A stretch of 64,000 nt of DNA. It comes from Candidatus Moraniibacteriota bacterium. GTDB taxonomy: Bacteria > Patescibacteriota > Minisyncoccia > Moranbacterales > UBA2206. The notes under the pieces are model-generated. The model saw only the letters and a list, made by a program, of their open reading frames with translations, did no database searches and was not told where the DNA came from. The stretch is taken from assembly GCA_026396175.1 (NCBI GenBank), contig JAPLXG010000008.1, positions 659 through 64,658 on the forward strand, given 5' to 3'. Below are positions 1-64,000 of the stretch, piece after piece. Numbering within the stretch: position 1 is the first letter of the stretch; every line of letters starts with the position of its first letter. The position numbers and the translations under genes are program-made.

Positions 1-771
1 AGGACACATCTTGATGATAAAATTCTTGCGGGAGGAAAAAGTCTCAGGGACATCGGCATAGGTATAAATGAAAAGGGTGAATTTGATGCAAGCCTCCTCG
101 GAGTAAGTGGCTGGAATGTAAACCAAGCTATAGAAAAAATTCTTAAAGCTTGTGGAGATACAGATGAAGAAATCAATAAATTCGTTCTTGATGTCGATGA
201 AATCAGCGGAGCCAATAAGAGTATCGGCTATGGAGGAATCATTGTTGACAAAAATGGTAAGCTCGTTAAAGCTAAAAATAAATGGCAACAAGCCCGGGCG
301 GCCATTGCAAAGCTCTCTACCGCTGGCGACACACAAGCCATTGCCAAAGAAACCCATCGTAATTATATTACTGGTGAGGGAATTGATCCTAGCACAGGCT
401 TCACCATTATTAATGCTGAGTTTGCCGAAATGGTAAGAGCAGGAATACCCGGCATTATAAAATCTCAAGTAAACCGTCATGCCCCAACTTTTTATCAGCA
501 AGTGGATAGTGAAGACACCCTCAAAGGCATGAGGTTTGAGCTTGATAGGCTCCGAGATGATCCTACGTATTTAAACTATTGGGATGACAATGCTGATGAT
601 GGAAAGGGTGGCAAGGGCGTGCTTGTTAATAAACGCATTACACCAGAACAGCATGAGCAAACTGCTCAATGGATAAGCGCCCAAGAAATTTATACAAAAA
701 CAGGGAAAGCAACAGCTGGGAAGCAGGCAGATCTTGATGAAATGAATAAGGCACTGCGTTCCACACCATAA
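1..771 (+). CDS. hypothetical protein, C-terminal part; gene starts upstream of the window
   Basis: Frame 1 has no stop from position 1 to the TAA at 769-771. The track ORF 430..771 is only the last Met-initiated part of this frame. No recognisable motifs. Confidence 0.5.
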   Translation, partial: RTHLDDKILAGGKSLRDIGIGINEKGEFDASLLGVSGWNVNQAIEKILKACGDTDEEINKFVLDVDEISGANKSIGYGGIIVDKNGKLVKAKNKWQQARAAIAKLSTAGDTQAIAKETHRNYITGEGIDPSTGFTIINAEFAEMVRAGIPGIIKSQVNRHAPTFYQQVDSEDTLKGMRFELDRLRDDPTYLNYWDDNADDGKGGKGVLVNKRITPEQHEQTAQWISAQEIYTKTGKATAGKQADLDEMNKALRSTP

Positions 772-869
772 TCAATAATAGATACTCAAGAAACGACTGC
801 CAATACTCATTTATCCTAAATAAATTCGGATCACTTACTTTGATAGGTAAGCCCACCTGTTAAAAAACT

Positions 870-2228
870 ATGAGCGAAAGAATCGAAAATTTAATTGACG
901 ATGCGAAAGATGCAATCGCCGAATATGATCCTGGTGAATCAAAAATTGTCCTAGAAAAAATAAAGGGATCATCTTTTGGTTATTCCAATTTTCCTGCTGA
1001 CCTACTCATTCAGCTACAACTCATAGCTTTTCAAAACATAGCTGAAGATGAAGCAATCTCTATTTTAAAAAATAACTGCTTGGAATCATTCCGATATGAC
1101 ATTGATTTAAGAGGTGGCATAACCGCGAGATTGTTTATCGAGCCCTATACGGTTCGCGATGAGTTGCGTAAAAAACTCAAAAAAGCGCTGATAGAAAATC
1201 AGCAAAAAATAGGCACAATGACGATTGGCGAATGGATTTCTGATTTCGAAGCAATGTTTGATGTCAAAACTCGCGAATTAACTGCCTCGGCAGAATTTAT
1301 TTCCAAACACCCCAAGGCAGTTTTTCTCGCCCCAAGTGAAAAAATTAAACTAAAAGAACTGCTCTATACCTATGATTATTTATTGGTTTCCACATTACCA
1401 GCAACCGGACAATCTCTAGAAAATCTTCTAGCTTCAGCTTCCAGCGGAATAAATTCCCCCTCCAATCTTCATTCTAATATAGCGCAGAGGAATGAGACAG
1501 AAAGAATACAAGGAATGAGAACGGAAAGTCTCCCCATAAGCATTGCTATGGAAAAATATCCTGAACTCGGCGAACAACTAATCACCTCATCGCACATCAA
1601 ACTAAAAGTCTTTCCTGAGCCGGTGCGACCATCGATCAAAAATTGGCTTTCTGACTACACTTTCACGGTGGGTGTCAGTAATCATGATCCAATTGTGCGC
1701 GGAAACTATTTGTTCAAGAGCGAAAATGGTCGCCCGCTTTCCACTGCTGACCGCGACAAATTAACCGCGATTCTCAAATCTTTTGAAGAAAAAACTCCGC
1801 TCGCCGTGAACACGAGCACCAAGCAAGTTGTTTTCATCGCGCAAGAAAGAAAAGACCTTCCGCAAAGACCGGCGATGAATTCAGGCGTCGCGCGCAATAA
1901 TTTTGATCCGGCAGAAATCAGAAGGGGACAAGAAAACAATCGTGAGCCACAAAGAACTTCAGCGCCACAGCAAAGATTTCAAACCGATGAGGAAAGAATT
2001 GCTGCTTGGCGAAGAGATTTGCCGCAAAAAGAAACGCTGGAAAACGGAAACGCCGCCGGAAATATTCATTTCTCTTCACCCCAAACATTCTCCACCGAAA
2101 AACCGGCTGAAGTTTCTCGCCCAACTCAAAACAATTATTCGCCCCCGCAAATTGCCAAAATAAATTATTCCACACCCCCAAGACCTTTGCCAAGAAATGT
2201 GGTAGACTTGAGGGAGGAGGAGAGATAA
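870..2228 (+). CDS. hypothetical protein with P/Q/N/R-rich low-complexity C-terminus
   Basis: 452-aa ORF in a dense coding context. The C-terminal ~130 aa are proline-rich and look disordered. No catalytic motifs seen. Confidence 0.45.
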   Translation: MSERIENLIDDAKDAIAEYDPGESKIVLEKIKGSSFGYSNFPADLLIQLQLIAFQNIAEDEAISILKNNCLESFRYDIDLRGGITARLFIEPYTVRDELRKKLKKALIENQQKIGTMTIGEWISDFEAMFDVKTRELTASAEFISKHPKAVFLAPSEKIKLKELLYTYDYLLVSTLPATGQSLENLLASASSGINSPSNLHSNIAQRNETERIQGMRTESLPISIAMEKYPELGEQLITSSHIKLKVFPEPVRPSIKNWLSDYTFTVGVSNHDPIVRGNYLFKSENGRPLSTADRDKLTAILKSFEEKTPLAVNTSTKQVVFIAQERKDLPQRPAMNSGVARNNFDPAEIRRGQENNREPQRTSAPQQRFQTDEERIAAWRRDLPQKETLENGNAAGNIHFSSPQTFSTEKPAEVSRPTQNNYSPPQIAKINYSTPPRPLPRNVVDLREEER

Positions 2229-2282
2229 ATTTTCAATTTGAAATTAGAAATTTTAAATCAATATCAAATTCTAAATTAAGAA
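2229..2282. repeat. AT-rich 'aattttcaatttgaaatt' intergenic repeat block
   Basis: Built from (a)aatttgaaat/ttcaaattt units. The same family recurs at 2658-2729, 3938-4058, 5910-6056, 20058-20209, 42841-42934 and 43307-43384. Confidence 0.7.
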
Positions 2283-2657
2283 ATGATAAAAGATCCTGAA
2301 AAGTATGATTTGGAACCGAGAACCCTAAGGTTTAGTGGAGGGGTGCTTGTTTTCATTAAGAAATTAAGCAAAGACATCATAAACACTCCGCTGATGAGCC
2401 AGCTAGTTCGCTCTGCGACTAGCATAGGCGCAAACTACTGTGAAGCTAATGGAGCAAGCTCAAAAAAAGATTTTCACAATAAAATATACATTTGCAAAAA
2501 GGAGTGCAAAGAAACAAAATACTGGCTAGAGCTACTCGCACAAGCAAACCCGGAACACAAAGAAGAAGGTAGAAAGCTCTGGAAAGAGGCTCAAGAACTA
2601 ACCTTGATATTTTCAAAAATAGCCCTAACATTAGAAGAAGACAAAAAAACCAAATAA
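2283..2657 (+). CDS. four-helix-bundle protein (23S rRNA intervening-sequence protein family)
   Basis: 124 aa. The motif 'IGANYCEANGASSKKDFHNKIYICKKECKETKYWLEL' is typical of this family. It is ~70% identical to the paralog at 42935..43306. Both are flanked by AT-rich repeats. Confidence 0.6.
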   Translation: MIKDPEKYDLEPRTLRFSGGVLVFIKKLSKDIINTPLMSQLVRSATSIGANYCEANGASSKKDFHNKIYICKKECKETKYWLELLAQANPEHKEEGRKLWKEAQELTLIFSKIALTLEEDKKTK

Positions 2658-2729
2658 CCGCAATTTTATTTATTCAAAATTTAGAAATTATAATTTCATT
2701 TTAAATTTTAAATTGAAAATTTCAAATTA
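2658..2729. repeat. AT-rich 'aatttgaaat' repeat block, inverted relative to 2229-2282
   Basis: The reverse complement contains 'ttgaaattttcaatttaaaatttaaaatg', matching the block upstream of the same gene. The four-helix-bundle gene is therefore bracketed by inverted copies. Confidence 0.65.
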
Positions 2730-3137
2730 ATGATATTCAACGTCCCCCAATTTATTGATATCGAAGACAAGCTCGTTGGGCCGCTGACGGCCAAGCAACT
2801 GGGCTGGTTGGCTTTGGGCGCTGTTGTGCTTTTGATACTTTACGGCCTTTTGGATAAATCCGCTTTTCTGCTTTCTGCTATCATTGTCGCCACAATTTCC
2901 GGAGCATTTGCTTTCTATAAACCCTACAACCAACCCCTGATCAAATTCATCACCTCCTCAATTCTGTTTGTCACCCGTCCCAAGATGTATATCTGGCGCC
3001 GTGTGCCGGAAAAAATTCAAAAAGCCAGCGCCAAAAAAGATACTGACACCAAAAAAACGACCCGAAAAACATTTGATGCCCAAAAAATAGCAGATATTTC
3101 GCAATTATTAGACATGAGAAACAATCAGAACCACTGA
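2730..3137 (+). CDS. PrgI-like small membrane protein (VirB3-like T4SS component)
   Basis: 135 aa. The N-terminus 'MIFNVPQFIDIEDKLVGPLTAKQLGWLALGAVVLLILYGL' followed by a second TM segment is the usual topology of PrgI-family proteins. It sits immediately upstream of VirB4. Confidence 0.45.
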   Translation: MIFNVPQFIDIEDKLVGPLTAKQLGWLALGAVVLLILYGLLDKSAFLLSAIIVATISGAFAFYKPYNQPLIKFITSSILFVTRPKMYIWRRVPEKIQKASAKKDTDTKKTTRKTFDAQKIADISQLLDMRNNQNH

Positions 3138-3210
3138 TTATCACGTGATTACATGCGATTTCACTGAAATATCCTCCTCTTCCTCCGGGAGAGCCTGCCT
3201 GCCGGTAGGC

Positions 3211-3236
3211 AGGCTTCTCCCTAATGGAGAAGGGGA
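3211..3236 (+). promoter_or_regulatory. SD-sequestering hairpin (CTTCTCCCTAATGGAGAAGG) ending 15 nt before the ATG at 3251
   Basis: The palindrome TTCTCCC-taat-GGAGAAG contains the only purine-rich SD-like element (GGAGAAGGGG) ahead of the start. The same motif precedes the genes at 6873 and 12403. Confidence 0.4.
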
Positions 3237-3250
3237 TATAAATAAAATTT

Positions 3251-3937
3251 ATGGAAAAACTATATTCTCAAAAACTCGCCAAACAAGCTGCGGCGTCACC
3301 GACGCAACAATATTTGGATGTGGCGGAAGTCAAAGAAGATGTGATTGTGCTTAAAAACGGATCGATCCGCGCGGTTTTAGCTGTTTCAGCGATTAACTTT
3401 GAGCTGAAATCGACTGATGAGCAAGAAGCAATCATCAGCCAATACCAAAATTTCTTGAACTCGGTGGATTTTCCTTTGCAAGTGCTCATCAGTTCGCGAA
3501 AGCTAAACATCAACACCTATTTGGATTTTCTCACCACCAAAGAAAAGCAACAAAAAACCGAGTTGATGCGTTTGCAAATTTCCGAGTATAAAAATTTCAT
3601 CACGCAATTAGTTTCGATGTCGGATATTATGGATAAAACGTTTTACCTGATTGTGCCATTTTCGCCGATTGAAAATCAAGAGAAAAGTTTTTTCAGTAAT
3701 TTTTCCAATATGATTAACCCCCAAAAGGGTATTTTAGAAAAAAGAGAAGCCTTTGAAACCTACAAAAGCCAGCTCTACCAAAGAGTCGACCACCTCACCG
3801 CCGGACTTTCCGGCATCGGCGTGAAAATCATCCCCTTAAAAACCCAAGAATTGATTGAGCTCCTCTTTAATGCCTATAACCCGACCATTTATGATACGAA
3901 GGGCTATATTGATACGGAGAAGATGGAACTTAAATGA
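3251..3937 (+). CDS. VirB4/TrbE-family conjugal-transfer ATPase, N-terminal fragment of a split gene
   Basis: 228 aa. 'VIVLKNGSIRAVLAVSAINFELKSTDEQEAIISQYQNFLNSVDFPLQV' matches the conserved N-terminal region of Gram-positive-type VirB4 (Tn916 Orf16 / TcpF / PrgJ-like). The ORF ends where the VirB4 middle domain would start. Confidence 0.55.
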   Translation: MEKLYSQKLAKQAAASPTQQYLDVAEVKEDVIVLKNGSIRAVLAVSAINFELKSTDEQEAIISQYQNFLNSVDFPLQVLISSRKLNINTYLDFLTTKEKQQKTELMRLQISEYKNFITQLVSMSDIMDKTFYLIVPFSPIENQEKSFFSNFSNMINPQKGILEKREAFETYKSQLYQRVDHLTAGLSGIGVKIIPLKTQELIELLFNAYNPTIYDTKGYIDTEKMELK

Positions 3938-4058
3938 AAATTTTCAATTTGAAATTTAAAATTTGAAATGAATTTTAAATGCTCAAATTAAATAATTTTA
4001 AATTTAGTAATTCAGATTTCATTTCAAATTTCTAATTTCAAATTTCTAATTTAAGAAG
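3938..4058. repeat. AT-rich repeat block separating the two VirB4 ORFs
   Basis: Contains 'aattttcaatttgaaatttaaaatttgaaatgaattttaaatgct'. The same ~45 nt occur in direct orientation at 5917-5962, after the second VirB4 ORF. Confidence 0.7.
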
Positions 4059-5909
4059 ATGCTAAATCTATTCGCCAAAAAAGATCCCGCCGATGTTGCT
4101 TCGGCAAAAAAACCCGCTCCAACAAAGCCCCAGGATGAGGTTTTGGAGTCGGAAAAATATTATCAGGAAGGCCTCGCCAAGCTCAACGATATTATCGCGC
4201 CGGCGGCCATTCAGATTATGCCCAAATCGATCCGCATCGGAGAAACGATTGCGCAGACGATTTTTATCATTGCCTATCCGCGCTATCTGCACAGCAATTG
4301 GTTTTCGCCGATCATAAACATTGATATGCCGATCGACATTTCGATGTTTATCCATCCAGTGGATACCTATGACATCTTGAAAACCCTCAAAAAAAGTGCC
4401 ACGCAAGTGGAATCGCAAATTCAAATCGAACAAGAAAAAGGGCTCATCAGAAATCCCTCGCTGGAAACGGCTCAGCAAGATATTGATGAACTCAGAGATA
4501 AATTGCAACAAGGCACAGAAAAATTCTTCCGTTTCGCGCTCTACATCACAGCTTACGGCGACTCCGAACAATCCGTCACCAAAAGCATCAAAAGCATCGA
4601 AGCAATTTTGGAAGCGCAATTGGTCTATGTCAAACCGGCGGTTTTCAAATCTGAACAAGGCTTCAATTCATCACTACCGCTGGCCAATGATGAACTCGAC
4701 GTGGGAACCAATATGAACAGCTCGCCCCTTTCCACAACTTTTCCCTTTGTTTCTTCCACCCTTTCATCCAACACCGGCATTCTCTACGGCATTAATCGCC
4801 ACAACAACAGTCTGATTATTTTTGACCGCTTCCAGATGGAAAATGCCAATATGGTAGTTTTTGCCAAGTCCGGTGCCGGAAAAAGTTACACCGTCAAATT
4901 GGAAGTTTTGCGTTCAATGATGGTCGGCACTGATGTGATCATCATTGATCCGGAAAATGAATACCGCCATCTTTGCGATACCGTTGAAGGCACTTTCATC
5001 AAAATTTCACTTAATTCTACAAACCATCTCAACCCATTTGATTTGCCGCGCGTCGGAGAAGAAGATGATCCGGAAGATATTTTACGCAACAACATCGCCA
5101 ACCTTTTGGGACTTTTGCACATTATGCTCGGTTCCATCACACCAGAAGAAGATTCAGTTTTGGATCGCGCCATTCACGAAACCTATTCAATCAAAGACAT
5201 TACCGCTGAGGTGGATTTTAATTCGCTCGGCAAAGATTCTTTTCCGACAATGTCTGATCTCTACCAAGTTTTGCGCAGTTTGGACGGGGGAGAAGTGTTG
5301 GCCGTTCGCTTAGAAAAATATACGGAAGGAATTTTCGCCGGCTTTCTCAACCATTCCACTAACATTAAAGTTGATAACCAATTAGTTGTTTTCAATATTC
5401 GCGATATGGAAGAGGAATTGCGACCAGTGGCGATGTATATGATTCTGCAATTCATCTGGAACGAAATGCGCACTAATGTCAAAAAGCGCATCGTGCTCGT
5501 CGATGAAGCCTGGGTGATGATGAAATATGAAGACGCCGCTTCTTTCCTGTTTGGTGTCGCCAAACGTTGCCGCAAATACTTCACCGGCCTCACCACCATC
5601 ACGCAAGATGTCAATGACTTTCTTTCTTCCCGCTATGGCAAAGCGATTGTCACAAATTCTTCTTTGCAACTACTCTTAAAACAATCTCCTGCCGGCATTG
5701 ATGTCATTTCCGACACATTCTATCTCACTGATCAAGAAAAATTCTTACTCCTCGAAAGCAACGTCGGCGAAGGCATTTTCTTTGCCGGCACCAATCATGT
5801 CGCCATCAAGGTGGTCGCGTCCTATTCTGAAGACCAAATCATCACCACCGATCCGTCGCAACTGCTAGACATTGAAAGGGCGAAGAAAGAATTTGCCGAG
5901 GAAGAATAA
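4059..5909 (+). CDS. virB4: VirB4/TrbE-family T4SS ATPase (middle + ATPase domains)
   Basis: 616 aa. Walker A 'SGAGKSYTVK' and Walker B 'IVLVDEAWVMM' are present. The N-terminal portion 'IAPAAIQIMPKSIRIGETIAQTIFIIAYPRYL' continues the VirB4 architecture begun in 3251..3937. Confidence 0.8.
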   Translation: MLNLFAKKDPADVASAKKPAPTKPQDEVLESEKYYQEGLAKLNDIIAPAAIQIMPKSIRIGETIAQTIFIIAYPRYLHSNWFSPIINIDMPIDISMFIHPVDTYDILKTLKKSATQVESQIQIEQEKGLIRNPSLETAQQDIDELRDKLQQGTEKFFRFALYITAYGDSEQSVTKSIKSIEAILEAQLVYVKPAVFKSEQGFNSSLPLANDELDVGTNMNSSPLSTTFPFVSSTLSSNTGILYGINRHNNSLIIFDRFQMENANMVVFAKSGAGKSYTVKLEVLRSMMVGTDVIIIDPENEYRHLCDTVEGTFIKISLNSTNHLNPFDLPRVGEEDDPEDILRNNIANLLGLLHIMLGSITPEEDSVLDRAIHETYSIKDITAEVDFNSLGKDSFPTMSDLYQVLRSLDGGEVLAVRLEKYTEGIFAGFLNHSTNIKVDNQLVVFNIRDMEEELRPVAMYMILQFIWNEMRTNVKKRIVLVDEAWVMMKYEDAASFLFGVAKRCRKYFTGLTTITQDVNDFLSSRYGKAIVTNSSLQLLLKQSPAGIDVISDTFYLTDQEKFLLLESNVGEGIFFAGTNHVAIKVVASYSEDQIITTDPSQLLDIERAKKEFAEEE

Positions 5910-6056
5910 GTGACATAATTTTCAATTTAAAATTTGAAATTTAAAATGAATTTTAAATGCTATAATTTTTAAAATTTAAATTTTTCTAGTTTGGATTTGA
6001 ATTAAAATTTTTTGCTTCAAGCTTATCCTTTGAGGGCAAATTTAAAATTAAGAGTT
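5910..6056. repeat. AT-rich repeat block plus the conserved 'ttgcttcaagcttatcctttgagggcaaattta' motif
   Basis: Direct copy of the 3941-3985 repeat. The 3' motif recurs at 43338-43375 (ttgctccaatcttatcctttgaggacaaattta). Confidence 0.65.
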
Positions 6057-6623
6057 ATGTCTCAAGAAGAAGAAAATCAAAAACGCTTAGAAGCGCAGAG
6101 AGAGGCTGATGAGGAAAACAACAGGGCACGAGAAACAAGTCAGCAAAAAAAGAGTCTGCGAAAATTAGCCAGCGAAATCGCTAGAGAAGCGGGAGTGACG
6201 GATACCGAGCATCTCCGGAAGTTTATCAGGCTCATAGATATTTTTTTTGCTGTTGCTATAATGACTTCTTTGCTGAAGGACATCTTTGATTTTCTCGGCA
6301 ATGCCATTCCCTATCTATACCTCATCTGTGTCGTTTTTGCTTTTATGGCGTCAATTGTCACCTGGGCAGCTATGCTTATTTGCGGAGCTGGCCTGCGTCA
6401 GCACAAAAGAAGATCGCTGATGAAAAGCATTTTTACCCGCAATAAATTAGCCATTCTATTCGCTGGTACTATTCTTGAAATACTCCCTATCCTAAATTTT
6501 TTTCCCATAGAAACAGTTACCACATTCGCTATTTTCATTTTAATTTTGAAAGAAAGAAGAGAAAGCGCCGCGGAAGAGGAAAGAGAAACTGCTCAACTGG
6601 CTAATGTTTATGCGCAAATTTAA
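6057..6623 (+). CDS. hypothetical membrane protein with charged N-terminus and 3-4 TM helices
   Basis: The start was moved to the internal ATG at 6057 (MSQEEENQ...), directly after the repeat motif; the upstream part of the track ORF lies inside the repeat. Hydrophobic segments FFAVAIMTSLL, YLYLICVVFAFMASIVTWAAMLIC and LAILFAGTILEILPI. Confidence 0.45.
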   Translation: MSQEEENQKRLEAQREADEENNRARETSQQKKSLRKLASEIAREAGVTDTEHLRKFIRLIDIFFAVAIMTSLLKDIFDFLGNAIPYLYLICVVFAFMASIVTWAAMLICGAGLRQHKRRSLMKSIFTRNKLAILFAGTILEILPILNFFPIETVTTFAIFILILKERRESAAEEERETAQLANVYAQI

Positions 6624-6625
6624 TT

Positions 6626-6866
6626 CCTCCTCGCCCTTAGGGAGAGCCCGCCTGCCGGTAGGCAGGGATGTCCGGAGGACAGGTGAGGCTACGGAATAGT
6701 TTTTTCAATACCTCTTCTCCCTTAGGGAGAGGATGTCCGTAGGACAGGTGAGGGAAGGGGCGTAGAAAAAAAGAAAACAATATTTAAATAGTGCCGGTTG
6801 ATTATTGAAAGGCTCTTCCCTCATCCGCCCTCCGGGCACCTTCTCCCTAAGGGAGAAGGGGATATA
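6626..6866. repeat. composite GC-rich hairpin element, copy a
   Basis: Contains the CCTGCCGGTAGGCAGG palindrome, two 'CTCTTCTCCCttaGGGAGAGGATGTC(N)GACAGGTGAGG' units and the 'ccctcatccgccctccgggcaccttctccctaagggagaagggga' module. Homologous copies lie at 12228-12402 and 59086-59312. Confidence 0.7.
6841..6866 (+). promoter_or_regulatory. SD-sequestering hairpin (TTCTCCCTAAGGGAGAAGG) 11 nt upstream of the ATG at 6873
   Basis: Same palindrome as at 3211 and 12367. GGAGAAGGGG lies in the 3' arm of the stem. Confidence 0.4.
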
Positions 6867-6872
6867 AACAAA

Positions 6873-7544
6873 ATGTACCCGAAATTAACCCCAAAAAATA
6901 AACAAACCTTTTTCAAGACCAATCAGGAGTTGCTGGTCGGTTTTGGCGTCGCGCTTGTTTGCCTTTTTTCCAGCTTTATTTTCCCCGCGCAAAATACCGC
7001 GCAAATTATCACGAGAAATTTATTTTTTCTCGTTCTTCTTCCGGCGGCATACATAAAAATAATCCTCGGAAAAGACCTGGCTGATTTTGGTTGGAATTTG
7101 GAAAATAAAAAAGTGGCTTTGCCTTGGAGTATCGGCACGACACTTTTTACCCTACTCATTTTCTATTTGATGTTAAATTATACCGGACTCAAAACCGGCT
7201 ATGTTTTGGCGAGTTACCTGAAAAATAGCTTTTGGCTATTCCTTGCCTATGAACTGCTTGCAATCAATTTTGTCGTTTTTGTTTTCAGTTATTTTTTTCA
7301 AGGCTTCATTCTTTCCCTTTTTCAAAAGGAGTTTAGCCACTTCGCCATTGCCCTCCAAACCGTGCTATTTGTCCTGGCCATTTTTCTCGCCAAAGCACTC
7401 GCCTGGCAAACCGCGCCTTTCATTTTGCTTTCCGTCACAGCCGGCTTTCTCGCCTGGAAAACCAGATCATTTTTTTATTCGTATTTTATGAGTATTTTTG
7501 CTATAATAATTTTGGACGCTTATATTATTTATCTTACTAAATGA
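6873..7544 (+). CDS. polytopic membrane protein (possible T4SS channel component), function unknown
   Basis: The start was set at 6873 (MYPKLTPKNK) after the hairpin; the track ORF start at 6798 reads through the repeat. About 6-7 hydrophobic helices. No CPBP or other catalytic motifs recognised. Confidence 0.45.
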   Translation: MYPKLTPKNKQTFFKTNQELLVGFGVALVCLFSSFIFPAQNTAQIITRNLFFLVLLPAAYIKIILGKDLADFGWNLENKKVALPWSIGTTLFTLLIFYLMLNYTGLKTGYVLASYLKNSFWLFLAYELLAINFVVFVFSYFFQGFILSLFQKEFSHFAIALQTVLFVLAIFLAKALAWQTAPFILLSVTAGFLAWKTRSFFYSYFMSIFAIIILDAYIIYLTK

Positions 7545-10444
7545 AAACGGGGCTTAAAAAAACAATAATCACTTTTTTGGTTATTATTAATATTTTTTCG
7601 CTGACCACACAGACAGCTCACGCCGATCTTTTGGGCGTTGCCTTGGGCAATCCAATGGCTCTTATGGATACCGTCATGAGCGCATTTGGTGTTAATAAGG
7701 ATGAAATTCAAAACATGATGCAGACGGTCAATGTCGCCAGGAAGAAGGTCACTCCTCCGACAGTTTCAATTACTTTTAATCCGACTAATCCCGTGCCCGG
7801 AGAAAAGGTAGCCGTTACCGCCGCGCCAACCTATTTTATGAATTCTCCTGAAAACCTCTACTATACCTGGTACCTAAAAAGTGCCAAATGTTTTGCCGCA
7901 AAGGACCTGGACTCAAATGGACATGAATATGGAGATGATTATAAAAAACAATACGCATCCCAAGAAGATTTTGACAAATGCGATCTTAATGGTGACGGCA
8001 AAGTTGACATTGAAGACTACAAAATTAAAGCCGCTCGCATTTTAGTTAACAATGATTTCGTCTGGCAATCTGCCGATTACTCCAAGGATACTGATAATGA
8101 CGGGTATACGGCAGTTTTTGGTGGTGATGACCAAAGAGGAAAAAGCGAACACTGCTTCATTCATGATGTTGCGAGTGGTGATGATCATGAGATAAAATGC
8201 GAAAAGCATCTCTTTCCCAACGCTCCCAGTGACAAAACCGGTGATGGAACTTTTGGTGCCAGCGAAGAACAATTTTGGCACACCAATCCAAATAATAATG
8301 ACACTGCCGGCACGGGTCGCACTGATGAAGCCAATGTCGCGGGACTAGGAGAAAATGTTTTTTCCCTTATCTACTCGGCCGGAGATAAGGTTGGTGTTGC
8401 TATAGAAGGCGTTTCTATCCAACCAACCCAGGAAAAGGATTCGTCCTATGAAACGATGTGGGCATTTACTAAAAATGAGTGCGGCAATAAAGACAACATT
8501 GGCGCTAGCACGGATAATTCCGGCTATCCAAAAACAACTGGCAATACAACCACGACCTATCCAAACACAAAAGCGGATCACAGCGTCACCCCTGGAACTC
8601 CTCCAACGCTCTACTCCGCCACGGATTATTTGACCACCGTCACAATAAAAACTGTCGAGGATATCGCTCCCGGCACAAGTCAAGTCAATGACAATGCTAC
8701 CATTAGAACGACGACGACGACCCATACTGTAGTAACTTATGTCGGCACGGACCCTGCCATCCTTGCAACCAATCCCATCTTAGATGAAATGACCACAAGC
8801 AATACTTGCTCGCAACTTGAGGCTGAAAATGGGGCTGTTTGTTCTGGAACGGATGAATACAAATCAATTAAAATGACTGCTATGGCTACGAATGACCTAA
8901 ATGATTGTCTCTATAACAATCTCATCACGCCAGCCGAAGGAGGAGGGACAAAGGAAAAATTAGATGTCGCCCTGAAATATTTACCGGAAAGTCCCACCAA
9001 TGATTCCAGTGACCCTCCCGCCGACTACAAAACGGGTGATCCCAAGGGAGATGGAGATCAAGTTTCTCTTGATGCAACCGTTGCTAATCCCAATAGCGCC
9101 TCCTATCTCAACTACACCTGGGAAGTTTATGCCAGCAACGAAATTAACCCCGATGATTGGGGAACAGCAATTTCCAAAGATAAATTAGATGGCGCAACGC
9201 AAATGTCCGGACTTGGTGTGAGCAATCTCAAGTTTAATCTCAACTTTAAATCAACCGATTTTCCGCCAGCTAACGTGCTACCAAAATACCTAAAGGTAAA
9301 AGTAACCGCCAAAGAAACGCTGGCTGAAGGGAGCGGAGAGAGAGAGGGCCACACTGATATCACTATCCCCATTTCTTCCTCAGAAGAAAGAATTAGAGTC
9401 TACACAGCGAAAGTCAATGCGGACAATATCAATTTCCCAGCCGAAAAGACTGACAAGGCCGGGCTAGCCGCCCAAGAGAGATGCTTATTTACCGATCCGA
9501 AAAGTAACGTGAAATCACCATCGGCTGTTTGTGAAGTAGCCAAAGATGAAATTATTGGCGTGGGCATTGACGACGGAACCGAAAGTGATCCCACCTACAC
9601 TGATTTTCTTTGGACCATCGACGGCGCAACGCAGGCTTGCCCAAATGACAGTTTTTCACTTTGCATTGACAAAGATGGTAAATCAACTGACCGCACTTAT
9701 TTTCCCATCCTCAAAGAACCCGGTGATCAATATGCGATCGAATTGTCTGCGCTCAATAAAAAAACCGGCGAACGAGTAGATTTGACGAGGATGTTCAAAG
9801 TTTCCACGCCGGAAGCCAAGATTGTGCCAAAAGAAAAAGATGCTTCGGATAAATATATTTGTCGCGGATTGCTTTTAGGACAATATCTAGATTTTTACGG
9901 CCAACCGCACGATGATCGCAGTGACACAAAATTTCAAGCCCTGACCGGAAATAATATCGAACTCTATCCGGTTTTTTCCGGAACAACCGCACCAACTAAA
10001 TTCGCTAATGCGACTGATTGCCCCTATGAGTGGACCGTTGATGGCCAAAATATAAATGCTGGAAACGCCACTACCTTTGGTTATAGCATCGACCTGAATG
10101 ATTCAGGAAAATTAATCCTACCCCCGAAAAATGCCGGAGAAAAATATGTTATTTCTTTTTCCGATGTCTTCACTCCCACCAACGCCACAAAACAAATGCT
10201 TAACAAATTTTGGAATATCACCTATAATCAGTTCTATGAAAAGAAATTGACGCACAACATTGAAATTGAAATGGTGGACACCACAATTGCCCAAAAAACT
10301 AATTCACCGGCAAAAATTTTCGCCACCGTTTCTTCCGGCATCCCGAGCTATTTCGCCTTTCTTTTCCGCATTGCCCTTGCCGGACTAGCCATCATCCTCG
10401 CCATAAAAATCATATTTTTCATTCTGCCCAAGAGAGAGTTATAA
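7541..10444 (+). CDS. large secreted surface protein with C-terminal membrane anchor and dockerin/EF-hand-like Ca-binding motifs
   Basis: 967 aa. N-terminal signal peptide (MKTGLKKTIITFLVIINIFSLTTQTAHA). 'DLNGDGKVDIEDYKI' resembles a dockerin-type Ca-binding loop. Thr/Asn/Asp-rich. C-terminal TM 'IALAGLAIILAIKIIFFIL'. Embedded in the pilus/T4SS-like cluster. Confidence 0.6.
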   Translation: MKTGLKKTIITFLVIINIFSLTTQTAHADLLGVALGNPMALMDTVMSAFGVNKDEIQNMMQTVNVARKKVTPPTVSITFNPTNPVPGEKVAVTAAPTYFMNSPENLYYTWYLKSAKCFAAKDLDSNGHEYGDDYKKQYASQEDFDKCDLNGDGKVDIEDYKIKAARILVNNDFVWQSADYSKDTDNDGYTAVFGGDDQRGKSEHCFIHDVASGDDHEIKCEKHLFPNAPSDKTGDGTFGASEEQFWHTNPNNNDTAGTGRTDEANVAGLGENVFSLIYSAGDKVGVAIEGVSIQPTQEKDSSYETMWAFTKNECGNKDNIGASTDNSGYPKTTGNTTTTYPNTKADHSVTPGTPPTLYSATDYLTTVTIKTVEDIAPGTSQVNDNATIRTTTTTHTVVTYVGTDPAILATNPILDEMTTSNTCSQLEAENGAVCSGTDEYKSIKMTAMATNDLNDCLYNNLITPAEGGGTKEKLDVALKYLPESPTNDSSDPPADYKTGDPKGDGDQVSLDATVANPNSASYLNYTWEVYASNEINPDDWGTAISKDKLDGATQMSGLGVSNLKFNLNFKSTDFPPANVLPKYLKVKVTAKETLAEGSGEREGHTDITIPISSSEERIRVYTAKVNADNINFPAEKTDKAGLAAQERCLFTDPKSNVKSPSAVCEVAKDEIIGVGIDDGTESDPTYTDFLWTIDGATQACPNDSFSLCIDKDGKSTDRTYFPILKEPGDQYAIELSALNKKTGERVDLTRMFKVSTPEAKIVPKEKDASDKYICRGLLLGQYLDFYGQPHDDRSDTKFQALTGNNIELYPVFSGTTAPTKFANATDCPYEWTVDGQNINAGNATTFGYSIDLNDSGKLILPPKNAGEKYVISFSDVFTPTNATKQMLNKFWNITYNQFYEKKLTHNIEIEMVDTTIAQKTNSPAKIFATVSSGIPSYFAFLFRIALAGLAIILAIKIIFFILPKREL

Positions 10445-10465
10445 AATTAGGATTTACGCGCTTGT

Positions 10466-10556
10466 GTTATTCGAGACATTAGGGTGCTTATTCGTAAATT
10501 AGAGTCGCTTTATTACGGCGACACTAATACTCGAATTTACACGCTAATGACCCAAA
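10466..10556. repeat. ~80-nt palindromic intergenic element, copy 1
   Basis: 'cattagggtgcttattcgtaaattagagtcgctttattacggcgacactaatactcgaatttacacgctaatgaccc'. The reverse complement occurs at 25322-25396. Confidence 0.65.
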
Positions 10557-10593
10557 TATGATTGAACCGTGTAAGTCCTGAGAATAAAAAAAT

Positions 10594-11679
10594 TTGATGA
10601 ATTTAAAACTAAAACAAAAAATTGTCCTAGCAATCCTTGCTTTTTTGCTGGTTTTTATTCCTTCGGTATCAAAAGCAACTAGCTGTAGTTGTGCCAATGG
10701 TAGCGTAGTTTATTATACTGGTGTAGGTGAGGCCGCTGATGTGTCCACTAGCGCAGACTGCGACCAGACCTGTGCCAACCGCGGTGCAAATCTTTATTTT
10801 TACAATGCGAGCACATTTCCTTCTAGCGTTACAAAAACACCAACCACCCCACCAGCAAACCCCACTGGCACATCTTCTCCGCAAACACCGGTAGCCTCAA
10901 ACGTCAAATATCCCTACACCCCCATGGAAGCAATTCCCGGGTTTCCCAAAACCGGATCGATGATAGACTACGTTTTGCAAATTTATCAATTTGGCCTCTG
11001 GACAATCGGAATCGCCGCCGTGTTTATGATTTCCATCGGCGCCTTTATGTATATCACCAGCGCCGGAAACACCAGCCAAATGGGCAAAGCCAAGGAGGTT
11101 ATTTTCGACGCCATTATCGGCGTCATCCTCGCCCTCACGTCCTATGTGCTGCTCAACACCATCAACCCCGCGCTTGTTCAGATTGGTGGTGGGGATTATA
11201 GTACCACTGGCGGAGGTGGAACTGGTGGCGGAGGTGGATCGGGTGGTGGAGGTGGAGGAGGTGGTAGCTGCACACCAGTAACCAGTGGCCCATGTTCAGT
11301 TGATCAATTAACTGGAAGTTGTTTTGACGGAATAGCCGATCTTTCAAAAATTTCATCTCTCTGTAATGCAGAAAGTGGCGGTGTTAATATTCCCAGTACT
11401 GTAGATATATGCACCGACAGAACAACCTACTTTTCATGCGGAGCGTTGCAAGTCAACCTAACCTGTGCATGCAAAGGAACGAATGCGTTCACTGGGGCAG
11501 AGCCGTCCACTGGTTGCGCAAATTCTAACTGCACAGGACCAGGAATAAATTATACGTCATGCACCAGTCAAACCTGCAGTGGCAGTGGAAACATAACGGC
11601 GGCCTGTAAGGCATACAAAGAACATTCGGGAAATAAATATGATACGTGGACAAAGAATAGCACCTGTGGTTTCTCATAA
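10594..11679 (+). CDS. VirB2/TrbC-like pilin with poly-Gly linker and Cys-rich C-terminal domain
   Basis: 361 aa. Signal peptide, then the two-helix pilin core 'AIPGFPKTGSMIDYVLQIYQFGLWTIGIAAVFMISIGAFMYITSAGNTSQMGKAKEVIFDAIIGVILALTSYVLLNTINPALV', then 'GGGGTGGGGGSGGGGGGGG', then ~150 aa containing about 16 Cys. Confidence 0.55.
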   Translation: MMNLKLKQKIVLAILAFLLVFIPSVSKATSCSCANGSVVYYTGVGEAADVSTSADCDQTCANRGANLYFYNASTFPSSVTKTPTTPPANPTGTSSPQTPVASNVKYPYTPMEAIPGFPKTGSMIDYVLQIYQFGLWTIGIAAVFMISIGAFMYITSAGNTSQMGKAKEVIFDAIIGVILALTSYVLLNTINPALVQIGGGDYSTTGGGGTGGGGGSGGGGGGGGSCTPVTSGPCSVDQLTGSCFDGIADLSKISSLCNAESGGVNIPSTVDICTDRTTYFSCGALQVNLTCACKGTNAFTGAEPSTGCANSNCTGPGINYTSCTSQTCSGSGNITAACKAYKEHSGNKYDTWTKNSTCGFS

Positions 11680-11700
11680 AATTATTTATAAATTTATCAT

Positions 11701-12219
11701 ATGAGCTCAAAAAAGAAACTTTTTATTAGTATCGCATTTTTATTAGTTCTTGCGCTGATATTAATATTTTGGTTTTCTAAAAAAAACACGTCGTCCTCCA
11801 GCGCCACTCAAACTACGAGCGTGAACGGCCTACCTATTATTCATGGAGAGAAGCCCGCTATCTCAATAAACACATTCGACATAACCACAAGAGATGGAAT
11901 AATTACAATTAATAATATCTATAAATTACCCGGCGTCATACTTTTGGATTTTGATGGGGTAAATTTCAAAAATTCTCAATACTACCACATGGAATATTAC
12001 CCAAAACAACAAGGTTTTATTATTGCCATACTTGACCCAGCTATCCAAAAAGCTAGAGAAATAGCAGAAAGTGACTTTCTTGAAGTGCTTAATATAACCC
12101 AGGATCAGGCTTGCAAACTCAATATATCGCTTACTGTGCCACCAAGCGTCAATGGACGGGCTAGCGGGGGAAATTACGGTCTCAGTTTTTGCCCCAATGG
12201 AAAAGCTTTTCCGAAATAA
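11701..12219 (+). CDS. hypothetical N-terminally anchored secreted protein
   Basis: 172 aa. TM/signal 'LFISIAFLLVLALILIFWF'. No recognisable domains. Confidence 0.4.
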   Translation: MSSKKKLFISIAFLLVLALILIFWFSKKNTSSSSATQTTSVNGLPIIHGEKPAISINTFDITTRDGIITINNIYKLPGVILLDFDGVNFKNSQYYHMEYYPKQQGFIIAILDPAIQKAREIAESDFLEVLNITQDQACKLNISLTVPPSVNGRASGGNYGLSFCPNGKAFPK

Positions 12220-12227
12220 CTAACCCG

Positions 12228-12402
12228 CATCTTCTCCCCCTCGGGAGAGGATGTCACGAGCACGTGACAGGTGAGGGCAAGGGCTATATTACTTGGGGAA
12301 CGCGTTATTATAGAGAGCCAATAAAATTTTTCAAAAGCCCTTTCCCTCATCCGCCCTCCGGGCACCTTCTCCCTAATGGAGAAGGGGATTCAAATTAAAC
12401 CT
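12228..12402. repeat. composite GC-rich hairpin element, copy b
   Basis: 'cttctccccctcgggagaggatgtcacgagcacgtgacaggtgaggg ... ccctcatccgccctccgggcaccttctccctaatggagaagggga'. Homologous to 6626-6866 and 59086-59312. Confidence 0.7.
12367..12392 (+). promoter_or_regulatory. SD-sequestering hairpin (CTTCTCCCTAATGGAGAAGG) upstream of the ATG at 12403
   Basis: Third occurrence of the same palindrome placed directly 5' of a start codon. Confidence 0.4.
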
Positions 12403-13320
12403 ATGCAAAAAACTCTAAAAAAAATAAATTTAAACAAAGCTGCTATTTTTTCTTTTTTTGTCTTTCTTTTTCTCTTTACTTTCAATAAAGCCAACGCCGC
12501 CGGTCTCGTTCCTTGCGGGCTGGGTGCCAGTGATCCCTGCACGCTTTGCCATTTTATCGTGGGAATTAAGGGTCTGATTGATTGGGGAATGAGCATCATC
12601 ATTGCCGTTTCCATCGCGGGAATTTCTATCGCCGGCGTACTCTATGTCCTTTCCTCTGGCAGTTCTACGCTCACCACCCAAGCCAAGGGCTTCATTACAA
12701 GCGTAGTAATCGGCTTTTCGCTCTTTCTTGGGGCATGGCTCATCATCAACACTACATTTTATTTACTTTCCGCCAAAAAAGACGATACCAGCGGCACCTA
12801 TAATCTTGGCCTCACAAGCAAAAGCTGGAATTCTTTTTCTTGCTCAACTACTAGCTCTACAATGGGAGTTTTACCTCCCACCACTGACGCAACCATAGCT
12901 GATTATAATTGCGACAAGCTCACCTTTCAAACATCTGCTGTAAAAAACCAATGCAATGATGCTTCTTCCGCTCTGCAAACAATGATTGTATGCATGAGAA
13001 ACAAGCTCGGCACCAAGATGACCATCAATTCCATTTCTGATAATAACGGGGGCGGCACCAAATGCTATCAAACTTATCCCAAGGGGCCGCAATGCGTCAA
13101 TGATGCGGACACTAACTGTTGCCACCATGCCGTAAGCTCATGTCATTACGGAGGGGTAAATGTAGGAAATTCCGAGGCAGTTGATATTTCCACTACCACA
13201 GGGCTAACTGTTGATAACATAATTACCGCCGCTAACGCATGCAACGCTGGATATACTAAAGATGAATCTGTCAACTATAATCACGTACACGTCAGTACCA
13301 CTAATTGTAGAAAAGATTAG
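12403..13320 (+). CDS. second VirB2/TrbC-like pilin with Cys-rich C-terminal domain
   Basis: The start was set at 12403 (MQKTLKK) after the hairpin. Signal peptide, then the pilin core 'GIKGLIDWGMSIIIAVSIAGISIAGVLYVLSSGSSTLTTQAKGFITSVVIGFSLFLGAWLIINTTFYLL', then a C-terminal region with about 13 Cys. Confidence 0.5.
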   Translation: MQKTLKKINLNKAAIFSFFVFLFLFTFNKANAAGLVPCGLGASDPCTLCHFIVGIKGLIDWGMSIIIAVSIAGISIAGVLYVLSSGSSTLTTQAKGFITSVVIGFSLFLGAWLIINTTFYLLSAKKDDTSGTYNLGLTSKSWNSFSCSTTSSTMGVLPPTTDATIADYNCDKLTFQTSAVKNQCNDASSALQTMIVCMRNKLGTKMTINSISDNNGGGTKCYQTYPKGPQCVNDADTNCCHHAVSSCHYGGVNVGNSEAVDISTTTGLTVDNIITAANACNAGYTKDESVNYNHVHVSTTNCRKD

Positions 13321-13381
13321 CTTTTCTATTCCACATCGCTACAAAAAAATCGGAGCTAAGCTCCGGATTCTCTCAATTTTT

Positions 13382-14530
13382 ATGTCCACCAGTAAAAAAA
13401 TCTTTTTAATCTCGCTCACTCTTTTTTGCGTTGCGCTTCTGTTTTTTGGCATCTATAATTTCGCTTTCAAAAAACCCACTGCAGTCACTCCGGTGGTGGA
13501 ACAAAAGGCACCGGCCGTTGTTACCCCACAAGTTGTGCCAAAAGTTAGCACTGACCCCATCGCCACCATCTCTGACGAAGCGGTACTCGCGCCGACACTA
13601 GTTAGTGGCACCAACGCCGTTAAATATTATTCCAGAAATAGCGGGCGAGTTTATCAGATTGATTTTGATGGCAACAGCAAGAGAACGCTCTCTGATAAAG
13701 AATTAATTGGCCTGAGTGCTGTGCTTTGGTCACCGGACAAAAATAAAGTAATCACAAAATTTGTGAGCGCCGGGACAACAAAATTCTATGCCTATGACTA
13801 TACTAGCCTACAAAGCACGCAGCTGAAAAACAATGTTGATGAAATTGCTTGGCAAAATACGGGTAATCGAATTTTCTATAAATATTATGACGCCGCTACC
13901 AAAAAAAGAACGCTGAACATTTCCGACCCTGATGGCACCAACTGGACAAAATTGGCGGACATTGATTTTCGCAATATTTCTATCGCGCAAATTCCCCAGA
14001 GTGGCCTCGTTTCTTTTTGGAATAAACCAGATGCTTTTTTTGAGACCACATTAAAATCCGTTCCGCTGATCGGAGGAGAAGAAAAGGTACTCCTAAAAGG
14101 CGTTTTTGGCGCGGATTATCTTTGGAATGCGAACGGAACGGCGGCACTCGTTAGCCACTCCGATGCCAAGGGTGGCACAAAAATCCAGCTTTCACTTATC
14201 AATTCTAACGGCGGAGAATTTAGAGATCTTAACTTGCCTTCATTTGCCTCTAAGTGCGCTTGGGCAAAAGACAATAGAACCATCTATTGCGCAATGCCCG
14301 GTGAAGTTCCCGCTTCCGCTATTTTGCCCAATGACTATGACCAAGAAAAATTTCATACTGCCGACACTTTTTGGAAGATTGACACCACCACCGGAGAAAA
14401 AAATCGTATTATCGATTTGAATAAAATCACCAATAAATATGATGCCACAGATCTTTTCCTCAATGCCGATGAAAGCATCTTGTTTTTCACTAACCGCACC
14501 GACGGAAAACTCTATCGCATAACTCTCTAA
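13382..14530 (+). CDS. secreted/anchored PD40 (TolB-like) beta-propeller repeat protein
   Basis: The start was set at the internal ATG 13382 (MSTSKKIFLISLTLFCVALLFFGIY), which is a TM anchor. 'WSPDKNKVITKF' and 'NRIFYKYYDAATKKRTLNISDPDGTNWTKL' are PD40-like blades. Confidence 0.45.
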   Translation: MSTSKKIFLISLTLFCVALLFFGIYNFAFKKPTAVTPVVEQKAPAVVTPQVVPKVSTDPIATISDEAVLAPTLVSGTNAVKYYSRNSGRVYQIDFDGNSKRTLSDKELIGLSAVLWSPDKNKVITKFVSAGTTKFYAYDYTSLQSTQLKNNVDEIAWQNTGNRIFYKYYDAATKKRTLNISDPDGTNWTKLADIDFRNISIAQIPQSGLVSFWNKPDAFFETTLKSVPLIGGEEKVLLKGVFGADYLWNANGTAALVSHSDAKGGTKIQLSLINSNGGEFRDLNLPSFASKCAWAKDNRTIYCAMPGEVPASAILPNDYDQEKFHTADTFWKIDTTTGEKNRIIDLNKITNKYDATDLFLNADESILFFTNRTDGKLYRITL

Positions 14531-14545
14531 AGCTAGCACCCCCTA

Positions 14546-14590
14546 GGCTCTAAGAGCCCGTAGCAACGGGCTCTTAGAGCCTGCTTTTTA
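14546..14590. terminator. bidirectional intrinsic terminator between convergent genes
   Basis: 15-bp perfect stem GGCTCTAAGAGCCCG-tagcaa-CGGGCTCTTAGAGCC, followed by a T-rich run. Confidence 0.7.
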
Positions 14591-15733
14591 TAACAAAACA
14601 AACAAAAGCCAAAACACAACTGTCAGATCGTTTTTGAAATAAGTCGTGTCAACTATTCCATGGAGTAAGATATAACCCATAATCCCCAGCCCGATGAATT
14701 TCAGCTGGGGATTTTTTTGTGAGCGAAAAATATGGGCAAACCAAAAATAAACCAGCGCCAGAAATCCAGCCAAGGAAAAAACTCCGCCATAGAGCCAAAA
14801 GGCTAGATAGAGACTATGCGGGTGCGGCACAGCCCATTCCAGATAGGGCGGAAAATATTTTTGATAGGCCAAATACTTTTCCTGAAAATTACCGGCGCCG
14901 ATCCCAAAAAGCGCATTATTTTCCAGCATCTTTTCAGCCGATTGCCAAATCATCATCCGCGAAGCCAAAGAAGATCGACTGTCAAAACTAACCAAAGATT
15001 GCAATTTGTTTTTTTCCAGCTGGGAAAAAAATAATATGACCAGTAAAAATAAACCTAGCAGGTATTTCTTCCAATTTATTTTTTTTCCTAACCTAAAAAC
15101 AAAACCAAAGACGAGTGCGACAGAAATCCAACTGGCATAGGAATAGGTCAAGCAGAGCGCGGCCAAGATGACCGCCAGAGAAGAAAAAACTAGCCCCTTT
15201 TTTCCCGTCTTGGTTTCGAAAAATAAAGCGTACCCGATAAAAATAGCCGGCGCCAGATACATCGCTAGATAATTGGGAGAGTTAAAAAATCCCTGCAGCC
15301 GCAAATCAAAAGTTACGTTTCCGTAGAAATAATAGCCAAGTGAAACCAGCGCTACAAAAAAGGCGGAGGCGTAGTAACTTAAAAAAACATTTTTGAGCTT
15401 CTTTTCTTCGATTACCTGACTAACAACAAAAGCAAGCGCCATTGGCAACAAAAACCAACTTTTAATTATACCGAGTCCTGTCGCATAATTTTTATTCACC
15501 AAAACTGAAACAATCAAACCAAGTAAAATAATGCCGGTGGAAAAAATAAATGGTTTATGTTTCTTAAAAAGCGCCCTATAATCAACTCCTTCTTGATAGA
15601 AAATCAACCACCCAATGACACAAGCTATAATTAGGATGTCTAACGCATTAATAAAACTAATCCGCCAAAGATAAACTGGCAGCGCAAAAATTGTCAGATA
15701 AATTAAATTTTCCAAGTTAACTATTTTTTTCAT
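14588..15733 (-). CDS. O-antigen ligase/polymerase-family (Wzy_C-like) membrane protein
   Basis: 381 aa, about 10 TM helices. 'ASRMMIWQSAEKMLENNALFGIGAGNF' resembles the periplasmic loop of O-antigen-ligase-domain proteins. Confidence 0.5.
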   Translation of the reverse strand: MKKIVNLENLIYLTIFALPVYLWRISFINALDILIIACVIGWLIFYQEGVDYRALFKKHKPFIFSTGIILLGLIVSVLVNKNYATGLGIIKSWFLLPMALAFVVSQVIEEKKLKNVFLSYYASAFFVALVSLGYYFYGNVTFDLRLQGFFNSPNYLAMYLAPAIFIGYALFFETKTGKKGLVFSSLAVILAALCLTYSYASWISVALVFGFVFRLGKKINWKKYLLGLFLLVILFFSQLEKNKLQSLVSFDSRSSLASRMMIWQSAEKMLENNALFGIGAGNFQEKYLAYQKYFPPYLEWAVPHPHSLYLAFWLYGGVFSLAGFLALVYFWFAHIFRSQKNPQLKFIGLGIMGYILLHGIVDTTYFKNDLTVVFWLLFVLL

Positions 15734-16979
15734 CTGAATTGGCCAATCGACTAAATCCGGCGATAATTAAAAATAGCGACAAAACGACCGGCGAATAAAT
15801 TGACGTTTCCACTAAAGAATGGGCGGAAGAAATTACCACGCTAACGGCGACGCAGAAAAATAAAACCTCTTTTGATTTTTTGAGAAAAATGAAAAATAGT
15901 GTTCCTAAAAATCCCAGCCACGCCAAAAGACTGACGATTCCTGTTTCTGCCGCAATATCGAGATAGTTACTGTGCGCATAAATTGGATCGCGATAATCCG
16001 CCGTCGCGCTAATCTCCAATGGATAATTGCCAATGCCCACACCAAGTAAGGGGTGGTCAACAATAACCACAAGCGCCTTTCTCCAAGTTTCAATCCGACC
16101 CTGATTTGAACCTTCCTGGAAGTTAAAACTAGAAAGAAAACGCTCCGAAATCGGACCAGGAATAATAAGAAAGCTCCCAAGACAAACAACCAAAATCAAC
16201 GCGCCTAGTTGATGCTTTTTTTTCAATCTACTAAGTAGCACGCCAATAGCTACCGCGAAGCCAGCAAATAGCCCCAAATATCCGCCGCGCGAAAAAGTCA
16301 GTAAATCCGTAAGTAGCAGCACAAAGAAAATAAACAAATAAATTTTATTTTTTAACTTTAAAAACAGTCCCAAGGCAAGCGGCAGCAGCATTCCCAGAAA
16401 AAATGCCAACATATGCGGGTCAGGAAAAGTGGCAATCGCCCGCAGATACGTCCGACCGGAAATATTCACCAGCCAACTTGGATTTTTGAGCACTGCCGCT
16501 GTCACATTTCCGCCCAGAAAAATCGGCGAAACATAGTTCGCCCAAAATTTATATGTCGCGTCTAGTCCAAAGATAAATTGAGCAGCGAATTGAGCTGCGC
16601 CAAGGAGTGCCACCAAAAATCCACCCCAGACCAAAAATCTCACCACTTTTATCATCTGCTCCTTAGAAGAAACTAAATCTGCCGCGACAAAATATAGCGG
16701 AAAAACAGAAAATAAAAACAACAGCTTTCTCACCGACCAGTCGCTATTTTTTGAAACAACAATCGAAAGGAGACTCAGAAAAAGAAAACTGGCTAGAAAA
16801 AAATTTACTTTGCCGCTTTCAATGAAAAGCTTTTTCCTTCTCAAGCCTTCCACCAGCCACACAAAAAACAACAGGAGCACAAACACCCGCGAACTCGCCA
16901 AATCCACCCCCGCACTCGGATTAAGCGCAACTTGAAAGGGCAGATAGGCGCAAAAAATTAGAAGTAGGTTGAATAACAT
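15717..16979 (-). CDS. O-antigen ligase/polymerase-family membrane protein
   Basis: 420 aa, polytopic. 'LLTFSRGGYLGLFAGFAV' and 'LLGVGIGNY' motifs resemble the Wzy_C family. Confidence 0.5.
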   Translation of the reverse strand: MLFNLLLIFCAYLPFQVALNPSAGVDLASSRVFVLLLFFVWLVEGLRRKKLFIESGKVNFFLASFLFLSLLSIVVSKNSDWSVRKLLFLFSVFPLYFVAADLVSSKEQMIKVVRFLVWGGFLVALLGAAQFAAQFIFGLDATYKFWANYVSPIFLGGNVTAAVLKNPSWLVNISGRTYLRAIATFPDPHMLAFFLGMLLPLALGLFLKLKNKIYLFIFFVLLLTDLLTFSRGGYLGLFAGFAVAIGVLLSRLKKKHQLGALILVVCLGSFLIIPGPISERFLSSFNFQEGSNQGRIETWRKALVVIVDHPLLGVGIGNYPLEISATADYRDPIYAHSNYLDIAAETGIVSLLAWLGFLGTLFFIFLKKSKEVLFFCVAVSVVISSAHSLVETSIYSPVVLSLFLIIAGFSRLANSDEKNS

Positions 16980-16982
16980 TTT

Positions 16983-17771
16983 TTAAAAACTAAAAAACCT
17001 AAATATTTTCAATAATACCGCCTCAAAAAACCCGCGATGTTTTTGAAAATAATAGTCCTGTGACTGATAATAGTTCTTTTTTTGTTCTTTTCTTTCCAAG
17101 AAACTTTTTCCCCCATAGTGTAACACAGAAAATTCAGGGAGATATGCTACTTTTTTGCCCAAAAGTTGGGTGCGATTACAAAGATCCACGTCTTCAAAAT
17201 AGGTAAAGAATTTCACGTCAAAACCGCCTAGTTGCAAAAATAACGCTCTGGGGATGAACATTGCCGTTCCCGCCACCCAAGAAACTTCCACCTTCTCACT
17301 GCTTTGCCAATATTTTTCATCCCCGGTTTTTCGCAAATTATTTTTTAAGACACTTCCGAGCGTAATCTTCCCTCCCGCACTCCATTTTTGCACACTACCG
17401 CCTGGTTCCACAAGCTTGGCGCCGATCACTCCCAAGGTCGAGTTATTTTCAAATTCCCGCGCGACAAGAGAAATGTCAGCTGAAATAATTTCCGCGTCAG
17501 GATTGAGAAAAAAAAGAATTTCTCCGACTGATTCTTTCGCTCCCAAGTTATTCGCGTTACCAAAGCCGCTATTTTGTGAGCTTTGAATAATTTTTATTCT
17601 AGGAAACTCATCCGTCAACCCACTAACCTCCGCTCTGGCGCCATTATTAACCACAATCACTTCAAAAGATATGCTGGAATCAATTTTCGCAAAAACAGAA
17701 AGCAAGCATTTTTCTAAATATGCCCGACTTTTAAAGTTCACAATGATTATAGACAGTATTACTTCTTGCAT
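16983..17771 (-). CDS. family 2 glycosyltransferase
   Basis: 262 aa. 'LSIIIVNFKSRAYLEKCL...VIVVNNGA' is a GT-A N-terminus. 'FEDVDLCNR' is the DxD-region motif typical of GT2 rhamnosyltransferase-like enzymes. Confidence 0.6.
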   Translation of the reverse strand: MQEVILSIIIVNFKSRAYLEKCLLSVFAKIDSSISFEVIVVNNGARAEVSGLTDEFPRIKIIQSSQNSGFGNANNLGAKESVGEILFFLNPDAEIISADISLVAREFENNSTLGVIGAKLVEPGGSVQKWSAGGKITLGSVLKNNLRKTGDEKYWQSSEKVEVSWVAGTAMFIPRALFLQLGGFDVKFFTYFEDVDLCNRTQLLGKKVAYLPEFSVLHYGGKSFLERKEQKKNYYQSQDYYFQKHRGFFEAVLLKIFRFFSF

Positions 17772-18631
17772 TTCAGTTTACTAAAATCCCGATAAGCTTT
17801 TTGCACGGCTAAATTTATTTCCGTCTTATTTTTTCTCACATCATTCCAGTTTTTCACTCTTCGCAAAAATGTATACGCGGGAATCCAAAGCTTAAGACAA
17901 TTTGGAACATTTTTGCGAAAAAATAAAAGCCCAGAAAGCACTAGCCAATACACCTTATTTTTTCTAACCTCTTCACTTTTTTCCAGGTGAGTAATCTGTG
18001 CGCCGGCCACAACCAAAAGTCCAAAGCCAGCTTTTTTCGCCCTAACGCTAAAATCCGCGTCTTCCCAATAAAGGAAAAAGTCTTCGTCCAGAAGGCCGAT
18101 TTTGGTAAAAACTTCCGCTCGCACCAGCATCGCGCATCCAGAAATAAAATCGGATCTGGTAAAATTACTTTCAATCAGCTCTTTCTTGTGCTCTGTCTTC
18201 ATGCGGAGCCAATCAATTTTTCCGCCGGAAAACCAAACTGCACGACCATCCCTGGCAAAAATCAACGGGCTCAAGATTCCTACCGTTTTATCGCTCTCGG
18301 CACTTTCAATCAACCGGCTCAAAAAATCCTTTTTCACCACCGTATCATTATTAAGCAGTAAAACATATTCCGCCATTCGCTCCAGGGAGTATTTTATTCC
18401 CACATTATTGCCGGCGGAAAAACCCAGATTGTGTTCATTTTTGATAAAAGTGGCGCGCGAAAAGCTTTGCCTTGCGCTTTCCAGGGACCCATCAATTGAA
18501 TTGTTGTCCACCGCTACGACTTCAAAGTTGGGGTAGCCCAAACAAAAAAGACTGGCGAGACTTCCCCGCAGACAGTCTTTGCCATTATAGTTCAAAACAA
18601 CGATACTAACTTTCGGATAAAGGCTTCTCAT
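17759..18631 (-). CDS. family 2 glycosyltransferase
   Basis: 290 aa. 'VSIVVLNYNGKDCLRGSLASL...VVAVDNNSIDGS' and 'YWEDADFSVR'. Confidence 0.65.
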   Translation of the reverse strand: MRSLYPKVSIVVLNYNGKDCLRGSLASLFCLGYPNFEVVAVDNNSIDGSLESARQSFSRATFIKNEHNLGFSAGNNVGIKYSLERMAEYVLLLNNDTVVKKDFLSRLIESAESDKTVGILSPLIFARDGRAVWFSGGKIDWLRMKTEHKKELIESNFTRSDFISGCAMLVRAEVFTKIGLLDEDFFLYWEDADFSVRAKKAGFGLLVVAGAQITHLEKSEEVRKNKVYWLVLSGLLFFRKNVPNCLKLWIPAYTFLRRVKNWNDVRKNKTEINLAVQKAYRDFSKLKCKK

Positions 18632-20057
18632 ATTCAGTAACGCTCTGCTTACTAATTATGCTAGTTATTTCTGAAATTTCCACTGCTTGAAATAATCCCA
18701 GGGCCAAGCTGTAGACACAAACGCTACCAAAGCCTAGCAGATAAAAATTGCTTGCGCGGAAAATAAAAAGGAATCCCGCCATTACCACACCGGAAAGCAC
18801 GATCCTTGCGATCTTTTCTACTCGAGGGAAGTAATTTAATTGTTTAAAGACGAGGTAGCCCGTCGCGATTGCCACAAAAGCTTCCGTAGCAAAAGAAATT
18901 GCGGCGGCCGCTACATAGGAAAAGAGCGGGATAAGCACCAAATTCGCCAAAACATTAAAAACCGCCGCCGCAGAAAGAATATACATCAGTTTTTTTTGCA
19001 GATTTCCAGCAATCAAAATTGCATTAAATAGGTTGCTGAAAAATATTGCTGTCATCGCGAAAACTAGGATGCGCAAAACCAAGGCCGACTCGGAAAATCC
19101 CGCGCCACCGATGAGATAGATGAGGCCGTTGGAAAGAAAAAGCGTTCCCACGACAAGCGGCACGGTGAGTAGGGCAAAAACCTTGAAAGTCTTATTGGAA
19201 ATATCAAAAAATCTTTTCTCATCACTGAAAATATGTTGAGAAATAATCGGAAAAATCAATCCCACAATCATCGATGGGAAAAAGGAAATGTTTTCCAAAA
19301 CCTTATAGGCAACGTTATAAATTCCCACCTCCGCATTGCTTTTCATAATCGACAAAAGAATCGTGTCGACCTTAAAGTAAACAAAAACCACGATGGCCAT
19401 AATTCCGATTGGATAGGACTCAAGGAGAAATTTTTTCCAATAGCCAAAATCAAACGCTAGCCGCACTTTGATATATTTTTTTGACCAAAAATATACCAGA
19501 AAAAAACTGGCTATCATATTAAACAAGAGCGAGGTGATGATCCAGGAAAAACTCAATCTCAGCTTAACCGCCAAAATCACAACAGCCAGCTGAACAACTT
19601 TTCCTAAAAGCTCTGAAATGGCCACCTTGTCCATCGCCAAGTTTTTTTGAAAAACCCCATTTAAGATCTGATAGCTGGAAGAAAAAACCAGTGAGGCCGC
19701 AATAATCACAATGCCCCATTTAACCTCTTGGGAATAAGGTAAAAACAGAATTACGAAAAATGAAAGCAAAAAAATTGCCAGCGAAGAAATTATCCGCATC
19801 GAAAAAGCATTTGCCATAATCTCCTCCTCGTTTGCTCCGGGACGAGATATTTCGCGCGTCGAAAATTGATAGAGACCAAAATCGGAGACGGCGGAAAAGA
19901 AAGAAAGGAACGCGAGGACAGTAGCATAATCTCCAAAACCGCCCTTGCCCAAATAGCGGGTAATAAAACCGATTGCGGCAAGTGCGAGCGCTGTAGAGAG
20001 TATCTTAGAAATACTGCTCACCAGCACGTTATAGGCTATTTTTCTGGCAATAACCAT
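18606..20057 (-). CDS. MOP-superfamily polysaccharide flippase (Wzx-like)
   Basis: 483 aa, about 12-14 TM helices. The N-terminal 'KIAYNVLVSSISKILSTALALAAIGFITRYLGKGGFGDYATVLAFLSF' is typical of Wzx/polysaccharide-biosynthesis proteins. Confidence 0.65.
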   Translation of the reverse strand: MVIARKIAYNVLVSSISKILSTALALAAIGFITRYLGKGGFGDYATVLAFLSFFSAVSDFGLYQFSTREISRPGANEEEIMANAFSMRIISSLAIFLLSFFVILFLPYSQEVKWGIVIIAASLVFSSSYQILNGVFQKNLAMDKVAISELLGKVVQLAVVILAVKLRLSFSWIITSLLFNMIASFFLVYFWSKKYIKVRLAFDFGYWKKFLLESYPIGIMAIVVFVYFKVDTILLSIMKSNAEVGIYNVAYKVLENISFFPSMIVGLIFPIISQHIFSDEKRFFDISNKTFKVFALLTVPLVVGTLFLSNGLIYLIGGAGFSESALVLRILVFAMTAIFFSNLFNAILIAGNLQKKLMYILSAAAVFNVLANLVLIPLFSYVAAAAISFATEAFVAIATGYLVFKQLNYFPRVEKIARIVLSGVVMAGFLFIFRASNFYLLGFGSVCVYSLALGLFQAVEISEITSIISKQSVTEYEKPLSES

Positions 20058-20209
20058 AAGAAATAAATTTGAAATTTGAAATTTGAAATTTTAATTCAAA
20101 TCCAAATTATCTCGTACACCTAAGCTCCGGCGTAAGGTGGTTAGATTTTTTAATTTTAAGCATTTTATCATTTGAAATTGATTTTAAATTTTAAATTTCA
20201 AATTGAAAA
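20058..20209. repeat. AT-rich 'aaatttgaaatttgaaatttgaaat' repeat block
   Basis: Triple tandem aatttgaaat, then 'gaaattgattttaaatttt' and 'ttgctcca', which are shared with 43315-43345. Confidence 0.65.
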
Positions 20210-20683
20210 TTATTGCTCCAGGGGCTTTATCACAATCCTCCGTGATTCTCCTTCGCCGATGCTTTCTGTTTTGATTTGATTATTTTTTGAAAGCTCCATA
20301 TGCACAATTCTTCTTTCATAGGCAGTCATGGGACGCATGACCACTTCTTTTTTTTCTACTATCACTTCCTGGGCAAGATTTTTCGCCAAGCGCACAATTG
20401 AATCGTTCTTTTCTTGGCGATAAGAATTAACATCCAAAATAAAATTAACCGGTTCTTCAAGGCGTTTTCGGATGATTACCCGCACGATATGTTGCAACGA
20501 CTGCAAGTTTAGTCCGTATTGCCCGATTAAAAAATTAGAGTCCTCCGTTTTAATATCACACACTATCATATCCTTTCCTTCCTCTTGGGCGTCTCTCACT
20601 TTAACCGTTGCAATAAAGCCCATTTTTTCAATCAGCTCGGCAACAATCCCCACTATCTCTTTTTCCAGTTGTGCTCTTTCCAT
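20210..20683 (-). CDS. khpB: Jag/KhpB-family RNA-binding protein (KH + R3H)
   Basis: 157 aa. C-terminal R3H-like 'MRPMTAYERRIVHMELSKNNQIKTESIGEGESRRIVIKP'. Conserved position downstream of yidC. Confidence 0.65.
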   Translation of the reverse strand: MERAQLEKEIVGIVAELIEKMGFIATVKVRDAQEEGKDMIVCDIKTEDSNFLIGQYGLNLQSLQHIVRVIIRKRLEEPVNFILDVNSYRQEKNDSIVRLAKNLAQEVIVEKKEVVMRPMTAYERRIVHMELSKNNQIKTESIGEGESRRIVIKPLEQ

Positions 20684-20752
20684 CTGATTTAATTCGCCCA
20701 GTGTCCGCTACATCCCCCTAGTCTAGCGCTGACGCTTAGGTTTATTTAAAAT

Positions 20753-21538
20753 TTACAATTTAACAGCGGTGGCATTTTTCAGTTTCTCAAGATATTCTTG
20801 TTGAGCAATCATAAACAGGGTTGACACCAGCCAATATAGCGCGAGTCCGGCCGGGAACTTGATTCCGATAAACAGCGTCATAATAGGAGCGAGGTAAAGC
20901 ATCTGCTTGGACATAACTTGGGCGAAATCTGGATTTTTGTCGTCTTTTTTTCCTAATTTAGCATCCTTTTGGCTTTTTGTCGCCATCAGCATTTTGGTTT
21001 GGATATATTGCGCTCCGGCCGCAGCGATTACGAGAATAATATGGGCAATATTACCGGCGCTCAGACTCTTGAAATCCACAATGCTGGAAAGATCAATAAG
21101 ACCCAAAAATAGATGCTTGATCTGACCGGGATTGTGCATAAATAGATACAAATCACTACTATTGACCATTAGGCCGTTTTTGGAGATATTAAACAGCACT
21201 CGATAGATCGCAATCAGAAACACTAACTGAAAAACCATCGGCAGACACCCAGAAAAAGGATTGGCCTTGTTTTCCTTATAAAACTCCATCAGCGCCCGAC
21301 TTTGCTTCTCTTTGTCATTTTTGTATTTATCCTGAATTTCCTTTATCTTAGGCTGCAATTCCTGCATTTTCTTTTGCGATTCAATCTGTTTTCTGCTGAG
21401 CGGCAGGAGGATAAGCTTGATAATTATCGTAACTAAGATAATTGCAATGCCAAAATCATGGAGTGGCACGATATTGTAAGTAAAAATCAACAGGTTGTAA
21501 ATTGGTCGATAAACAAACTCGTTAAATAGAAATCCCAT
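20753..21538 (-). CDS. yidC: YidC/Oxa1-family membrane protein insertase (short form)
   Basis: 261 aa. 'YRPIYNLLIFTYNIVPLHDFGIAIILVTIIIKLILLPL' and the C-terminal 'GLALYWLVSTLFMIAQQ' are hallmark YidC segments. Lies between rnpA and jag. Confidence 0.75.
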   Translation of the reverse strand: MGFLFNEFVYRPIYNLLIFTYNIVPLHDFGIAIILVTIIIKLILLPLSRKQIESQKKMQELQPKIKEIQDKYKNDKEKQSRALMEFYKENKANPFSGCLPMVFQLVFLIAIYRVLFNISKNGLMVNSSDLYLFMHNPGQIKHLFLGLIDLSSIVDFKSLSAGNIAHIILVIAAAGAQYIQTKMLMATKSQKDAKLGKKDDKNPDFAQVMSKQMLYLAPIMTLFIGIKFPAGLALYWLVSTLFMIAQQEYLEKLKNATAVKL

Positions 21539-21579
21539 TTTGTTTTTATGCTACTCTTTTTTTAAAATAAGTAGTAAGA

Positions 21580-21918
21580 TTATTCTTTAAATAAGCCATT
21601 TTTCACTAAAATTTGCCTGATTGTCGGCCCGGGATTCGCTTTTTCCTCCCAGGTTTTTCCCACAATAACCACAACATCCTGACTGGTAGCAATTCTTGCC
21701 AAATTTTGCTCAAAAAAAGCCCTAACTTGGCGCTTCATTCGATTGCGAGCAACTGCTTTCGAGGAAAACTTGAGCCCGACCGACACGCCAAGTCGCACCA
21801 ATCCGAGCTGATTTTCCCGTATCCTTAAAATCAGCCCATCAGCAGAAAAAGACCTGCTATAGCGACAAATTGCCCCAAAATCAGCGCCCTCTCTAATTCG
21901 ATTCTTTTTCGGTAACAT
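21580..21918 (-). CDS. rnpA: ribonuclease P protein component
   Basis: 112 aa, basic. 'RLGVSVGLKFSSKAVARNRMKRQVRAFFEQ' matches the RnpA RNR-motif region. Immediately downstream of rpmH. Confidence 0.7.
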   Translation of the reverse strand: MLPKKNRIREGADFGAICRYSRSFSADGLILRIRENQLGLVRLGVSVGLKFSSKAVARNRMKRQVRAFFEQNLARIATSQDVVVIVGKTWEEKANPGPTIRQILVKNGLFKE

Positions 21919-21943
21919 TTTCAGGTTTTAACCAGTTAAAAAA

Positions 21944-22081
21944 CTAGACTGTTGTCAATTTTGCGCGACCCTTTCTTCTTCGCGCTTTTAGCACGTTTTT
22001 TCCCGAAGGAGTGCTGTTTCTCTCGATAAAACCATGGCTTCTTTTCCTTTTAATGCTTTTCGGTTTGTATGTTACGCTCAT
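21944..22081 (-). CDS. rpmH: 50S ribosomal protein L34
   Basis: Not in the ORF track because it is 45 aa. Translation of the minus strand gives MSVTYKPKSIKRKRSHGFIERNSTPSGKNVLKARRRKGRAKLTTV*, a canonical L34, in the conserved rpmH-rnpA arrangement. The plus-strand ORF 22011..22271 is its antisense shadow. Confidence 0.75.
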   Translation of the reverse strand: MSVTYKPKSIKRKRSHGFIERNSTPSGKNVLKARRRKGRAKLTTV

Positions 22082-22490
22082 TTATTTAACCTTTAAACTA
22101 TTTATAACTAACCAATTAGAAGTTTATCAATTATTCGCCAAAAAGTCAATCAAAAAGCCTTTTTTGTCTCGCAACCACCACAAGGCCTACCGCCAACCCA
22201 AAAGCAAGCTTCTCTATAGCCAAGTTTTAGCAAAGAAAAAACTGGCAAGCTTAAGGGCTCTAAAAAAATAAAGGTAGGCTCAAAAATACCCCGCGCTTTG
22301 AAGATTGCTTTTGGGCTGGGCCTAAGCCTTGAGTCAATCTTCGCTAACACTTGCTTTTTTTGTTTTTTTATATTAGCTTTAAATCATATTAACAGCTTAT
22401 CCCCAGGTTCTAAACGTTCCTCCCATATTGTCTTTTTTTGCTTTATGCTATACTTTTTCTAAGTAAGCATCTTTTATTTCATCAATCAAA

Positions 22491-23867
22491 ATGACCAACG
22501 AAGAACTCTGGCAATCAGCGCTTAATGAAATAGAGTTGTCTATTTCTAAGGCCAACTTTATCACCTGGCTCAAGGGGACTAGGATTATTTCTAACACGGA
22601 AGGAAAAATTGTTATTAGTGTTCCCAATGGTTTTGCCAAGGAATGGTTGGAAAATAAATATAACGCCTACATCCTGAAAGCTTTGCGCAACATCCAACCA
22701 GACATTAAATCCGCCACCTGCCTTATCGCCACACCCAAAGAAGAATATCTTCCCCGCAAAGAATCAATGATGGATGCGATCATTGCTCCGCAAAAAAATG
22801 ATTCGCGCATAGAAAAAAAGAATTTTACGGTAAACATCGAAAATAATCTTAACCCCAAATATACTTTTGAAAATTTCATCATTGGCGGAAATAATGAACT
22901 AGCACACGCCGCTTGCGTAGCAGTATCCCAAAATCTTGGTAAAATCTATAACCCGCTTTTCATTTATGGCGGAGTGGGCCTCGGGAAAACCCACCTCATC
23001 CAATCAATCGGCAACAAAATCCTCGAGAAAAACCCTGCGTTTAAGGTAAAATACATCACTTCAGAAAGATTCACCTCCAACCTAATTGACGCCCTGCAAA
23101 ACCAAAAAATCAATGAGTTTAAGGAATATTACCAAAAAATGGATATCCTGATTATTGATGATATTCAGTTCATTTCCGGCAAAGAAAAAACGCAGGAAGA
23201 ATTTTTTCACATTTTCAATTATCTCTACCAGCTCAACAAGCAAATCGTGCTTAGTAGTGATCGTCCACCCAAATCGATTCAAATCCTTGAGGAAAGATTA
23301 CGTTCGCGCTTTGAAGGAGGAATGATTGCGGACGTCTCCAGCCCAGACCTAGAAACGCGCCTCGCGATTTTGAGAAAAAAAGTAGCCGATGAAGAGCTGG
23401 AAATCAGTGAGGACGCCTTGCTTTTTGTCGCTACTAACATCAAAAATAATATCCGCGAACTAGAAGGTGCCCTAAACCGACTAATTGTCTCTTCTCAATT
23501 GACCGGCGCGGAAATAACTGTCGCCTTTGCTAAAAACCAACTGTCCGAGCTAATTTCCAGTGGGATTAAGAAAGGTATCACACCAAAACACATCATTAAA
23601 GCCGTTTCTGCTTTTTATGACATTGACCAAAATGATCTGGTTTTGAAAAATCGTAAAAAAGAAATTGTCAGACCCAGGCAGGTGGCAATGTACCTACTGC
23701 GCAGTGAGATAGATTTTTCCTATCCTGGTATTGGTGAAAAGTTAGGCGGGAGAGATCACACAACAGCCATCCACGCTTTTGAAAAAATTTCTAAAAACCT
23801 CCTAACCGATGCCAAGTTAAATGAAGAAATTGCTCAAATTAAAAACCAACTTTACAAATTAGACTAA
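22491..23867 (+). CDS. dnaA: chromosomal replication initiator DnaA
   Basis: 458 aa. Walker A 'GGVGLGKTHL', 'IDDIQF' and the C-terminal DNA-binding domain 'RQVAMYLLRSEIDFSYPGIGEKLGGRDHTTAIHA'. Confidence 0.9.
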   Translation: MTNEELWQSALNEIELSISKANFITWLKGTRIISNTEGKIVISVPNGFAKEWLENKYNAYILKALRNIQPDIKSATCLIATPKEEYLPRKESMMDAIIAPQKNDSRIEKKNFTVNIENNLNPKYTFENFIIGGNNELAHAACVAVSQNLGKIYNPLFIYGGVGLGKTHLIQSIGNKILEKNPAFKVKYITSERFTSNLIDALQNQKINEFKEYYQKMDILIIDDIQFISGKEKTQEEFFHIFNYLYQLNKQIVLSSDRPPKSIQILEERLRSRFEGGMIADVSSPDLETRLAILRKKVADEELEISEDALLFVATNIKNNIRELEGALNRLIVSSQLTGAEITVAFAKNQLSELISSGIKKGITPKHIIKAVSAFYDIDQNDLVLKNRKKEIVRPRQVAMYLLRSEIDFSYPGIGEKLGGRDHTTAIHAFEKISKNLLTDAKLNEEIAQIKNQLYKLD

Positions 23868-24134
23868 TTACTTGTGGATAAGTTGTTGTAAACCATCGCA
23901 AAACACTTTTCTCGCATATTCCACTCTTGTGGATAACTTGGCTAAATAAAAAATTAAATCTCAAAACAACCACCCGAGCCACCACTTATCCGAGACAAAA
24001 AATCAATCCTATCCACCAAACACTCACAACCATTTCCCCTCAGTTAAGCGATATTTCAGACTTATCCACAACTTTCCTTTTTATAATAATAACAATAATA
24101 ATTTTATATTAATTAATAAAATACTAATACCCCC
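23868..24134. promoter_or_regulatory. oriC: DnaA-box cluster plus AT-rich unwinding element in the dnaA-dnaN intergenic region
   Basis: Perfect DnaA boxes TGTGGATAA at 23873-23881 and 23929-23937, and TTATCCACA at 24062-24070. Imperfect boxes at 23986-23994 and 24009-24017. AT-rich run 24080-24130 (ttataataataacaataataattttatattaattaataaaatactaat). Confidence 0.65.
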
Positions 24135-25295
24135 ATGAAACTCATTTGCACACAAGATAATTTTAAAAAAGCGATCACTAATTCTGAGCGAATCGTTTCT
24201 CGACAAAATACATTACCAATTCTAAATAATATTCTCTTAGAAGCGAGTAAAGGTTATTTGAAAATTACCGCGACTAACTTGGAAATTGGAATTGAGATTA
24301 AAATTGGCGCTAAAATAGAAAAAGAAGGTCGCATTACTGTTCCTGCTAAACTCCTGGGTAATTTTTCCAGCAACTTGACTGAAGGAGAAAATATGGACAT
24401 TGAGGCGACAGATCAAAATTTGAAAATTAAAAATGGCTCAACAAAAGCGATGATAAAAGGTTTTTCCGCCGAAGACTTTCCTTTAATTCCCCAGAAAAAC
24501 ACCGAAAAAGCGCTAGGTATTGCAATAACCCAATTGAAAGATATTTTTTCCAAAATTCTTATCTCTGTGGCGCATAATGAAGCGCGGCAAGAACTGACTG
24601 GGGTGAATGTTACTTTTGGGGAAAAGGAATTACTTTTCGCTTCCACGGACGGATTTCGTCTTTCGGAGTATGTCTTGAAACTAAATGAAGGTAGTGTGAA
24701 TCGGGAGCGCTACAGCGAGTTGATGGAAAAAACTAAAAACATTATTATCCCAACCAACACACTACTAGAGTTAAATCGGATTATTTCCAATAATTTTGAG
24801 GATGGGGAGGTGGGAATTTTTATTGAAGAAGGGCAGATTTTCTTTGAGGTGAGGGAGATAAAGTTGGTTTCTCGCCTGATTAATGGAAAATATCCGGAAT
24901 ATAAACACATAATGCCGCAAAACTATAAAACTACAATTACTGGTGAGCGCAAAGTGTTGCAAAACGCCCTGAAAATCGCGGGAGTTTTTGTGAATAATAA
25001 ATCCAATGAAGTGGTGCTAAAAATTGACGCCGGTGAAAATAAAATAATTATCGACACTAAGAGCGCGGAGGTGGGCGAAAACTCAACAGAAATCAATTTC
25101 AAAGCCCAAGGGGAATCCCAAGAAATTGTTTTTAACTTGAAATATTTACTCGAAGGGATTAATGTGGTTACGACGAATAGTTTAGCCCTATCGGCCAACA
25201 GCGATTCTTCTCCGGTGGCAATTCGCGAGTTGGACACAAAAACCGGCGAACCGCTGAATAATTTTACCTATATTATTATGCCAATAAAAAATTAA
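24135..25295 (+). CDS. dnaN: DNA polymerase III beta sliding clamp
   Basis: 386 aa, immediately downstream of dnaA/oriC. Three-domain clamp architecture; N-terminus 'MKLICTQDNFKKAITNSERIVSRQNTLPILNNILLEA'. Confidence 0.85.
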   Translation: MKLICTQDNFKKAITNSERIVSRQNTLPILNNILLEASKGYLKITATNLEIGIEIKIGAKIEKEGRITVPAKLLGNFSSNLTEGENMDIEATDQNLKIKNGSTKAMIKGFSAEDFPLIPQKNTEKALGIAITQLKDIFSKILISVAHNEARQELTGVNVTFGEKELLFASTDGFRLSEYVLKLNEGSVNRERYSELMEKTKNIIIPTNTLLELNRIISNNFEDGEVGIFIEEGQIFFEVREIKLVSRLINGKYPEYKHIMPQNYKTTITGERKVLQNALKIAGVFVNNKSNEVVLKIDAGENKIIIDTKSAEVGENSTEINFKAQGESQEIVFNLKYLLEGINVVTTNSLALSANSDSSPVAIRELDTKTGEPLNNFTYIIMPIKN

Positions 25296-25321
25296 AATTA
25301 TAACCTATACTTCTTAAACCA

Positions 25322-25396
25322 CATTAGGGTCATTAGAGTGTAAATTTGAGTATTAGTGTCGCTATAAGGGCTCAATATGCGACTCTAATTTACGAA
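25322..25396. repeat. ~80-nt palindromic intergenic element, copy 2 (inverted relative to 10466-10556)
   Basis: 'gggtcattagagtgtaaatttgagtattagtgtcgc' is the reverse complement of 10519-10554. It is followed by the CCTGCCTGCCGGTAGGCAGG palindrome at 25397-25416. Confidence 0.65.
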
Positions 25397-25469
25397 CCTG
25401 CCTGCCGGTAGGCAGGTAAGCACCCGAATGTCGCGAATGGTATAGATGTGTAAGTTATAAATATAAAAA

Positions 25470-25751
25470 ATGAAAGCGCTTAGTGATATTTTAAGTGGCA
25501 GAAGATTGCAAAAAAAGCAGATTTTGGATGATAAGACTGTTTTTTTTGTGTTCAAAAAAGTGATCGAAGCGGAATTTGGTCAAATTGGGAAAACTAAATT
25601 CACCCCAGATTATTTCGCCAAAAGAATTTTGTTTGTCAAAGCCCAAAATAGCGCCTGGTCGGCGGAACTTTGGACGAATAAAGCGCGGATCATTAAAAAA
25701 ATCAACGAAGAACTTGGGGAAGAGGGGGTGGAGAATATTAAGATGAAATGA
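25470..25751 (+). CDS. dciA: DUF721/DciA-like protein (putative replicative helicase loader)
   Basis: 93 aa. 'LFVKAQNSAWSAELWTNKARIIKKINEELG' matches the DUF721 core (conserved SxW...L). Classic position next to dnaA-dnaN. Confidence 0.5.
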   Translation: MKALSDILSGRRLQKKQILDDKTVFFVFKKVIEAEFGQIGKTKFTPDYFAKRILFVKAQNSAWSAELWTNKARIIKKINEELGEEGVENIKMK

Positions 25752-25870
25752 GTTTTTTTGATGGTATATGAAATGTGCACAGTATTGAAATAGTAATTAT
25801 GAAAAAAGATGTTGAGTGAGGCTTATGCTATAATCTAGCTATAGCATCTCAGAAGCATAATCTAAAAACT

Positions 25871-27211
25871 ATGAGTATTGATAATCAAGATGAATATAAA
25901 ATAGGTATGACGGAATTACCGAAAAAACTTGTCGAGAAAGAACAGTCGGTGTTTTTGAAAATTTTAAGCGATCCTCAGTATGGGCAAATTTTTAAAGAAG
26001 AGCAGTTGAAATACAAAGAGGAGGAAGTCGGTCGCGAAGCTACGGGGAAAGTTGATTTTAATGTGATTCCAACACAAGAAATACACAAAAGAGCCAAGGA
26101 AAGGTTTGTGAAAGAATTTTCCCAACAAGCGACGAAATATCCGGAAACAAAATTATTAGCAGAAAAACAAAATCTTTCTGAAAATAAGCAACAGCTAGAT
26201 CAGTCGATTGAAAAAGACACAGCTAACTTAAAAAGCGCCCTGAAAAAACTGGACATACCGGAAAATGTTGCAAATAAGGCGCCAAGTATTCTGATGGCAA
26301 AAGCAAGCTCGGAGAGAATGGATAAAAAATTAGCTAAAACAGAAGAAGCTCTTAGGCAAGAAGAAAAACAAGGAGAGTTAATGGGATCATTCTTAGAAAG
26401 AGAATATGGAGCCAAAAAAGACAGTCATATCGAAAAAGCAAAAGAGGAATTGCCGGAAAAGGGAGTGGCAGAATTTTTAGCGGATAAGCCGGAAGATAAA
26501 AACAATGAACTAAAAAGTGAAATTGGGGAAAAAATAGAAAAAGCTAATCAAGAGGGAAGGCCGTTGGAAAAAGACCAAGAAGAAGCATTGCGCAAAAAAG
26601 CGGTTGGGGGACTTTCGCAAGAATCGACGGAACAAAAAGAAACAGAAAGCAGCGTTCTTGATGATATGGAGCAACCTAGCGTAGGTGAATTAAAGAATGA
26701 AGACAGAGAAAGTGGCGGGGAAAATAGTGAACAGAAATCAGCAGGAGTGGCCTTGGAAAAAATCAGAATGCATGAATTTTCCGGCTATACTAAGGATTTA
26801 GTGAACACTTTACGCAGAAGAGAGGATGATAATCTTTCGCCTATTATCGATCCTAAAGCTATAGGCTATTTGGCTCAGACTGCAGATCAGCTGGAAGATT
26901 TGTTTCGTAATAAAAAAGCTAAGCCAGAAGATGTTAACCAAGCTATCTTAAAAGTCGTAGCAGTTATTAATGCTATTGGAAAAGATTTGCCAAGAACGGG
27001 GATGGTTAGGGATAATTCAGAGAGTCTGAGGCGAGTTGCCTATAACCTGAGAAACTTAGGAGAAAGCAGCCGCAATATTATGATTCAGCTTGGTGGGAAG
27101 GAAGATCCTAATCTCAAAGAAACCGTTGGTCGTTTTGGTCAACTTCTTAATCTCACAGAAGAAAGGTGGGGCTATGTGAACAGAAAAGTAGGCATTTTGG
27201 AGAATAGATAG
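25871..27211 (+). CDS. hypothetical highly charged (E/K-rich) coiled-coil protein
   Basis: 446 aa. Possible extended -10 promoter (TGcTATAAT) at 25826-25834. No enzymatic motifs. Confidence 0.45.
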   Translation: MSIDNQDEYKIGMTELPKKLVEKEQSVFLKILSDPQYGQIFKEEQLKYKEEEVGREATGKVDFNVIPTQEIHKRAKERFVKEFSQQATKYPETKLLAEKQNLSENKQQLDQSIEKDTANLKSALKKLDIPENVANKAPSILMAKASSERMDKKLAKTEEALRQEEKQGELMGSFLEREYGAKKDSHIEKAKEELPEKGVAEFLADKPEDKNNELKSEIGEKIEKANQEGRPLEKDQEEALRKKAVGGLSQESTEQKETESSVLDDMEQPSVGELKNEDRESGGENSEQKSAGVALEKIRMHEFSGYTKDLVNTLRRREDDNLSPIIDPKAIGYLAQTADQLEDLFRNKKAKPEDVNQAILKVVAVINAIGKDLPRTGMVRDNSESLRRVAYNLRNLGESSRNIMIQLGGKEDPNLKETVGRFGQLLNLTEERWGYVNRKVGILENR

Positions 27212-27229
27212 GCCAGCTAAAGAATTGGA

Positions 27230-27270
27230 AACAAAAAACAGCTCCGACGTAACGTCGGAGCTGTTTTTGA
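27230..27270. terminator. bidirectional intrinsic terminator
   Basis: aaaaACAGCTCCGACGTtaACGTCGGAGCTGTttttt, between convergent genes. Confidence 0.7.
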
Positions 27271-27289
27271 AGATGGAATATAAAAACGA

Positions 27290-29863
27290 CTACGGCCCCG
27301 CCGGAATATTCGTGCTCACAGAAGTGCTTTTTGAATCGGAGTTGCCATTGTTATCCGTCGCGTCCACTTTTATATCTAAGCTAGAATTATATTTGCCGCT
27401 TGGAACATCATAGCTTGCGCTAAAAGAGTCGCTGCTACTGGAAGAGATAGAATTTCCATCAACACTAATGGTGGCTTTCTTGACGCCATAGGGAGCGGAA
27501 ATTTTAACAGAAATGCTAAAAGAAGAAGATGTGACCGGATCTCCGCCAGAATGAGAAATACTATCGATGCTGATTTGGTATTTGGAAAAATCTTTTGCTT
27601 GGCATTTATCAGTTGGGGCGCCATCAGTAGAAAAGCCGTTATCTTTCAGCCAGCTTTTCACGCCCGCTTCCCAGTTTTTAAACTGCGGATCGTTCTCGGG
27701 GTTTTTTGGCGGATCGCCACGAACATCATCCTTATTAACATAATATAAAATATCGTGCGTATCAGAAAAATTCTTTTTCTTGGCTTTACTGTCAGGACAG
27801 GCATCGCTGGCCAGGCAATATTGGTTATTTTTCCCTGGGATTTCGCAAACCTTGAGTTCTTGCTTCATCTCCAATTTTCCATTCAAGACATCTTTGCCCG
27901 CGTCTTCCGGCTCATATTTGGGAAAATCTTCTTTGTTGGTATTTTTTAGCGCTTCGTTCATAAAAGCACGCCAAATCGGAGCGGCGACAAAAATTCCGTC
28001 CGCGCCTTGTTTCATTGTGGAATGGTCATTATTTCCCGCCCAAACCCCGACGGCGAGCGATGGAGTGTAACCCATTGTCCAACCATCACGCCACTCATTG
28101 GTTGTGCCGGTTTTGGCGGCGACGGCGCGGTCATCAAAACTCAAAGGGTTTTTGTCGCCAAAAACTGGAGCGCGCAGACTATTGGTGGACATAATATAGT
28201 CAATCATAGCGACGTATTTTTCATCGATTACCTTATCTCCTTGGTTACTATTGTATTTTTCCAAGACAGTTCCTTTACTATCTTCAATGCGCAGAATCGC
28301 AGTTGTTGGGTGGTGAATTCCATCGGTCGCAAAGGTGGAAAAAGCATTGACATGATCTAGTAGCTTCACTTCGCCACCGCCCAAAACAAGAGATAATCCA
28401 TAGCGGGTTGGATCAGTAAGTGTGGTGATGCCCATGCTTCGAGCAGTATTTATTGAATCTGTCACCCCGGCCAGATAGAGGGTTTTCACGGCAGGAACAT
28501 TGAGAGATCTGGCGAGAGCGTCTTTCATCTGCATTAGGCCAGAGTTTTTACCGTCATAATTTTTTGGATCATAAGGTGGTTGCTCGTCGGCGGTATTGAA
28601 ATTGGTGTCTGTATCCCAAATATTGGTTTCCGGCGTGAAGCCTTTTTCAAAAGCGGTGAGGTAGACATAGGGCTTGAAAGAAGAACCTGGTTGCAAAAGC
28701 GATACGGCGACATTCACATTGGGCTCAAAGACACAATTTTTCCCCGAGATGCAACCAGCTGGTTCACTTGGGGCGAAATAGTCTTTGCTACCAACCATTG
28801 CCAAAACTTGTCCGGTTTTCGGATCCATCGCAACGAGACCGGCATTCGCCGCTTTATAGGTAGCAGTGTTTTTTGTTGCACCGTCTTTTACCACTTTTTC
28901 TGCCAGCTGTTGCTTGTCCCAATCCAGTGTGGTGTAGACCTTGAGTCCGCCTTGTTCCACGGCTTGGTCGCCATATTTTTGTTGCAAATAGTCTTTGATA
29001 TACATCACAAAATGGGGCGCGGCAATAATGTCCTTTTGTGGTTTTATTTTGTCGAGAGTTGCGGTATTGATCGCTTCATTGGCCTGATCTTGAGTAATAT
29101 AGCCTAAGCGTGCCATAGTTTTCAGGGCATAATCTTTGCGACCAATGAGAGCATCCGTGTGGGAGCCATAGGGCGAATAATAGGTAGTTGCCTGCGGAAG
29201 AGAGGCAATAACCGCGGATTCATCAAGCGTGAGATCTTTGGCGGATTTGCCAAAAAATGTTTGTGCCGCCGCTTCAATACCATAGGCGTTGGAGCCGTAG
29301 GGAATCTCATTGAGGTACATCGCTAAAATGTCATCTTTGGAAAATTTTGTTTCCAATTCCAGAGAAAGGATTACCTCTTTGACTTTTCTGATTAGTGTTT
29401 TTTCGTTGGAAAGCAGGGAATTTTTGACAAATTGTTGCGTTATTGTCGATCCGCCCTGGGCTTTTCCAAGATGGATAATATCGGCCAGCATCGAGCGAAC
29501 AATCGAAGTGAATTTAATGCCGTGGTGGCTATAGAAGTCCTGATCTTCCAGGCTGATGGTGGCATATTTCAAAACGTCCGGCATTTGGGAAAAGGCAATC
29601 TGTGTTCTTTTTTCTTCGCCGTGGACGTCATAGAGCAAATGCGTGCCGGTGCGGTCATAAATTTTAGTTGATTCGGCAATGAAGCGATTGTTGATTTTGC
29701 CTGGATCGGGCAGATCTTTGAAAAAATAGGCAAAAACGCCGATTGTGGCTAAAACCAGCACGGCAACAATGATACCAAAGATTTTAAAAAGCTTTTTCCA
29801 GGGAATATTAAACCTTTTTCGCTTCCTTGGGTCTAAATCATCGGGTGAGAAAATATTGCGCAT
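27290..29863 (-). CDS. mrcA: class A penicillin-binding protein (PBP1A-type transglycosylase/transpeptidase) with Ser-rich C-terminal extension
   Basis: 857 aa. N-terminal TM anchor. GT51 motifs 'EDQDFYSHHG' and 'GGSTITQQ'. Transpeptidase motifs 'SSFKP', 'SLN' and 'KTGT'. The C-terminal ~120 aa are S/D/N-rich. Confidence 0.85.
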   Translation of the reverse strand: MRNIFSPDDLDPRKRKRFNIPWKKLFKIFGIIVAVLVLATIGVFAYFFKDLPDPGKINNRFIAESTKIYDRTGTHLLYDVHGEEKRTQIAFSQMPDVLKYATISLEDQDFYSHHGIKFTSIVRSMLADIIHLGKAQGGSTITQQFVKNSLLSNEKTLIRKVKEVILSLELETKFSKDDILAMYLNEIPYGSNAYGIEAAAQTFFGKSAKDLTLDESAVIASLPQATTYYSPYGSHTDALIGRKDYALKTMARLGYITQDQANEAINTATLDKIKPQKDIIAAPHFVMYIKDYLQQKYGDQAVEQGGLKVYTTLDWDKQQLAEKVVKDGATKNTATYKAANAGLVAMDPKTGQVLAMVGSKDYFAPSEPAGCISGKNCVFEPNVNVAVSLLQPGSSFKPYVYLTAFEKGFTPETNIWDTDTNFNTADEQPPYDPKNYDGKNSGLMQMKDALARSLNVPAVKTLYLAGVTDSINTARSMGITTLTDPTRYGLSLVLGGGEVKLLDHVNAFSTFATDGIHHPTTAILRIEDSKGTVLEKYNSNQGDKVIDEKYVAMIDYIMSTNSLRAPVFGDKNPLSFDDRAVAAKTGTTNEWRDGWTMGYTPSLAVGVWAGNNDHSTMKQGADGIFVAAPIWRAFMNEALKNTNKEDFPKYEPEDAGKDVLNGKLEMKQELKVCEIPGKNNQYCLASDACPDSKAKKKNFSDTHDILYYVNKDDVRGDPPKNPENDPQFKNWEAGVKSWLKDNGFSTDGAPTDKCQAKDFSKYQISIDSISHSGGDPVTSSSFSISVKISAPYGVKKATISVDGNSISSSSSDSFSASYDVPSGKYNSSLDIKVDATDNNGNSDSKSTSVSTNIPAGP

Positions 29864-29948
29864 AAGTTGAATTTAAACGAAGTTAGTCGCTTATAGTTTA
29901 GTCTAAATTGGGGGAAATATCAAGGCGTTGTTTTGCTGTGAGCAATTT

Positions 29949-30902
29949 CTAGCTTTGCAACTTTTTTTTGAAAATGTCAAGTAATTCTTGATACATTTCT
30001 AGCATATGGGGTTTTTCTTCGGGAGTGAAAAATAAGCCTGGCATCGAGTTGAGCTCGACGATCCAGGGCTTTTTGTTTTCATCAAACATCAGATCAATCG
30101 AATATACGCGCGGCTCAAAAGTGGTGAAAACTTCATTGGCATAGGCGATAATCGGTCGCAGAGATTTGGGCAGTTTTTCTTTTGGGACGATAATGAGTGA
30201 TCCACCCTGAGCAAGGTTAGCCAGAAGGCTGCCTTCTCTTGGTTCTCGAATGTAGGAATAGATTAGTTTGTTATTAATAAAAACTAATCGTAAGTCATGC
30301 ATTTTTTTGCTCACTCCGGGCACGCCGCAGGATGAGTCGATAAACTCCTGGGCGATATTTTCTTTCTCAATTTTAATTTTGCTAGCATTTTTCTTGTCAA
30401 TAATTTGCACATCTTTCCCGCCACTTTCGCTAAGCGGCTTTAGGACGATTTTGGAAGATTTTATTTTTGGCAAAATATTTTTCAACTCACACGAGTTTTT
30501 TATGAGCCAACTTTTTTTCGACCACTTAGCAAAAATTAAACTGGTGGTGAATTTATCATCAACAAGCCGAGTAAAGTTCAAATCATTAATGAATTGATAT
30601 TTAGCACTAATCAATTCTTTTTTATGATAAACCTCCAAACGCGCTTTAGTTTTGTCATAGATCAAATCAGGCTGGATATTTTTAACTTTTTTCCAGTTGC
30701 CACCTTCGCCCTCATAGATCCAGGCGTATTTGAAAAGGTGCTTTTCATAATCATACCACTCGTAGGACGCGCGATACATTTGAATTTCATTTTTTTTGCA
30801 AAGCGAATAAAAATATTCATAGGAATATTGGTAGTCTTTATTGGAAAATGGCTTGGCTTTTTTCCAGTCGCTTTTACCAAAAAGAATCATCACTTTTTTC
30901 AT
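29949..30902 (-). CDS. ATP-grasp superfamily ligase (YheC/D- or TTL-like)
   Basis: 317 aa. 'IVLKPLSESGGKDVQII', 'HDLRLVFINNKLIYSYIREPREGSLLANLAQGGS' and 'IVELNSMPGL' match the ATP-grasp nucleotide-binding and Mg-binding signatures. Confidence 0.55.
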   Translation of the reverse strand: MKKVMILFGKSDWKKAKPFSNKDYQYSYEYFYSLCKKNEIQMYRASYEWYDYEKHLFKYAWIYEGEGGNWKKVKNIQPDLIYDKTKARLEVYHKKELISAKYQFINDLNFTRLVDDKFTTSLIFAKWSKKSWLIKNSCELKNILPKIKSSKIVLKPLSESGGKDVQIIDKKNASKIKIEKENIAQEFIDSSCGVPGVSKKMHDLRLVFINNKLIYSYIREPREGSLLANLAQGGSLIIVPKEKLPKSLRPIIAYANEVFTTFEPRVYSIDLMFDENKKPWIVELNSMPGLFFTPEEKPHMLEMYQELLDIFKKKLQS

Positions 30903-30931
30903 AGTAGTTTTAATAAATATAAATTTAGATT

Positions 30932-31888
30932 TTAGGCAATCAAAAGATTTACCAATTCCTTCGCGATATTTATTTTCGGATAAGTTTTTTCGAAACCTTC
31001 AAATGAAGCAAAGATATTTAGTTCTATGATCAGATAGTCATCTTTTGTTTTGAGCAGATCTATGCCAACATAATCCAAGTCTAATTTTCTGGCCACTTTT
31101 TCTGAAAAGCGTTCCATTTTTTTGTCTGCGTATTTTTTAATTTTTCCTCCCAACGAGTAGTTATTTTTCCACTCACCATTTTGCGCAGTTCTCTTCATAA
31201 TGCCCATTGATTTTCCTCCAATAACAAGAATGCGGAAATCCCCTTGGTTTTTAATGAAGGGCTGAAAGACTAAGTTATCCGCCCTTTTTGTTTCTAATAG
31301 TTTGCGTAAATCGGGGAGCGTGCTAATTTTCCAAACTTGCTCTCCCATGCTTCCGTCGCTTTGTTTTACGACAATAGGTAGCTTTATGTCGAAGTTTTCA
31401 AGGCTTTCGCAAATATGCTCAAATTTATTGTCAGTAAAATGAAGGGTTGGGATGGCTGAGAGATTTTTTTCAAAATAGGCTTGCGAAAGAGTAAATTTAT
31501 TATAGTGAGGATGGCTTAGGATGAAGTTTCGGTTAATCACCTTAATGTTGAATTTACGACATTGATCAAATAAAAGAAATAATTCATTAGACAGGTTGAA
31601 AGAAAATTGCTGGTTCTTTTTGCGCAGAATAACTTCATAGCGAGGAATATCAAAAAAAACGGCGCAAAATTTTTTCAAATTGATCTTTTTGTCAGCTGAA
31701 AACAATTCACCATTTTTAAAAACGAGCGATTTCCAGCGAATAAATTCATAGGGGCAATTTATTTTTTTCAACTGGTCAATTGCCCTATCTGTTCTGTGGG
31801 ATGATTCTTTCACGGAAATAATAAGCACTTTTTTCATAAAATAATCATAGCAGCCGTTAAAATTTATTTTACCACCATACGTTAGCAA
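30932..31888 (-). CDS. RimK-like ATP-grasp ligase
   Basis: 318 aa. 'LPIVVKQSDGSMGEQV', 'DFRILVIGGKSMGIMKRTAQNGEWKNNYSLGG' and 'YVGIDLLKTKDDYLIIELN'. Confidence 0.6.
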   Translation of the reverse strand: MLTYGGKINFNGCYDYFMKKVLIISVKESSHRTDRAIDQLKKINCPYEFIRWKSLVFKNGELFSADKKINLKKFCAVFFDIPRYEVILRKKNQQFSFNLSNELFLLFDQCRKFNIKVINRNFILSHPHYNKFTLSQAYFEKNLSAIPTLHFTDNKFEHICESLENFDIKLPIVVKQSDGSMGEQVWKISTLPDLRKLLETKRADNLVFQPFIKNQGDFRILVIGGKSMGIMKRTAQNGEWKNNYSLGGKIKKYADKKMERFSEKVARKLDLDYVGIDLLKTKDDYLIIELNIFASFEGFEKTYPKINIAKELVNLLIA

Positions 31889-32868
31889 GCTTCTTTTTTA
31901 GAGAGGTTGCTTTTTTGCGTAGTGCTGAGTTTTAGGATGAAATTTATAATATCCTTAATAACATTTCTCGATTTTCCAAAAGTAGGGTTGTAATGGATGT
32001 AGATATCCGGTTTTCCATTTATCTCTAGAATTCCGAATATTTGTTCTTTTGGGTCGATTGAAATATCTTCGCAAATTATATCAATACCGGCCAGATAATC
32101 ACCAATCGCATCAGTGGCTTTAGCGCAAATGGAAACAATTTTTTTATTAACCAACTCTGTGACGTCGCGAGTTTCTCCACCTTCAGCTAAAGAGGAACTC
32201 TTTTTGATGGAAGCGATTTCTCCAGCATTTAAAATATGCTCAAGGGAAAACCCTTGTTCTTTGAGTATTTTTTCTAGCACTGAATCGATCGGAGTTTTTC
32301 GGTGCGTGCTTGTTTGTTTTTCTTCGATAAGTTTTTTAATGGTGGACACGCCGTCCCCGAAAACTCTGGGCGGGATCATTTCGAGGGCGCCAATGACCCG
32401 ATTATCCAGCATAAGCACGCGATATTCTTTGCCAAAAATCATTTCTTGAGCGATGAGAGACCGGAAATTGGAAATTTCTTCCGTTAATATCGCTACCGCC
32501 TCCTCGGGGGTTTTGATGTAGGGAAAGATTCCCTGACTATTGGAACCGGAAGAATCCTTGATGATTATGGGGTATTTAAGGCTAAAAAGCTTAGTAGTTG
32601 CATCCGCTATTTCGAAATTTTTTCTAAAGAAAAAAACTGTTTCAGGTGTTGGCAAAAAACGTCGCCTAAGCAGTGTATAAGTCAGATCTTTATGTGTTGT
32701 TGCTCCGGCGATGCTGATAAAGTTTTTGGCAATTCTGAATTTTCTCGTTATGAGAAAAACCTTTCCGCCGACGTGGATGTTATAGCAACCTCGTTCAGGA
32801 ATGACTTCTTCAAACGTTCCTCCCATTTCTTCAACGACCTTCTTGATCAGCGGCGGGTTTTTTATCAT
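31882..32868 (-). CDS. ATP-grasp ligase resembling the cyanophycin-synthetase N-terminal domain
   Basis: 328 aa. 'YRVLMLDNRVIGALEMIPPRVFGDGVSTIKKLIEEKQ...LAEGGE' parallels the CphA-N and D-Ala-D-Ala-ligase-like substrate-binding region. 'LAGIDIICEDISIDPKEQIFGILEINGKP'. Confidence 0.55.
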   Translation of the reverse strand: MIKNPPLIKKVVEEMGGTFEEVIPERGCYNIHVGGKVFLITRKFRIAKNFISIAGATTHKDLTYTLLRRRFLPTPETVFFFRKNFEIADATTKLFSLKYPIIIKDSSGSNSQGIFPYIKTPEEAVAILTEEISNFRSLIAQEMIFGKEYRVLMLDNRVIGALEMIPPRVFGDGVSTIKKLIEEKQTSTHRKTPIDSVLEKILKEQGFSLEHILNAGEIASIKKSSSLAEGGETRDVTELVNKKIVSICAKATDAIGDYLAGIDIICEDISIDPKEQIFGILEINGKPDIYIHYNPTFGKSRNVIKDIINFILKLSTTQKSNLSKKEAC

Positions 32869-34263
32869 TTATTTACTTGAATCAATTAAAAATTTCTTCA
32901 AATTTACTTTTCCGATAATCATTGAGTACTGCATATGCGAACGGTCAATCAGCGTTATTTTTGTGGAAGTGGTCACATTGTCCATAATAAATTCGACGTT
33001 AATCATCGGGCGGTAAGTGTAGCCATTAGAAGATTTGACCGGGATGGTGGATGCAATATCAGGAATATTTTTATATATCGCCCAGCGCTTTTCTTTGTCT
33101 AAATTTTTCAAGTCTTCATAGGGCATTTTCAGTTTTTCAAACTCATCGATAGTTTGGGTGAAGCCTAGCTGTTTTGCCAGCTCATTATCGATCGATGACC
33201 AGTCAGCGCCGGTGTCAATCTTGGCTTCCACCTCAATTTCTTTGCCATCTTTTCCAATCAATTTTACTTTTTCCACTGTGCCGATCACTTTCTTTCCGGA
33301 AATTTCTTCCAGCTCTTCTTCGATTTCTCCGCCAAAAAGATCCATTCCCACGCGGATACCTTTTTTAATTGTTTTGATCTTGATGCCAGCCGCTTTTTTC
33401 AGGCGCCATTTCAATCCATCAAGGTTGGCGACTTGGATAGCCAGACCCGGGCGGGCATTTAGTTCTAAAATTACCGGCCCACGTTCTTTATCAATTGCAA
33501 TGTCCACACCAAGAAAACCCAAGCCGGAAATTTCTTGCGAGCGCACAGCCAAGTTTAAAATATCCATCCAATAGGGGATTTTAATTCCCGAAAGCAAAAG
33601 TCTTGTGCCGGGAAGATATTCAATAATTTTTTGCTTGCCCGCAACGGCTGTCGTGGTGACCCCAGAAGCCAAGTCGATGCCGACCCCAATTGCGCCTTGC
33701 GCGAGGTTAGCTTTTCCATGGGATTCTTTGGTTGGCAGGCGCAGCATGGCCATAATGGGCATTTTATTAAAAACAATAATCCGGATGTCGGGAATACCTT
33801 TGAAGGCATAGGGTTTAAAAAGTTTCAAAAGTTTCAGGCGTTCTTCAAAAAAAGCCGTGTCGGGAATGCCAGACAAGGAATAGGACCCGTCCAAAATATT
33901 TCGTGTGTGATTTTTGAGGTCATCAATCGTCACGATTGACCCATCGGCCTTTATCCAGGCGTCAGCTCTATTCTTCTTGCGTCCATAGATAACAATAATG
34001 CCTTCACCACCAAAGCCGCGATTAGGTTTCAGAACAAAGCTATCGGGCAGTTTTTGCCAATCAAAATTATCCAAATCTTCTAGGGTTTTGATTTGGGAAA
34101 TGAGGGCGGGAACTGCGATGTCGTTTTTCTTGAGGATTCTTTTGCTAAGAAGTTTGTTGTCAGCAAGGCGCTTAGCGGAAGTGCGATTAAGTGGTCGGAT
34201 GTACTCCAAATTGCGGGAATTCATTCCGAGAACGCCACGACTTTTTTTAATAAATTCAAACAT
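32869..34263 (-). CDS. RimK-related alpha-L-glutamate-ligase-like ATP-grasp fused to a retropepsin-like 'ATP-dependent zinc protease' domain
   Basis: 464 aa. N-terminal ATP-grasp ('FVLKPNRGFGGEGIIVI', 'DIRIIVFNKMPIMAMLRLPTKESHGKANLAQGAIGVGIDL', 'GVDIAIDKERGPVILELNARPGL'). The C-terminal ~130 aa carry 'AKIDTGADWSSID', the aspartyl-protease-like signature of the RimK-associated Zn_protease family. Confidence 0.6.
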   Translation of the reverse strand: MFEFIKKSRGVLGMNSRNLEYIRPLNRTSAKRLADNKLLSKRILKKNDIAVPALISQIKTLEDLDNFDWQKLPDSFVLKPNRGFGGEGIIVIYGRKKNRADAWIKADGSIVTIDDLKNHTRNILDGSYSLSGIPDTAFFEERLKLLKLFKPYAFKGIPDIRIIVFNKMPIMAMLRLPTKESHGKANLAQGAIGVGIDLASGVTTTAVAGKQKIIEYLPGTRLLLSGIKIPYWMDILNLAVRSQEISGLGFLGVDIAIDKERGPVILELNARPGLAIQVANLDGLKWRLKKAAGIKIKTIKKGIRVGMDLFGGEIEEELEEISGKKVIGTVEKVKLIGKDGKEIEVEAKIDTGADWSSIDNELAKQLGFTQTIDEFEKLKMPYEDLKNLDKEKRWAIYKNIPDIASTIPVKSSNGYTYRPMINVEFIMDNVTTSTKITLIDRSHMQYSMIIGKVNLKKFLIDSSK

Positions 34264-34265
34264 AA

Positions 34266-34401
34266 GGTTTATCCCGCACTAACTTTGTGCTGGCACAACG
34301 TGCCAAGTAGCTTTTTATGATAGATAAATATTTTTTTCAACTTTTTTGTTTAGCGCCAGCAGTTGCTGATAAAAAGCACAAAGTTAGTGCGGGACAAGTT
34401 A
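34266..34401. promoter_or_regulatory. 20-bp perfect inverted repeat bracketing the promoter region of the ATP-grasp operon
   Basis: 'cccgcactaactttgtgct' (34268-34286) and 'agcacaaagttagtgcggg' (34382-34400), separated by ~95 bp of AT-rich sequence. Confidence 0.4.
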
Positions 34402-35064
34402 GTTTCTTTTGATAATCTCTCCGAAACGCAAATATTCACTGAAGCGCAATCCCGTCCATTTGCCTAAAATAATATTCATTGGGATTGTGAAGAGAATAGT
34501 CCAGGGATAGCTAGCGATAAATTGGATAAGCGCTTCCCAACTGGCAAGGTAAAATCCCAAAATAGAAATAATCAATGTTTCAGTGGCGAGAAGAATAGCG
34601 GCGCGGTCACCTTTTTCAATCTGCACCGCGATGAATTTTTCCACGAGCGTAATCATGATGAGGATCGGGAAGATTGACACCGAAGCGAGGCCGGTTCTTT
34701 TTAGGCTTCCGCCGATGACCAGCATAACGAGAATGGAAAGCGCAACGATTGTGAGCATAATGGCCACGCGGGGAAGGTAGAGCAGGCGAAAAGATTTAAG
34801 TGCGATTCTCATTAGCATCCCGATCAGGATAATCACCACAAAGATTACGATGCCATATTTGATGCCATTGGTTGCCAAAAAGGCAAAGGTAACGAGCAGT
34901 GGTGTGTAGATACCAAAAGCTTTGATTCCCACGACTTGTCGCAAAAAGGCGATTAGTGTCGCAATGATCGGAAGCATCAGAATTAACCTGATTGTTTCAA
35001 AAGGCACGCCTTCATTGAGAAAAAAAGTCAAGATGGGGCTGATGTGAAAATTGAGTTCGTTCAT
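34399..35064 (-). CDS. 7-TM integral membrane protein associated with the ligase/protease cassette
   Basis: 221 aa, about 7 hydrophobic helices, no soluble domain. Its position matches the 7TM partner of the RimK-related-ligase / zinc-protease cassettes described from comparative genomics. Confidence 0.45.
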   Translation of the reverse strand: MNELNFHISPILTFFLNEGVPFETIRLILMLPIIATLIAFLRQVVGIKAFGIYTPLLVTFAFLATNGIKYGIVIFVVIILIGMLMRIALKSFRLLYLPRVAIMLTIVALSILVMLVIGGSLKRTGLASVSIFPILIMITLVEKFIAVQIEKGDRAAILLATETLIISILGFYLASWEALIQFIASYPWTILFTIPMNIILGKWTGLRFSEYLRFGEIIKRN

Positions 35065-35555
35065 TGTTTAAGTTTTAAGCTAATTATGGCGCGACTGTTA
35101 GCATGACACACGGCAATCGCCAGTGCGTCAGCCACATCATCAGGCTTCGGGATGCATTTCAAATGCAAAACACTTTTAATCATTTGCTGCATCTGTTTTT
35201 TTTCAGCTCGGCCATAGCCCGTGAGAGCTTGTTTGACTTGGAGCGGAGTGTAACTAAACACCTTAACATTATTTTGGCTTAGTGTCAAGAGAATTGCTCC
35301 GCGAGATTGTGCCACCTGGATGACGGTTTTTTGGTTTTTGAAGAAAAAAAGGCTTTCAATCGCCGCTTCCTGTGGTTTGTGTTTTTGGATTATTTTTGCC
35401 AAGTCGTCTGAAACCTCCAAAATCCGCGCGTCATCACTATTAACCTTCTCGGTGCTGATGTGGCCATAGGCCAAAGGCAGGAGTTTATCACCCTTAATTT
35501 CAATAATAGCCCAGCCAGTGGTGGCGGTGCCGGGGTCAATTCCAAGTATTTTCAT
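35061..35555 (-). CDS. ruvC: crossover junction endodeoxyribonuclease RuvC
   Basis: 164 aa. 'MKILGIDPGTATTGWAIIE' is the RNase H-fold catalytic N-terminus; 'GYGRAEKKQMQQM'. Confidence 0.85.
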   Translation of the reverse strand: MKILGIDPGTATTGWAIIEIKGDKLLPLAYGHISTEKVNSDDARILEVSDDLAKIIQKHKPQEAAIESLFFFKNQKTVIQVAQSRGAILLTLSQNNVKVFSYTPLQVKQALTGYGRAEKKQMQQMIKSVLHLKCIPKPDDVADALAIAVCHANSRAIISLKLKQ

Positions 35556-35644
35556 GGTCTACAAATTACGAATTAATACTACAAACATACAAATGTACAA
35601 ACAACACAGGACTTGCGCGTTTGTCTAGAAAGTAACCAAACCAT

Positions 35645-35813
35645 GTCATCCTGAGCGTATCCACCATCTGCCAGTGACAGATGTGGACGGAGTCGAAGGA
35701 TCTGCGTTCTATTTTTGGGAGCTTTTTATGATTAAGTAAAGCTTTGGGTTGTGGCAAGTAGATCCTTCGACTACGTCCGAGTACGGACTTCGCTCAGGAT
35801 GACATGATTTTTA
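35645..35813. repeat. MITE-like inverted-repeat element, copy 1
   Basis: Termini 'gtcatcctgagcg...gagtcgaaggatctgc' and 'gatccttcgactacgtccg...cgctcaggatgac' form ~35-bp imperfect inverted repeats around a ~90-bp core. Related copies at 40870-41008 and 55127-55290. Confidence 0.7.
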
Positions 35814-35830
35814 GGCGCGTAAGTTCTGAA

Positions 35831-36547
35831 TTAGCCAATATTGTTATAAATCTCACTCACATCCTCATGGTCATCCAGAAGTTCCATGAGATTTTCGTAG
35901 CTTTCACGGGTTTTGTCGTCAACCGTGATGGTGGTTTTGGGCAGATAAATCAGGCCCGAATCAAGTATTTTAAGGTTAACTTTGGCAATATTTTCTCGCA
36001 CGCGAGCAAAATCTTTCTGATCAGTAATGATATTTAATAAATCATCTTCCAGGAACACATCGCGCGCCCCAGCTTCAATGGCTTGCATTTCCAATTCATC
36101 GGCGTCTTTATTTTCCAGATCAATGCTAATACTTCCGACTCGTTCAAAATTCCACATTGCCGAGCCTTTTTCTCCCAGCTTCGAATTATTTTTTGTGAGA
36201 ATGGTTTTTACTTCTGAAACCGTACGGTTTTTATTATCGGTCGTGCAAGAAATGAGCAGCATCAGTTCGCCCGGCCCAACCGCCTCATAGAGAATTTCTT
36301 CAATCAAAGCGCCCTTAATTTCACCCGTTCCGCGCTTGATGGCTCGCTCGATGTTTTCTTTTGGCATATTCATCGCCCGCGCGCGGTCAACAGCCATCCT
36401 TAGTTGAAAGTTGGTATCAAGTTTTCCGCCACCATCCCGCGCGGCAATAGTAACAAGCTTTCCATATTTAGTGAAAATCTTACCTCTTTTGGCATCATTT
36501 ACGCCTTTTCGTTGTTTTATTCCCGCCCAATGTGAGTGTCCGGACAT
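35831..36547 (-). CDS. yebC: YebC/PmpR-family DNA-binding transcriptional regulator
   Basis: The canonical N-terminus MSGHSHWAGIKQRKG starts at 36547. The track ORF extends to 36604 only by reading through the CCTGCCTGCCGGCGAGGCAGG palindrome at 36578-36598. Confidence 0.8.
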   Translation of the reverse strand: MSGHSHWAGIKQRKGVNDAKRGKIFTKYGKLVTIAARDGGGKLDTNFQLRMAVDRARAMNMPKENIERAIKRGTGEIKGALIEEILYEAVGPGELMLLISCTTDNKNRTVSEVKTILTKNNSKLGEKGSAMWNFERVGSISIDLENKDADELEMQAIEAGARDVFLEDDLLNIITDQKDFARVRENIAKVNLKILDSGLIYLPKTTITVDDKTRESYENLMELLDDHEDVSEIYNNIG

Positions 36548-36700
36548 AAGCTCATGAAGCATGAAACATATAGCATGCCTGCCTGCCGGCGAGGCAGGTA
36601 ACAAAATACGAGATACTAATTGTTTCGCGCTTTTTCGTTAACTTCCTTATAATTCAAGCGTAGCATTTTAAATGGGGAAATTCAAGGGAAAAATAGAAAT

Positions 36701-36729
36701 AAAAAAAGCCAGGGGTTGTCATTCCCTGG
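36701..36729 (-). terminator. intrinsic terminator for the two small minus-strand genes
   Basis: On the minus strand: CCAGGGaatgacaacCCCTGG followed by cttttttt. Confidence 0.6.
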
Positions 36730-36857
36730 CGGTGAGTCGTGCGACCCTTGCTGGCGCTACAGCAAAGGCGATAGTGGACTAAGATAGGATCCGGGTCCTT
36801 TCCCTTTCCTTCTTATGGATACGGTGATCTCATACAACAAAACCAGGATAATGGTTG

Positions 36858-37136
36858 CTATGAGCGTAAAAATGATTCCGGTAATCCTGTTGTTATTTTG
36901 CAGGGTATTCCCTCCTGGAGGATGATGTGAACTAACCTCTGTTTAAATGGCCTTGTAATCGGGCGCTTGCCCGCGCTGTGTCGTTGAGACTCCGTAATGA
37001 TATGTGTATCATCGATCTCAACAATTTTATGGCAAGTTGCACCAAAATAAGGTGGCATAAAAATCATAATTCCACCATTTACCAGTGGTTGAATTTGTAC
37101 TTCTTTTCCAATTAAGGCCTTTAATGTGTAAATCAT
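36858..37136 (-). CDS. small hypothetical protein (92 aa)
   Basis: True start MIYTLKALIGKEVQ at 37136, preceded by AGGGGGaacaaATG. The track ORF is extended spuriously upstream. Confidence 0.4.
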   Translation of the reverse strand: MIYTLKALIGKEVQIQPLVNGGIMIFMPPYFGATCHKIVEIDDTHIITESQRHSAGKRPITRPFKQRLVHIILQEGIPCKITTGLPESFLRS

Positions 37137-37153
37137 TTGTTCCCCCTTGAATT

Positions 37154-37438
37154 TTAAATTGTGATTTTCCATGGCTTTCCGACGCATTCAGCGCAGAGAA
37201 ATCGGCCGTCTAGTTTGTTTAGTACGGCCGTCTTAACAGAACTGCCAAGTCGTGACCAAATGCTGACCCTTTCCCTTTCTTTGTTGAAAAGTTTTTTGAC
37301 GGAGACAAAAGTCCATTTGCCAACGTTACCGCTGCATCTATAGCAAAGACTAGAATCAGATTTTTGCTCGAGTCGTATGCCTGCCTTAAAGTAGCGTCCA
37401 TCATAAGTAATATTAATTACGTTTTCTATCATATTCAA
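37154..37438 (-). CDS. small zinc-ribbon protein (94 aa)
   Basis: Strong SD (AGGGAGGttgaatATG). Two CxxC pairs (CYRCSG ... CAECVG). Confidence 0.45.
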   Translation of the reverse strand: MNMIENVINITYDGRYFKAGIRLEQKSDSSLCYRCSGNVGKWTFVSVKKLFNKERERVSIWSRLGSSVKTAVLNKLDGRFLCAECVGKPWKITI

Positions 37439-37560
37439 CCTCCCTTGATTATAACGCTATAGAAGTATAAAGGGCATATTTCCCTTGTTTTTTAAGTAAC
37501 ATTCTAATTCAGCTTTGATAGAATACTATAGCTGATATGTGGCATAAGTCAATAGCGAAA

Positions 37561-37963
37561 AATAAAAAAAAGAAAGCGTACCGTGCAGGATACGCTTAAT
37601 TGCCAAAAAATGCCTAGCCAGACCCTTCAAGCAGGGAATTCGACCTGTATATCTCTTGGGGACATGGATGATACATGCCTTAGTCCGATAACCATTGGGC
37701 GAGCTTACTGCACAAAGCTCAACAACAAGGAGAAAATTGCTTTAGTCCGTTGACGGCCGCTACTCAGTCTTTCGACCTTTCGCCTTTGCTAGGAGAGAAG
37801 AAATCGCTTGCTTGCACTACATTCCTAGCCATGTCCTATTTGGATAGATATTAAATAGCGACACAGCTCCCCATAAAATAGGGCTTCATCTTTTGGCAAT
37901 AGGTAACACTAGCAAAAAGAACTGGTGGTGTCAATTTTTTTTACAGTTAACAGAAATAAAAAT
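37561..37963 (-). ncRNA. ORF-free structured region ending in an intrinsic terminator; candidate ncRNA or long 3'UTR
   Basis: About 400 bp downstream of the LTD-protein gene with no ORF of 60 aa or more. Minus-strand hairpin GCGTAtcctgcacggTACGC plus a T-run at 37561-37595. GC content is higher than the surroundings. No tmRNA, RNase P or SRP signatures could be matched by eye. Confidence 0.25.
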
Positions 37964-39973
37964 CTAAAACATCAGAATAAGTTGATTTAACTTAGCGTTG
38001 ATTTTTTTCCAAAAATAATTGGAGGATTTTGGGGTGGGGGTGTTTTTGGAAATAAATTTTGTCGTTGAAATTCCCAAGACTTGCCCATTGTTTTTTATGA
38101 GGAATTTTTCAGGATTGATATTCGATTTAGCAAAAAGCAAAACTATTTGATTTTTTTGTTTGGTGTACCAAGCCGGATTTTCACTAAACTTTCCCAAGTC
38201 GGACAAATCAAAATCAGCCTTCTCTAATCCTTCTGTGTCACTCTGCTTTTCTTCTGTGCCGTTCTGCGAATTAATCTCTGTAGCATTCTGTGAATTATTT
38301 TCTGTGTCGTTCTGTTTTTCTTCTGCGCCTTTCTGTGATAAAATCCATTGCCAAGCACCACCTTCTTTTTGATATAACTCATCTTCTGAAATAGAATTTT
38401 CGTGATCATATTTGAGTTTATCCGCCACTTTGCCATTTGGATAGCGCAGTTCAATTTTGGCTTGCTTATTTTCCAGTGCGAAAGCGCAAAAGTCACGCGT
38501 CAGCTTTTTGGTCTCATTGGCTTTCAGAATAAAGTTTTTGGTAATTGGATGATTGTAGAGATTTTTCCACCCGGTGGCGACGCTCCAGCCTTTGAGATTA
38601 ATTTTTTTCTTAGTGCCATTAAAAAGTTCCAGCCATTCATTTTTCGAGTCGATGCCTTTGGGATTTGGCGAAAGTGAAACGATTTGCACTTTTGTTTTAC
38701 CGAACTTTTCCACTACAACCGAAAAGCTGAGTAAATTATCTTCGCCGTCCCCGGTGATTTTGAGGCTGGCGGCATAGGCGCCGGATTTTTCATATTTATG
38801 CCGAGTCTTTTTGAGATAACTTTTGTGGTCATCGCCGAAATTCCAAGTGAAATGCTGGGCACCGTCATCCGCTTTCACTTCAAAATTGGCATATACCCCG
38901 GCATAAATTGTTTTGTCTTTTTTGATTTGTCCTGACAGCAGTTCATCGAATTGGTTTTCGGCGCCTTTAGTATCTTTGCTTGTCCATTGCCACGCCGAAC
39001 CGTTCCAAGCGTAAGCGTAATCATATTTGGGTTTTTCATAGCGCACTGAATCGATCGGATTTTCTTTTGTGCTATCCTTGGCAACAAAAAAAGCCGTGTC
39101 CGGCGAAGTATTATTCAGCTCAAAATTTCCTTCCAAAACAAAAAGTTTTTTAGATTCTACTTTTTCATTCGGGAAAAGAACTTTATGATTTTTTTCGTCC
39201 TCGATCCACATTCCGGAAAGATCAATTTTTTCATCAGAGAGATTCTTTATCTCTACGAATTCTTTTCCATCATTTTTGGTTTTTGGCGCAGGAAAAATTT
39301 CGTTGATTTTTAGTTTGCCGGCGTAATCTTTTGCTACTGGCGGGGGAGGTGGCGGTGGAGTGATATAATGGCTATTTCGCGGAGAAGGATTACTTTGCAG
39401 GACAAAATCTAGATTATTATTTTCAGGATGATTGTTTGTTTTTCTTTCTATCGATTGATCGGTTTTTAGTCCACCAGATTGATTAATTTCAAAACCCTTT
39501 GTTCCGGCGGATAAAATAGGTGGATTTTTGAGAAGAGGCGGTTTTTCGCCCCAACTTAATTTATCGATAATATTACCGTCCTTATCAGTGAGAATAACTC
39601 CGCCAATACCAGTCAAAGAAGCACTGCTATAGGCGGCGTCAAAAAAAACTTCAACTGCGCCTGTGCCAAAAAGAAAATAATCCTTGGGACCAATAATTTC
39701 TTTTATCCAAGAAATCTGCTTTGAAGTTGCCCTTCCCGATGAATCGACAAGCTTTAGTTTTATTTCTTTACTTTTCAGATTTATCGGAGAATCACTGGGA
39801 TTATATAGCTCGATAAATTCATTACTGGAGCTGGTAATGCCGACTGCCACTTCGGAAATCAAAAGATGGTTATCTTCCGCTAAACAATTTTTTCCAAAAC
39901 AAAAAATCGCCACCGCCAAAAAAGGTAAAAATATAAACAAACTTATTTTTGTTTTTATATTTTCATTTTTCAC
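37964..39973 (-). CDS. secreted lamin-tail-domain (LTD) protein with PKD-like domain
   Basis: 669 aa with signal peptide. Three LTD signatures ('LLISEVAVG...NEFIELYNPSDSPINL', 'LKINEIFPAPKTKNDGKEFVEIKNLSDEKIDLSGMW', 'QIVSLSPNPKGIDSKNEWLELFNGTKKKINLKGW'). PKD-like 'HFTWNFGDDHKSY...GAYAASLKITGDGED'. Confidence 0.65.
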   Translation of the reverse strand: MKNENIKTKISLFIFLPFLAVAIFCFGKNCLAEDNHLLISEVAVGITSSSNEFIELYNPSDSPINLKSKEIKLKLVDSSGRATSKQISWIKEIIGPKDYFLFGTGAVEVFFDAAYSSASLTGIGGVILTDKDGNIIDKLSWGEKPPLLKNPPILSAGTKGFEINQSGGLKTDQSIERKTNNHPENNNLDFVLQSNPSPRNSHYITPPPPPPPVAKDYAGKLKINEIFPAPKTKNDGKEFVEIKNLSDEKIDLSGMWIEDEKNHKVLFPNEKVESKKLFVLEGNFELNNTSPDTAFFVAKDSTKENPIDSVRYEKPKYDYAYAWNGSAWQWTSKDTKGAENQFDELLSGQIKKDKTIYAGVYANFEVKADDGAQHFTWNFGDDHKSYLKKTRHKYEKSGAYAASLKITGDGEDNLLSFSVVVEKFGKTKVQIVSLSPNPKGIDSKNEWLELFNGTKKKINLKGWSVATGWKNLYNHPITKNFILKANETKKLTRDFCAFALENKQAKIELRYPNGKVADKLKYDHENSISEDELYQKEGGAWQWILSQKGAEEKQNDTENNSQNATEINSQNGTEEKQSDTEGLEKADFDLSDLGKFSENPAWYTKQKNQIVLLFAKSNINPEKFLIKNNGQVLGISTTKFISKNTPTPKSSNYFWKKINAKLNQLILMF

Positions 39974-40002
39974 CCTTCATTTTATACCTAAAAAGTTGAT
40001 AG

Positions 40003-40590
40003 CTAGGTTAGTTCCTCGTGGATTTCTTTACGGATTACTGCGCCAAGATTATCCGCCTCTTTCTTCTCGTAAGTTTTTTGCAAGTTCATAATCAAATCTT
40101 TGATTCCGTAGGGATTGGGAACATGTTTGAAAATAAAGCGCTCCGTTTCGCCGGCTGTTTGGACATAGAGATCGCCGTAGTTGAGAAAAGTTGGGATAAT
40201 GCCCAAAACTTCCACAGTGATATCTTGCACGCGTTCCAATTCCAATTCACTGACATCGCGGGAAAAAAGACCGTTTTGTTCAATATTGACAATCCGTTCA
40301 TTAGTGACAATCCAAACATCAAAATAGTAATCGATCCAAATGATGAAAAAAAACAGCCAGATAAAAATGAAAAAAATGTTTTCCCCAAAAAGAAAGAGGC
40401 TTGTGCTGATGTTGCCATTGAAAGCAGAAAGAAGAGGAGAGGCAAAAACTAAACTGCCGAAAAGCAAAAGGAGCATTGCAAGAATGATCAAAAACTGGCT
40501 CAAGATATCAAACCAGTGCCGGTGCACGACCATCAAAATTTCTTCACCATCTTTTTGTCCTTTGAAATGAAATTGATTGAAATTTTGCAT
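40003..40590 (-). CDS. membrane protein with bacterial PH (bPH_2/YdbT-like) domain
   Basis: 195 aa. Two TM helices, then 'WIVTNERIVNIEQNGLFSRDVSELELERVQDITVE', a typical bPH_2 segment. Confidence 0.5.
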   Translation of the reverse strand: MQNFNQFHFKGQKDGEEILMVVHRHWFDILSQFLIILAMLLLLFGSLVFASPLLSAFNGNISTSLFLFGENIFFIFIWLFFFIIWIDYYFDVWIVTNERIVNIEQNGLFSRDVSELELERVQDITVEVLGIIPTFLNYGDLYVQTAGETERFIFKHVPNPYGIKDLIMNLQKTYEKKEADNLGAVIRKEIHEELT

Positions 40591-40594
40591 AAAG

Positions 40595-40834
40595 TTAAAA
40601 AGCCTTAAAATTATTAGGAATCAAGTTGGTGATTATCATGTTCCAGTCGACAGAAAAAAACAGAATCAGATTGGAAAGCAAAAGAATTGCGGAGACAATT
40701 GTGAAAACCAAAACCAGCAAATGGCTGAAATGAGGATTGATGGAATATTTAACCAGGTGATAGACGATGAAAAAAGAAACCAGCGCGGCGCTTAAGATAA
40801 AAATGGCATAGAGAACAAGAATGATTGCGAGCAT
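40595..40834 (-). CDS. small hypothetical membrane protein
   Basis: 79 aa, two hydrophobic helices. Directly downstream of the bPH gene. Confidence 0.3.
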   Translation of the reverse strand: MLAIILVLYAIFILSAALVSFFIVYHLVKYSINPHFSHLLVLVFTIVSAILLLSNLILFFSVDWNMIITNLIPNNFKAF

Positions 40835-40869
40835 AATATTTTTATAATTTACGTGCTTGAATTAAGTTT

Positions 40870-41008
40870 GTCATCCTGAGCGGAGTCCTGTACTCAGGAC
40901 GCAGTCGAAGGATCTGCTAACCGTAATCCAAAGCTTTCTGTTTAATAGTTGAGCTTACGATAATGGAAAACAGATCCTTCGACTTCGCTCCGCTTCGCTC
41001 AGGATGAC
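40870..41008. repeat. MITE-like inverted-repeat element, copy 2
   Basis: 'gtcatcctgagcggagtcctgtactcaggacgcagtcgaaggatctgc ... cagatccttcgacttcgctccgcttcgctcaggatgac'. Confidence 0.7.
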
Positions 41009-41034
41009 AGAGTCTTGTGCATAAGGCACATCTT

Positions 41035-42033
41035 TTAAATTAACTTAGCAGGAAATTTGATGCCGAGGTGTTTGTATGCCGATTCTGTCGCAACGCGTCC
41101 ACGTGGGGTGCGAGTGAGAAAACCGATTTGCAAAAGATAGGGTTCATAGACATCTTCAATAGTCTTGATTTCTTCCGAAGTGGCCGCGGCAACAGTGGAA
41201 AGGCCCACCGGACCACCGCCAAATTTTTCAATAATGGTGCGCAAAATATGTTTGTCGGCTGGCTCAAGTCCGAGCTCATCGACATCAATCATTTCCAGTG
41301 CTTCCCTGGCTCGCACACTATCAATTGTTGGATAATTTTTGATCTGCGAAAAATCACGCACGCGTTTCAAAAGGCGATTAGCCACGCGCGGAGTGCAACG
41401 GGCGCATTTGGCAATTTCAGCGAGTCCGTCGTCTTCCATTGGCACAGCCAAAATCTTTCCTGAACGCCGGAGAATTCTTTCAATCTCACTAGTTTCATAG
41501 AATTCCAAGCGGTGAATGGCTCCAAAACGATTGCGCAGGGGATTGGAAAGTGAGCCGAGTTTAGTTGTGGCGCCGATTAAAGTAAATTTTGGTAAATCGA
41601 GTTGAATTGTGCGAGCAGATGGTCCTTTGCCAATTACAATATCCAATTTGAAATCTTCCATCGCCGGATAGAGCACTTCTTCAATCGATTTATTCAAACG
41701 ATGAATCTCGTCGATAAAAAGAATATCGCCGTCTTGCAGGTTAGTGAGAATGGAACCAAAATCACCCACGCGCTCAATCGCCGGGCCGGAAGTAGTTTTG
41801 ATACTCACGCCCAGTTCTTTGGCGATAATATTGGCCAGCGTCGTTTTCCCCAATCCCGCCGGTCCATAGAGCAAAACATGCTCAATTTGCTCCTTGCGCT
41901 TTTTGGCGGCCTGGATCAAAATATCCAGATTTTTCTTGACTTTTTCCTGCCCGACATACTCAGAAAAGCTTTGGGGACGGAGGGTGTTGTCGAGGTTGAT
42001 ATCTTCAATTTGCTCAGAGCTGGTAGTAATCAT
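41035..42033 (-). CDS. ruvB: Holliday junction branch-migration ATPase RuvB
   Basis: 332 aa. Walker A '[15 protein letters not shown]', Walker B '[10 protein letters not shown]', sensor and winged-helix C-terminus. Confidence 0.9.
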
Positions 42034-42061
42034 TTGTTTAAAAAGGCTTTAATATAGGCGT

Positions 42062-42262
42062 AATAACCAAGAAACTATTAACAAGATACAAGAAACAAGT
42101 GACAAGATGTGGGACAAGAAACAAGATGCAAGAAACAAAAACCAAACAAAATTCAAATTACAAATATCAAAATTCAAACTTTTGGATTATTTGAGATTTG
42201 TAGCCTTGGGTTTTGGAATTTGTTTGTATCTTGTTCCTTGTTTCTTGTAACTTGGTTGAATT
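42062..42262. repeat. iteron-like cluster of ACAAGAAACAAG / CAAGATACAA repeats in both orientations
   Basis: At least 4 direct copies of caagaaaca(ag) at 42068-42140 and inverted copies at 42228-42258. The 18-mer 'caagatacaagaaacaag' is identical to a stretch inside fpg (54815-54850, minus strand). Confidence 0.55.
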
Positions 42263-42596
42263 ATACACCCATTTGACAAAAATCCCAAGATATGCTAGAT
42301 TAGGAAGTCAATGTTTTGCATTTTTTGTGTATTGGCATTGGCAAGCAGTAAATTGCAGGCAATTGGTGGCTTCTATCTTTTGTCATCAATATGGGGAACT
42401 TTTTTCAAGATATGGGTAAAATGGTTAGTTTGCTCCTTGAGCATACTGGCTGCGTTATTCCTCGATTTTGTTTCTTTTCTTGGGCTCCTAGTTCGAGATT
42501 TTTGCCTGCAGATTATTGACCGTGATTTTTGGGATTTAAGGATTGGCATGATTTCATGCGAAATTATAATTGTTTTTTTGACAAAGGAGGTTTGTT

Positions 42597-42761
42597 ATGG
42601 CCGAGCTCGCAATAGTGGTTATGTTGATTGGGGTTATGCTTCAAGCGTGGATTTATGATACCGCGCAGACCAAGGTTATGGAAGAAAACAACAAATTACT
42701 TCGAGAAGTACTTGAAAAGCACGGAGTTTTTATTACAGACGCGGATTTAAAGGAAAAGTAA
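42597..42761 (+). CDS. small membrane protein (54 aa)
   Basis: Below the track cutoff. Strong SD (AAGGAGGtttgttATG). MAELAIVVMLIGVMLQAWIYDTAQTKVMEENNKLLREVLEKHGVFITDADLKEK*. Followed by a terminator. Confidence 0.45.
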   Translation: MAELAIVVMLIGVMLQAWIYDTAQTKVMEENNKLLREVLEKHGVFITDADLKEK

Positions 42762-42787
42762 TCCGGCAACACCGGAAAAAAGTAAGA

Positions 42788-42816
42788 GGCAGACCTAGAG
42801 GAACTGCCTTTTTTTA
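42788..42816 (+). terminator. intrinsic terminator
   Basis: GGCAGacctagaggaaCTGCC followed by ttttttt. Confidence 0.65.
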
Positions 42817-42840
42817 ATTGTCTGAACCGCTCTCAAGTAA

Positions 42841-42934
42841 GGCTAAAGTCTAAATTTGAAATTTGAAATGAATCCTAAATGACTAAATTTTAATTTATCA
42901 TTTTTGAATTTAGCCTTGGTTTAAAATTTTAAAT
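42841..42934. repeat. AT-rich 'aaatttgaaatttgaaatgaatcctaaatg' repeat block
   Basis: Same family as 3941-3985 and 5917-5962. Flanks the second four-helix-bundle gene. Confidence 0.65.
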
Positions 42935-43306
42935 TTAGTCTTTAGACTTTTTCTCAAGCGTTAATATTATTTTTGAGAAAATCATAGTTAGCTCTTGGGC
43001 TTCTTTCCACAGAACTCTACACTGATCTGCATGCTCTTCATTCGCCCTGGCGATAATTTCTAGCCAATATTTAGTTTCTTTGCACTCCTTTTTGCAGATA
43101 TAAATTTTATTCTTAAAATCTTTTCTGGAGCTTGCGCCATTAGCTTCGCAGTAATTTGCACCTACACTTGTTGAAGATCGGACCAGTTGGTTTATTAGAG
43201 GAGAGTTTATCGCATCTCTTTTTAGTTTTTTCAAAAATGAAATAACATCACCACTAAATTTTATAGTCCTTGGTTCAAGGTTATAGTTTTCAGATTTTTT
43301 TGTCAT
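42935..43306 (-). CDS. four-helix-bundle protein (23S rRNA intervening-sequence protein family), paralog of 2283..2657
   Basis: 123 aa. 'IGANYCEANGASSRKDFKNKIYICKKECKETKYWLEI'. Confidence 0.6.
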   Translation of the reverse strand: MTKKSENYNLEPRTIKFSGDVISFLKKLKRDAINSPLINQLVRSSTSVGANYCEANGASSRKDFKNKIYICKKECKETKYWLEIIARANEEHADQCRVLWKEAQELTMIFSKIILTLEKKSKD

Positions 43307-43384
43307 TTTTAAATTTAGAAATTGATTTTAAATTTTTTGCTCCAATCTTATCCTTTGAGGACAAATTTAGCCTTTAGACTTTTT
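43307..43384. repeat. AT-rich repeat block plus the 'ttgctccaatcttatcctttgaggacaaattta' motif
   Basis: The motif is shared with 6010-6050. 'gaaattgattttaaatttt' is shared with 20176-20196. Confidence 0.65.
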
Positions 43385-46300
43385 CTATATCTCTGTCACC
43401 CTCTCCACCTCTTCCAAAGTCGTCTCGCCCTCCAAAACCTTCAAAATCCCATCCTGCGCCATCGTGATCATGCCTTCATCCATGGCTTTTTGGTTTAGTT
43501 CTGATGTGACGGCATTGTGCATTACCGCTTCTTGGATTTCGCGGGAGAATAAAAAGATTTCACTAATTGTGGTGCGGCCTTTGTAGCCGAGGTGGTTACA
43601 CTTATCACAGCCGTTTGGTTTGTAAATTCCAGCTATTTTTGGAATTTCAACTTGCGCTTTTGGACTAATCGTTTTCAAAACTTTTTCCATTTTTTGTTTT
43701 TCTTCCGCTGTTGGTGCGATTTTTGTTTTGCATTCGCAAAGTGTGCGGACCAAGCGTTGGGCGATAAAGGCGTTCACTCCGGAAACGATGTCTTCCGGTT
43801 TGACGCCCATATTAAGCATTCTGGCGACTGCGCCGGAGGCGTTGTTGGTGTGAAGTGTCGAGAGTACTAAATGCCCGGTGAGCGCGGCTTGGACGGCAAT
43901 CTGGGCGGTTTCATTGTCGCGAATTTCACCGATCATCATAATGTCCGGGTTTTGACGGAGCAGTGCGCGCAGAGCTGTGGAAAAGGTATAGCCGTCTTTT
44001 TCACTGACCGGAGTTTGGAGGATGCCTTCCATCTGATATTCAATTGGATCTTCGACTGTGATGATTTTGATTTCCGGATTTTTAATGAGGTTTAAAATGG
44101 CATAGAGCGTGGTCGTTTTTCCACTGCCGGTGGGGCCGGTGTTGAGAACTACACCATTAGGTTTAGAAATTTCATGTTTAATCTTTTCCAAGTTTTGTTT
44201 TCTGATTCCTAGTTTATCCAAATTGAGTTCCACGGAGGATTTGCTGAGGAGCCGCATCACGACCGTTTCACCAAAACCACCAAGAATAATGGAAACGCGG
44301 ATGTCGACTGATTTTTCTTTCAGTTCAGTCAGTTCGTCATCAAAAGTGATACTGAAACGACTATCAATCACGCCTTGGCGCGCTTCAGTTTTCACGCCAC
44401 TGAGCATTTTAACTTGTCCGAGGAAGGTGGTATATTCCGTAAGGGGAAGAGAAGCAATTGTTTGCAAAATTCCATCAATGCGGAAACGGATTTTGACGCT
44501 TTCTTTTTCCGGTTCGATATGAATATCGCCCACTCCCAGAATTTGCGCGGCGGAAAAAATAATCTTGATGGCATCGGTAATTTTTGTTCCGGCGAGGAGC
44601 GTTTGCATTTTAGCAAAATCGTTTACGTTGTCTAATGTTTTATCATAAAATTCTTTCTTGATTGGTAATGTGCTGCCAAGAGTTTGCGCCATCAATTTTT
44701 CATAGATACCTTCCAAAAATTCTCCTTGTCCGGTCACTTTTTTCACTTCGTCAATGGACGTGACGCCGGAAACGGCTTTCAAGATTCCATCTTGAAGCAT
44801 TGTCACCATACCTTCTTCCAAAACGGCCATCGTGATTTCTGTTTCGCCAGCCAAATCAAGAATCATTTTTTCTGTTTCCGGGCTGATAGTGAGCACTTCA
44901 AAAATTCCCATCCGGCCCTTGTAGCCGGTATTGCCGCATTTTAGGCAACCTTTGGGACGATAGAGCTTGTTAATATTTTTGGGAATTTCCACTTTGGCAC
45001 GCGGGGAAATGATGGAAAGAATTTTTTTGATTGATTCAACCGTTTCTCTGGCTGGCACATATTCTTCTTTGCAATCACAAAGTTTGCGCACCAAGCGTTG
45101 TCCAATAATCGCGTTTACTGCCGGAGCGATGAAGGATGGTTTTACGCCCATTTCAATTAGACGCGGGATGGAAGCAATGGCGCTATTGGTGTGGAAAGTG
45201 GAAAGCACAAGGTGCCCCGTGAGAGCGGAATTGACAGCGATATCAGCTGTTTCATCATCACGAATTTCACCGACCAAAATGATATCTGGGTCTTGACGGA
45301 CAATGGCACGCAGTCCAGTGGCAAAAGTATATCCGCGGGCTTTTTCAATTTGCGTTTGTGAGACGCCCTTCAGCTGATATTCAATCGGATCTTCAATAGT
45401 AATGATTTTTTTGTCGGGGGTGTTTAGTTTGCTGATGATGGCATAGAGCGTGGTGGTTTTTCCACTGCCAGTTGGGCCGGTGGTGAGAATCATACCATTG
45501 GGCGCTTCAATCTGTTTTTGCACGATTTCATAGGCGAGTCCTTGCAGACCTAATTCTTCAATATTGACATTGATTGAATCGGGATCAAGAAGACGCATCA
45601 CGATTGATTCGCCGTAGTTGCCCGGAATGGAAGAGGCGCGAATGGCAATTTTTTTATTGGCCAGACTAATGTCAAAGGTGCCATCTTGTGCCATATCAGC
45701 CAGATTGAGTTTCATTCCCGACATCATTTTGATTCTGGTGGCGATTCTTTTGTGGATATTCAAGGGAAAAAAAGCTACGTCTTGCAAAACGCCATCAATG
45801 CGGTAACGCAAGCGAAAATCTTTTTCTTGCGGTTCAATGTGCACGTCCGATGCGCCGAGAGTATAGGCCCCAGCCATAATCGTGTTCATCACATCAGTGA
45901 TTGGCATCTCCTTGATTCTTTCTTTGAGCTCAAGTAAATTTTTAAGTGCTGCTTCGAAATCGGTGAGCTCTTTATCGCCAATGGTCAAATTCAGTTGATC
46001 AAGAATTTCCGTGAAAACAATTTTTTTGTATTTTTCCAAAACCCGCTCGAAATTATATTTGGAGATGATAAACATTTTTATTTTCAAACCTGTCTTCTCG
46101 GAAAAACTTTGAAGAAATTCTTTCACGCCTTCCTGCAGGGGATTGGTGGCAACAATTGTAGCCAATTTGGACTTTTTTTGGATAACAGCCACGCTAAATT
46201 TTCGGGCGTCACTTTCGTCGATCAGTTTCAAGCTATCAATTGAAACGGGTACAATGTTGGTGTCGATATAGGGCAGTTCTAATTTCGCCGCCAGCTGGGC

Positions 46301-46405
46301 AGTTTCCTCTTCTTCTGATTGCTGTTGCAGTTTGGAAACTAATTTACTGGAGATTTCCTCTTTTTCTTTTTCCGTCCCGGCAGTTTTTTTTGTGACTTGA
46401 ATCAT
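43385..46405 (-). CDS. tandem-duplicated GspE/PilB-type secretion ATPase (two complete T2SS-E units in one 1006-aa polypeptide)
   Basis: Two Walker A boxes 'GPTGSGKTTTLYA' (about residues 300 and 760). Each is followed by Asp/His boxes and a tetra-Cys zinc motif (CDCKEEY...GCLKCGNTGYKGR and CECKTKI...GCDKCNHLGYKGR). Each unit is preceded by a GspE-N-like domain. Confidence 0.8.
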   Translation of the reverse strand: MIQVTKKTAGTEKEKEEISSKLVSKLQQQSEEEETAQLAAKLELPYIDTNIVPVSIDSLKLIDESDARKFSVAVIQKKSKLATIVATNPLQEGVKEFLQSFSEKTGLKIKMFIISKYNFERVLEKYKKIVFTEILDQLNLTIGDKELTDFEAALKNLLELKERIKEMPITDVMNTIMAGAYTLGASDVHIEPQEKDFRLRYRIDGVLQDVAFFPLNIHKRIATRIKMMSGMKLNLADMAQDGTFDISLANKKIAIRASSIPGNYGESIVMRLLDPDSINVNIEELGLQGLAYEIVQKQIEAPNGMILTTGPTGSGKTTTLYAIISKLNTPDKKIITIEDPIEYQLKGVSQTQIEKARGYTFATGLRAIVRQDPDIILVGEIRDDETADIAVNSALTGHLVLSTFHTNSAIASIPRLIEMGVKPSFIAPAVNAIIGQRLVRKLCDCKEEYVPARETVESIKKILSIISPRAKVEIPKNINKLYRPKGCLKCGNTGYKGRMGIFEVLTISPETEKMILDLAGETEITMAVLEEGMVTMLQDGILKAVSGVTSIDEVKKVTGQGEFLEGIYEKLMAQTLGSTLPIKKEFYDKTLDNVNDFAKMQTLLAGTKITDAIKIIFSAAQILGVGDIHIEPEKESVKIRFRIDGILQTIASLPLTEYTTFLGQVKMLSGVKTEARQGVIDSRFSITFDDELTELKEKSVDIRVSIILGGFGETVVMRLLSKSSVELNLDKLGIRKQNLEKIKHEISKPNGVVLNTGPTGSGKTTTLYAILNLIKNPEIKIITVEDPIEYQMEGILQTPVSEKDGYTFSTALRALLRQNPDIMMIGEIRDNETAQIAVQAALTGHLVLSTLHTNNASGAVARMLNMGVKPEDIVSGVNAFIAQRLVRTLCECKTKIAPTAEEKQKMEKVLKTISPKAQVEIPKIAGIYKPNGCDKCNHLGYKGRTTISEIFLFSREIQEAVMHNAVTSELNQKAMDEGMITMAQDGILKVLEGETTLEEVERVTEI

Positions 46406-46580
46406 ATTTTTATATTTAGAGGGAATTTTTATAGCCTTATTCTAGCATAAAAAGTCAAAACAAAAAACAGCCTACCTTTGATTCGCAGGAACGGGTTTGA
46501 AACCCGTTTCGCATATTTTGCTAATTTATGGATTTGGGTAAAGTGTTATAAAATTGAATCAGCGAAAAGATTAAGTTGGT

Positions 46581-46612
46581 AAACTAAAAGGAGCGGGTTG
46601 CAAACCCGCTCC
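46581..46612 (-). terminator. intrinsic terminator downstream of the DHH gene
   Basis: On the minus strand: GGAGCGGGTTtgcaAACCCGCTCC followed by ttttagttt. A CCTGCC...GGCAGG palindrome lies at 46646-46667. Confidence 0.6.
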
Positions 46613-46680
46613 TGCGATGCTTATTCGTACATTCGTATTTAATTCGCCTGCCTGTCCGGTAGGCAGGTAATTCGTAGAGA

Positions 46681-47808
46681 CTACAAGCTTTCAATTTTCC
46701 CCTGAATCGTCTTCGCCGCCAAAATCAAATCACTTCCCGCCAGTTTAATTTCCAAAGTTTCATTGCTCGCAGTCGCCCCAAACAGCAAGGCGATTTTTTG
46801 CAGAAGTTCATTGTTTACAGTCTTAATCACCGCCAAGGAACTGGACGGGGTGTCGTTGTAGAGAATCATAAAAATCTGGCCGTCGCTATAATTTTCTTGC
46901 AATTTATCCAAGATGACTGGCAAGCTTTCCGGCGTTGTTCGGCTTTGGACAAAATCATCCAGGCTCAAGGCCGCCCAAGCGAGCTTGCTTTTTTCTTCCC
47001 AACTGAGTTTACTCATCACTCGTCCCAAAAGTTTCAAGATAGAAAGCGGTTGAGTTTTATAGAGCCAGCGGATGATGCCTTGCTGGTCAGCGCCACGGTC
47101 CATGAGATCTGCCGCGGCGGAAAGGGCTTTTGGGGTGGTATTTTTCTTTTGGAAATTTCCAGTGGCACCAATGATGCCAACCATAAGGCAGGTGGCGATA
47201 TTTTTATCAAAGCTAATCGCATCGATATTTTCCAAAACTGGTTTCAAGATTTCCGCGCAAGATGATGCAGTAATGTCAACTAAATTAATCTGACCAAAAT
47301 TTTCATTATTACTGCGGTGATCAATATTGATGACCGGCACTTCAAAAAACAAATCAGAATTGTTGAGATAAATTTGTCCGAGACTCTCAAGATCCGGACT
47401 ATCCAAAACGACAATCAAATCGTATTTGAATTTAGCCAAAATGAAAGAAAAATCGCGCGGATCAATCGAGCCTTTTTCCGGAGTGAGGTAAACATTAAAA
47501 GCATCGCCAATTATTTCTTGACGCAGGCCGGTGATTTTATTGCGACTGGTATCAAACGACAAAACAAACTCGCGCGCGCCGGAGATTTCCGCGGTGATAT
47601 TTTTTGGGTGGGGGAGAAACTCAAATTTTGTCTCAGCCAGCTTTTTACCGGAAACGATCGTGGCAGGAATGCTTCTGTTCTCCAAAAAAAACGCCAATGC
47701 AAAAGCACTGCCGATGTCGTCAAAACCGGGGTTTTCAGGAATAAAGATGAGCACATCTTTAGCTTCGGTGATAAATTTCTGAAATTGTTCTTGAGGAATG
47801 AGGCTCAT
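46681..47808 (-). CDS. DHH-DHHA1 phosphoesterase (NrnA-like)
   Basis: 375 aa. 'VINIDHRSNNENFG' carries the DHH-motif region with DHR instead of DHH; 'GIIGATGNF' is the DHHA1 GGGH-like region. Confidence 0.6.
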   Translation of the reverse strand: MSLIPQEQFQKFITEAKDVLIFIPENPGFDDIGSAFALAFFLENRSIPATIVSGKKLAETKFEFLPHPKNITAEISGAREFVLSFDTSRNKITGLRQEIIGDAFNVYLTPEKGSIDPRDFSFILAKFKYDLIVVLDSPDLESLGQIYLNNSDLFFEVPVINIDHRSNNENFGQINLVDITASSCAEILKPVLENIDAISFDKNIATCLMVGIIGATGNFQKKNTTPKALSAAADLMDRGADQQGIIRWLYKTQPLSILKLLGRVMSKLSWEEKSKLAWAALSLDDFVQSRTTPESLPVILDKLQENYSDGQIFMILYNDTPSSSLAVIKTVNNELLQKIALLFGATASNETLEIKLAGSDLILAAKTIQGKIESL

Positions 47809-47909
47809 GGGAAAAATAGAATTTAGGGTTTTTTAGACATTACTGTTTTTGGGTAGTATTTCAAGGTAGCAAGGATTTTGGCGGGTGTCAAATGTTGATA
47901 TTTATCAAA

Positions 47910-47977
47910 GAGGCTCAACCTCCATAATGGAGGTTGAGCCTCTGATGTTGGTTCAGTGTCTCCTGACCTGAACCAAC
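47910..47977. repeat. two tandem perfect hairpins (13-bp and 10-bp stems) downstream of ispG
   Basis: GAGGCTCAACCTCCataatGGAGGTTGAGCCTC and GTTGGTTCAGtgtctcctgaccTGAACCAAC. There is no clear U-tract, so terminator function is uncertain. Confidence 0.5.
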
Positions 47978-48001
47978 GGGGGATTATGGTAAAAATAAAA
48001 A

Positions 48002-49054
48002 TCACAATTTCTCAATCTCTTCCAAAAGCGCGCTGAGAATATCTTTTTCTTTCACGGATTTAATTACTTTACCTTTGGCAAAGATCGCCCCCATCCCTTT
48101 GCCACCAGCCACGCCGATGTCAGCTTCACGGGCTTCGCCGGGGCCGTTGACCACGCAGCCCATCACGGCAATGTGAATATCTTTGTCGATATCTCTCACT
48201 GCTTGTTCTACTTTGTTCGCCAGACCAATGAGATCGATTTGCGTTCGTCCGCAAGTTGGGCAACTGGTGACAGTCACACCTTTTTTTCGGAGTTTCAAAG
48301 ATTTCAAAATCTCCCAAGCCACTTTCATTTCTTCGACCGGACTCGCAGTGAGGGAAACGCGCAGAGTTGCGCCGATACCATCATAGAGGAGGATTCCCAG
48401 ACCAATTGAAGACATCACAGTTCCGCGAAAAATTGTGCCCGCTTCGGTCACGCCAATGTGGAGCGGGTAATCCACTTTTCTGGAGAGCAGGCGATAGGCC
48501 TCAACCGTGCGCTCAATGTCGGAAGCTTTCAGGGAAACTAGAATATCTTTGAATTTATATTTCTCTAGGATTTTGATGTGACGCATCGCTGACTCCACCA
48601 TCCCTTCCGCCGTGACCTTATCTTTATATTTTTTTAAAATGTCTTTTTCCAGAGATCCGCCGTTGATTCCGATTCTGATTGGAATCTTATTTTTCTTGCA
48701 CGCCATCACTACCGCTTTAATTTTATCTTCCGAACCAATATTGCCCGGATTAATGCGCACCTTGTCAATGCCTTGAGCGATTACTTCCAGGGCTAACTTG
48801 TAATCAAAATGAATGTCAGCGACCAGGGGAATGTGGATTTGCTTCTTTATTTTTCCAATCGCTTTCGCTGCTTCCATGTCCAGAATCGCCACGCGCACAA
48901 TCTCGCAGCCAGCTTTTTCCAGCTCCAATATTTGCGCGACAGTAGACGCGACATCGCGGGTGTCAGTATTGCACATCGATTGCACGCGCACTGGATTATT
49001 TCCGCCTAATTCATAGGGCCCGACTTTAACGACGCGGGATTTATATTTTGGCAT
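48002..49054 (-). CDS. ispG: 4-hydroxy-3-methylbut-2-en-1-yl diphosphate synthase (flavodoxin)
   Basis: 350 aa. 'VRVSLTASPVEEMKVAWEILKSL' and the [4Fe-4S] cysteines 'TSCPTCGRTQIDL' and 'GCVVNGPGEAREADIG'. Confidence 0.85.
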   Translation of the reverse strand: MPKYKSRVVKVGPYELGGNNPVRVQSMCNTDTRDVASTVAQILELEKAGCEIVRVAILDMEAAKAIGKIKKQIHIPLVADIHFDYKLALEVIAQGIDKVRINPGNIGSEDKIKAVVMACKKNKIPIRIGINGGSLEKDILKKYKDKVTAEGMVESAMRHIKILEKYKFKDILVSLKASDIERTVEAYRLLSRKVDYPLHIGVTEAGTIFRGTVMSSIGLGILLYDGIGATLRVSLTASPVEEMKVAWEILKSLKLRKKGVTVTSCPTCGRTQIDLIGLANKVEQAVRDIDKDIHIAVMGCVVNGPGEAREADIGVAGGKGMGAIFAKGKVIKSVKEKDILSALLEEIEKL

Positions 49055-49192
49055 AAAATTAAACTTAATCGATTGGTTTAATCTTACTATAAGAGCAGTT
49101 TATTTAAAAGTGCAGAGGTATTGTCAAATTACAAGTCTTATGCTAGCTTTTCAGGTAGCAAACAAACATTTAACATCAGAAGGGGGTGGTTC

Positions 49193-49363
49193 ATGGTGAA
49201 TAGAAGTATAGCTAGTGTAAAGCTAGTAAAGGATGATGGTTGTGTGGGCGACGATTATTATCTCGTCGTGTATAGCAATGGAGACAAGAAGGAATTTACT
49301 GCCAGCGTACTGTCAGAATTTTCCAAGGCTTATCTCGATTCATTCTGTAGCCAAAAAAAATAG
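49193..49363 (+). CDS. small hypothetical protein (56 aa)
   Basis: SD GAAGGGGGtggttcATG. MVNRSIASVKLVKDDGCVGDDYYLVVYSNGDKKEFTASVLSEFSKAYLDSFCSQKK*. Confidence 0.35.
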   Translation: MVNRSIASVKLVKDDGCVGDDYYLVVYSNGDKKEFTASVLSEFSKAYLDSFCSQKK

Positions 49364-49473
49364 CCAAGGTGATTCTATCTTGGTCCAACAGGCGGTCCAG
49401 CGAGGCCGTCTTCATTTTGGCGAAAAATGATAAACCCTTTCCTTTTTCCCAAAATCCGCTAAGCTTGAATTAT

Positions 49474-49977
49474 ATGCAAACTGAATTTATTACCGAAAAA
49501 ACTCAAGAGACGAAAAAACTGGGAAAATTGCTTGCCAGTGAGCTTTTCGGTGGAGAAGTGGTTTGTCTTTTTGGCGAACTTGGCGCGGGAAAAACGACTT
49601 TTACGCAAGGATTGCTTGAAGGCTTGGGGGCGGAAAAACCCTACACTAGCCCGACTTTTGTGGTGATGAAAGAATACAAAACAGTGAACAGTGAGCAGAG
49701 AACAGTGAACCTGCCTACGCCAAGGCTCCGGCAGGCAAGCAGTAAAGAGAAATTAAAAAGCGGGAAAATAAGTACAATTTATCATTTTGATGCGTATCGG
49801 GTGGAGGCGGAGGATATTTTGAACTTGGGTTGGGAGGAGATAATCGCCGATGAAAGCAATATTTGCATTATTGAATGGGCGGATAAGTTGGAGAAAATCA
49901 TTCCAGGGTGGGCAATTTGGATTGGGTTTGAATGGTTGGATGAAAATAGGCGGAAAATTATTTTGCGGCAAAAATGA
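49474..49977 (+). CDS. tsaE: tRNA threonylcarbamoyladenosine biosynthesis protein TsaE with an in-frame ~27-aa insertion
   Basis: Start at 49474 (MQTEFITEKT). P-loop 'GELGAGKTTFTQGL', 'SPTFVV' and 'IYHFDAYR'. The insertion between these two motifs (49680-49760) contains the GC-rich palindrome CCTGCCTACGCCAAGGCTCCGGCAGG and a triple 'aacagtga' repeat. Confidence 0.7.
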   Translation: MQTEFITEKTQETKKLGKLLASELFGGEVVCLFGELGAGKTTFTQGLLEGLGAEKPYTSPTFVVMKEYKTVNSEQRTVNLPTPRLRQASSKEKLKSGKISTIYHFDAYRVEAEDILNLGWEEIIADESNICIIEWADKLEKIIPGWAIWIGFEWLDENRRKIILRQK

Positions 49978-50125
49978 GGTAAGACAAGGCATAGACGAGT
50001 CCGCCGGCTGGCGGACTCGTCTCTACGGATGATAAAAATACCAAAAACTTGCTAAGATTGCAAAAGCGTGCTAAAAATACCTAAGTGTCTCAGAAGCTAA
50101 TTTATCAATAATTTATAAGAATTCT

Positions 50126-50398
50126 ATGCCAATCAAAAAAGCAGCCAAGAAATATATGCGGGTGACCGAGCGAAAGACCGAGAAAAACCGCAAAATTAAA
50201 GGTGCTTTCAAAAGCGCGGTGAAATATACCAAGGAAGCGGTTGCGAAAGCCGATGGAGAAAAAGCGACGGAATACTTGAAAAAATCGATCAAGGCGATTG
50301 ACAAGGCGGTGGAAAAAAACGTGATGCACAAAAATACCGCAGCGAGAAAAAAATCACGATTGAACAAGGCCGTGAAGGCGCTCGTACTTAAGAAATAG
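50126..50398 (+). CDS. rpsT: 30S ribosomal protein S20
   Basis: 90 aa, basic. 'MPIKKAAKKYMRVTERKTEKNRKIKGAFKSAVK'. Confidence 0.85.
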   Translation: MPIKKAAKKYMRVTERKTEKNRKIKGAFKSAVKYTKEAVAKADGEKATEYLKKSIKAIDKAVEKNVMHKNTAARKKSRLNKAVKALVLKK

Positions 50399-50417
50399 TT
50401 TTTCTTGTTTTGAAATA

Positions 50418-50458
50418 AAAAAGCCACCTGAAAGTTCAGGTGGTTTTTTGTTTTTTTC
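50418..50458 (+). terminator. intrinsic terminator of rpsT
   Basis: aaaaagCCACCTGaaagttCAGGTGGttttttgttttttt. Confidence 0.75.
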
Positions 50459-50607
50459 TGTGTCATCCCCGAGAAGTTGGGGATCCAGGCGCCTCAGGCT
50501 AAAAATAAAGAGAACGCTAATTATTAAAATTCAGGACTTACTGAAATAGAGAACCTGCTTGATTTACAGCTCATTTTTCTAATTTTGTAACTAGTGGAAC
50601 CTGGATT

Positions 50608-50655
50608 CCCTGCCTACCCTACCTACCGGCAGGCAGGCGGCAGGCAGGCCGCCGG
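50608..50655. repeat. expanded copy of the CCTGCC...GGCAGG palindromic repeat
   Basis: ccctgcctaccctacctaccggcaggcaggcggcaggcaggccgccgg. Sits in a 475-bp hairpin-rich intergenic region (50399-50873). Confidence 0.6.
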
Positions 50656-50873
50656 AGTTTATGCTTGTGAAACGGGTGCGGTAATGACACTTGGGGCGGG
50701 TGGCTTTTTGTATTTGCGTAAAGCATAACGCAGGTTCAATCGTCTCGATTGAACCTCGTGTTTCTGGCGAGGCTAGCTAATAATGGTGATAAAATTTATA
50801 GCACAGGCTGGCGGGTTAGCTTTACCAGAAATAGATGATTCAGGCGAGGACGCCTGAACCTGCACTTTTTAAC

Positions 50874-51848
50874 TTATAGCTCCACAATAAACTTATCCAA
50901 AGAAAGTTTGATATCCGCTTGCCCTGTTTTAATTTTCGTGTCTAGTGCGCCGAGTTTTTTGTGGATGGTGATCAATTTTTTTTCACCGAAATTTCTCGCT
51001 TGCGCGAAACTTTTTTTCACCACGAACGGATGAATCTTTGCGAGTTTAGCTATTTCAAATTCGCTAAAAATTCCATTTTCTTGCAGAGAGGCGATGCGCA
51101 AAAGATTTCTAAATTGATAGACAAACATCGAAAAAAGATAGAATGGATCATCGCCTTGGTCAAGATGGCGATGGAATAGTTCCAGCGCTTTTTGCTTGCG
51201 ATTAGCGCTAAGCGCCTCGATTGTTTCAAAAATATTATTATCCAAATTGGCCTTAGTGAGCAGATCAACTGCCTCGGCGCTGATAATCTCCGGCTGGGAA
51301 TAGCTGATTAATTTTCCTAGTTCTGTCGTAAGTAAGGCTGTATCATTGCCGACGTAGGCAATTAGTTTTTCCAACGCTTCTTTCGAGGTTGAAGCTTCTG
51401 GATTAGCTTTTTTAACTTCCGTCAAAACCCATTGGTTTAATTTTATTCCAGTAAGTTTTTCAAAATTTTGTTTTTTAGCCTGCTCCAAAAGAAATTTGAA
51501 AAGCGCATTATTTTTTCTGGGAACATTTTCTTCCCAAAAAATTATCACTGAGTCGCTGTCGGTTTTTAGTTTCTCGCTATTTTCTTTCAAAAATTTCAGG
51601 ATCTTCGCCTGCTCATCGCTCGGCGACTCAGCAATAATTTTTTTGAGAATAATTAATTTTTTTGAAGAAAAAAGTCCGGAAGCGGAAAGGGCGGAACGCA
51701 TTTTTTCCAACGCGCTTTCTTTTGATTCAGATGCATCAAACAAAGACAAACCCGATCCGGATTTGTCATTGAGAGAAAACTTATTTTTTATTTCCAGCAC
51801 TTTTTCCAAAGAGCGGAAATTATCTTCGCCGTAGAGAAAGAAAAGCAT
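50874..51848 (-). CDS. holA: DNA polymerase III delta subunit
   Basis: 324 aa. 'MLFFLYGEDNFRSLEKVLEIKNKF' is the HolA N-terminus. The C-terminus has the clamp-loader collar. Confidence 0.7.
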   Translation of the reverse strand: MLFFLYGEDNFRSLEKVLEIKNKFSLNDKSGSGLSLFDASESKESALEKMRSALSASGLFSSKKLIILKKIIAESPSDEQAKILKFLKENSEKLKTDSDSVIIFWEENVPRKNNALFKFLLEQAKKQNFEKLTGIKLNQWVLTEVKKANPEASTSKEALEKLIAYVGNDTALLTTELGKLISYSQPEIISAEAVDLLTKANLDNNIFETIEALSANRKQKALELFHRHLDQGDDPFYLFSMFVYQFRNLLRIASLQENGIFSEFEIAKLAKIHPFVVKKSFAQARNFGEKKLITIHKKLGALDTKIKTGQADIKLSLDKFIVEL

Positions 51849-51875
51849 ATGGTTGCATAAACGGTTAGCGCTCCG

Positions 51876-52976
51876 TTAGTTGATAACTTCCCATTTCAGG
51901 TTTTGTCCCGGCTCCAAGATTTCTACCCAGATTTGTCCAGGCACAAATTGCACTTCTTGTCCGCTTGAGTCATAGAAGAATAGTTTGTTTTTTGCGTCAG
52001 ATTTGTCCTTTTTCCAAGTGCCGGCCATTTCTTTTCCATCCATATAGTAGTGGGCATCGCCGGTATCAACTGAATCAAACCAAGGATCGCCCAATTGGAC
52101 ATTGTTGTATTGCTCTCCTTCAACTAGCTGATCAGATTGAGCCATTAAGACGACGACGTTTTTGGGAGCCAATCTTTTGCCATTATTTCGGTCAGTGTCA
52201 GCCGTTCCGCCCCAGCTGCGCAGATAGGAATTGCTGGCTTTGTCATAGTCGTAGGTCACATCATAGGGCTTGGCAAAAGCGACGCGCAAATGTCCGCCAT
52301 TCGGTCTTTGGTCAAGCGGAGCTTCATCTTTGTGAGGATAACCGACAAATTTATTTTGTAAGTTATAGCCAAAAGCTTTGGCGCCTTCCAGAAGTTTAGC
52401 AAATTTAGCATAACCAGTGTCTACGCCTCGCGCCATACCGGTCTTTCGATAGCAATATTGTTCAGCGGATTTTCCGGCGTCATTATTGCAATTCATATCG
52501 TCATAAGTTCTGCTGTCCAAAACATCTTTGAATTTTTGAATATTTGATCGTCCCCAATGAACAAAAATGGCGTCGAGTCCGGCAGCGAGACTAAGAAAGT
52601 CATGTCGCGCGCTGCGCATCGAACCGACATCTTCCGGGTTGCCGCAAACATAAACACCCATTAGACGAGTAATCGAAGCGGTAATCACAGGCATTTCAAA
52701 AACCATATCGGCATCAGAAAAACCGGAAGCGGGACGAGCGGAAACATCAGCTGGTTGCATCACAGCCACTGCTCTTCTGCTCTTATCATCACAAGGCAAC
52801 CCGGAGAGGTAACTGACATCAGCGGGATTTCTGGGCGTGACCGTGTCGATTTTTTGGTTGACGTCAATTTGTTTTTTTGGTGCTTGTTGGCCTCTTTTTT
52901 TCACAAAGATAAAGGCACCAACGGCGATAATTATTATCACCAATGTAATGATAATTTTTTGCTTTTTTTCCATCAA
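51876..52976 (-). CDS. DUF3048-family (YerB-like) secreted/anchored protein
   Basis: 366 aa. N-terminal TM anchor. 'LSGLPCDDKSRRAVAVMQPADVSARP' matches the DUF3048 signature. GC content is visibly higher than neighbouring genes. Confidence 0.55.
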   Translation of the reverse strand: MMEKKQKIIITLVIIIIAVGAFIFVKKRGQQAPKKQIDVNQKIDTVTPRNPADVSYLSGLPCDDKSRRAVAVMQPADVSARPASGFSDADMVFEMPVITASITRLMGVYVCGNPEDVGSMRSARHDFLSLAAGLDAIFVHWGRSNIQKFKDVLDSRTYDDMNCNNDAGKSAEQYCYRKTGMARGVDTGYAKFAKLLEGAKAFGYNLQNKFVGYPHKDEAPLDQRPNGGHLRVAFAKPYDVTYDYDKASNSYLRSWGGTADTDRNNGKRLAPKNVVVLMAQSDQLVEGEQYNNVQLGDPWFDSVDTGDAHYYMDGKEMAGTWKKDKSDAKNKLFFYDSSGQEVQFVPGQIWVEILEPGQNLKWEVIN

Positions 52977-53073
52977 TTTAAATTTTAAAAGTTACTTATC
53001 TATTATATAGTAGTAATTAAAATTAGGGAAGGACGCGGGATGTGATGGAAAATACACAGGAGAATACACGCCA

Positions 53074-53101
53074 TTGACAAAATCCAGCCATTTGCTATAT
53101 T
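53074..53101 (+). promoter_or_regulatory. sigma70-like promoter (TTGACA-N16-TATATT)
   Basis: Perfect -35 hexamer at 53074-53079 and TATATT at 53096-53101, upstream of the Cys-rich small-protein operon. Confidence 0.45.
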
Positions 53102-53304
53102 GGTGGCATGCATAGTTTAATTTTTCAAACCAAGCGCGTCAATAATAATTCCGGGATTACCCCGGATCGGCTTTGGTTTTTGAAAAATGAAAATTAGCGC
53201 ATAAGAAAGAATCATTTTTAAAAAATCGGAAGCCGGTCCCAGGGACTCGGTTTTTTTGTTTCTTGACAACTTAGAAAGATATTTTTTAGGAAAGGGGGTG
53301 GCCT

Positions 53305-53502
53305 ATGCCATCAACAGCTTTGTTTGTTTGCCAGATCTGTGGCAAAAAAGTCAGGTGTATTTTTATCCACAACAGAAAATGTGATGGGCGTTGTTTTCTA
53401 GATAGCTGTGTCTGGGAAAAAGCCCAGCCGGAAATAATTCTAACCGATGAGCATGAGGCATGTAAAAATCCCGATCATCATCACATGGACGGGCATGCCT
53501 AG
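53305..53502 (+). CDS. small Cys/His-rich protein (65 aa)
   Basis: SD GGAAAGGGGGTGG 7 nt before the ATG. MPSTALFVCQICGKKVRCIFIHNRKCDGRCFLDSCVWEKAQPEIILTDEHEACKNPDHHHMDGHA: seven Cys and a C-terminal HHHxxGH. Confidence 0.4.
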   Translation: MPSTALFVCQICGKKVRCIFIHNRKCDGRCFLDSCVWEKAQPEIILTDEHEACKNPDHHHMDGHA

Positions 53503-53516
53503 GAAAGGAGAAGGAT

Positions 53517-53690
53517 ATGGAACCTATGGAAAAAGCCAAACATTCACTGGATGAAATGGAAGTATGTAATAGTTGCGGGAGGGTGGCATATTCTAAATTA
53601 AGACTTCCTGCGTCAGCAGTATTTGCTGAACCGGTAAAAAAAGTGATACTAATTATCTGTAATAAATGCAAGAGAGGAGGTGTCAGATGA
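53517..53690 (+). CDS. small zinc-ribbon-like protein (57 aa)
   Basis: Below the track cutoff. SD GGAAAGGAGAAGGatATG. MEPMEKAKHSLDEMEVCNSCGRVAYSKLRLPASAVFAEPVKKVILIICNKCKRGGVR*. Two CxxC pairs. The stop overlaps the next start (ATGA). Confidence 0.4.
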   Translation: MEPMEKAKHSLDEMEVCNSCGRVAYSKLRLPASAVFAEPVKKVILIICNKCKRGGVR

Positions 53691-53893
53691 GGAGAACATG
53701 TAGCAATTGTGGAGGACATCTGTTCGTCCCAAGGCTTTGCGCAAATGTCTGCAGGCGCAAAGACGATGCTTTAATCACCCTTCCCGTTGAGCAGGCCAGC
53801 GGGTGCAGCTTATTCAGCGAGGAGGATGAGAATTCAAATCTTGATTATCTTGTGATTCTCGGTTTAGTGGGAGAGGATGTCTTATGCAACTAA
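53687..53893 (+). CDS. small Cys-rich protein (68 aa), translationally coupled to the previous gene
   Basis: SD AGAGGAGGtgtcagATG. MRRTCSNCGGHLFVPRLCANVCRRKDDALITLPVEQASGCSLFSEEDENSNLDYLVILGLVGEDVLCN. Confidence 0.4.
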   Translation: MRRTCSNCGGHLFVPRLCANVCRRKDDALITLPVEQASGCSLFSEEDENSNLDYLVILGLVGEDVLCN

Positions 53894-53906
53894 GCATTCC
53901 CTTTAC

Positions 53907-53949
53907 GGGGTGGGAGTTCTAATTTTAGAATTCTCACCCTCTTTTTTTG
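53907..53949 (+). terminator. intrinsic terminator of the Cys-rich small-protein operon
   Basis: GGGGTGGGAGTTCTAAttttAGAATTCTCACCC followed by tcttttttt. Confidence 0.6.
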
Positions 53950-53994
53950 CTTGTTTTTATGCTAAGATGGAGTTACTGAAATAATTTTAGTATT

Positions 53995-54213
53995 ATGAAA
54001 CTAGGAAAATATAAACATTACAAAAGTAAGAATTATGAAGTGCTTGGCATGGCGCGTCACAGCGAAACGTTTGAATGGTTGGTTGTTTATCGCGCGCTCT
54101 ATGATAGCGAAGAATTTGGCAATCATGCTCTGTGGGTTAGGCCGAAAAAGATGTTTTTGGAAAAAGTCATAATCGATGGCAAAAGAGTTCCGCGGTTTGA
54201 ATTTATCGGATGA
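53995..54213 (+). CDS. DUF1653-family protein
   Basis: 72 aa. 'MKLGKYKHYKSKNYEVLGMARHSETFEWLVVYRALYDSEEFGNHALWVRPKKMF' matches the DUF1653 consensus (YKHYKG..Y.V...A.HSET.E..VVYR.LY......WVRP..MF). Confidence 0.55.
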   Translation: MKLGKYKHYKSKNYEVLGMARHSETFEWLVVYRALYDSEEFGNHALWVRPKKMFLEKVIIDGKRVPRFEFIG

Positions 54214-54221
54214 CAAAAATA

Positions 54222-55097
54222 TTATTTCTGACACTTGGCGCAAAAGAACACACTTCTTTGCGCCATTTTTTTGCGCAAAATTTTTCCGCCACATTTTTCT
54301 GGACACGGCAATTTATCTCGACGATAAACTTTTAGGACTTCTTGAAAATGTCCCGGCGCGCCGGAAGAGTCGCGATAATCACTGTCTGATGTTCCACGCA
54401 TTTCGATGGCGAGCTTCAAGATTTTTTTGGTCGCAAGAAAAATCTTTTTGCGTTCATCCTTTTTGAGACTTTCATTTTTGCGTTCCGGCAAAACGCCGGC
54501 GGCAAAAAGAATCTCACTGCGATAGATGTTGCCAATGCCGGAAATTATGCTTTGATCGAGTAGAAAAATACCGATGAGCATTTTTGGCTTTGCATCTAGC
54601 AGTTCATTGAATTTAGCGAGTGTGAATTTCTCACTCATTGCATCAATCCCAATCTTTTTTTCTGCCAAATATTTTTCAATTTCTTTCGTTTCCAAAAGCC
54701 GCATCGTAGCAAACTTTCGCAAATCAGAAAATTCCAGAGTTTTGTTTTTATCTAAATACCAGATGTGATGAATATATTGATTAACTTTGTCGTCGAAATA
54801 ATTTGTATTTCCCTTCGTTTGTTTCTTGCTTCTTGTTTCTTGTATCTTGATGAGAAGGTGTCCCGTCATCCGCAAATGAATACGCAGCGATTTTCCATCA
54901 GAAAGATTGAGAAAAATATTTTTCCCCACCCGCTGGGCCAAAAGTATTTTTTTATTTTTCATTTCACGTTGAAATTTCAAAAGCGTTGCGCCTTTAATGG
55001 CCGAAGGAAAATCGGACCAAAACTTTGTGATAGTCAGGCCTTTGATTTTTTTATTAAAGTCAGAAACAATCGTTTCGACTTCTGGTAGTTCGGGCAT
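54222..55097 (-). CDS. mutM: formamidopyrimidine-DNA glycosylase (Fpg/MutM) with an in-frame insertion
   Basis: 291 aa. 'MPELPEVETIV' catalytic N-terminus, H2TH, C-terminal zinc finger 'CPEKCGGKILRKKMAQRSVFFCAKCQ'. The segment 'KIQETRSKKQTKGNTNYFDD' (54800-54860) is longer than in typical Fpg and carries the caagatacaagaaacaag iteron sequence. Confidence 0.8.
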   Translation of the reverse strand: MPELPEVETIVSDFNKKIKGLTITKFWSDFPSAIKGATLLKFQREMKNKKILLAQRVGKNIFLNLSDGKSLRIHLRMTGHLLIKIQETRSKKQTKGNTNYFDDKVNQYIHHIWYLDKNKTLEFSDLRKFATMRLLETKEIEKYLAEKKIGIDAMSEKFTLAKFNELLDAKPKMLIGIFLLDQSIISGIGNIYRSEILFAAGVLPERKNESLKKDERKKIFLATKKILKLAIEMRGTSDSDYRDSSGAPGHFQEVLKVYRRDKLPCPEKCGGKILRKKMAQRSVFFCAKCQK

Positions 55098-55126
55098 AAT
55101 ATTTTTATAAAAAATTTAAAAATATT

Positions 55127-55290
55127 GTCATTCTGAGCGTAGCGCAGCGGAGTCGAAGAATCTGCTATGGGTTATCGTGGGCTTTGCTATGTTTTTCGGG
55201 AGCTTACGGCAATGGATGACAGATCCCTGCCTACCGGCAGGCAGGCTTCGACTACGTCCGTCCGCCAGCTGGCGGATCGCTCAGGATGAC
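55127..55290. repeat. MITE-like inverted-repeat element, copy 3, with a nested CCTGCC...GGCAGG palindrome
   Basis: 'gtcattctgagcgtagcgcagcggagtcgaagaatctgc ... gcaggcttcgactacgtccgtccgccagctggcggatcgctcaggatgac'. The palindrome lies at 55225-55245. Confidence 0.7.
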
Positions 55291-55294
55291 ATTC

Positions 55295-56038
55295 CTAGAT
55301 AATTTCCCCTGGAATCAAATTCCACATAGTTTTATGCAAGCTCAAAAGGCTTTCATAAATTTCCTTGCTTTCAATGATGAGGCCGAATTTTTCTTTGGAT
55401 GAAACGGCGGCAATTTTGTTTTTACCATAAAGATTGAGAGTGATTGAGAGTTTGAACAAATTAGGATCCATTAGTTTCGAGCGATGCAGTCGCGCTTGGT
55501 TTGTTTTAGTCAATTCTCGAAAATGTTCGTTATCTGGCTGGATGCAATCAACCCAAACCTTTTTTTTGACCCGCGTGGCGGTAAAAACCTCATTCATCCA
55601 ATTATTATCAAACTCATTTTGCCAAACTTCCGAATACCAAGCATAGAATTTTTCGTTGGAATTGTCGAGGATATCGCGAAAGACTTCCTTGATTCCTTCG
55701 TCACCTTCAAAAAAACGAATAACAGGTTTTGTGTCAATTAAATTGGTGATTGAAAGTAATTCGGGCATCATTCGATTAACCGCTTCCATTTTTTCCTCTA
55801 GTCTATGCTTAATTTTTTGCGGATTTTCTGCGTAGTAAAAAGCTTTATTTTTCCGCTTAGATTGGCTAATTAGGCCCTTTTTCCCCAAAGATTCCACGGC
55901 CAAATAGACTGTAGTTCTTTTGACGCCCGATTTTTTGGAAATCCGCTCAACGGATGTTTCACCCAGCTCCAAAGCGGCCAAATAGACCTTGGCTTCATTG
56001 GCAGAGAGATCGAGATTTTCCAAGTCACGAAAAAGCAT
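55295..56038 (-). CDS. TrmB-family transcriptional regulator
   Basis: 247 aa. N-terminal wHTH 'LSANEAKVYLAALELGETSVERISKKSGVKRTTVYLAVESLGKKGLI' and a TrmB-like C-terminal domain. Confidence 0.65.
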   Translation of the reverse strand: MLFRDLENLDLSANEAKVYLAALELGETSVERISKKSGVKRTTVYLAVESLGKKGLISQSKRKNKAFYYAENPQKIKHRLEEKMEAVNRMMPELLSITNLIDTKPVIRFFEGDEGIKEVFRDILDNSNEKFYAWYSEVWQNEFDNNWMNEVFTATRVKKKVWVDCIQPDNEHFRELTKTNQARLHRSKLMDPNLFKLSITLNLYGKNKIAAVSSKEKFGLIIESKEIYESLLSLHKTMWNLIPGEII

Positions 56039-56291
56039 AAAATTGAGCTTAAAGCTTATTTTGTCATCAAAAATAACAACAAATATAGTATATTATAGAG
56101 GCTCAAATAAAGCAAGTCTAAAGATATTTAAAAAAAGTCATCCATAAACTATGGACAATTAGACGATTTTCTGATATACTTGTTCGTTAGGCTGAAATTT
56201 TGAATAGTTCGAAGTGGAAGCCTAGCAAAGCTCGTTGACAATTTTAAAAATCGAAAACAATCGCTTGCATAGAGAGGTATAGGGAGGAAAT

Positions 56292-56726
56292 ATGAAACAT
56301 GAAAGGGAGCAGCAGAGAATTATGGATGAAAGAACAATAGAGTTTGCAATACGAAAAGAAAAACATAGATTCGATTCAAGATTAGTAGCTGACGTTTCCA
56401 CCTTGGTTAAAACCTTCGGAATTGAAATGGTGGAGGTTCTTATAGATTTTCACACTCAGGCAATAAATCATAGGGTTGACAAAATGAGCCTTGGAAAGGC
56501 GGCTCCTTGGCACAGTGGTACTATTGCACTTAATTATCTTAATGATTTTAAGCACCTGATAATTAAACTCGATGATCCAATCGGGCACATGATTAAAAAA
56601 ACGAGTATTGCACTTAATCATTGCGAAGCTGACTACACTATTTTCTGTAGAGCATGCTATCTTTCATTTTGGAAGTATTATGTGGAAGAATATTATGACG
56701 GACTTTGTATTCGTTATCCAGTTTAA
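56292..56726 (+). CDS. hypothetical protein
   Basis: 144 aa. Strong SD (TAGGGAGGaaatATG). No recognisable motifs. Confidence 0.4.
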   Translation: MKHEREQQRIMDERTIEFAIRKEKHRFDSRLVADVSTLVKTFGIEMVEVLIDFHTQAINHRVDKMSLGKAAPWHSGTIALNYLNDFKHLIIKLDDPIGHMIKKTSIALNHCEADYTIFCRACYLSFWKYYVEEYYDGLCIRYPV

Positions 56727-56803
56727 TTAAAGTATTTATCGATCTGAGCACGCGAGAATCATCGCATCTTGCTCAAGCTAAAAAGACGAAAGGAAAAAAG
56801 AAA

Positions 56804-56953
56804 ATGGACACAGAAGGCAGAAGATCCCTGATTCAGGCTATCGCAAACTTACTGTATGTGCGTGGCGTGGAAGAGTATGAGGTGGGAGATATTTTCGATG
56901 AAGATTTTATTGATGAGGTCATCGAAGAAATGGAAACGAAAAAAAGGAAATAA
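56804..56953 (+). CDS. small acidic hypothetical protein (49 aa)
   Basis: MDTEGRRSLIQAIANLLYVRGVEEYEVGDIFDEDFIDEVIEEMETKKRK. Followed by a terminator at 56965-57000 (GGGAACcgtccatcgcgactGTTCCC followed by tttttt). Confidence 0.3.
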   Translation: MDTEGRRSLIQAIANLLYVRGVEEYEVGDIFDEDFIDEVIEEMETKKRK

Positions 56954-57018
56954 TCTAGTATGAAAAGGGAACCGTCCATCGCGACTGTTCCCTTTTTTCT
57001 ATGTTCAAAAAAGCTATT

Positions 57019-57591
57019 TCATGCAAATAATGCGCCTATCAATTTATTCAATCGCTTGCTTTTAAACTTTTTTAAATAAGATCTAAGTTTGTTTTTATCA
57101 AGTAGGGTCAAGTCCATTTCTTCCGCGTCAAATTTTGCATAGCCATTGAGCGAGAGATAGGCCAGATCCAAAAAAGCTTTTTCCGGCTGCGCAATCAGGT
57201 AGCCTTCTTTGATTTCATAGCCAAAAAACAAATCCGCTCGCAGATGGCGATAAATAAAAGTTAAGTCAGTGATTTCAACTTGGTGAGCGCGTTTTGTGGT
57301 GGCGAGGGTTAGTGCATAGGATTTTTGGCTCAAGACGCCAGTTTGTCCGAGCGCCCATTCGAAAGAGAGATAGCTCGGCGCATAGATTTCCAGCGCTAGC
57401 TTGGGAAAATCAACCTTGGCCAGATCTTGGCAATAGTAGCCCTTAATTAGGGCGATTATTTTTCCAGCTTTAACCAAGCGACTAATTGCCACGCGGAGAC
57501 TCCCATCATCCAAGTCGGCTATTTTTCTTGCGTCGGCAAAAGAGAAATAGCTTTTTTGAATTTTATTTAATTTTAGCTCTAAGTTGCTCAT
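57019..57591 (-). CDS. AbiEi-family antitoxin / transcriptional regulator (type IV TA)
   Basis: 190 aa. N-terminal wHTH 'SFADARKIADLDDGSLRVAISRLVKAGKIIALIKGYYC' and the AbiEi C-terminal domain. Overlaps the AbiEii gene by 29 nt. Confidence 0.55.
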   Translation of the reverse strand: MSNLELKLNKIQKSYFSFADARKIADLDDGSLRVAISRLVKAGKIIALIKGYYCQDLAKVDFPKLALEIYAPSYLSFEWALGQTGVLSQKSYALTLATTKRAHQVEITDLTFIYRHLRADLFFGYEIKEGYLIAQPEKAFLDLAYLSLNGYAKFDAEEMDLTLLDKNKLRSYLKKFKSKRLNKLIGALFA

Positions 57592-58264
57592 AGAGTTGCT
57601 TTATGACCGGATAATATTTTTTTGGTAAAAATACTTGCAGTTCATTTTGAAATTCCTTCTTTCCGTATTTTGGCAAATCTTTTGGCAGAATGAAATTTTC
57701 GCGCAAAGCTTTCGCAATATACCAAAGATCAAAAATATCCCGGCCCTTTTTTCGTCCAGCTAGAGCAGATTCCTTGAGTCGTTGCAACTCTTTGAGCGTT
57801 GGAACTAAAAGTAGTGGTTCAGCAATACTCAACGAACTCTTGATGAGTGCCAATTCTGTTTCTAGTTTTGGTTTACGCTGTGGCTTGTGCGCCTCAATTT
57901 TAACAGAAAAAGCATGTTTTAGTTTTTCATCACGGATACTAATTAGCGCGAACATTGTTTGGCGCTTATCCTTGAGATCTTTCAGTGTCCAGTTTGTATT
58001 ATTGTTGACTAAACTTGCGGCAAAACTTTTAAATTCCACAAAGCCTACCTTTTTCATCACCAAAAGGTCGATATCCTCGGAAAAGCGGGGGGAGCCATAA
58101 ACTAGGCGCAAAGCTGTTCCGCCATAAAAAACTAGCTTAGCGCTCAGTTTATCTTTGGAAAGTTCAGATAGAATTTCCATCTCAACTTCCTCGCGTAAAA
58201 TTTGGTCACGCGCGATGCCGAATTCTTTAATGTAAGCGCTTAGTTGGTTTTCGTTCATATTCAA
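57563..58264 (-). CDS. AbiEii/DUF1814 nucleotidyltransferase toxin (type IV TA)
   Basis: 233 aa. 'LVFYGGTALRLVYGSPRFSEDIDLL' is the DUF1814 nucleotidyltransferase signature. Confidence 0.7.
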   Translation of the reverse strand: MNMNENQLSAYIKEFGIARDQILREEVEMEILSELSKDKLSAKLVFYGGTALRLVYGSPRFSEDIDLLVMKKVGFVEFKSFAASLVNNNTNWTLKDLKDKRQTMFALISIRDEKLKHAFSVKIEAHKPQRKPKLETELALIKSSLSIAEPLLLVPTLKELQRLKESALAGRKKGRDIFDLWYIAKALRENFILPKDLPKYGKKEFQNELQVFLPKKYYPVIKQLYEQLRAKIK

Positions 58265-58326
58265 TGATACTTAATTATTAACATATTTGATAATAATAGT
58301 GTATCATATAATATAGAAGTTGTCAA

Positions 58327-59073
58327 TCATTTCTTCGCAATCTTCCAAAGTAAATCAAAATAAGTTAAATAGGATTTGCGAAAATCTTCGTTTTTTATTT
58401 CGATGCAAAACATATCATCGCCAGCTCCTGTGCCATAGGAATTGAGCGTGATGGAATCGTGCCAGATGTCAAATGATGTCGGCGAGGAATAGCCTTCCGG
58501 CAAAAAGCGATATTCAGAGTTGGCGCGTTTCACGAGCTTGGCTTCTTCAGAACTGATGTTGCCAAAAATCAGTTTTGTTTTGATATTTTTTTTCGTGCGA
58601 ATGCGATTACTTCTTTCAAACACGCCAGATTTGAGCATCAATTCCTTGAACCGCATCGCCGCGCCAGTGACAACCAGATATTGGGAATTTTCCGGCATCA
58701 GATCGTCTTTGCGCATAATCAATTCGCGGTAGGCCTTGGCGCCTTCATAGATCCTAATTTCTTGGCCTTTCTTTTGGCCGACTAATTTTGCGTTGATTTC
58801 TTCAATCAGATTATTTGCCACAATTTCTTGTTGCCTCACATTGTCCAAAATATTTTGCGGATTAGCCACGCGAAAAACCAAGCGGTTATTTTTAGTGGTT
58901 TTTAAAACCATTTTTTTATTTTCCAATCCATCAAGGGCGTCATAGGCGACTTGCCGGTGCATGCCCAGTTTTTTGATCAGCGGCCCCACCGTATTTTCGC
59001 CCAACTCCAAAAGCGCATTATAGATTTTGATTTCATTGGGTGTTAGGCCCAGTTGTTTTAGTTCGTTTTCCAT
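58327..59073 (-). CDS. TrmB-family transcriptional regulator (second copy)
   Basis: 248 aa. 'LTPNEIKIYNALLELGENTVGPLIKKLGMHRQVAYDALDGLENKKMV'. Confidence 0.65.
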   Translation of the reverse strand: MENELKQLGLTPNEIKIYNALLELGENTVGPLIKKLGMHRQVAYDALDGLENKKMVLKTTKNNRLVFRVANPQNILDNVRQQEIVANNLIEEINAKLVGQKKGQEIRIYEGAKAYRELIMRKDDLMPENSQYLVVTGAAMRFKELMLKSGVFERSNRIRTKKNIKTKLIFGNISSEEAKLVKRANSEYRFLPEGYSSPTSFDIWHDSITLNSYGTGAGDDMFCIEIKNEDFRKSYLTYFDLLWKIAKK

Positions 59074-59085
59074 AAAATTAGATTT

Positions 59086-59312
59086 CTCCTCGCCCTCCGG
59101 GAGAGGATGTCACGAGCACGTAACAGGTGAGGCTACGGAATAGTCTCTTCAATTCCTCTTCTCCCCTCGGGAGAGGATGTCATGTACTCATGACAGGTGA
59201 GGGACAGGCAATAGGTTAAGGATAGCTTAATATAAAATTAGTGTTTGGTATTTTTCAGACACACCCTCATCCGGCTTTCAGCCACCTTCTCCCGGAGGGC
59301 GAAGGGGATACA
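59086..59312. repeat. composite GC-rich hairpin element, copy c
   Basis: Two GGGAGAGGATGTC(N)GACAGGTGAGG units plus the 'ccctcatccggctttcagccaccttctcccggagggcgaagggga' module, followed by an ATTCGTA tandem motif that is also seen at 46628-46672. Confidence 0.7.
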
Positions 59313-59480
59313 GCTAGGACATTCGTATATTCGTACAAATTCGTAATTCGTAGAGATCTACACAAAATGTCCACCATCGATTTCTGTCAATCTCAAACTG
59401 ACCAAATTCCAAAAATCCCTTATCCTAGCTTAATTATACATCAGTTTAAAACTTATGTCAATATTGTCGCAAGATTACTG

Positions 59481-59509
59481 TTGACAATAATCAATATGCA
59501 TGCTATACT
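59481..59509 (+). promoter_or_regulatory. sigma70-like promoter (TTGACA-N17-TATACT)
   Basis: Perfect -35 and a good -10, 70 nt upstream of the gene at 59579, which has SD AAAAGGAGAAGGGGatATG. Confidence 0.45.
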
Positions 59510-59578
59510 CTGGAGTCAAATCAAGAAGCGGTTTCTTGAGGAGGCAAAAAATGTACATTACAAAAAGGAGAAGGGGAT

Positions 59579-59905
59579 ATGAAAAAAATAGCCATATTAA
59601 CAGGCACCTACGGATTTTACCCAGCTCAATCGATAGCTACTGTTCTGCAAAAGTTCGGCTTTACTGTTTTAATGTTTTTCAATAAAAAGATTGAGTACGA
59701 AACAAATGAGCCGATAGCAGACCTGGTTATAGTTGATGTGTGCAGCTATAACGACAGATGGAATTTCGAAAAGCATCTCAATAATAATCAAAAAGAACTT
59801 GCTTCACATATTATCAAATGTGGGTGCGAGGGGTGTACAAATAAAGATTTCGATTGGGATGAAAAATTTGACATACTAGAAAAAGCATTGATTGTTCTGG
59901 AATAA
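59579..59905 (+). CDS. hypothetical protein
   Basis: 108 aa with strong SD. 'CGCEGC' motif. Followed by the hairpin GGCGAGCACgcgtatcatcgcacTGTGCTCGCC (59951-59993). Confidence 0.4.
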   Translation: MKKIAILTGTYGFYPAQSIATVLQKFGFTVLMFFNKKIEYETNEPIADLVIVDVCSYNDRWNFEKHLNNNQKELASHIIKCGCEGCTNKDFDWDEKFDILEKALIVLE

Positions 59906-60081
59906 AAAAACTACTATGCCTAAACAATCTCTTGTCGTTATTCTCCAATTTTGTACTTTACGGCGAGCACGCGTATCATCGCACTGTGCTCGCCTCCTTT
60001 TCCCAGGTTTCAAAATTGTTTTGAGGCTTGAGATCGAGGAAAAATTTAAGCTGTATATTAACAATAAAATGAGGTGAAAAT

Positions 60082-60825
60082 ATGTCTGCTACCCAGGATA
60101 AGATGTTTGCGGATACGGCGTCGATGTATGACGCCAATTCGGAGGAATACGCCACGGCAGCTAAAAGGGAATTGCGAGAGCTGACTCTTAGCCCATCCCT
60201 GATTGAGCATTTGGGCGATCTCTCTGGAAAGAGAGTGCTGGACATTGGTTGTGGAACCGGAAACTCCAGCCGCTTGACACTTTCGTGCGGAGCACGGGAA
60301 GTCACTGGCATTGATATCTCCGAAAAGGAAATTATTACTGCGAGAGAGATCGACAATGGGAAAATGATCGCATATTTTGTCGGGAATGCTATTGATGACT
60401 TGAGTAATTTGGGAAAATTCGATCTGGTAACAGCAGTATTATCTGTGCATTACTGCACTGACAAAGGTATGTTGGAAAAATTATTTTCTAACGTTCAGAA
60501 AGTTCTGAAACCCGGCGGTGAATTCTTAGCAGTCGTGGTGCCGTTCGCCGAGTATGATGGTTACGGAGTGATAATTTCATCTCCGACCGGCCAAGAAGGC
60601 GAGCTGTCGAATGTGTCACTTTTAGATTTTCAGGGCCACAAGTTTTTGGACTTCGATGACATTTATTGGAGCGAGAAAACTTACCAGGAAGTCCTGGAAA
60701 AAATAGGTTTTTCTGTCGAGTGGCTTCCGTGCATTGTGGCGGAAGAGGGAATCCAAAAATATGGCGAAAGTTTTTGGAAAAAATTTCTAGACGATCCGAT
60801 TTACAAAATTTTTTTGGCGAAATAA
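60082..60825 (+). CDS. class I SAM-dependent methyltransferase
   Basis: 247 aa. Motif I 'VLDIGCGTGNSS', post-I acidic 'GIDISE', motif II 'FDLVTAVLSVHY'. Confidence 0.7.
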   Translation: MSATQDKMFADTASMYDANSEEYATAAKRELRELTLSPSLIEHLGDLSGKRVLDIGCGTGNSSRLTLSCGAREVTGIDISEKEIITAREIDNGKMIAYFVGNAIDDLSNLGKFDLVTAVLSVHYCTDKGMLEKLFSNVQKVLKPGGEFLAVVVPFAEYDGYGVIISSPTGQEGELSNVSLLDFQGHKFLDFDDIYWSEKTYQEVLEKIGFSVEWLPCIVAEEGIQKYGESFWKKFLDDPIYKIFLAK

Positions 60826-60916
60826 AGGAGGGAAATATTCGAAAAAATCAAAAGGAGTTGCCAAACATTGTAACTCCTTTTTTCTATGACAAAAAAATAA
60901 AACAAAAAGGCTACTC

Positions 60917-61243
60917 CTAAAGTAATGCATCAATGGCAATTTTTAGTTCCGGCAGATTTTCCGTGCAAGTTTTCCAGACTGTTTCCGGAATCACGCCAAA
61001 ATATTCGTGGATTAGGACATTTCGCATATCAATCATATCCCGCCAAGGGATTTGCGGATTAGCGTCGCGAAAATCTTGGCTCATTTTTCCAGCCGCTTCG
61101 CCGATAATTTCTAGGTCACGAACAACTGCCTTCAGAAGGATTTTGTTTTCCAAAAACTCAGCGTAAGTTATTCCACTAATTGCTTCATTGATATCGTTGA
61201 TTGAATCGCGGATATGTTTGAGGTAGATTAGATTATTTTTCAT
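60917..61243 (-). CDS. hepT: HepT-like (DUF86) RNase toxin
   Basis: 108 aa. RX4HXY motif 'MRNVLIHEY'. Confidence 0.7.
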   Translation of the reverse strand: MKNNLIYLKHIRDSINDINEAISGITYAEFLENKILLKAVVRDLEIIGEAAGKMSQDFRDANPQIPWRDMIDMRNVLIHEYFGVIPETVWKTCTENLPELKIAIDALL

Positions 61244-61538
61244 AAATAGTTTTGGCGTTATTGAGCACTTCTTCGCGGAAGTATTTGCTAAGAGCGGAAG
61301 GGGTGAGAAGGTCTATTTTTTTACCGCTAAATTCAGAAAGTCTTCTTTGGATGCGCACAAACTCAAAAAGGCCAATTGGCGCATCAGGCCTAAATTCAAT
61401 AAGGACATCTACATCACTGTCTGGACGCGGATTGCCATAAGCTTGAGACCCAAAAAGAGACACTTTTAAAATATCCTCTTTATTAGGATCGGCTTCGACG
61501 GCCTCGCAAATAATTTTTTCTAATTCTTCTTTGCTCAT
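61233..61538 (-). CDS. mntA: MntA-like nucleotidyltransferase antitoxin
   Basis: 101 aa. 'FGSQAYGNPRPDSDVDVLIEF' (GSx10DxD minimal nucleotidyltransferase motif). Overlaps hepT by 11 nt. Confidence 0.7.
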   Translation of the reverse strand: MSKEELEKIICEAVEADPNKEDILKVSLFGSQAYGNPRPDSDVDVLIEFRPDAPIGLFEFVRIQRRLSEFSGKKIDLLTPSALSKYFREEVLNNAKTIYEK

Positions 61539-61575
61539 AGGCTCAGTCTAGCATATTTTTTATCTCTTGCAAAAC

Positions 61576-64000
61576 TTACAATTCCCCCCAATTATCCCCA
61601 ATCGAAACATTGGCGACAAGTGGAACTTTGAGTTTGTAGGCGTCTTCCAAGATAGCTTTAATTTTTTGAGAAACGGTTTCGGCGAGATCTTCGCGTACTT
61701 CCAAAATAATTTCATCGTGCACCTGCAAAAGCATTTTGACATCAGGATTGTTTTCAAACTCTTTGGCAACATGGAGCATTGCGATTTTCATGATGTCCGA
61801 TGCCAGGCCTTGGATTGGCATATTGATGGCCATTCGTTCGGCGGCGCTTTGGACTTGAAAATTAGAAGAATTAATTTCCGAAATATATCTGCGTCGGCCA
61901 ATTTCCGTTTCGACGTAGCCGTTTTTTTTGGCGAACTCTTTGATTTCGCGCATATAGTTGGCGACGCCTTGGAATTTTTCAAAATAAGTGTCGATAAATC
62001 TTTTGGCATCATCTCTTGAGATGCCGGCGCGGGCGGCAAAACCGAAGGAGCCCATGCCATAGATTACTCCAAAATTCAATTCTTTGGCGGTACGGCGGAT
62101 TTTATCTGAGACTTGGGATAACGTTAAATTATTAATTTCCGCTGCGGTTGCGCGGTGAATGTCTTCGCCTTTGTGAAATAACTCAATCATTTTTTTGTCT
62201 TCGCTCACGTGCGCCACAACACGCAGATCGATTTGGGAATAATCGGCGCTCACTAGTTTATAGCCTTCTTTCGCCACAAAAGCGGTGCGCAGAAGTTGTC
62301 CAAGGTCAGTGCGGGTGGGAATATTTTGCAAATTTGGATCAGACGAGGAAAGACGACCGGTGGCGGTGACGGCCTGATTGAAAGTGGAATGCAATCGCGA
62401 ATTCTTATCAACCATTGTTGGTAATGTATCTAAGTAAGTGTTTTTTAGTTTTGTTATCTCTCGATATTCTTCAATTTTTTCAATAATTTTATGCTCACCG
62501 CGCAACTTATCCAGTTCTGCGGAAGCGGTGGAGATGACACCGGACTTGCCTTTTTTGATGTTGCCAACCGGCAAGTGCATTTTTTCAAACAAAACTTCTG
62601 ACAGTTGCTTGGGGGAAGCAATATTAAATGTCGTGCCGGAAAGCTTATAAATATTTTCCTCAAGTTTGGCAATGCGCTCCGTAATAGTCTGCGAGATACC
62701 GGCGAAAATCATTGTATTTAACTTAATTCCCGCGAGTTCCATCTGTGCCAAAACTTTGGCCAGTGGAATTTCTACTTCAGTAAAAACAGTATTTAGGGTG
62801 TGCTTCGGAGAGTTATTATTCTTCACTTGTTCCGCGCTAATCTTTTCGATTGACTCTTTTTGGATACTTTTCAGTTTGAAAATGTAGTCAGCGACGGAGC
62901 AATTTTTCTCGGCCACTTCTTGGGCGCTTTCAATCTCAAGCCCTAGTTGTCCTTTTTTGGATTCTTCCGTCATCTCTTCTTGTAAAAATTCTGCCACCAA
63001 ATCCGGTAAGGTTATTTTTCTGCCGGGACTAAGGACATAGCTAGCCAGGAGAATATCAAAATAGTTTCCCGCTAAGCTTATCCTAGCGTTTTGCAAAATT
63101 TCCAAATCACTTTTGAGATCAAAACAAATTTTTTCTATTGCTGGATTTTCCAGGAGATTTTTAATTTCCGCAAATATTTCTTTATTCTCTAAGTCAAAAT
63201 ATATTGCTCGGCCAGTTTTATAACTAATGGCAATGCCAGAAAGCGTGCTGGTGTGCGCCGTCGCACCGTTAGTTTTTAGCTTTATGGCAAGCTCTTTTTG
63301 CGCTATTAAGTTCTCCAAAAGTTCTCGATAATTATTTTTGTTGGCGATTTCGAATTTAAAATCTTTTACTCCGTCTGATTTTTCTAGCAGGGTGTTTTTG
63401 TTTTCAGCTGTGTTTAATTTTTTTTCATCAGCAGTTCCTAGCAATCTTTTTTTAAGACTATGAAAATTTAATTCCGTGAAAAGGGCAATTAATTTTTCCT
63501 TGTCAAAATCTTTTGTCACGGCTTTGTCTAAATCTAACTCAACTGGAACAGCTCGATCGATGGTCGCGAGGCCTTTGCTTTGGATGGCAATCAGCTTGTC
63601 TTTCTCCAGTTTTTCCCGCACTGGCTTTTTAATCTCTTCCAAATGTGTATAAACATTTTCCAGTGTGCCATAGGTTTTCAAAAGTTCAATGGCGGTTTTT
63701 TCACCAATCCCTTTCACGCCGGGAATATTGTCCGACGGGTCACCGCGCAGGCCTTTGTAATCAATCAGTTGCTCGGGCGCGAGAGAAAAGCGTTCGAAGA
63801 TTTCCGCCGTGCCATAGAGAACAGCGTCAGTGAGACCACGACGCATCGTGTAAACTTTGGTCGTGTCATTGACCAATTGCAATGTATCCATATCGCCAGT
63901 GACTATGATAGTTTCTAGCTCGCGAGAATTTTCTTTGGCCTGTTTGGACAAAGTTCCAATCACATCATCAGCTTCAAAACCGCTCACAGCATAAATCGGA
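61576..64000 (-). CDS. polA: DNA polymerase I, C-terminal ~810 aa; the gene continues beyond the window end
   Basis: Frame stays open to position 64000 (…PIYAVSGFEADDVIGTL is the 5'-3' exonuclease region). 3'-5' exo-like middle region. Polymerase motifs A 'DYSQIDLRV', B 'RRTAKELNFGVIYG' and C 'LLQVHDEIILE'. Confidence 0.85.
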   Translation of the reverse strand, partial: PIYAVSGFEADDVIGTLSKQAKENSRELETIIVTGDMDTLQLVNDTTKVYTMRRGLTDAVLYGTAEIFERFSLAPEQLIDYKGLRGDPSDNIPGVKGIGEKTAIELLKTYGTLENVYTHLEEIKKPVREKLEKDKLIAIQSKGLATIDRAVPVELDLDKAVTKDFDKEKLIALFTELNFHSLKKRLLGTADEKKLNTAENKNTLLEKSDGVKDFKFEIANKNNYRELLENLIAQKELAIKLKTNGATAHTSTLSGIAISYKTGRAIYFDLENKEIFAEIKNLLENPAIEKICFDLKSDLEILQNARISLAGNYFDILLASYVLSPGRKITLPDLVAEFLQEEMTEESKKGQLGLEIESAQEVAEKNCSVADYIFKLKSIQKESIEKISAEQVKNNNSPKHTLNTVFTEVEIPLAKVLAQMELAGIKLNTMIFAGISQTITERIAKLEENIYKLSGTTFNIASPKQLSEVLFEKMHLPVGNIKKGKSGVISTASAELDKLRGEHKIIEKIEEYREITKLKNTYLDTLPTMVDKNSRLHSTFNQAVTATGRLSSSDPNLQNIPTRTDLGQLLRTAFVAKEGYKLVSADYSQIDLRVVAHVSEDKKMIELFHKGEDIHRATAAEINNLTLSQVSDKIRRTAKELNFGVIYGMGSFGFAARAGISRDDAKRFIDTYFEKFQGVANYMREIKEFAKKNGYVETEIGRRRYISEINSSNFQVQSAAERMAINMPIQGLASDIMKIAMLHVAKEFENNPDVKMLLQVHDEIILEVREDLAETVSQKIKAILEDAYKLKVPLVANVSIGDNWGEL

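Follow-up and report, generated by a model that had tools for sequence, protein, structure and literature searches.

The analyses presented here support a Moranbacteria version of the Rlo/Rim-type system, extended by swappable accessory ligases, as the best explanation of a gene module in the 64,000-nt stretch of Candidatus Moraniibacteriota DNA that was analysed (the window), and we give this statement as a whole, mechanism included, a probability of about 0.55. The identity of the parts, as judged from sequence comparison, is very probable, and the mechanism built upon them, taken as a whole, is put forward tentatively, at a little under even odds; its best reading is a membrane-docked machine that would make and trim an acidic oligopeptide, extended differently in each species and possibly destined for the envelope. 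In particular, we have established that a 7TM protein and a ligase–protease fusion form a conserved core across Patescibacteria, which is new here, and that the four-ligase set is not fixed, the slot that it occupies being variable, with at least 53 arrangements. The preliminary description of this DNA had proposed four tandem ATP-grasp ligases, one of them fused to a protease, plus a 7TM protein, and Pfam and NCBIfam confirm these families; the genome was also correctly taken to be Patescibacteria-like, the exact fusion protein being found in NCBI as Candidatus Moranbacteria, an uncultured bacterium of very small size.

According to the gene calls the module lies on the minus strand, flanked by ruvC and, as already noticed, by the gene for PBP1A, the order in transcription (5' to 3') being yebC, ruvC, 7TM, fusion, LigB, LigC, LigD and PBP1A (Table 1). 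The 7TM gene, which had been placed after the ligases, is the first of the module, its start overlapping the ruvC stop by 4 nt. The spacing of the genes is operon-like (intergenic gaps of 0 nt for fusion–LigB, 44 for LigB–LigC, 29 for LigC–LigD and 85 for LigD–PBP1A), and a search for intrinsic terminators between the module genes found no convincing one. Three other sequencing runs gave an identical assembly of the locus (L092–L094), and the gene order is the same in a relative, L091, whose fusion protein is 94% identical. Pairwise identity among the four ligases is at most 22%, so they are not recent duplicates; all four retain the ATP-grasp catalytic motifs.

Table 1. Features of the module and its neighbours, with positions in the window
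Feature	Position	Strand	Remarks
yebC	35831-36604	-	Upstream of ruvC in transcription
ruvC	35061..35555	-	PF02075 at 5.8e-50; conserved upstream neighbour, overlaps 7TM start
7TM protein gene, 221 aa	34399..35064	-	PF14402
Long hairpin	34269..34397	-	23-nt arms, 83-nt loop
Fusion gene, 464 aa	32869..34263	-	ATP-grasp ligase, acidic linker and retropepsin
ATP-grasp ligase domain, aa 7-292	33388..34245	-	PF14397 and TIGR02291
Acidic linker, aa 311-326	33286..33333	-	GGEIEEELEEISGK; conserved, disordered
Retropepsin-like aspartic protease domain, aa 322-460	32884..33300	-	PF05618
LigB, 328 aa	31882..32868	-	Stand-alone ATP-grasp, cyanophycin-synthetase G domain / GshAB C-terminal domain type
LigC, probably 301 aa	30932..31837 (longest ORF start 31888)	-	PF08443 RimK-like ATP-grasp
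LigD, 317 aa	29949..30902	-	Orphan ATP-grasp, RimK/GshB/LysX/TTL group
PBP1A, class A penicillin-binding protein, 857 aa	27290..29863	-	PF00912 and PF00905

The fusion protein is, from its domain matches, an RloC-type ATP-grasp ligase joined by an acidic linker to a RimB/RloA-type retropepsin, and its homologues of at least 66% identity (more than 100) all have the same fusion length. The ligase domain matches PF14397 ATPgrasp_ST in Pfam (228.6 bits, 1e-67) and scores just under the NCBIfam cut-off for TIGR02291 (295.7 versus 314.2 bits), with K79, E140/E141, D159, R161, R175, N186, D254, E267 and N269 invariant; Foldseek ranks RimK, LysX/ArgX and Ddl highest for it, the matches of the fusion being only 13–20% identical. 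The linker has a pLDDT below 50 in the predicted structure, and F310, G311, G312, E313, E316, E317, E319, I321, S322 and G323 of its region are invariant in A2. The protease domain lies above the PF05618 cut-off (35.1 bits; cut-off 27) and matches the RloA1 and RloA3 models (1.5e-11 and 3.6e-11) and PDB 9g58_A (8e-8). The aspartyl-protease signature D-T-G-A reported earlier is indeed intact (aa 350–353, nt 33205–33216, confirmed by translation), and R418 is invariant among 19 diverse fusions, with the catalytic D350 conserved to at least 90%, while in a closer set R441 is invariant and K348 nearly so. By their spacing K348, D350, R418 and R441 would correspond to K46, D48, R114 and R137 of RloA, which bind and cleave poly-Glu (PMC12239564). 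Homology thus shows that the fusion protease retains the catalytic Asp and the putative counterparts of the basic residues through which RloA binds poly-glutamate. The module's ligases have no predicted signal peptide or TM segment.

The 7TM protein matches PF14402 in Pfam (108.8 bits, 4e-31; cut-off 25) and aligns only to positions 312–507 of the 508 in the NCBIfam RloB model, Pfam and NCBIfam profiles finding no transglutaminase domain in it; by this alignment it is the counterpart of the membrane-spanning part of RloB. Across 22 homologues column identity averages 77%, and the motifs RQVxGxKAFGIYTP, RLLYLPR, VEKFxxVQIEKG and GKWTGLRxxEYxRF are invariant. The AF2 model is a helical bundle (pLDDT 75), and since a search for a solved homologue of this fold found none, an export role for the protein is a guess. 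An Oscillatoria protein (P0248) in which the 7TM part is fused to an ATP-grasp domain puts both the C-terminus of the 7TM part and the ligase at the cytoplasmic face of the membrane, and the N-terminal domains found in other members (PKD domains in the Kerfeldbacteria locus L087, transglutaminase in RloB) place the N-terminus outside.

Between the 7TM and fusion genes lies a gap of 135 nt filled by an inverted repeat, which is therefore internal to the operon; it had been described as a perfect 20-bp repeat upstream of it. The arms (34269–34291 and 34375–34397) are of 23 nt with one mismatch and a perfect core of 19 nt, and occur nowhere else in the window. The predicted fold (-53.5 kcal/mol, z = -7.35) brings the stop of the 7TM gene next to the start codon of the fusion gene, the start region being paired. 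In relatives the median gap is about 12 nt, and in L091 it is 15 nt (TTTAAGGAGGAGCTT). The same insertion, identical and in the same orientation, is present in three independent assemblies, and the 135-nt segment is a strain-specific insertion missing from relatives.

As to ligase types, the TTL/YheCD-like, RimK-like and RimK-related assignments made earlier stand, and the cyanophycin-synthetase part proves to be the G domain and not the N domain proper; the top profile matches are RimK, CphA-G and TIGR02291, and not primary-metabolism families such as Ddl, PurK or CPS. LigB matches TIGR02068 (168 bits, 2.5e-49) over residues 211–473 of cyanophycin synthetase (CphA), as well as PDB 7lg5 (3.7e-27), and contains K, D and E-x-N motifs. 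LigC matches PF08443 RimK (96.6 bits, 1.8e-27) and PDB RimK 5zct (1.7e-11), but falls under the cut-offs of rimK_fam (114.5 versus 143.4 bits) and of the RimK equivalog model (47.9 versus 331 bits). Its longest ORF begins at a TTG, but the alignment with homologues does not start before M18 (MKKVLII); this gives a probable ATG start at 31837 with a 44-nt gap to LigB, and the LigB/LigC overlap at 31882–31888 reported previously is probably an ORF-calling artefact. The L091 LigC gene encodes 304 aa, and LigC is only 39% identical to it, whereas the neighbours are 88–94% identical (LigB, 88%). LigD gives weak RimK, ATPgrasp_ST, YheCD and TTL matches (Pfam/NCBIfam), its family profile matching RimK 7qys at 6.5e-10 and TTLL6 weakly, with K155, D270, E283 and N285 invariant; relatives carry it more often than any other accessory module.

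Those relatives comprise 68 Moranbacteria loci, chosen for having PBP1A as the downstream flank, in which the slot from core to PBP1A holds 0–5 genes in at least 53 arrangements, LigD occurring in 19 copies and LigB in only 9 loci. The slot contains many ATP-grasp families, glycosyltransferases (GT4 and GT2), MATCAP carboxypeptidases, YdjC and CphA-M-like Mur ligases. The 7TM and fusion genes adjoin in every examined locus, down to 35% identity; conservation of gene order in related genomes thus holds for the core.

The closest known systems are rloABC of Pseudomonas aeruginosa (PA1766–PA1768), co-transcribed genes with genetics, crystal structures and poly-Glu cleavage activity (Lormand et al., mBio 2025; PMC12239564), and RimABK with the RimBK hybrid of Desulfotalea psychrophila (Little et al., JBC 2025; PMC11957791). 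The earlier likening of the locus to cassettes of RimK-like ligase, 'zinc protease' and 7TM protein, as a peptide-ligation/trimming system, fits the evidence; the statement that such cassettes are known from comparative genomics only is outdated by these two studies. With rloABC the module shares a TIGR02291/PF14397 ATP-grasp ligase (RloC), a PF14402 7TM protein (RloB), a PF05618 retropepsin (RloA) that has DTG and basic residues for substrate binding, and cell-envelope links. It differs in that the protease is carried, without a signal peptide, on the C-terminus of a cytoplasmic ligase, that the inactive periplasmic transglutaminase domain of RloB is missing from the 7TM protein, that one to three extra ATP-grasp ligases follow downstream, and that the host belongs to the Patescibacteria, whereas RloB is reported mainly from Proteobacteria (96%; PMC12239564). 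Since the protease is cytoplasmic here and RloA is secreted, the logic of the Pseudomonas system, in which an exported product is cleared externally, may not apply. The Rim systems likewise team a cytoplasmic ATP-grasp ligase (a glutamate ligase in Rim) with a retropepsin (poly-Glu-cutting in Rim), and the RimB–RimK hybrid, purified and proteolytically active (PMC11957791), is also one natural chain. Its order is protease–ligase and its ligase a true RimK, as against ligase–protease and the RloC/ATPgrasp_ST type here, so the two fusions appear independent in origin; further, Rim has no 7TM partner and its target is ribosomal protein S6.

Looser likenesses extend to other pathways. The ATP-grasp G domain of CphA1 (PDB 7lg5, 7wac; residues about 211–473), with which LigB aligns, extends a peptide C-terminus, and some sister cassettes encode an M-domain-like Mur ligase; LigB, however, is a stand-alone protein of 328 aa with no N or M domain, and the window therefore cannot encode a canonical cyanophycin synthetase. 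O-antigen, capsule and teichoic-acid clusters have conserved flanks around a slot of enzyme genes exchanged among close relatives, and L-amino-acid-ligase or Mur-type pathways assemble peptides stepwise; the present locus has similarly fixed flanks and exchanged genes, and each enzyme would add one block, but its exchanged modules are mostly ATP-grasp peptide ligases and not glycosyltransferases. In the tubulin tyrosination/glutamylation cycle TTL/TTLL ligases work with MATCAP or CCP peptidases; by analogy only, relatives pair an ATP-grasp ligase, to add residues at a C-terminus, with a fused or adjacent MATCAP-family carboxypeptidase to take them off, the window itself having neither a MATCAP gene nor a known protein substrate.

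We suggest that the ligase domain would dock on the 7TM protein, at its conserved cytoplasmic face and tail, and would use ATP to join acidic amino acids, Glu being the likeliest, to a carboxylate acceptor via an acyl-phosphate, the amino-acid specificities of the four ligases being those that distant relatives suggest. The protease domain, as a homodimer, would trim or release the acidic chain and may also stimulate the ligase, by analogy with RimB, which not only cuts poly-Glu but also stimulates RimK to synthesise poly-alpha-L-Glu (PMC11957791). LigB (CphA-G-like), LigC (RimK-like) and LigD would each append further residues, whereby the final oligopeptide is proposed to be species-specific, and the 7TM protein would pass the product to the cell envelope or anchor it there. 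A cell-surface, cell-wall or pilin target is suggested, circumstantially, by the glycosyltransferase and YdjC genes of sister cassettes, the PBP1A/MreB neighbours and the cell-shape, beta-lactam and hypo-osmotic phenotypes of Pseudomonas rlo mutants (PMC12239564). The PBP1A adjacency is confined to Moranbacteria and Kerfeldbacteria, however, and could reflect mere synteny near oriC.

We consider it unlikely that the module, or at least its accessory ligases, acts instead on peptidoglycan precursors, furnishing the stem peptide with side-chain or cross-bridge amino acids. ATP-grasp D-aspartate ligases act on the stem peptide in enterococci and lactococci, and interpeptide bridges differ from species to species; this reading would account for the PBP1A neighbour and the inter-species differences. 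PBP1A adjoins in the 68 loci (selected for it) and lies downstream in the Kerfeldbacteria locus L087 too, mreB adjoins the module in L089, some cassettes hold Mur-type ligases, and rlo mutants have cell-wall-like phenotypes (PMC12239564). However, the invariant core (Rlo-type ligase, poly-acidic-specific retropepsin and 7TM) includes no known peptidoglycan enzyme, and no ligase has a Ddl or MurT-like top profile match. The Mur-like genes are closest to the cyanophycin-synthetase M domain (183 bits), not to MurC–F. PBP1A adjacency, moreover, is lost in more distant core-bearing relatives; ruvC synteny upstream of the module also recurs in relatives.

A similarly low probability attaches to protein tagging, in which a Glu-rich tail put on the C-terminus of a specific protein and removed by the protease would serve as a reversible regulatory mark, on the model of RimK and ribosomal protein S6 or of TTL/TTLL and tubulin, with MATCAP as a second remover in relatives. 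LigC and LigD are nearest RimK (TTLL6 matches are weak), RimB strips Glu tails from S6 (PMC11957791), and in relatives the core is fused to, or has as a neighbour, MATCAP, a family of C-terminal tyrosine carboxypeptidases. Against this, LigC lies under both RimK cut-offs and gives way in a near-identical genome to an allele of only 39% identity, unlike an enzyme bound to a conserved protein substrate; neither rpsF nor a protein with a Glu-rich C-terminus is encoded near the module (the sole acidic C-terminus in the window is at 4059–5909), and this reading accounts neither for the glycosyltransferases nor for the obligatory 7TM partner.

It is very improbable that the product is a cytoplasmic storage polymer, cyanophycin-like or poly-amino-acid, with the retropepsin as depolymerase. 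LigB resembles the CphA G domain, L001 and L012 add a CphA M-domain-like ligase and so form a split CphA-like pair, and RimK makes free poly-Glu (PMC11957791); yet the window contains neither an M-domain gene nor a cyanophycinase, the G-like gene comes without the CphA N domain, the core is constant while LigB is rare, and the membrane partner and the fast cassette turnover go unexplained. Least probable of all are RiPP maturases, that is, graspetide/microviridin-type ATP-grasp enzymes acting on a ribosomal precursor peptide whose leader the protease cuts off: LigC weakly matches NCBIfam MvdC and MvdD (6e-4) and PsnB is among the Foldseek matches of the fusion, but the gaps of 0, 44, 29 and 85 nt leave a precursor gene no room, the 135-nt gap is the hairpin insertion missing in relatives, and the best families are amino-acid ligases forming peptide backbones, not macrolactone or macrolactam formers.

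Finally, returning to the extended Rlo/Rim-type system, the extra genes are swapped freely among related species, and this exchange around a conserved core suggests that Moranbacteria may make a species-specific peptide, perhaps at the cell envelope.

Our results define, as the new element, a Patescibacteria-wide minimal core in which a 7TM protein gene is accompanied by a gene for an ATP-grasp ligase followed, in the same chain, by a retropepsin (the fusion), together with a slot of fast-swapping accessory ligases. The two core genes are adjacent and co-oriented in the window and in every related locus examined, and in the window they are followed by three accessory ATP-grasp ligases (LigB, LigC and LigD), with intergenic gaps of 0, 29, 44 and 85 nt in addition to the 135-nt gap that separates the 7TM gene from the fusion gene. 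The family assignments that the preliminary description had made from the sequence were each confirmed by profile searches for all parts, and the 7TM protein that it reported is indeed present (PF14402), although as the first gene of the module and not the last. The overlap it reported between LigB and LigC (31882-31888) hinges on a TTG start for LigC; since homologues align only from M18 (MKKVLII), the likely start is an ATG at 31837, which leaves a 44-nt gap.

Features of the ligase module and its surroundings in the window
Feature	Position	Strand	Remark
yebC	35831-36604	-	first in transcription order
Palindromic element	35645-35803		in the yebC-ruvC gap, immediately upstream of the module
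ruvC	35061-35555	-	second in transcription order
7TM protein, 221 aa	34399-35064	-	start codon region overlaps the ruvC stop by 4 nt
Inverted repeat, 23-nt arms, one mismatch	34269-34291 and 34375-34397		fills the 135-nt 7TM-fusion gap
Fusion, 464 aa	32869-34263	-	after the 7TM gene
Fusion linker, aa 311-326	33286-33333		joins ligase to protease
LigB	31882-32868	-	after the fusion gene
LigC	30932-31837 from the likely ATG; 30932-31888 as longest ORF	-	after LigB
LigD	29949-30902	-	after LigC
Class A PBP (PBP1A)	27290-29863	-	after LigD
446-aa ORF	25871-27211	+	between PBP1A and dnaN
dnaN	24135-25295	+	
dnaA	22491-23867	+	
Co-oriented ORF run	14588-20057	-	
Palindromic element	40870-41008		
Palindromic element	55127-55290		

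In the fusion, the ligase part (aa 7-292) matches PF14397 ATPgrasp_ST at 228.6 bits (cut-off 31.4) and TIGR02291 'alpha-L-glutamate ligase-like' at 295.7 bits, just below the 314.2 cut-off, and the protease part (aa 322-460) matches PF05618 at 35.1 bits (cut-off 27) and the NCBIfam RloA1 and RloA3 retropepsin models at about 1e-11. The invariant ATP-grasp residues are K79, D254, E267 and N269, and the DTGA motif lies within AKIDTGADWS (aa 347-356); a comparison of 19 fusions of 35-82% identity showed no change in any ligase catalytic residue and at least 90% conservation of the protease catalytic Asp. The AF2 model (pLDDT 79 overall) predicts an ATP-grasp domain, a disordered acidic linker and a beta-rich C-terminal domain into which a helical segment is inserted (pLDDT 83-93 over aa 328-450). 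Among solved structures the ATP-grasp domain is matched best by RimK, LysX/ArgX and Ddl, and the protease domain has a sequence match at 8e-8 to 9g58_A, a 'putative ATP-dependent zinc protease domain-containing protein'. Since the fold search, dominated by the ligase domain, yielded ATP-grasp matches alone, assignment of the protease fold leans on sequence profiles and on the secondary structure of the model. An identical fusion protein is present in NCBI from a Candidatus Moranbacteria MAG, more than 100 homologues of at least 66% identity share its length and architecture, and 2005 relatives at E < 1e-3 were recovered when cluster representatives (50% identity) were searched exhaustively. 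Besides the same fusion, these relatives include fusions extended by a MATCAP carboxypeptidase (about 790 aa), by YdjC or by a second ATP-grasp domain, and a 7TM-ATP-grasp fusion in Oscillatoria.

The preliminary description identified the parts correctly; its view that such cassettes are known from comparative genomics only is outdated by work on the parent system (PMC12239564, PMC11957791). In Pseudomonas aeruginosa, the retropepsin RloA is secreted and cleaves stretches of eight or more Glu by means of K46, D48, R114 and R137, RloB joins an inactive transglutaminase to a 7TM domain, and RloC is an ATP-grasp protein of the cytoplasm; the hypo-osmotic lethality of a triple rloA mutant is suppressed by loss of rloB or rloC, and Rlo-type systems in Pseudomonas affect osmotic tolerance, cell shape, biofilm formation and beta-lactam sensitivity (PMC12239564). 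As in Rlo, all three functions lie within one operon in the window, and K348, D350, R418 and R441 of the fusion, which are conserved, match the four RloA residues by spacing. However, whereas RloB has a periplasmic inactive transglutaminase domain, profile searches detected none in the 221-aa 7TM protein, and whereas RloA stands alone and is secreted with a signal peptide, the retropepsin of the window makes up the C-terminal domain of a cytoplasmic ligase in which neither a signal peptide nor a hydrophobic segment was found. Since these two defining Rlo features are missing, we file the system as an Rlo/Rim-like variant and not as a member. RimB, which cleaves poly-Glu, has the additional effect of stimulating RimK in poly-alpha-L-Glu synthesis, and a natural RimB-RimK hybrid with an N-terminal protease is proteolytically active (PMC11957791). 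In contrast to that protease-then-ligase order, the fusion of the window places the ligase first, and this ligase is RloC-type (the ligase domain scores 16.6 bits against the RimK equivalog NF007764, cut-off 331, and the RimB model gives 17.2 bits, cut-off 200); from the opposite domain order and the ligase type, the two activities appear to have been joined independently in the window. The linker between them (GGEIEEELEEISGK) is conserved, disordered and Glu-rich, with a longest Glu run of 3, far short of the 8 that RloA needs, and could be a pseudo-substrate or a self-processing site. An anti-phage defence system was dropped as a candidate, as none of the five proteins matched a PADLOC model at E <= 1e-3. 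Literature searches on Patescibacteria with ATP-grasp and RimK, and on the Pfam names and accessions, found no papers; Iyer et al. reportedly treated the comparative genomics of amidoligases in 2009.

The 7TM protein matches PF14402 (108.8 bits, 4e-31) and covers only positions 312-507 of the 508 in the RloB model (87 bits against a cut-off of 900). Its AF2 model (pLDDT 75) had no significant relative among solved structures, and its conservation is higher than that of the ligase (mean column identity 77% versus 69%). We infer a topology with the N-terminus outside and the C-terminus inside, which would place the invariant 7TM motifs on the cytoplasmic side; it is suggested by the Oscillatoria 7TM-ligase fusion, by the extracytoplasmic N-terminal domains of RloB and of a Kerfeldbacteria relative (L087), and by the positive-inside charge distribution in the sequence.

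All four ligases carry the ATP-grasp Lys and Asp...Glu-x-Asn motifs, share at most 22% pairwise identity, and had no detectable signal peptide or TM segment; primary-metabolism ATP-grasp enzymes (Ddl, PurK, CPS) were rejected on the profile scores. LigB matches the ATP-grasp G domain of cyanophycin synthetase (positions 211-473 of 862, 2.5e-49; CphA1 structures, 3.7e-27), with 168 bits on the full model against a cut-off of 850. LigC is RimK-like (PF08443, 1.8e-27; RimK structures, 1.7e-11). LigD gave weak RimK, ATPgrasp_ST, YheCD and TTL matches only; a family profile retrieves RimK at 6.5e-10 and then LysX, GshB and TTLL6, and its invariant residues are K155, D270, E283 and N285. The motifs of LigB (IIKD and GID...EIN) and LigC (VVKQ and GID...ELN) are conserved within their clusters.

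Scanning species-representative genomes yielded 80 Moraniibacteriota/Parcubacteria loci, in which ORFs were called and classified against the window proteins. The frame yebC-ruvC-7TM-fusion-[slot]-PBP1A is kept in 68 of them, followed by DciA, dnaN and dnaA, and within it the slot holds 0-5 genes. The 155 slot ORFs group into about 47 clusters at 40% identity, and the 68 loci show 53 different arrangements of them. Distinct ATP-grasp families predominate among the cluster representatives, accompanied by GT4 and GT2 glycosyltransferases (of the 11 loci with the GT4, 10 have it directly after one particular ligase family), by a pair consisting of a MATCAP/QEGLA carboxypeptidase and a YdjC deacetylase-like protein, and by Mur-type ligases whose best match is the M domain of cyanophycin synthetase (183 bits); a few slot proteins are without a family. 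The LigB-LigC-LigD combination was found in the window alone among the 68 loci. Slot content does not follow the phylogeny of the core: only one of eight pairs with fusions at least 85% identical has the same cassette (mean Jaccard 0.38), and for fusions 75-85% identical the mean Jaccard falls to 0.09. In L091, the closest relative, the four ligases follow one another as in the window, with fusion, LigB and LigD 94, 88 and 89% identical, and yet LigC is only 39% identical (L091:9411-10325 versus 30932-31837 in the window); in blastn the flanks align and the LigC gene does not, a clean single-gene allelic replacement. More distant Patescibacteria keep just the adjacent 7TM and fusion pair: in the Kerfeldbacteria locus the 7TM protein has N-terminal PKD domains and PBP1A is still close by, in L089 the fusion includes MATCAP and adjoins mreB, and in L086, L088 and L090 the pair occurs in other contexts.

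Stand-alone Mur-type ligases resembling the cyanophycin-synthetase M domain (positions 481-860) occur at L001:9428-12645 (183 bits) and L012:13220-14434 (107 bits); since L001 also has a LigB-type CphA-G-like gene, a cyanophycin-synthetase-like enzyme there appears to be split into separate genes. Several loci (L009, L012, L015, L051, L066, L073 and others) come from MAGs titled 'uncultured Bdellovibrionales', 'Micavibrio', 'Bathyarchaeia' or 'Fimivivens', probably taxonomic mislabels of records with a clearly Moranbacteria-type syntenic locus. In the window, dnaA and dnaN lie about 2-5 kb from PBP1A and the cumulative GC skew has its minimum at about 22-24 kb, so that the ligase module adjoins a probable replication origin, with the same synteny in relatives. 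A Lys/Glu-rich, highly charged ORF of 446 aa, to which no family was assigned, occupies the DciA position of most relatives and recurs in two independent assemblies of this locus (L092 and L093). Further away, the co-oriented ORF run resembles, judging by N-terminal sequences, a surface-polysaccharide cluster made up of membrane proteins and glycosyltransferases.

The inverted repeat that the preliminary description placed around the upstream region of the operon sits instead in the 7TM-fusion gap, where the median across about 70 related loci is ~12 nt and the closest relative has TTTAAGGAGGAGCTT. The identical insertion is found in the same orientation in three independent assemblies of the same organism, and is thus real and strain-specific, with no sign of inversion; it does not belong to the ligase-protease system. 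Its predicted RNA fold (-53.5 kcal/mol, z = -7.35) would bring the region of the 7TM stop codon into pairing with that of the fusion start codon, and the insertion may be tolerated because self-folding keeps these codons near each other, in which case translational coupling would be preserved. An invertible promoter (inverton) was rejected as unsupported, on the single orientation in the three assemblies and an empty promoter scan of the loop; nor was a recombinase gene noticed beside the locus. The arms have no further copy within the window, and so belong to no repeat family visible there. Separately, three intergenic palindromic elements of about 140-165 nt share terminal arms GTCATCCTGAGCG...CGCTCAGGATGAC and an inner arm GTCGAAGGATCT/AGATCCTTCGAC (six matches against 0.06 expected by chance). 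No Rfam family matched these elements or, at gathering thresholds, anything in the whole 64-kb window, which puts the hairpins outside known RNA families.

Homology and conservation show that the core consists of a 7TM protein and a ligase-protease chain located in the cytoplasm, and that three more amino-acid ligases that look active come after it. As the most likely mechanism, we suggest that the ligases may extend a membrane-located carboxylate acceptor with an acidic oligopeptide, that a dimeric retropepsin would limit or release the chain, that the accessory ligases would make product composition species-specific, and that the 7TM protein would couple the product to the envelope. The link to the envelope, like the cell-surface target proposed in the preliminary description, is circumstantial, and comes from the glycosyltransferase and YdjC modules of sister cassettes, from PBP1A or MreB neighbours and from the envelope phenotypes of rlo mutants. 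One rival explanation is ligation of peptidoglycan side chains. Reversible C-terminal tagging of a protein would suit a RimK-like LigC, but the window has no rpsF, no Glu-tailed substrate lies near the locus, and LigC falls below both the family and the equivalog thresholds for RimK, the S6 glutamate ligase (TIGR00768, 114.5 versus 143.4 bits; NF007764, 47.9 versus 331 bits). A cyanophycin-like polymer is suggested by LigB; however, cyanophycin synthetase combines N, G and M domains in one enzyme, whereas LigB matches the G region alone and no M-domain gene was found within the window. RiPP maturation of the graspetide/microviridin type is the weakest, as gaps of 85 nt or less leave a precursor gene no room and the longest gap is a hairpin insertion absent in relatives. 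The constant 7TM and ligase-protease core is explained best by an oligopeptide made for the envelope, and less well by each rival.

Finally, we consider it possible, at a probability of roughly one in five, that the slot is a recombining 'peptide-code' island, whose swapped ligases, glycosyltransferases and peptidases write a lineage-specific non-ribosomal (glyco)peptide on the Moranbacteria envelope. The Patescibacteria variants provide independent comparative clues to the workings of Rlo-type systems, namely the joining of ligase and protease in a single chain, the 7TM-ligase fusions elsewhere, the recruitment of glycosyltransferase, YdjC, MATCAP and Mur-type proteins, and the PBP1A or MreB neighbours, which in combination suggest that an envelope peptide is made and trimmed by a membrane-coupled machine; their compact four- or five-gene operons are suited to heterologous reconstitution. 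Frequent module exchange, with one ligase allele differing even between near-identical genomes, suggests diversifying selection on peptide structure in organisms attached to other cells. If the island does write such a product, the envelope (glyco)peptide could determine host attachment or phage susceptibility of these episymbionts, and the slot would be a peptide-ligase counterpart to O-antigen or capsule loci and a hint at the general product of Rlo-type systems.
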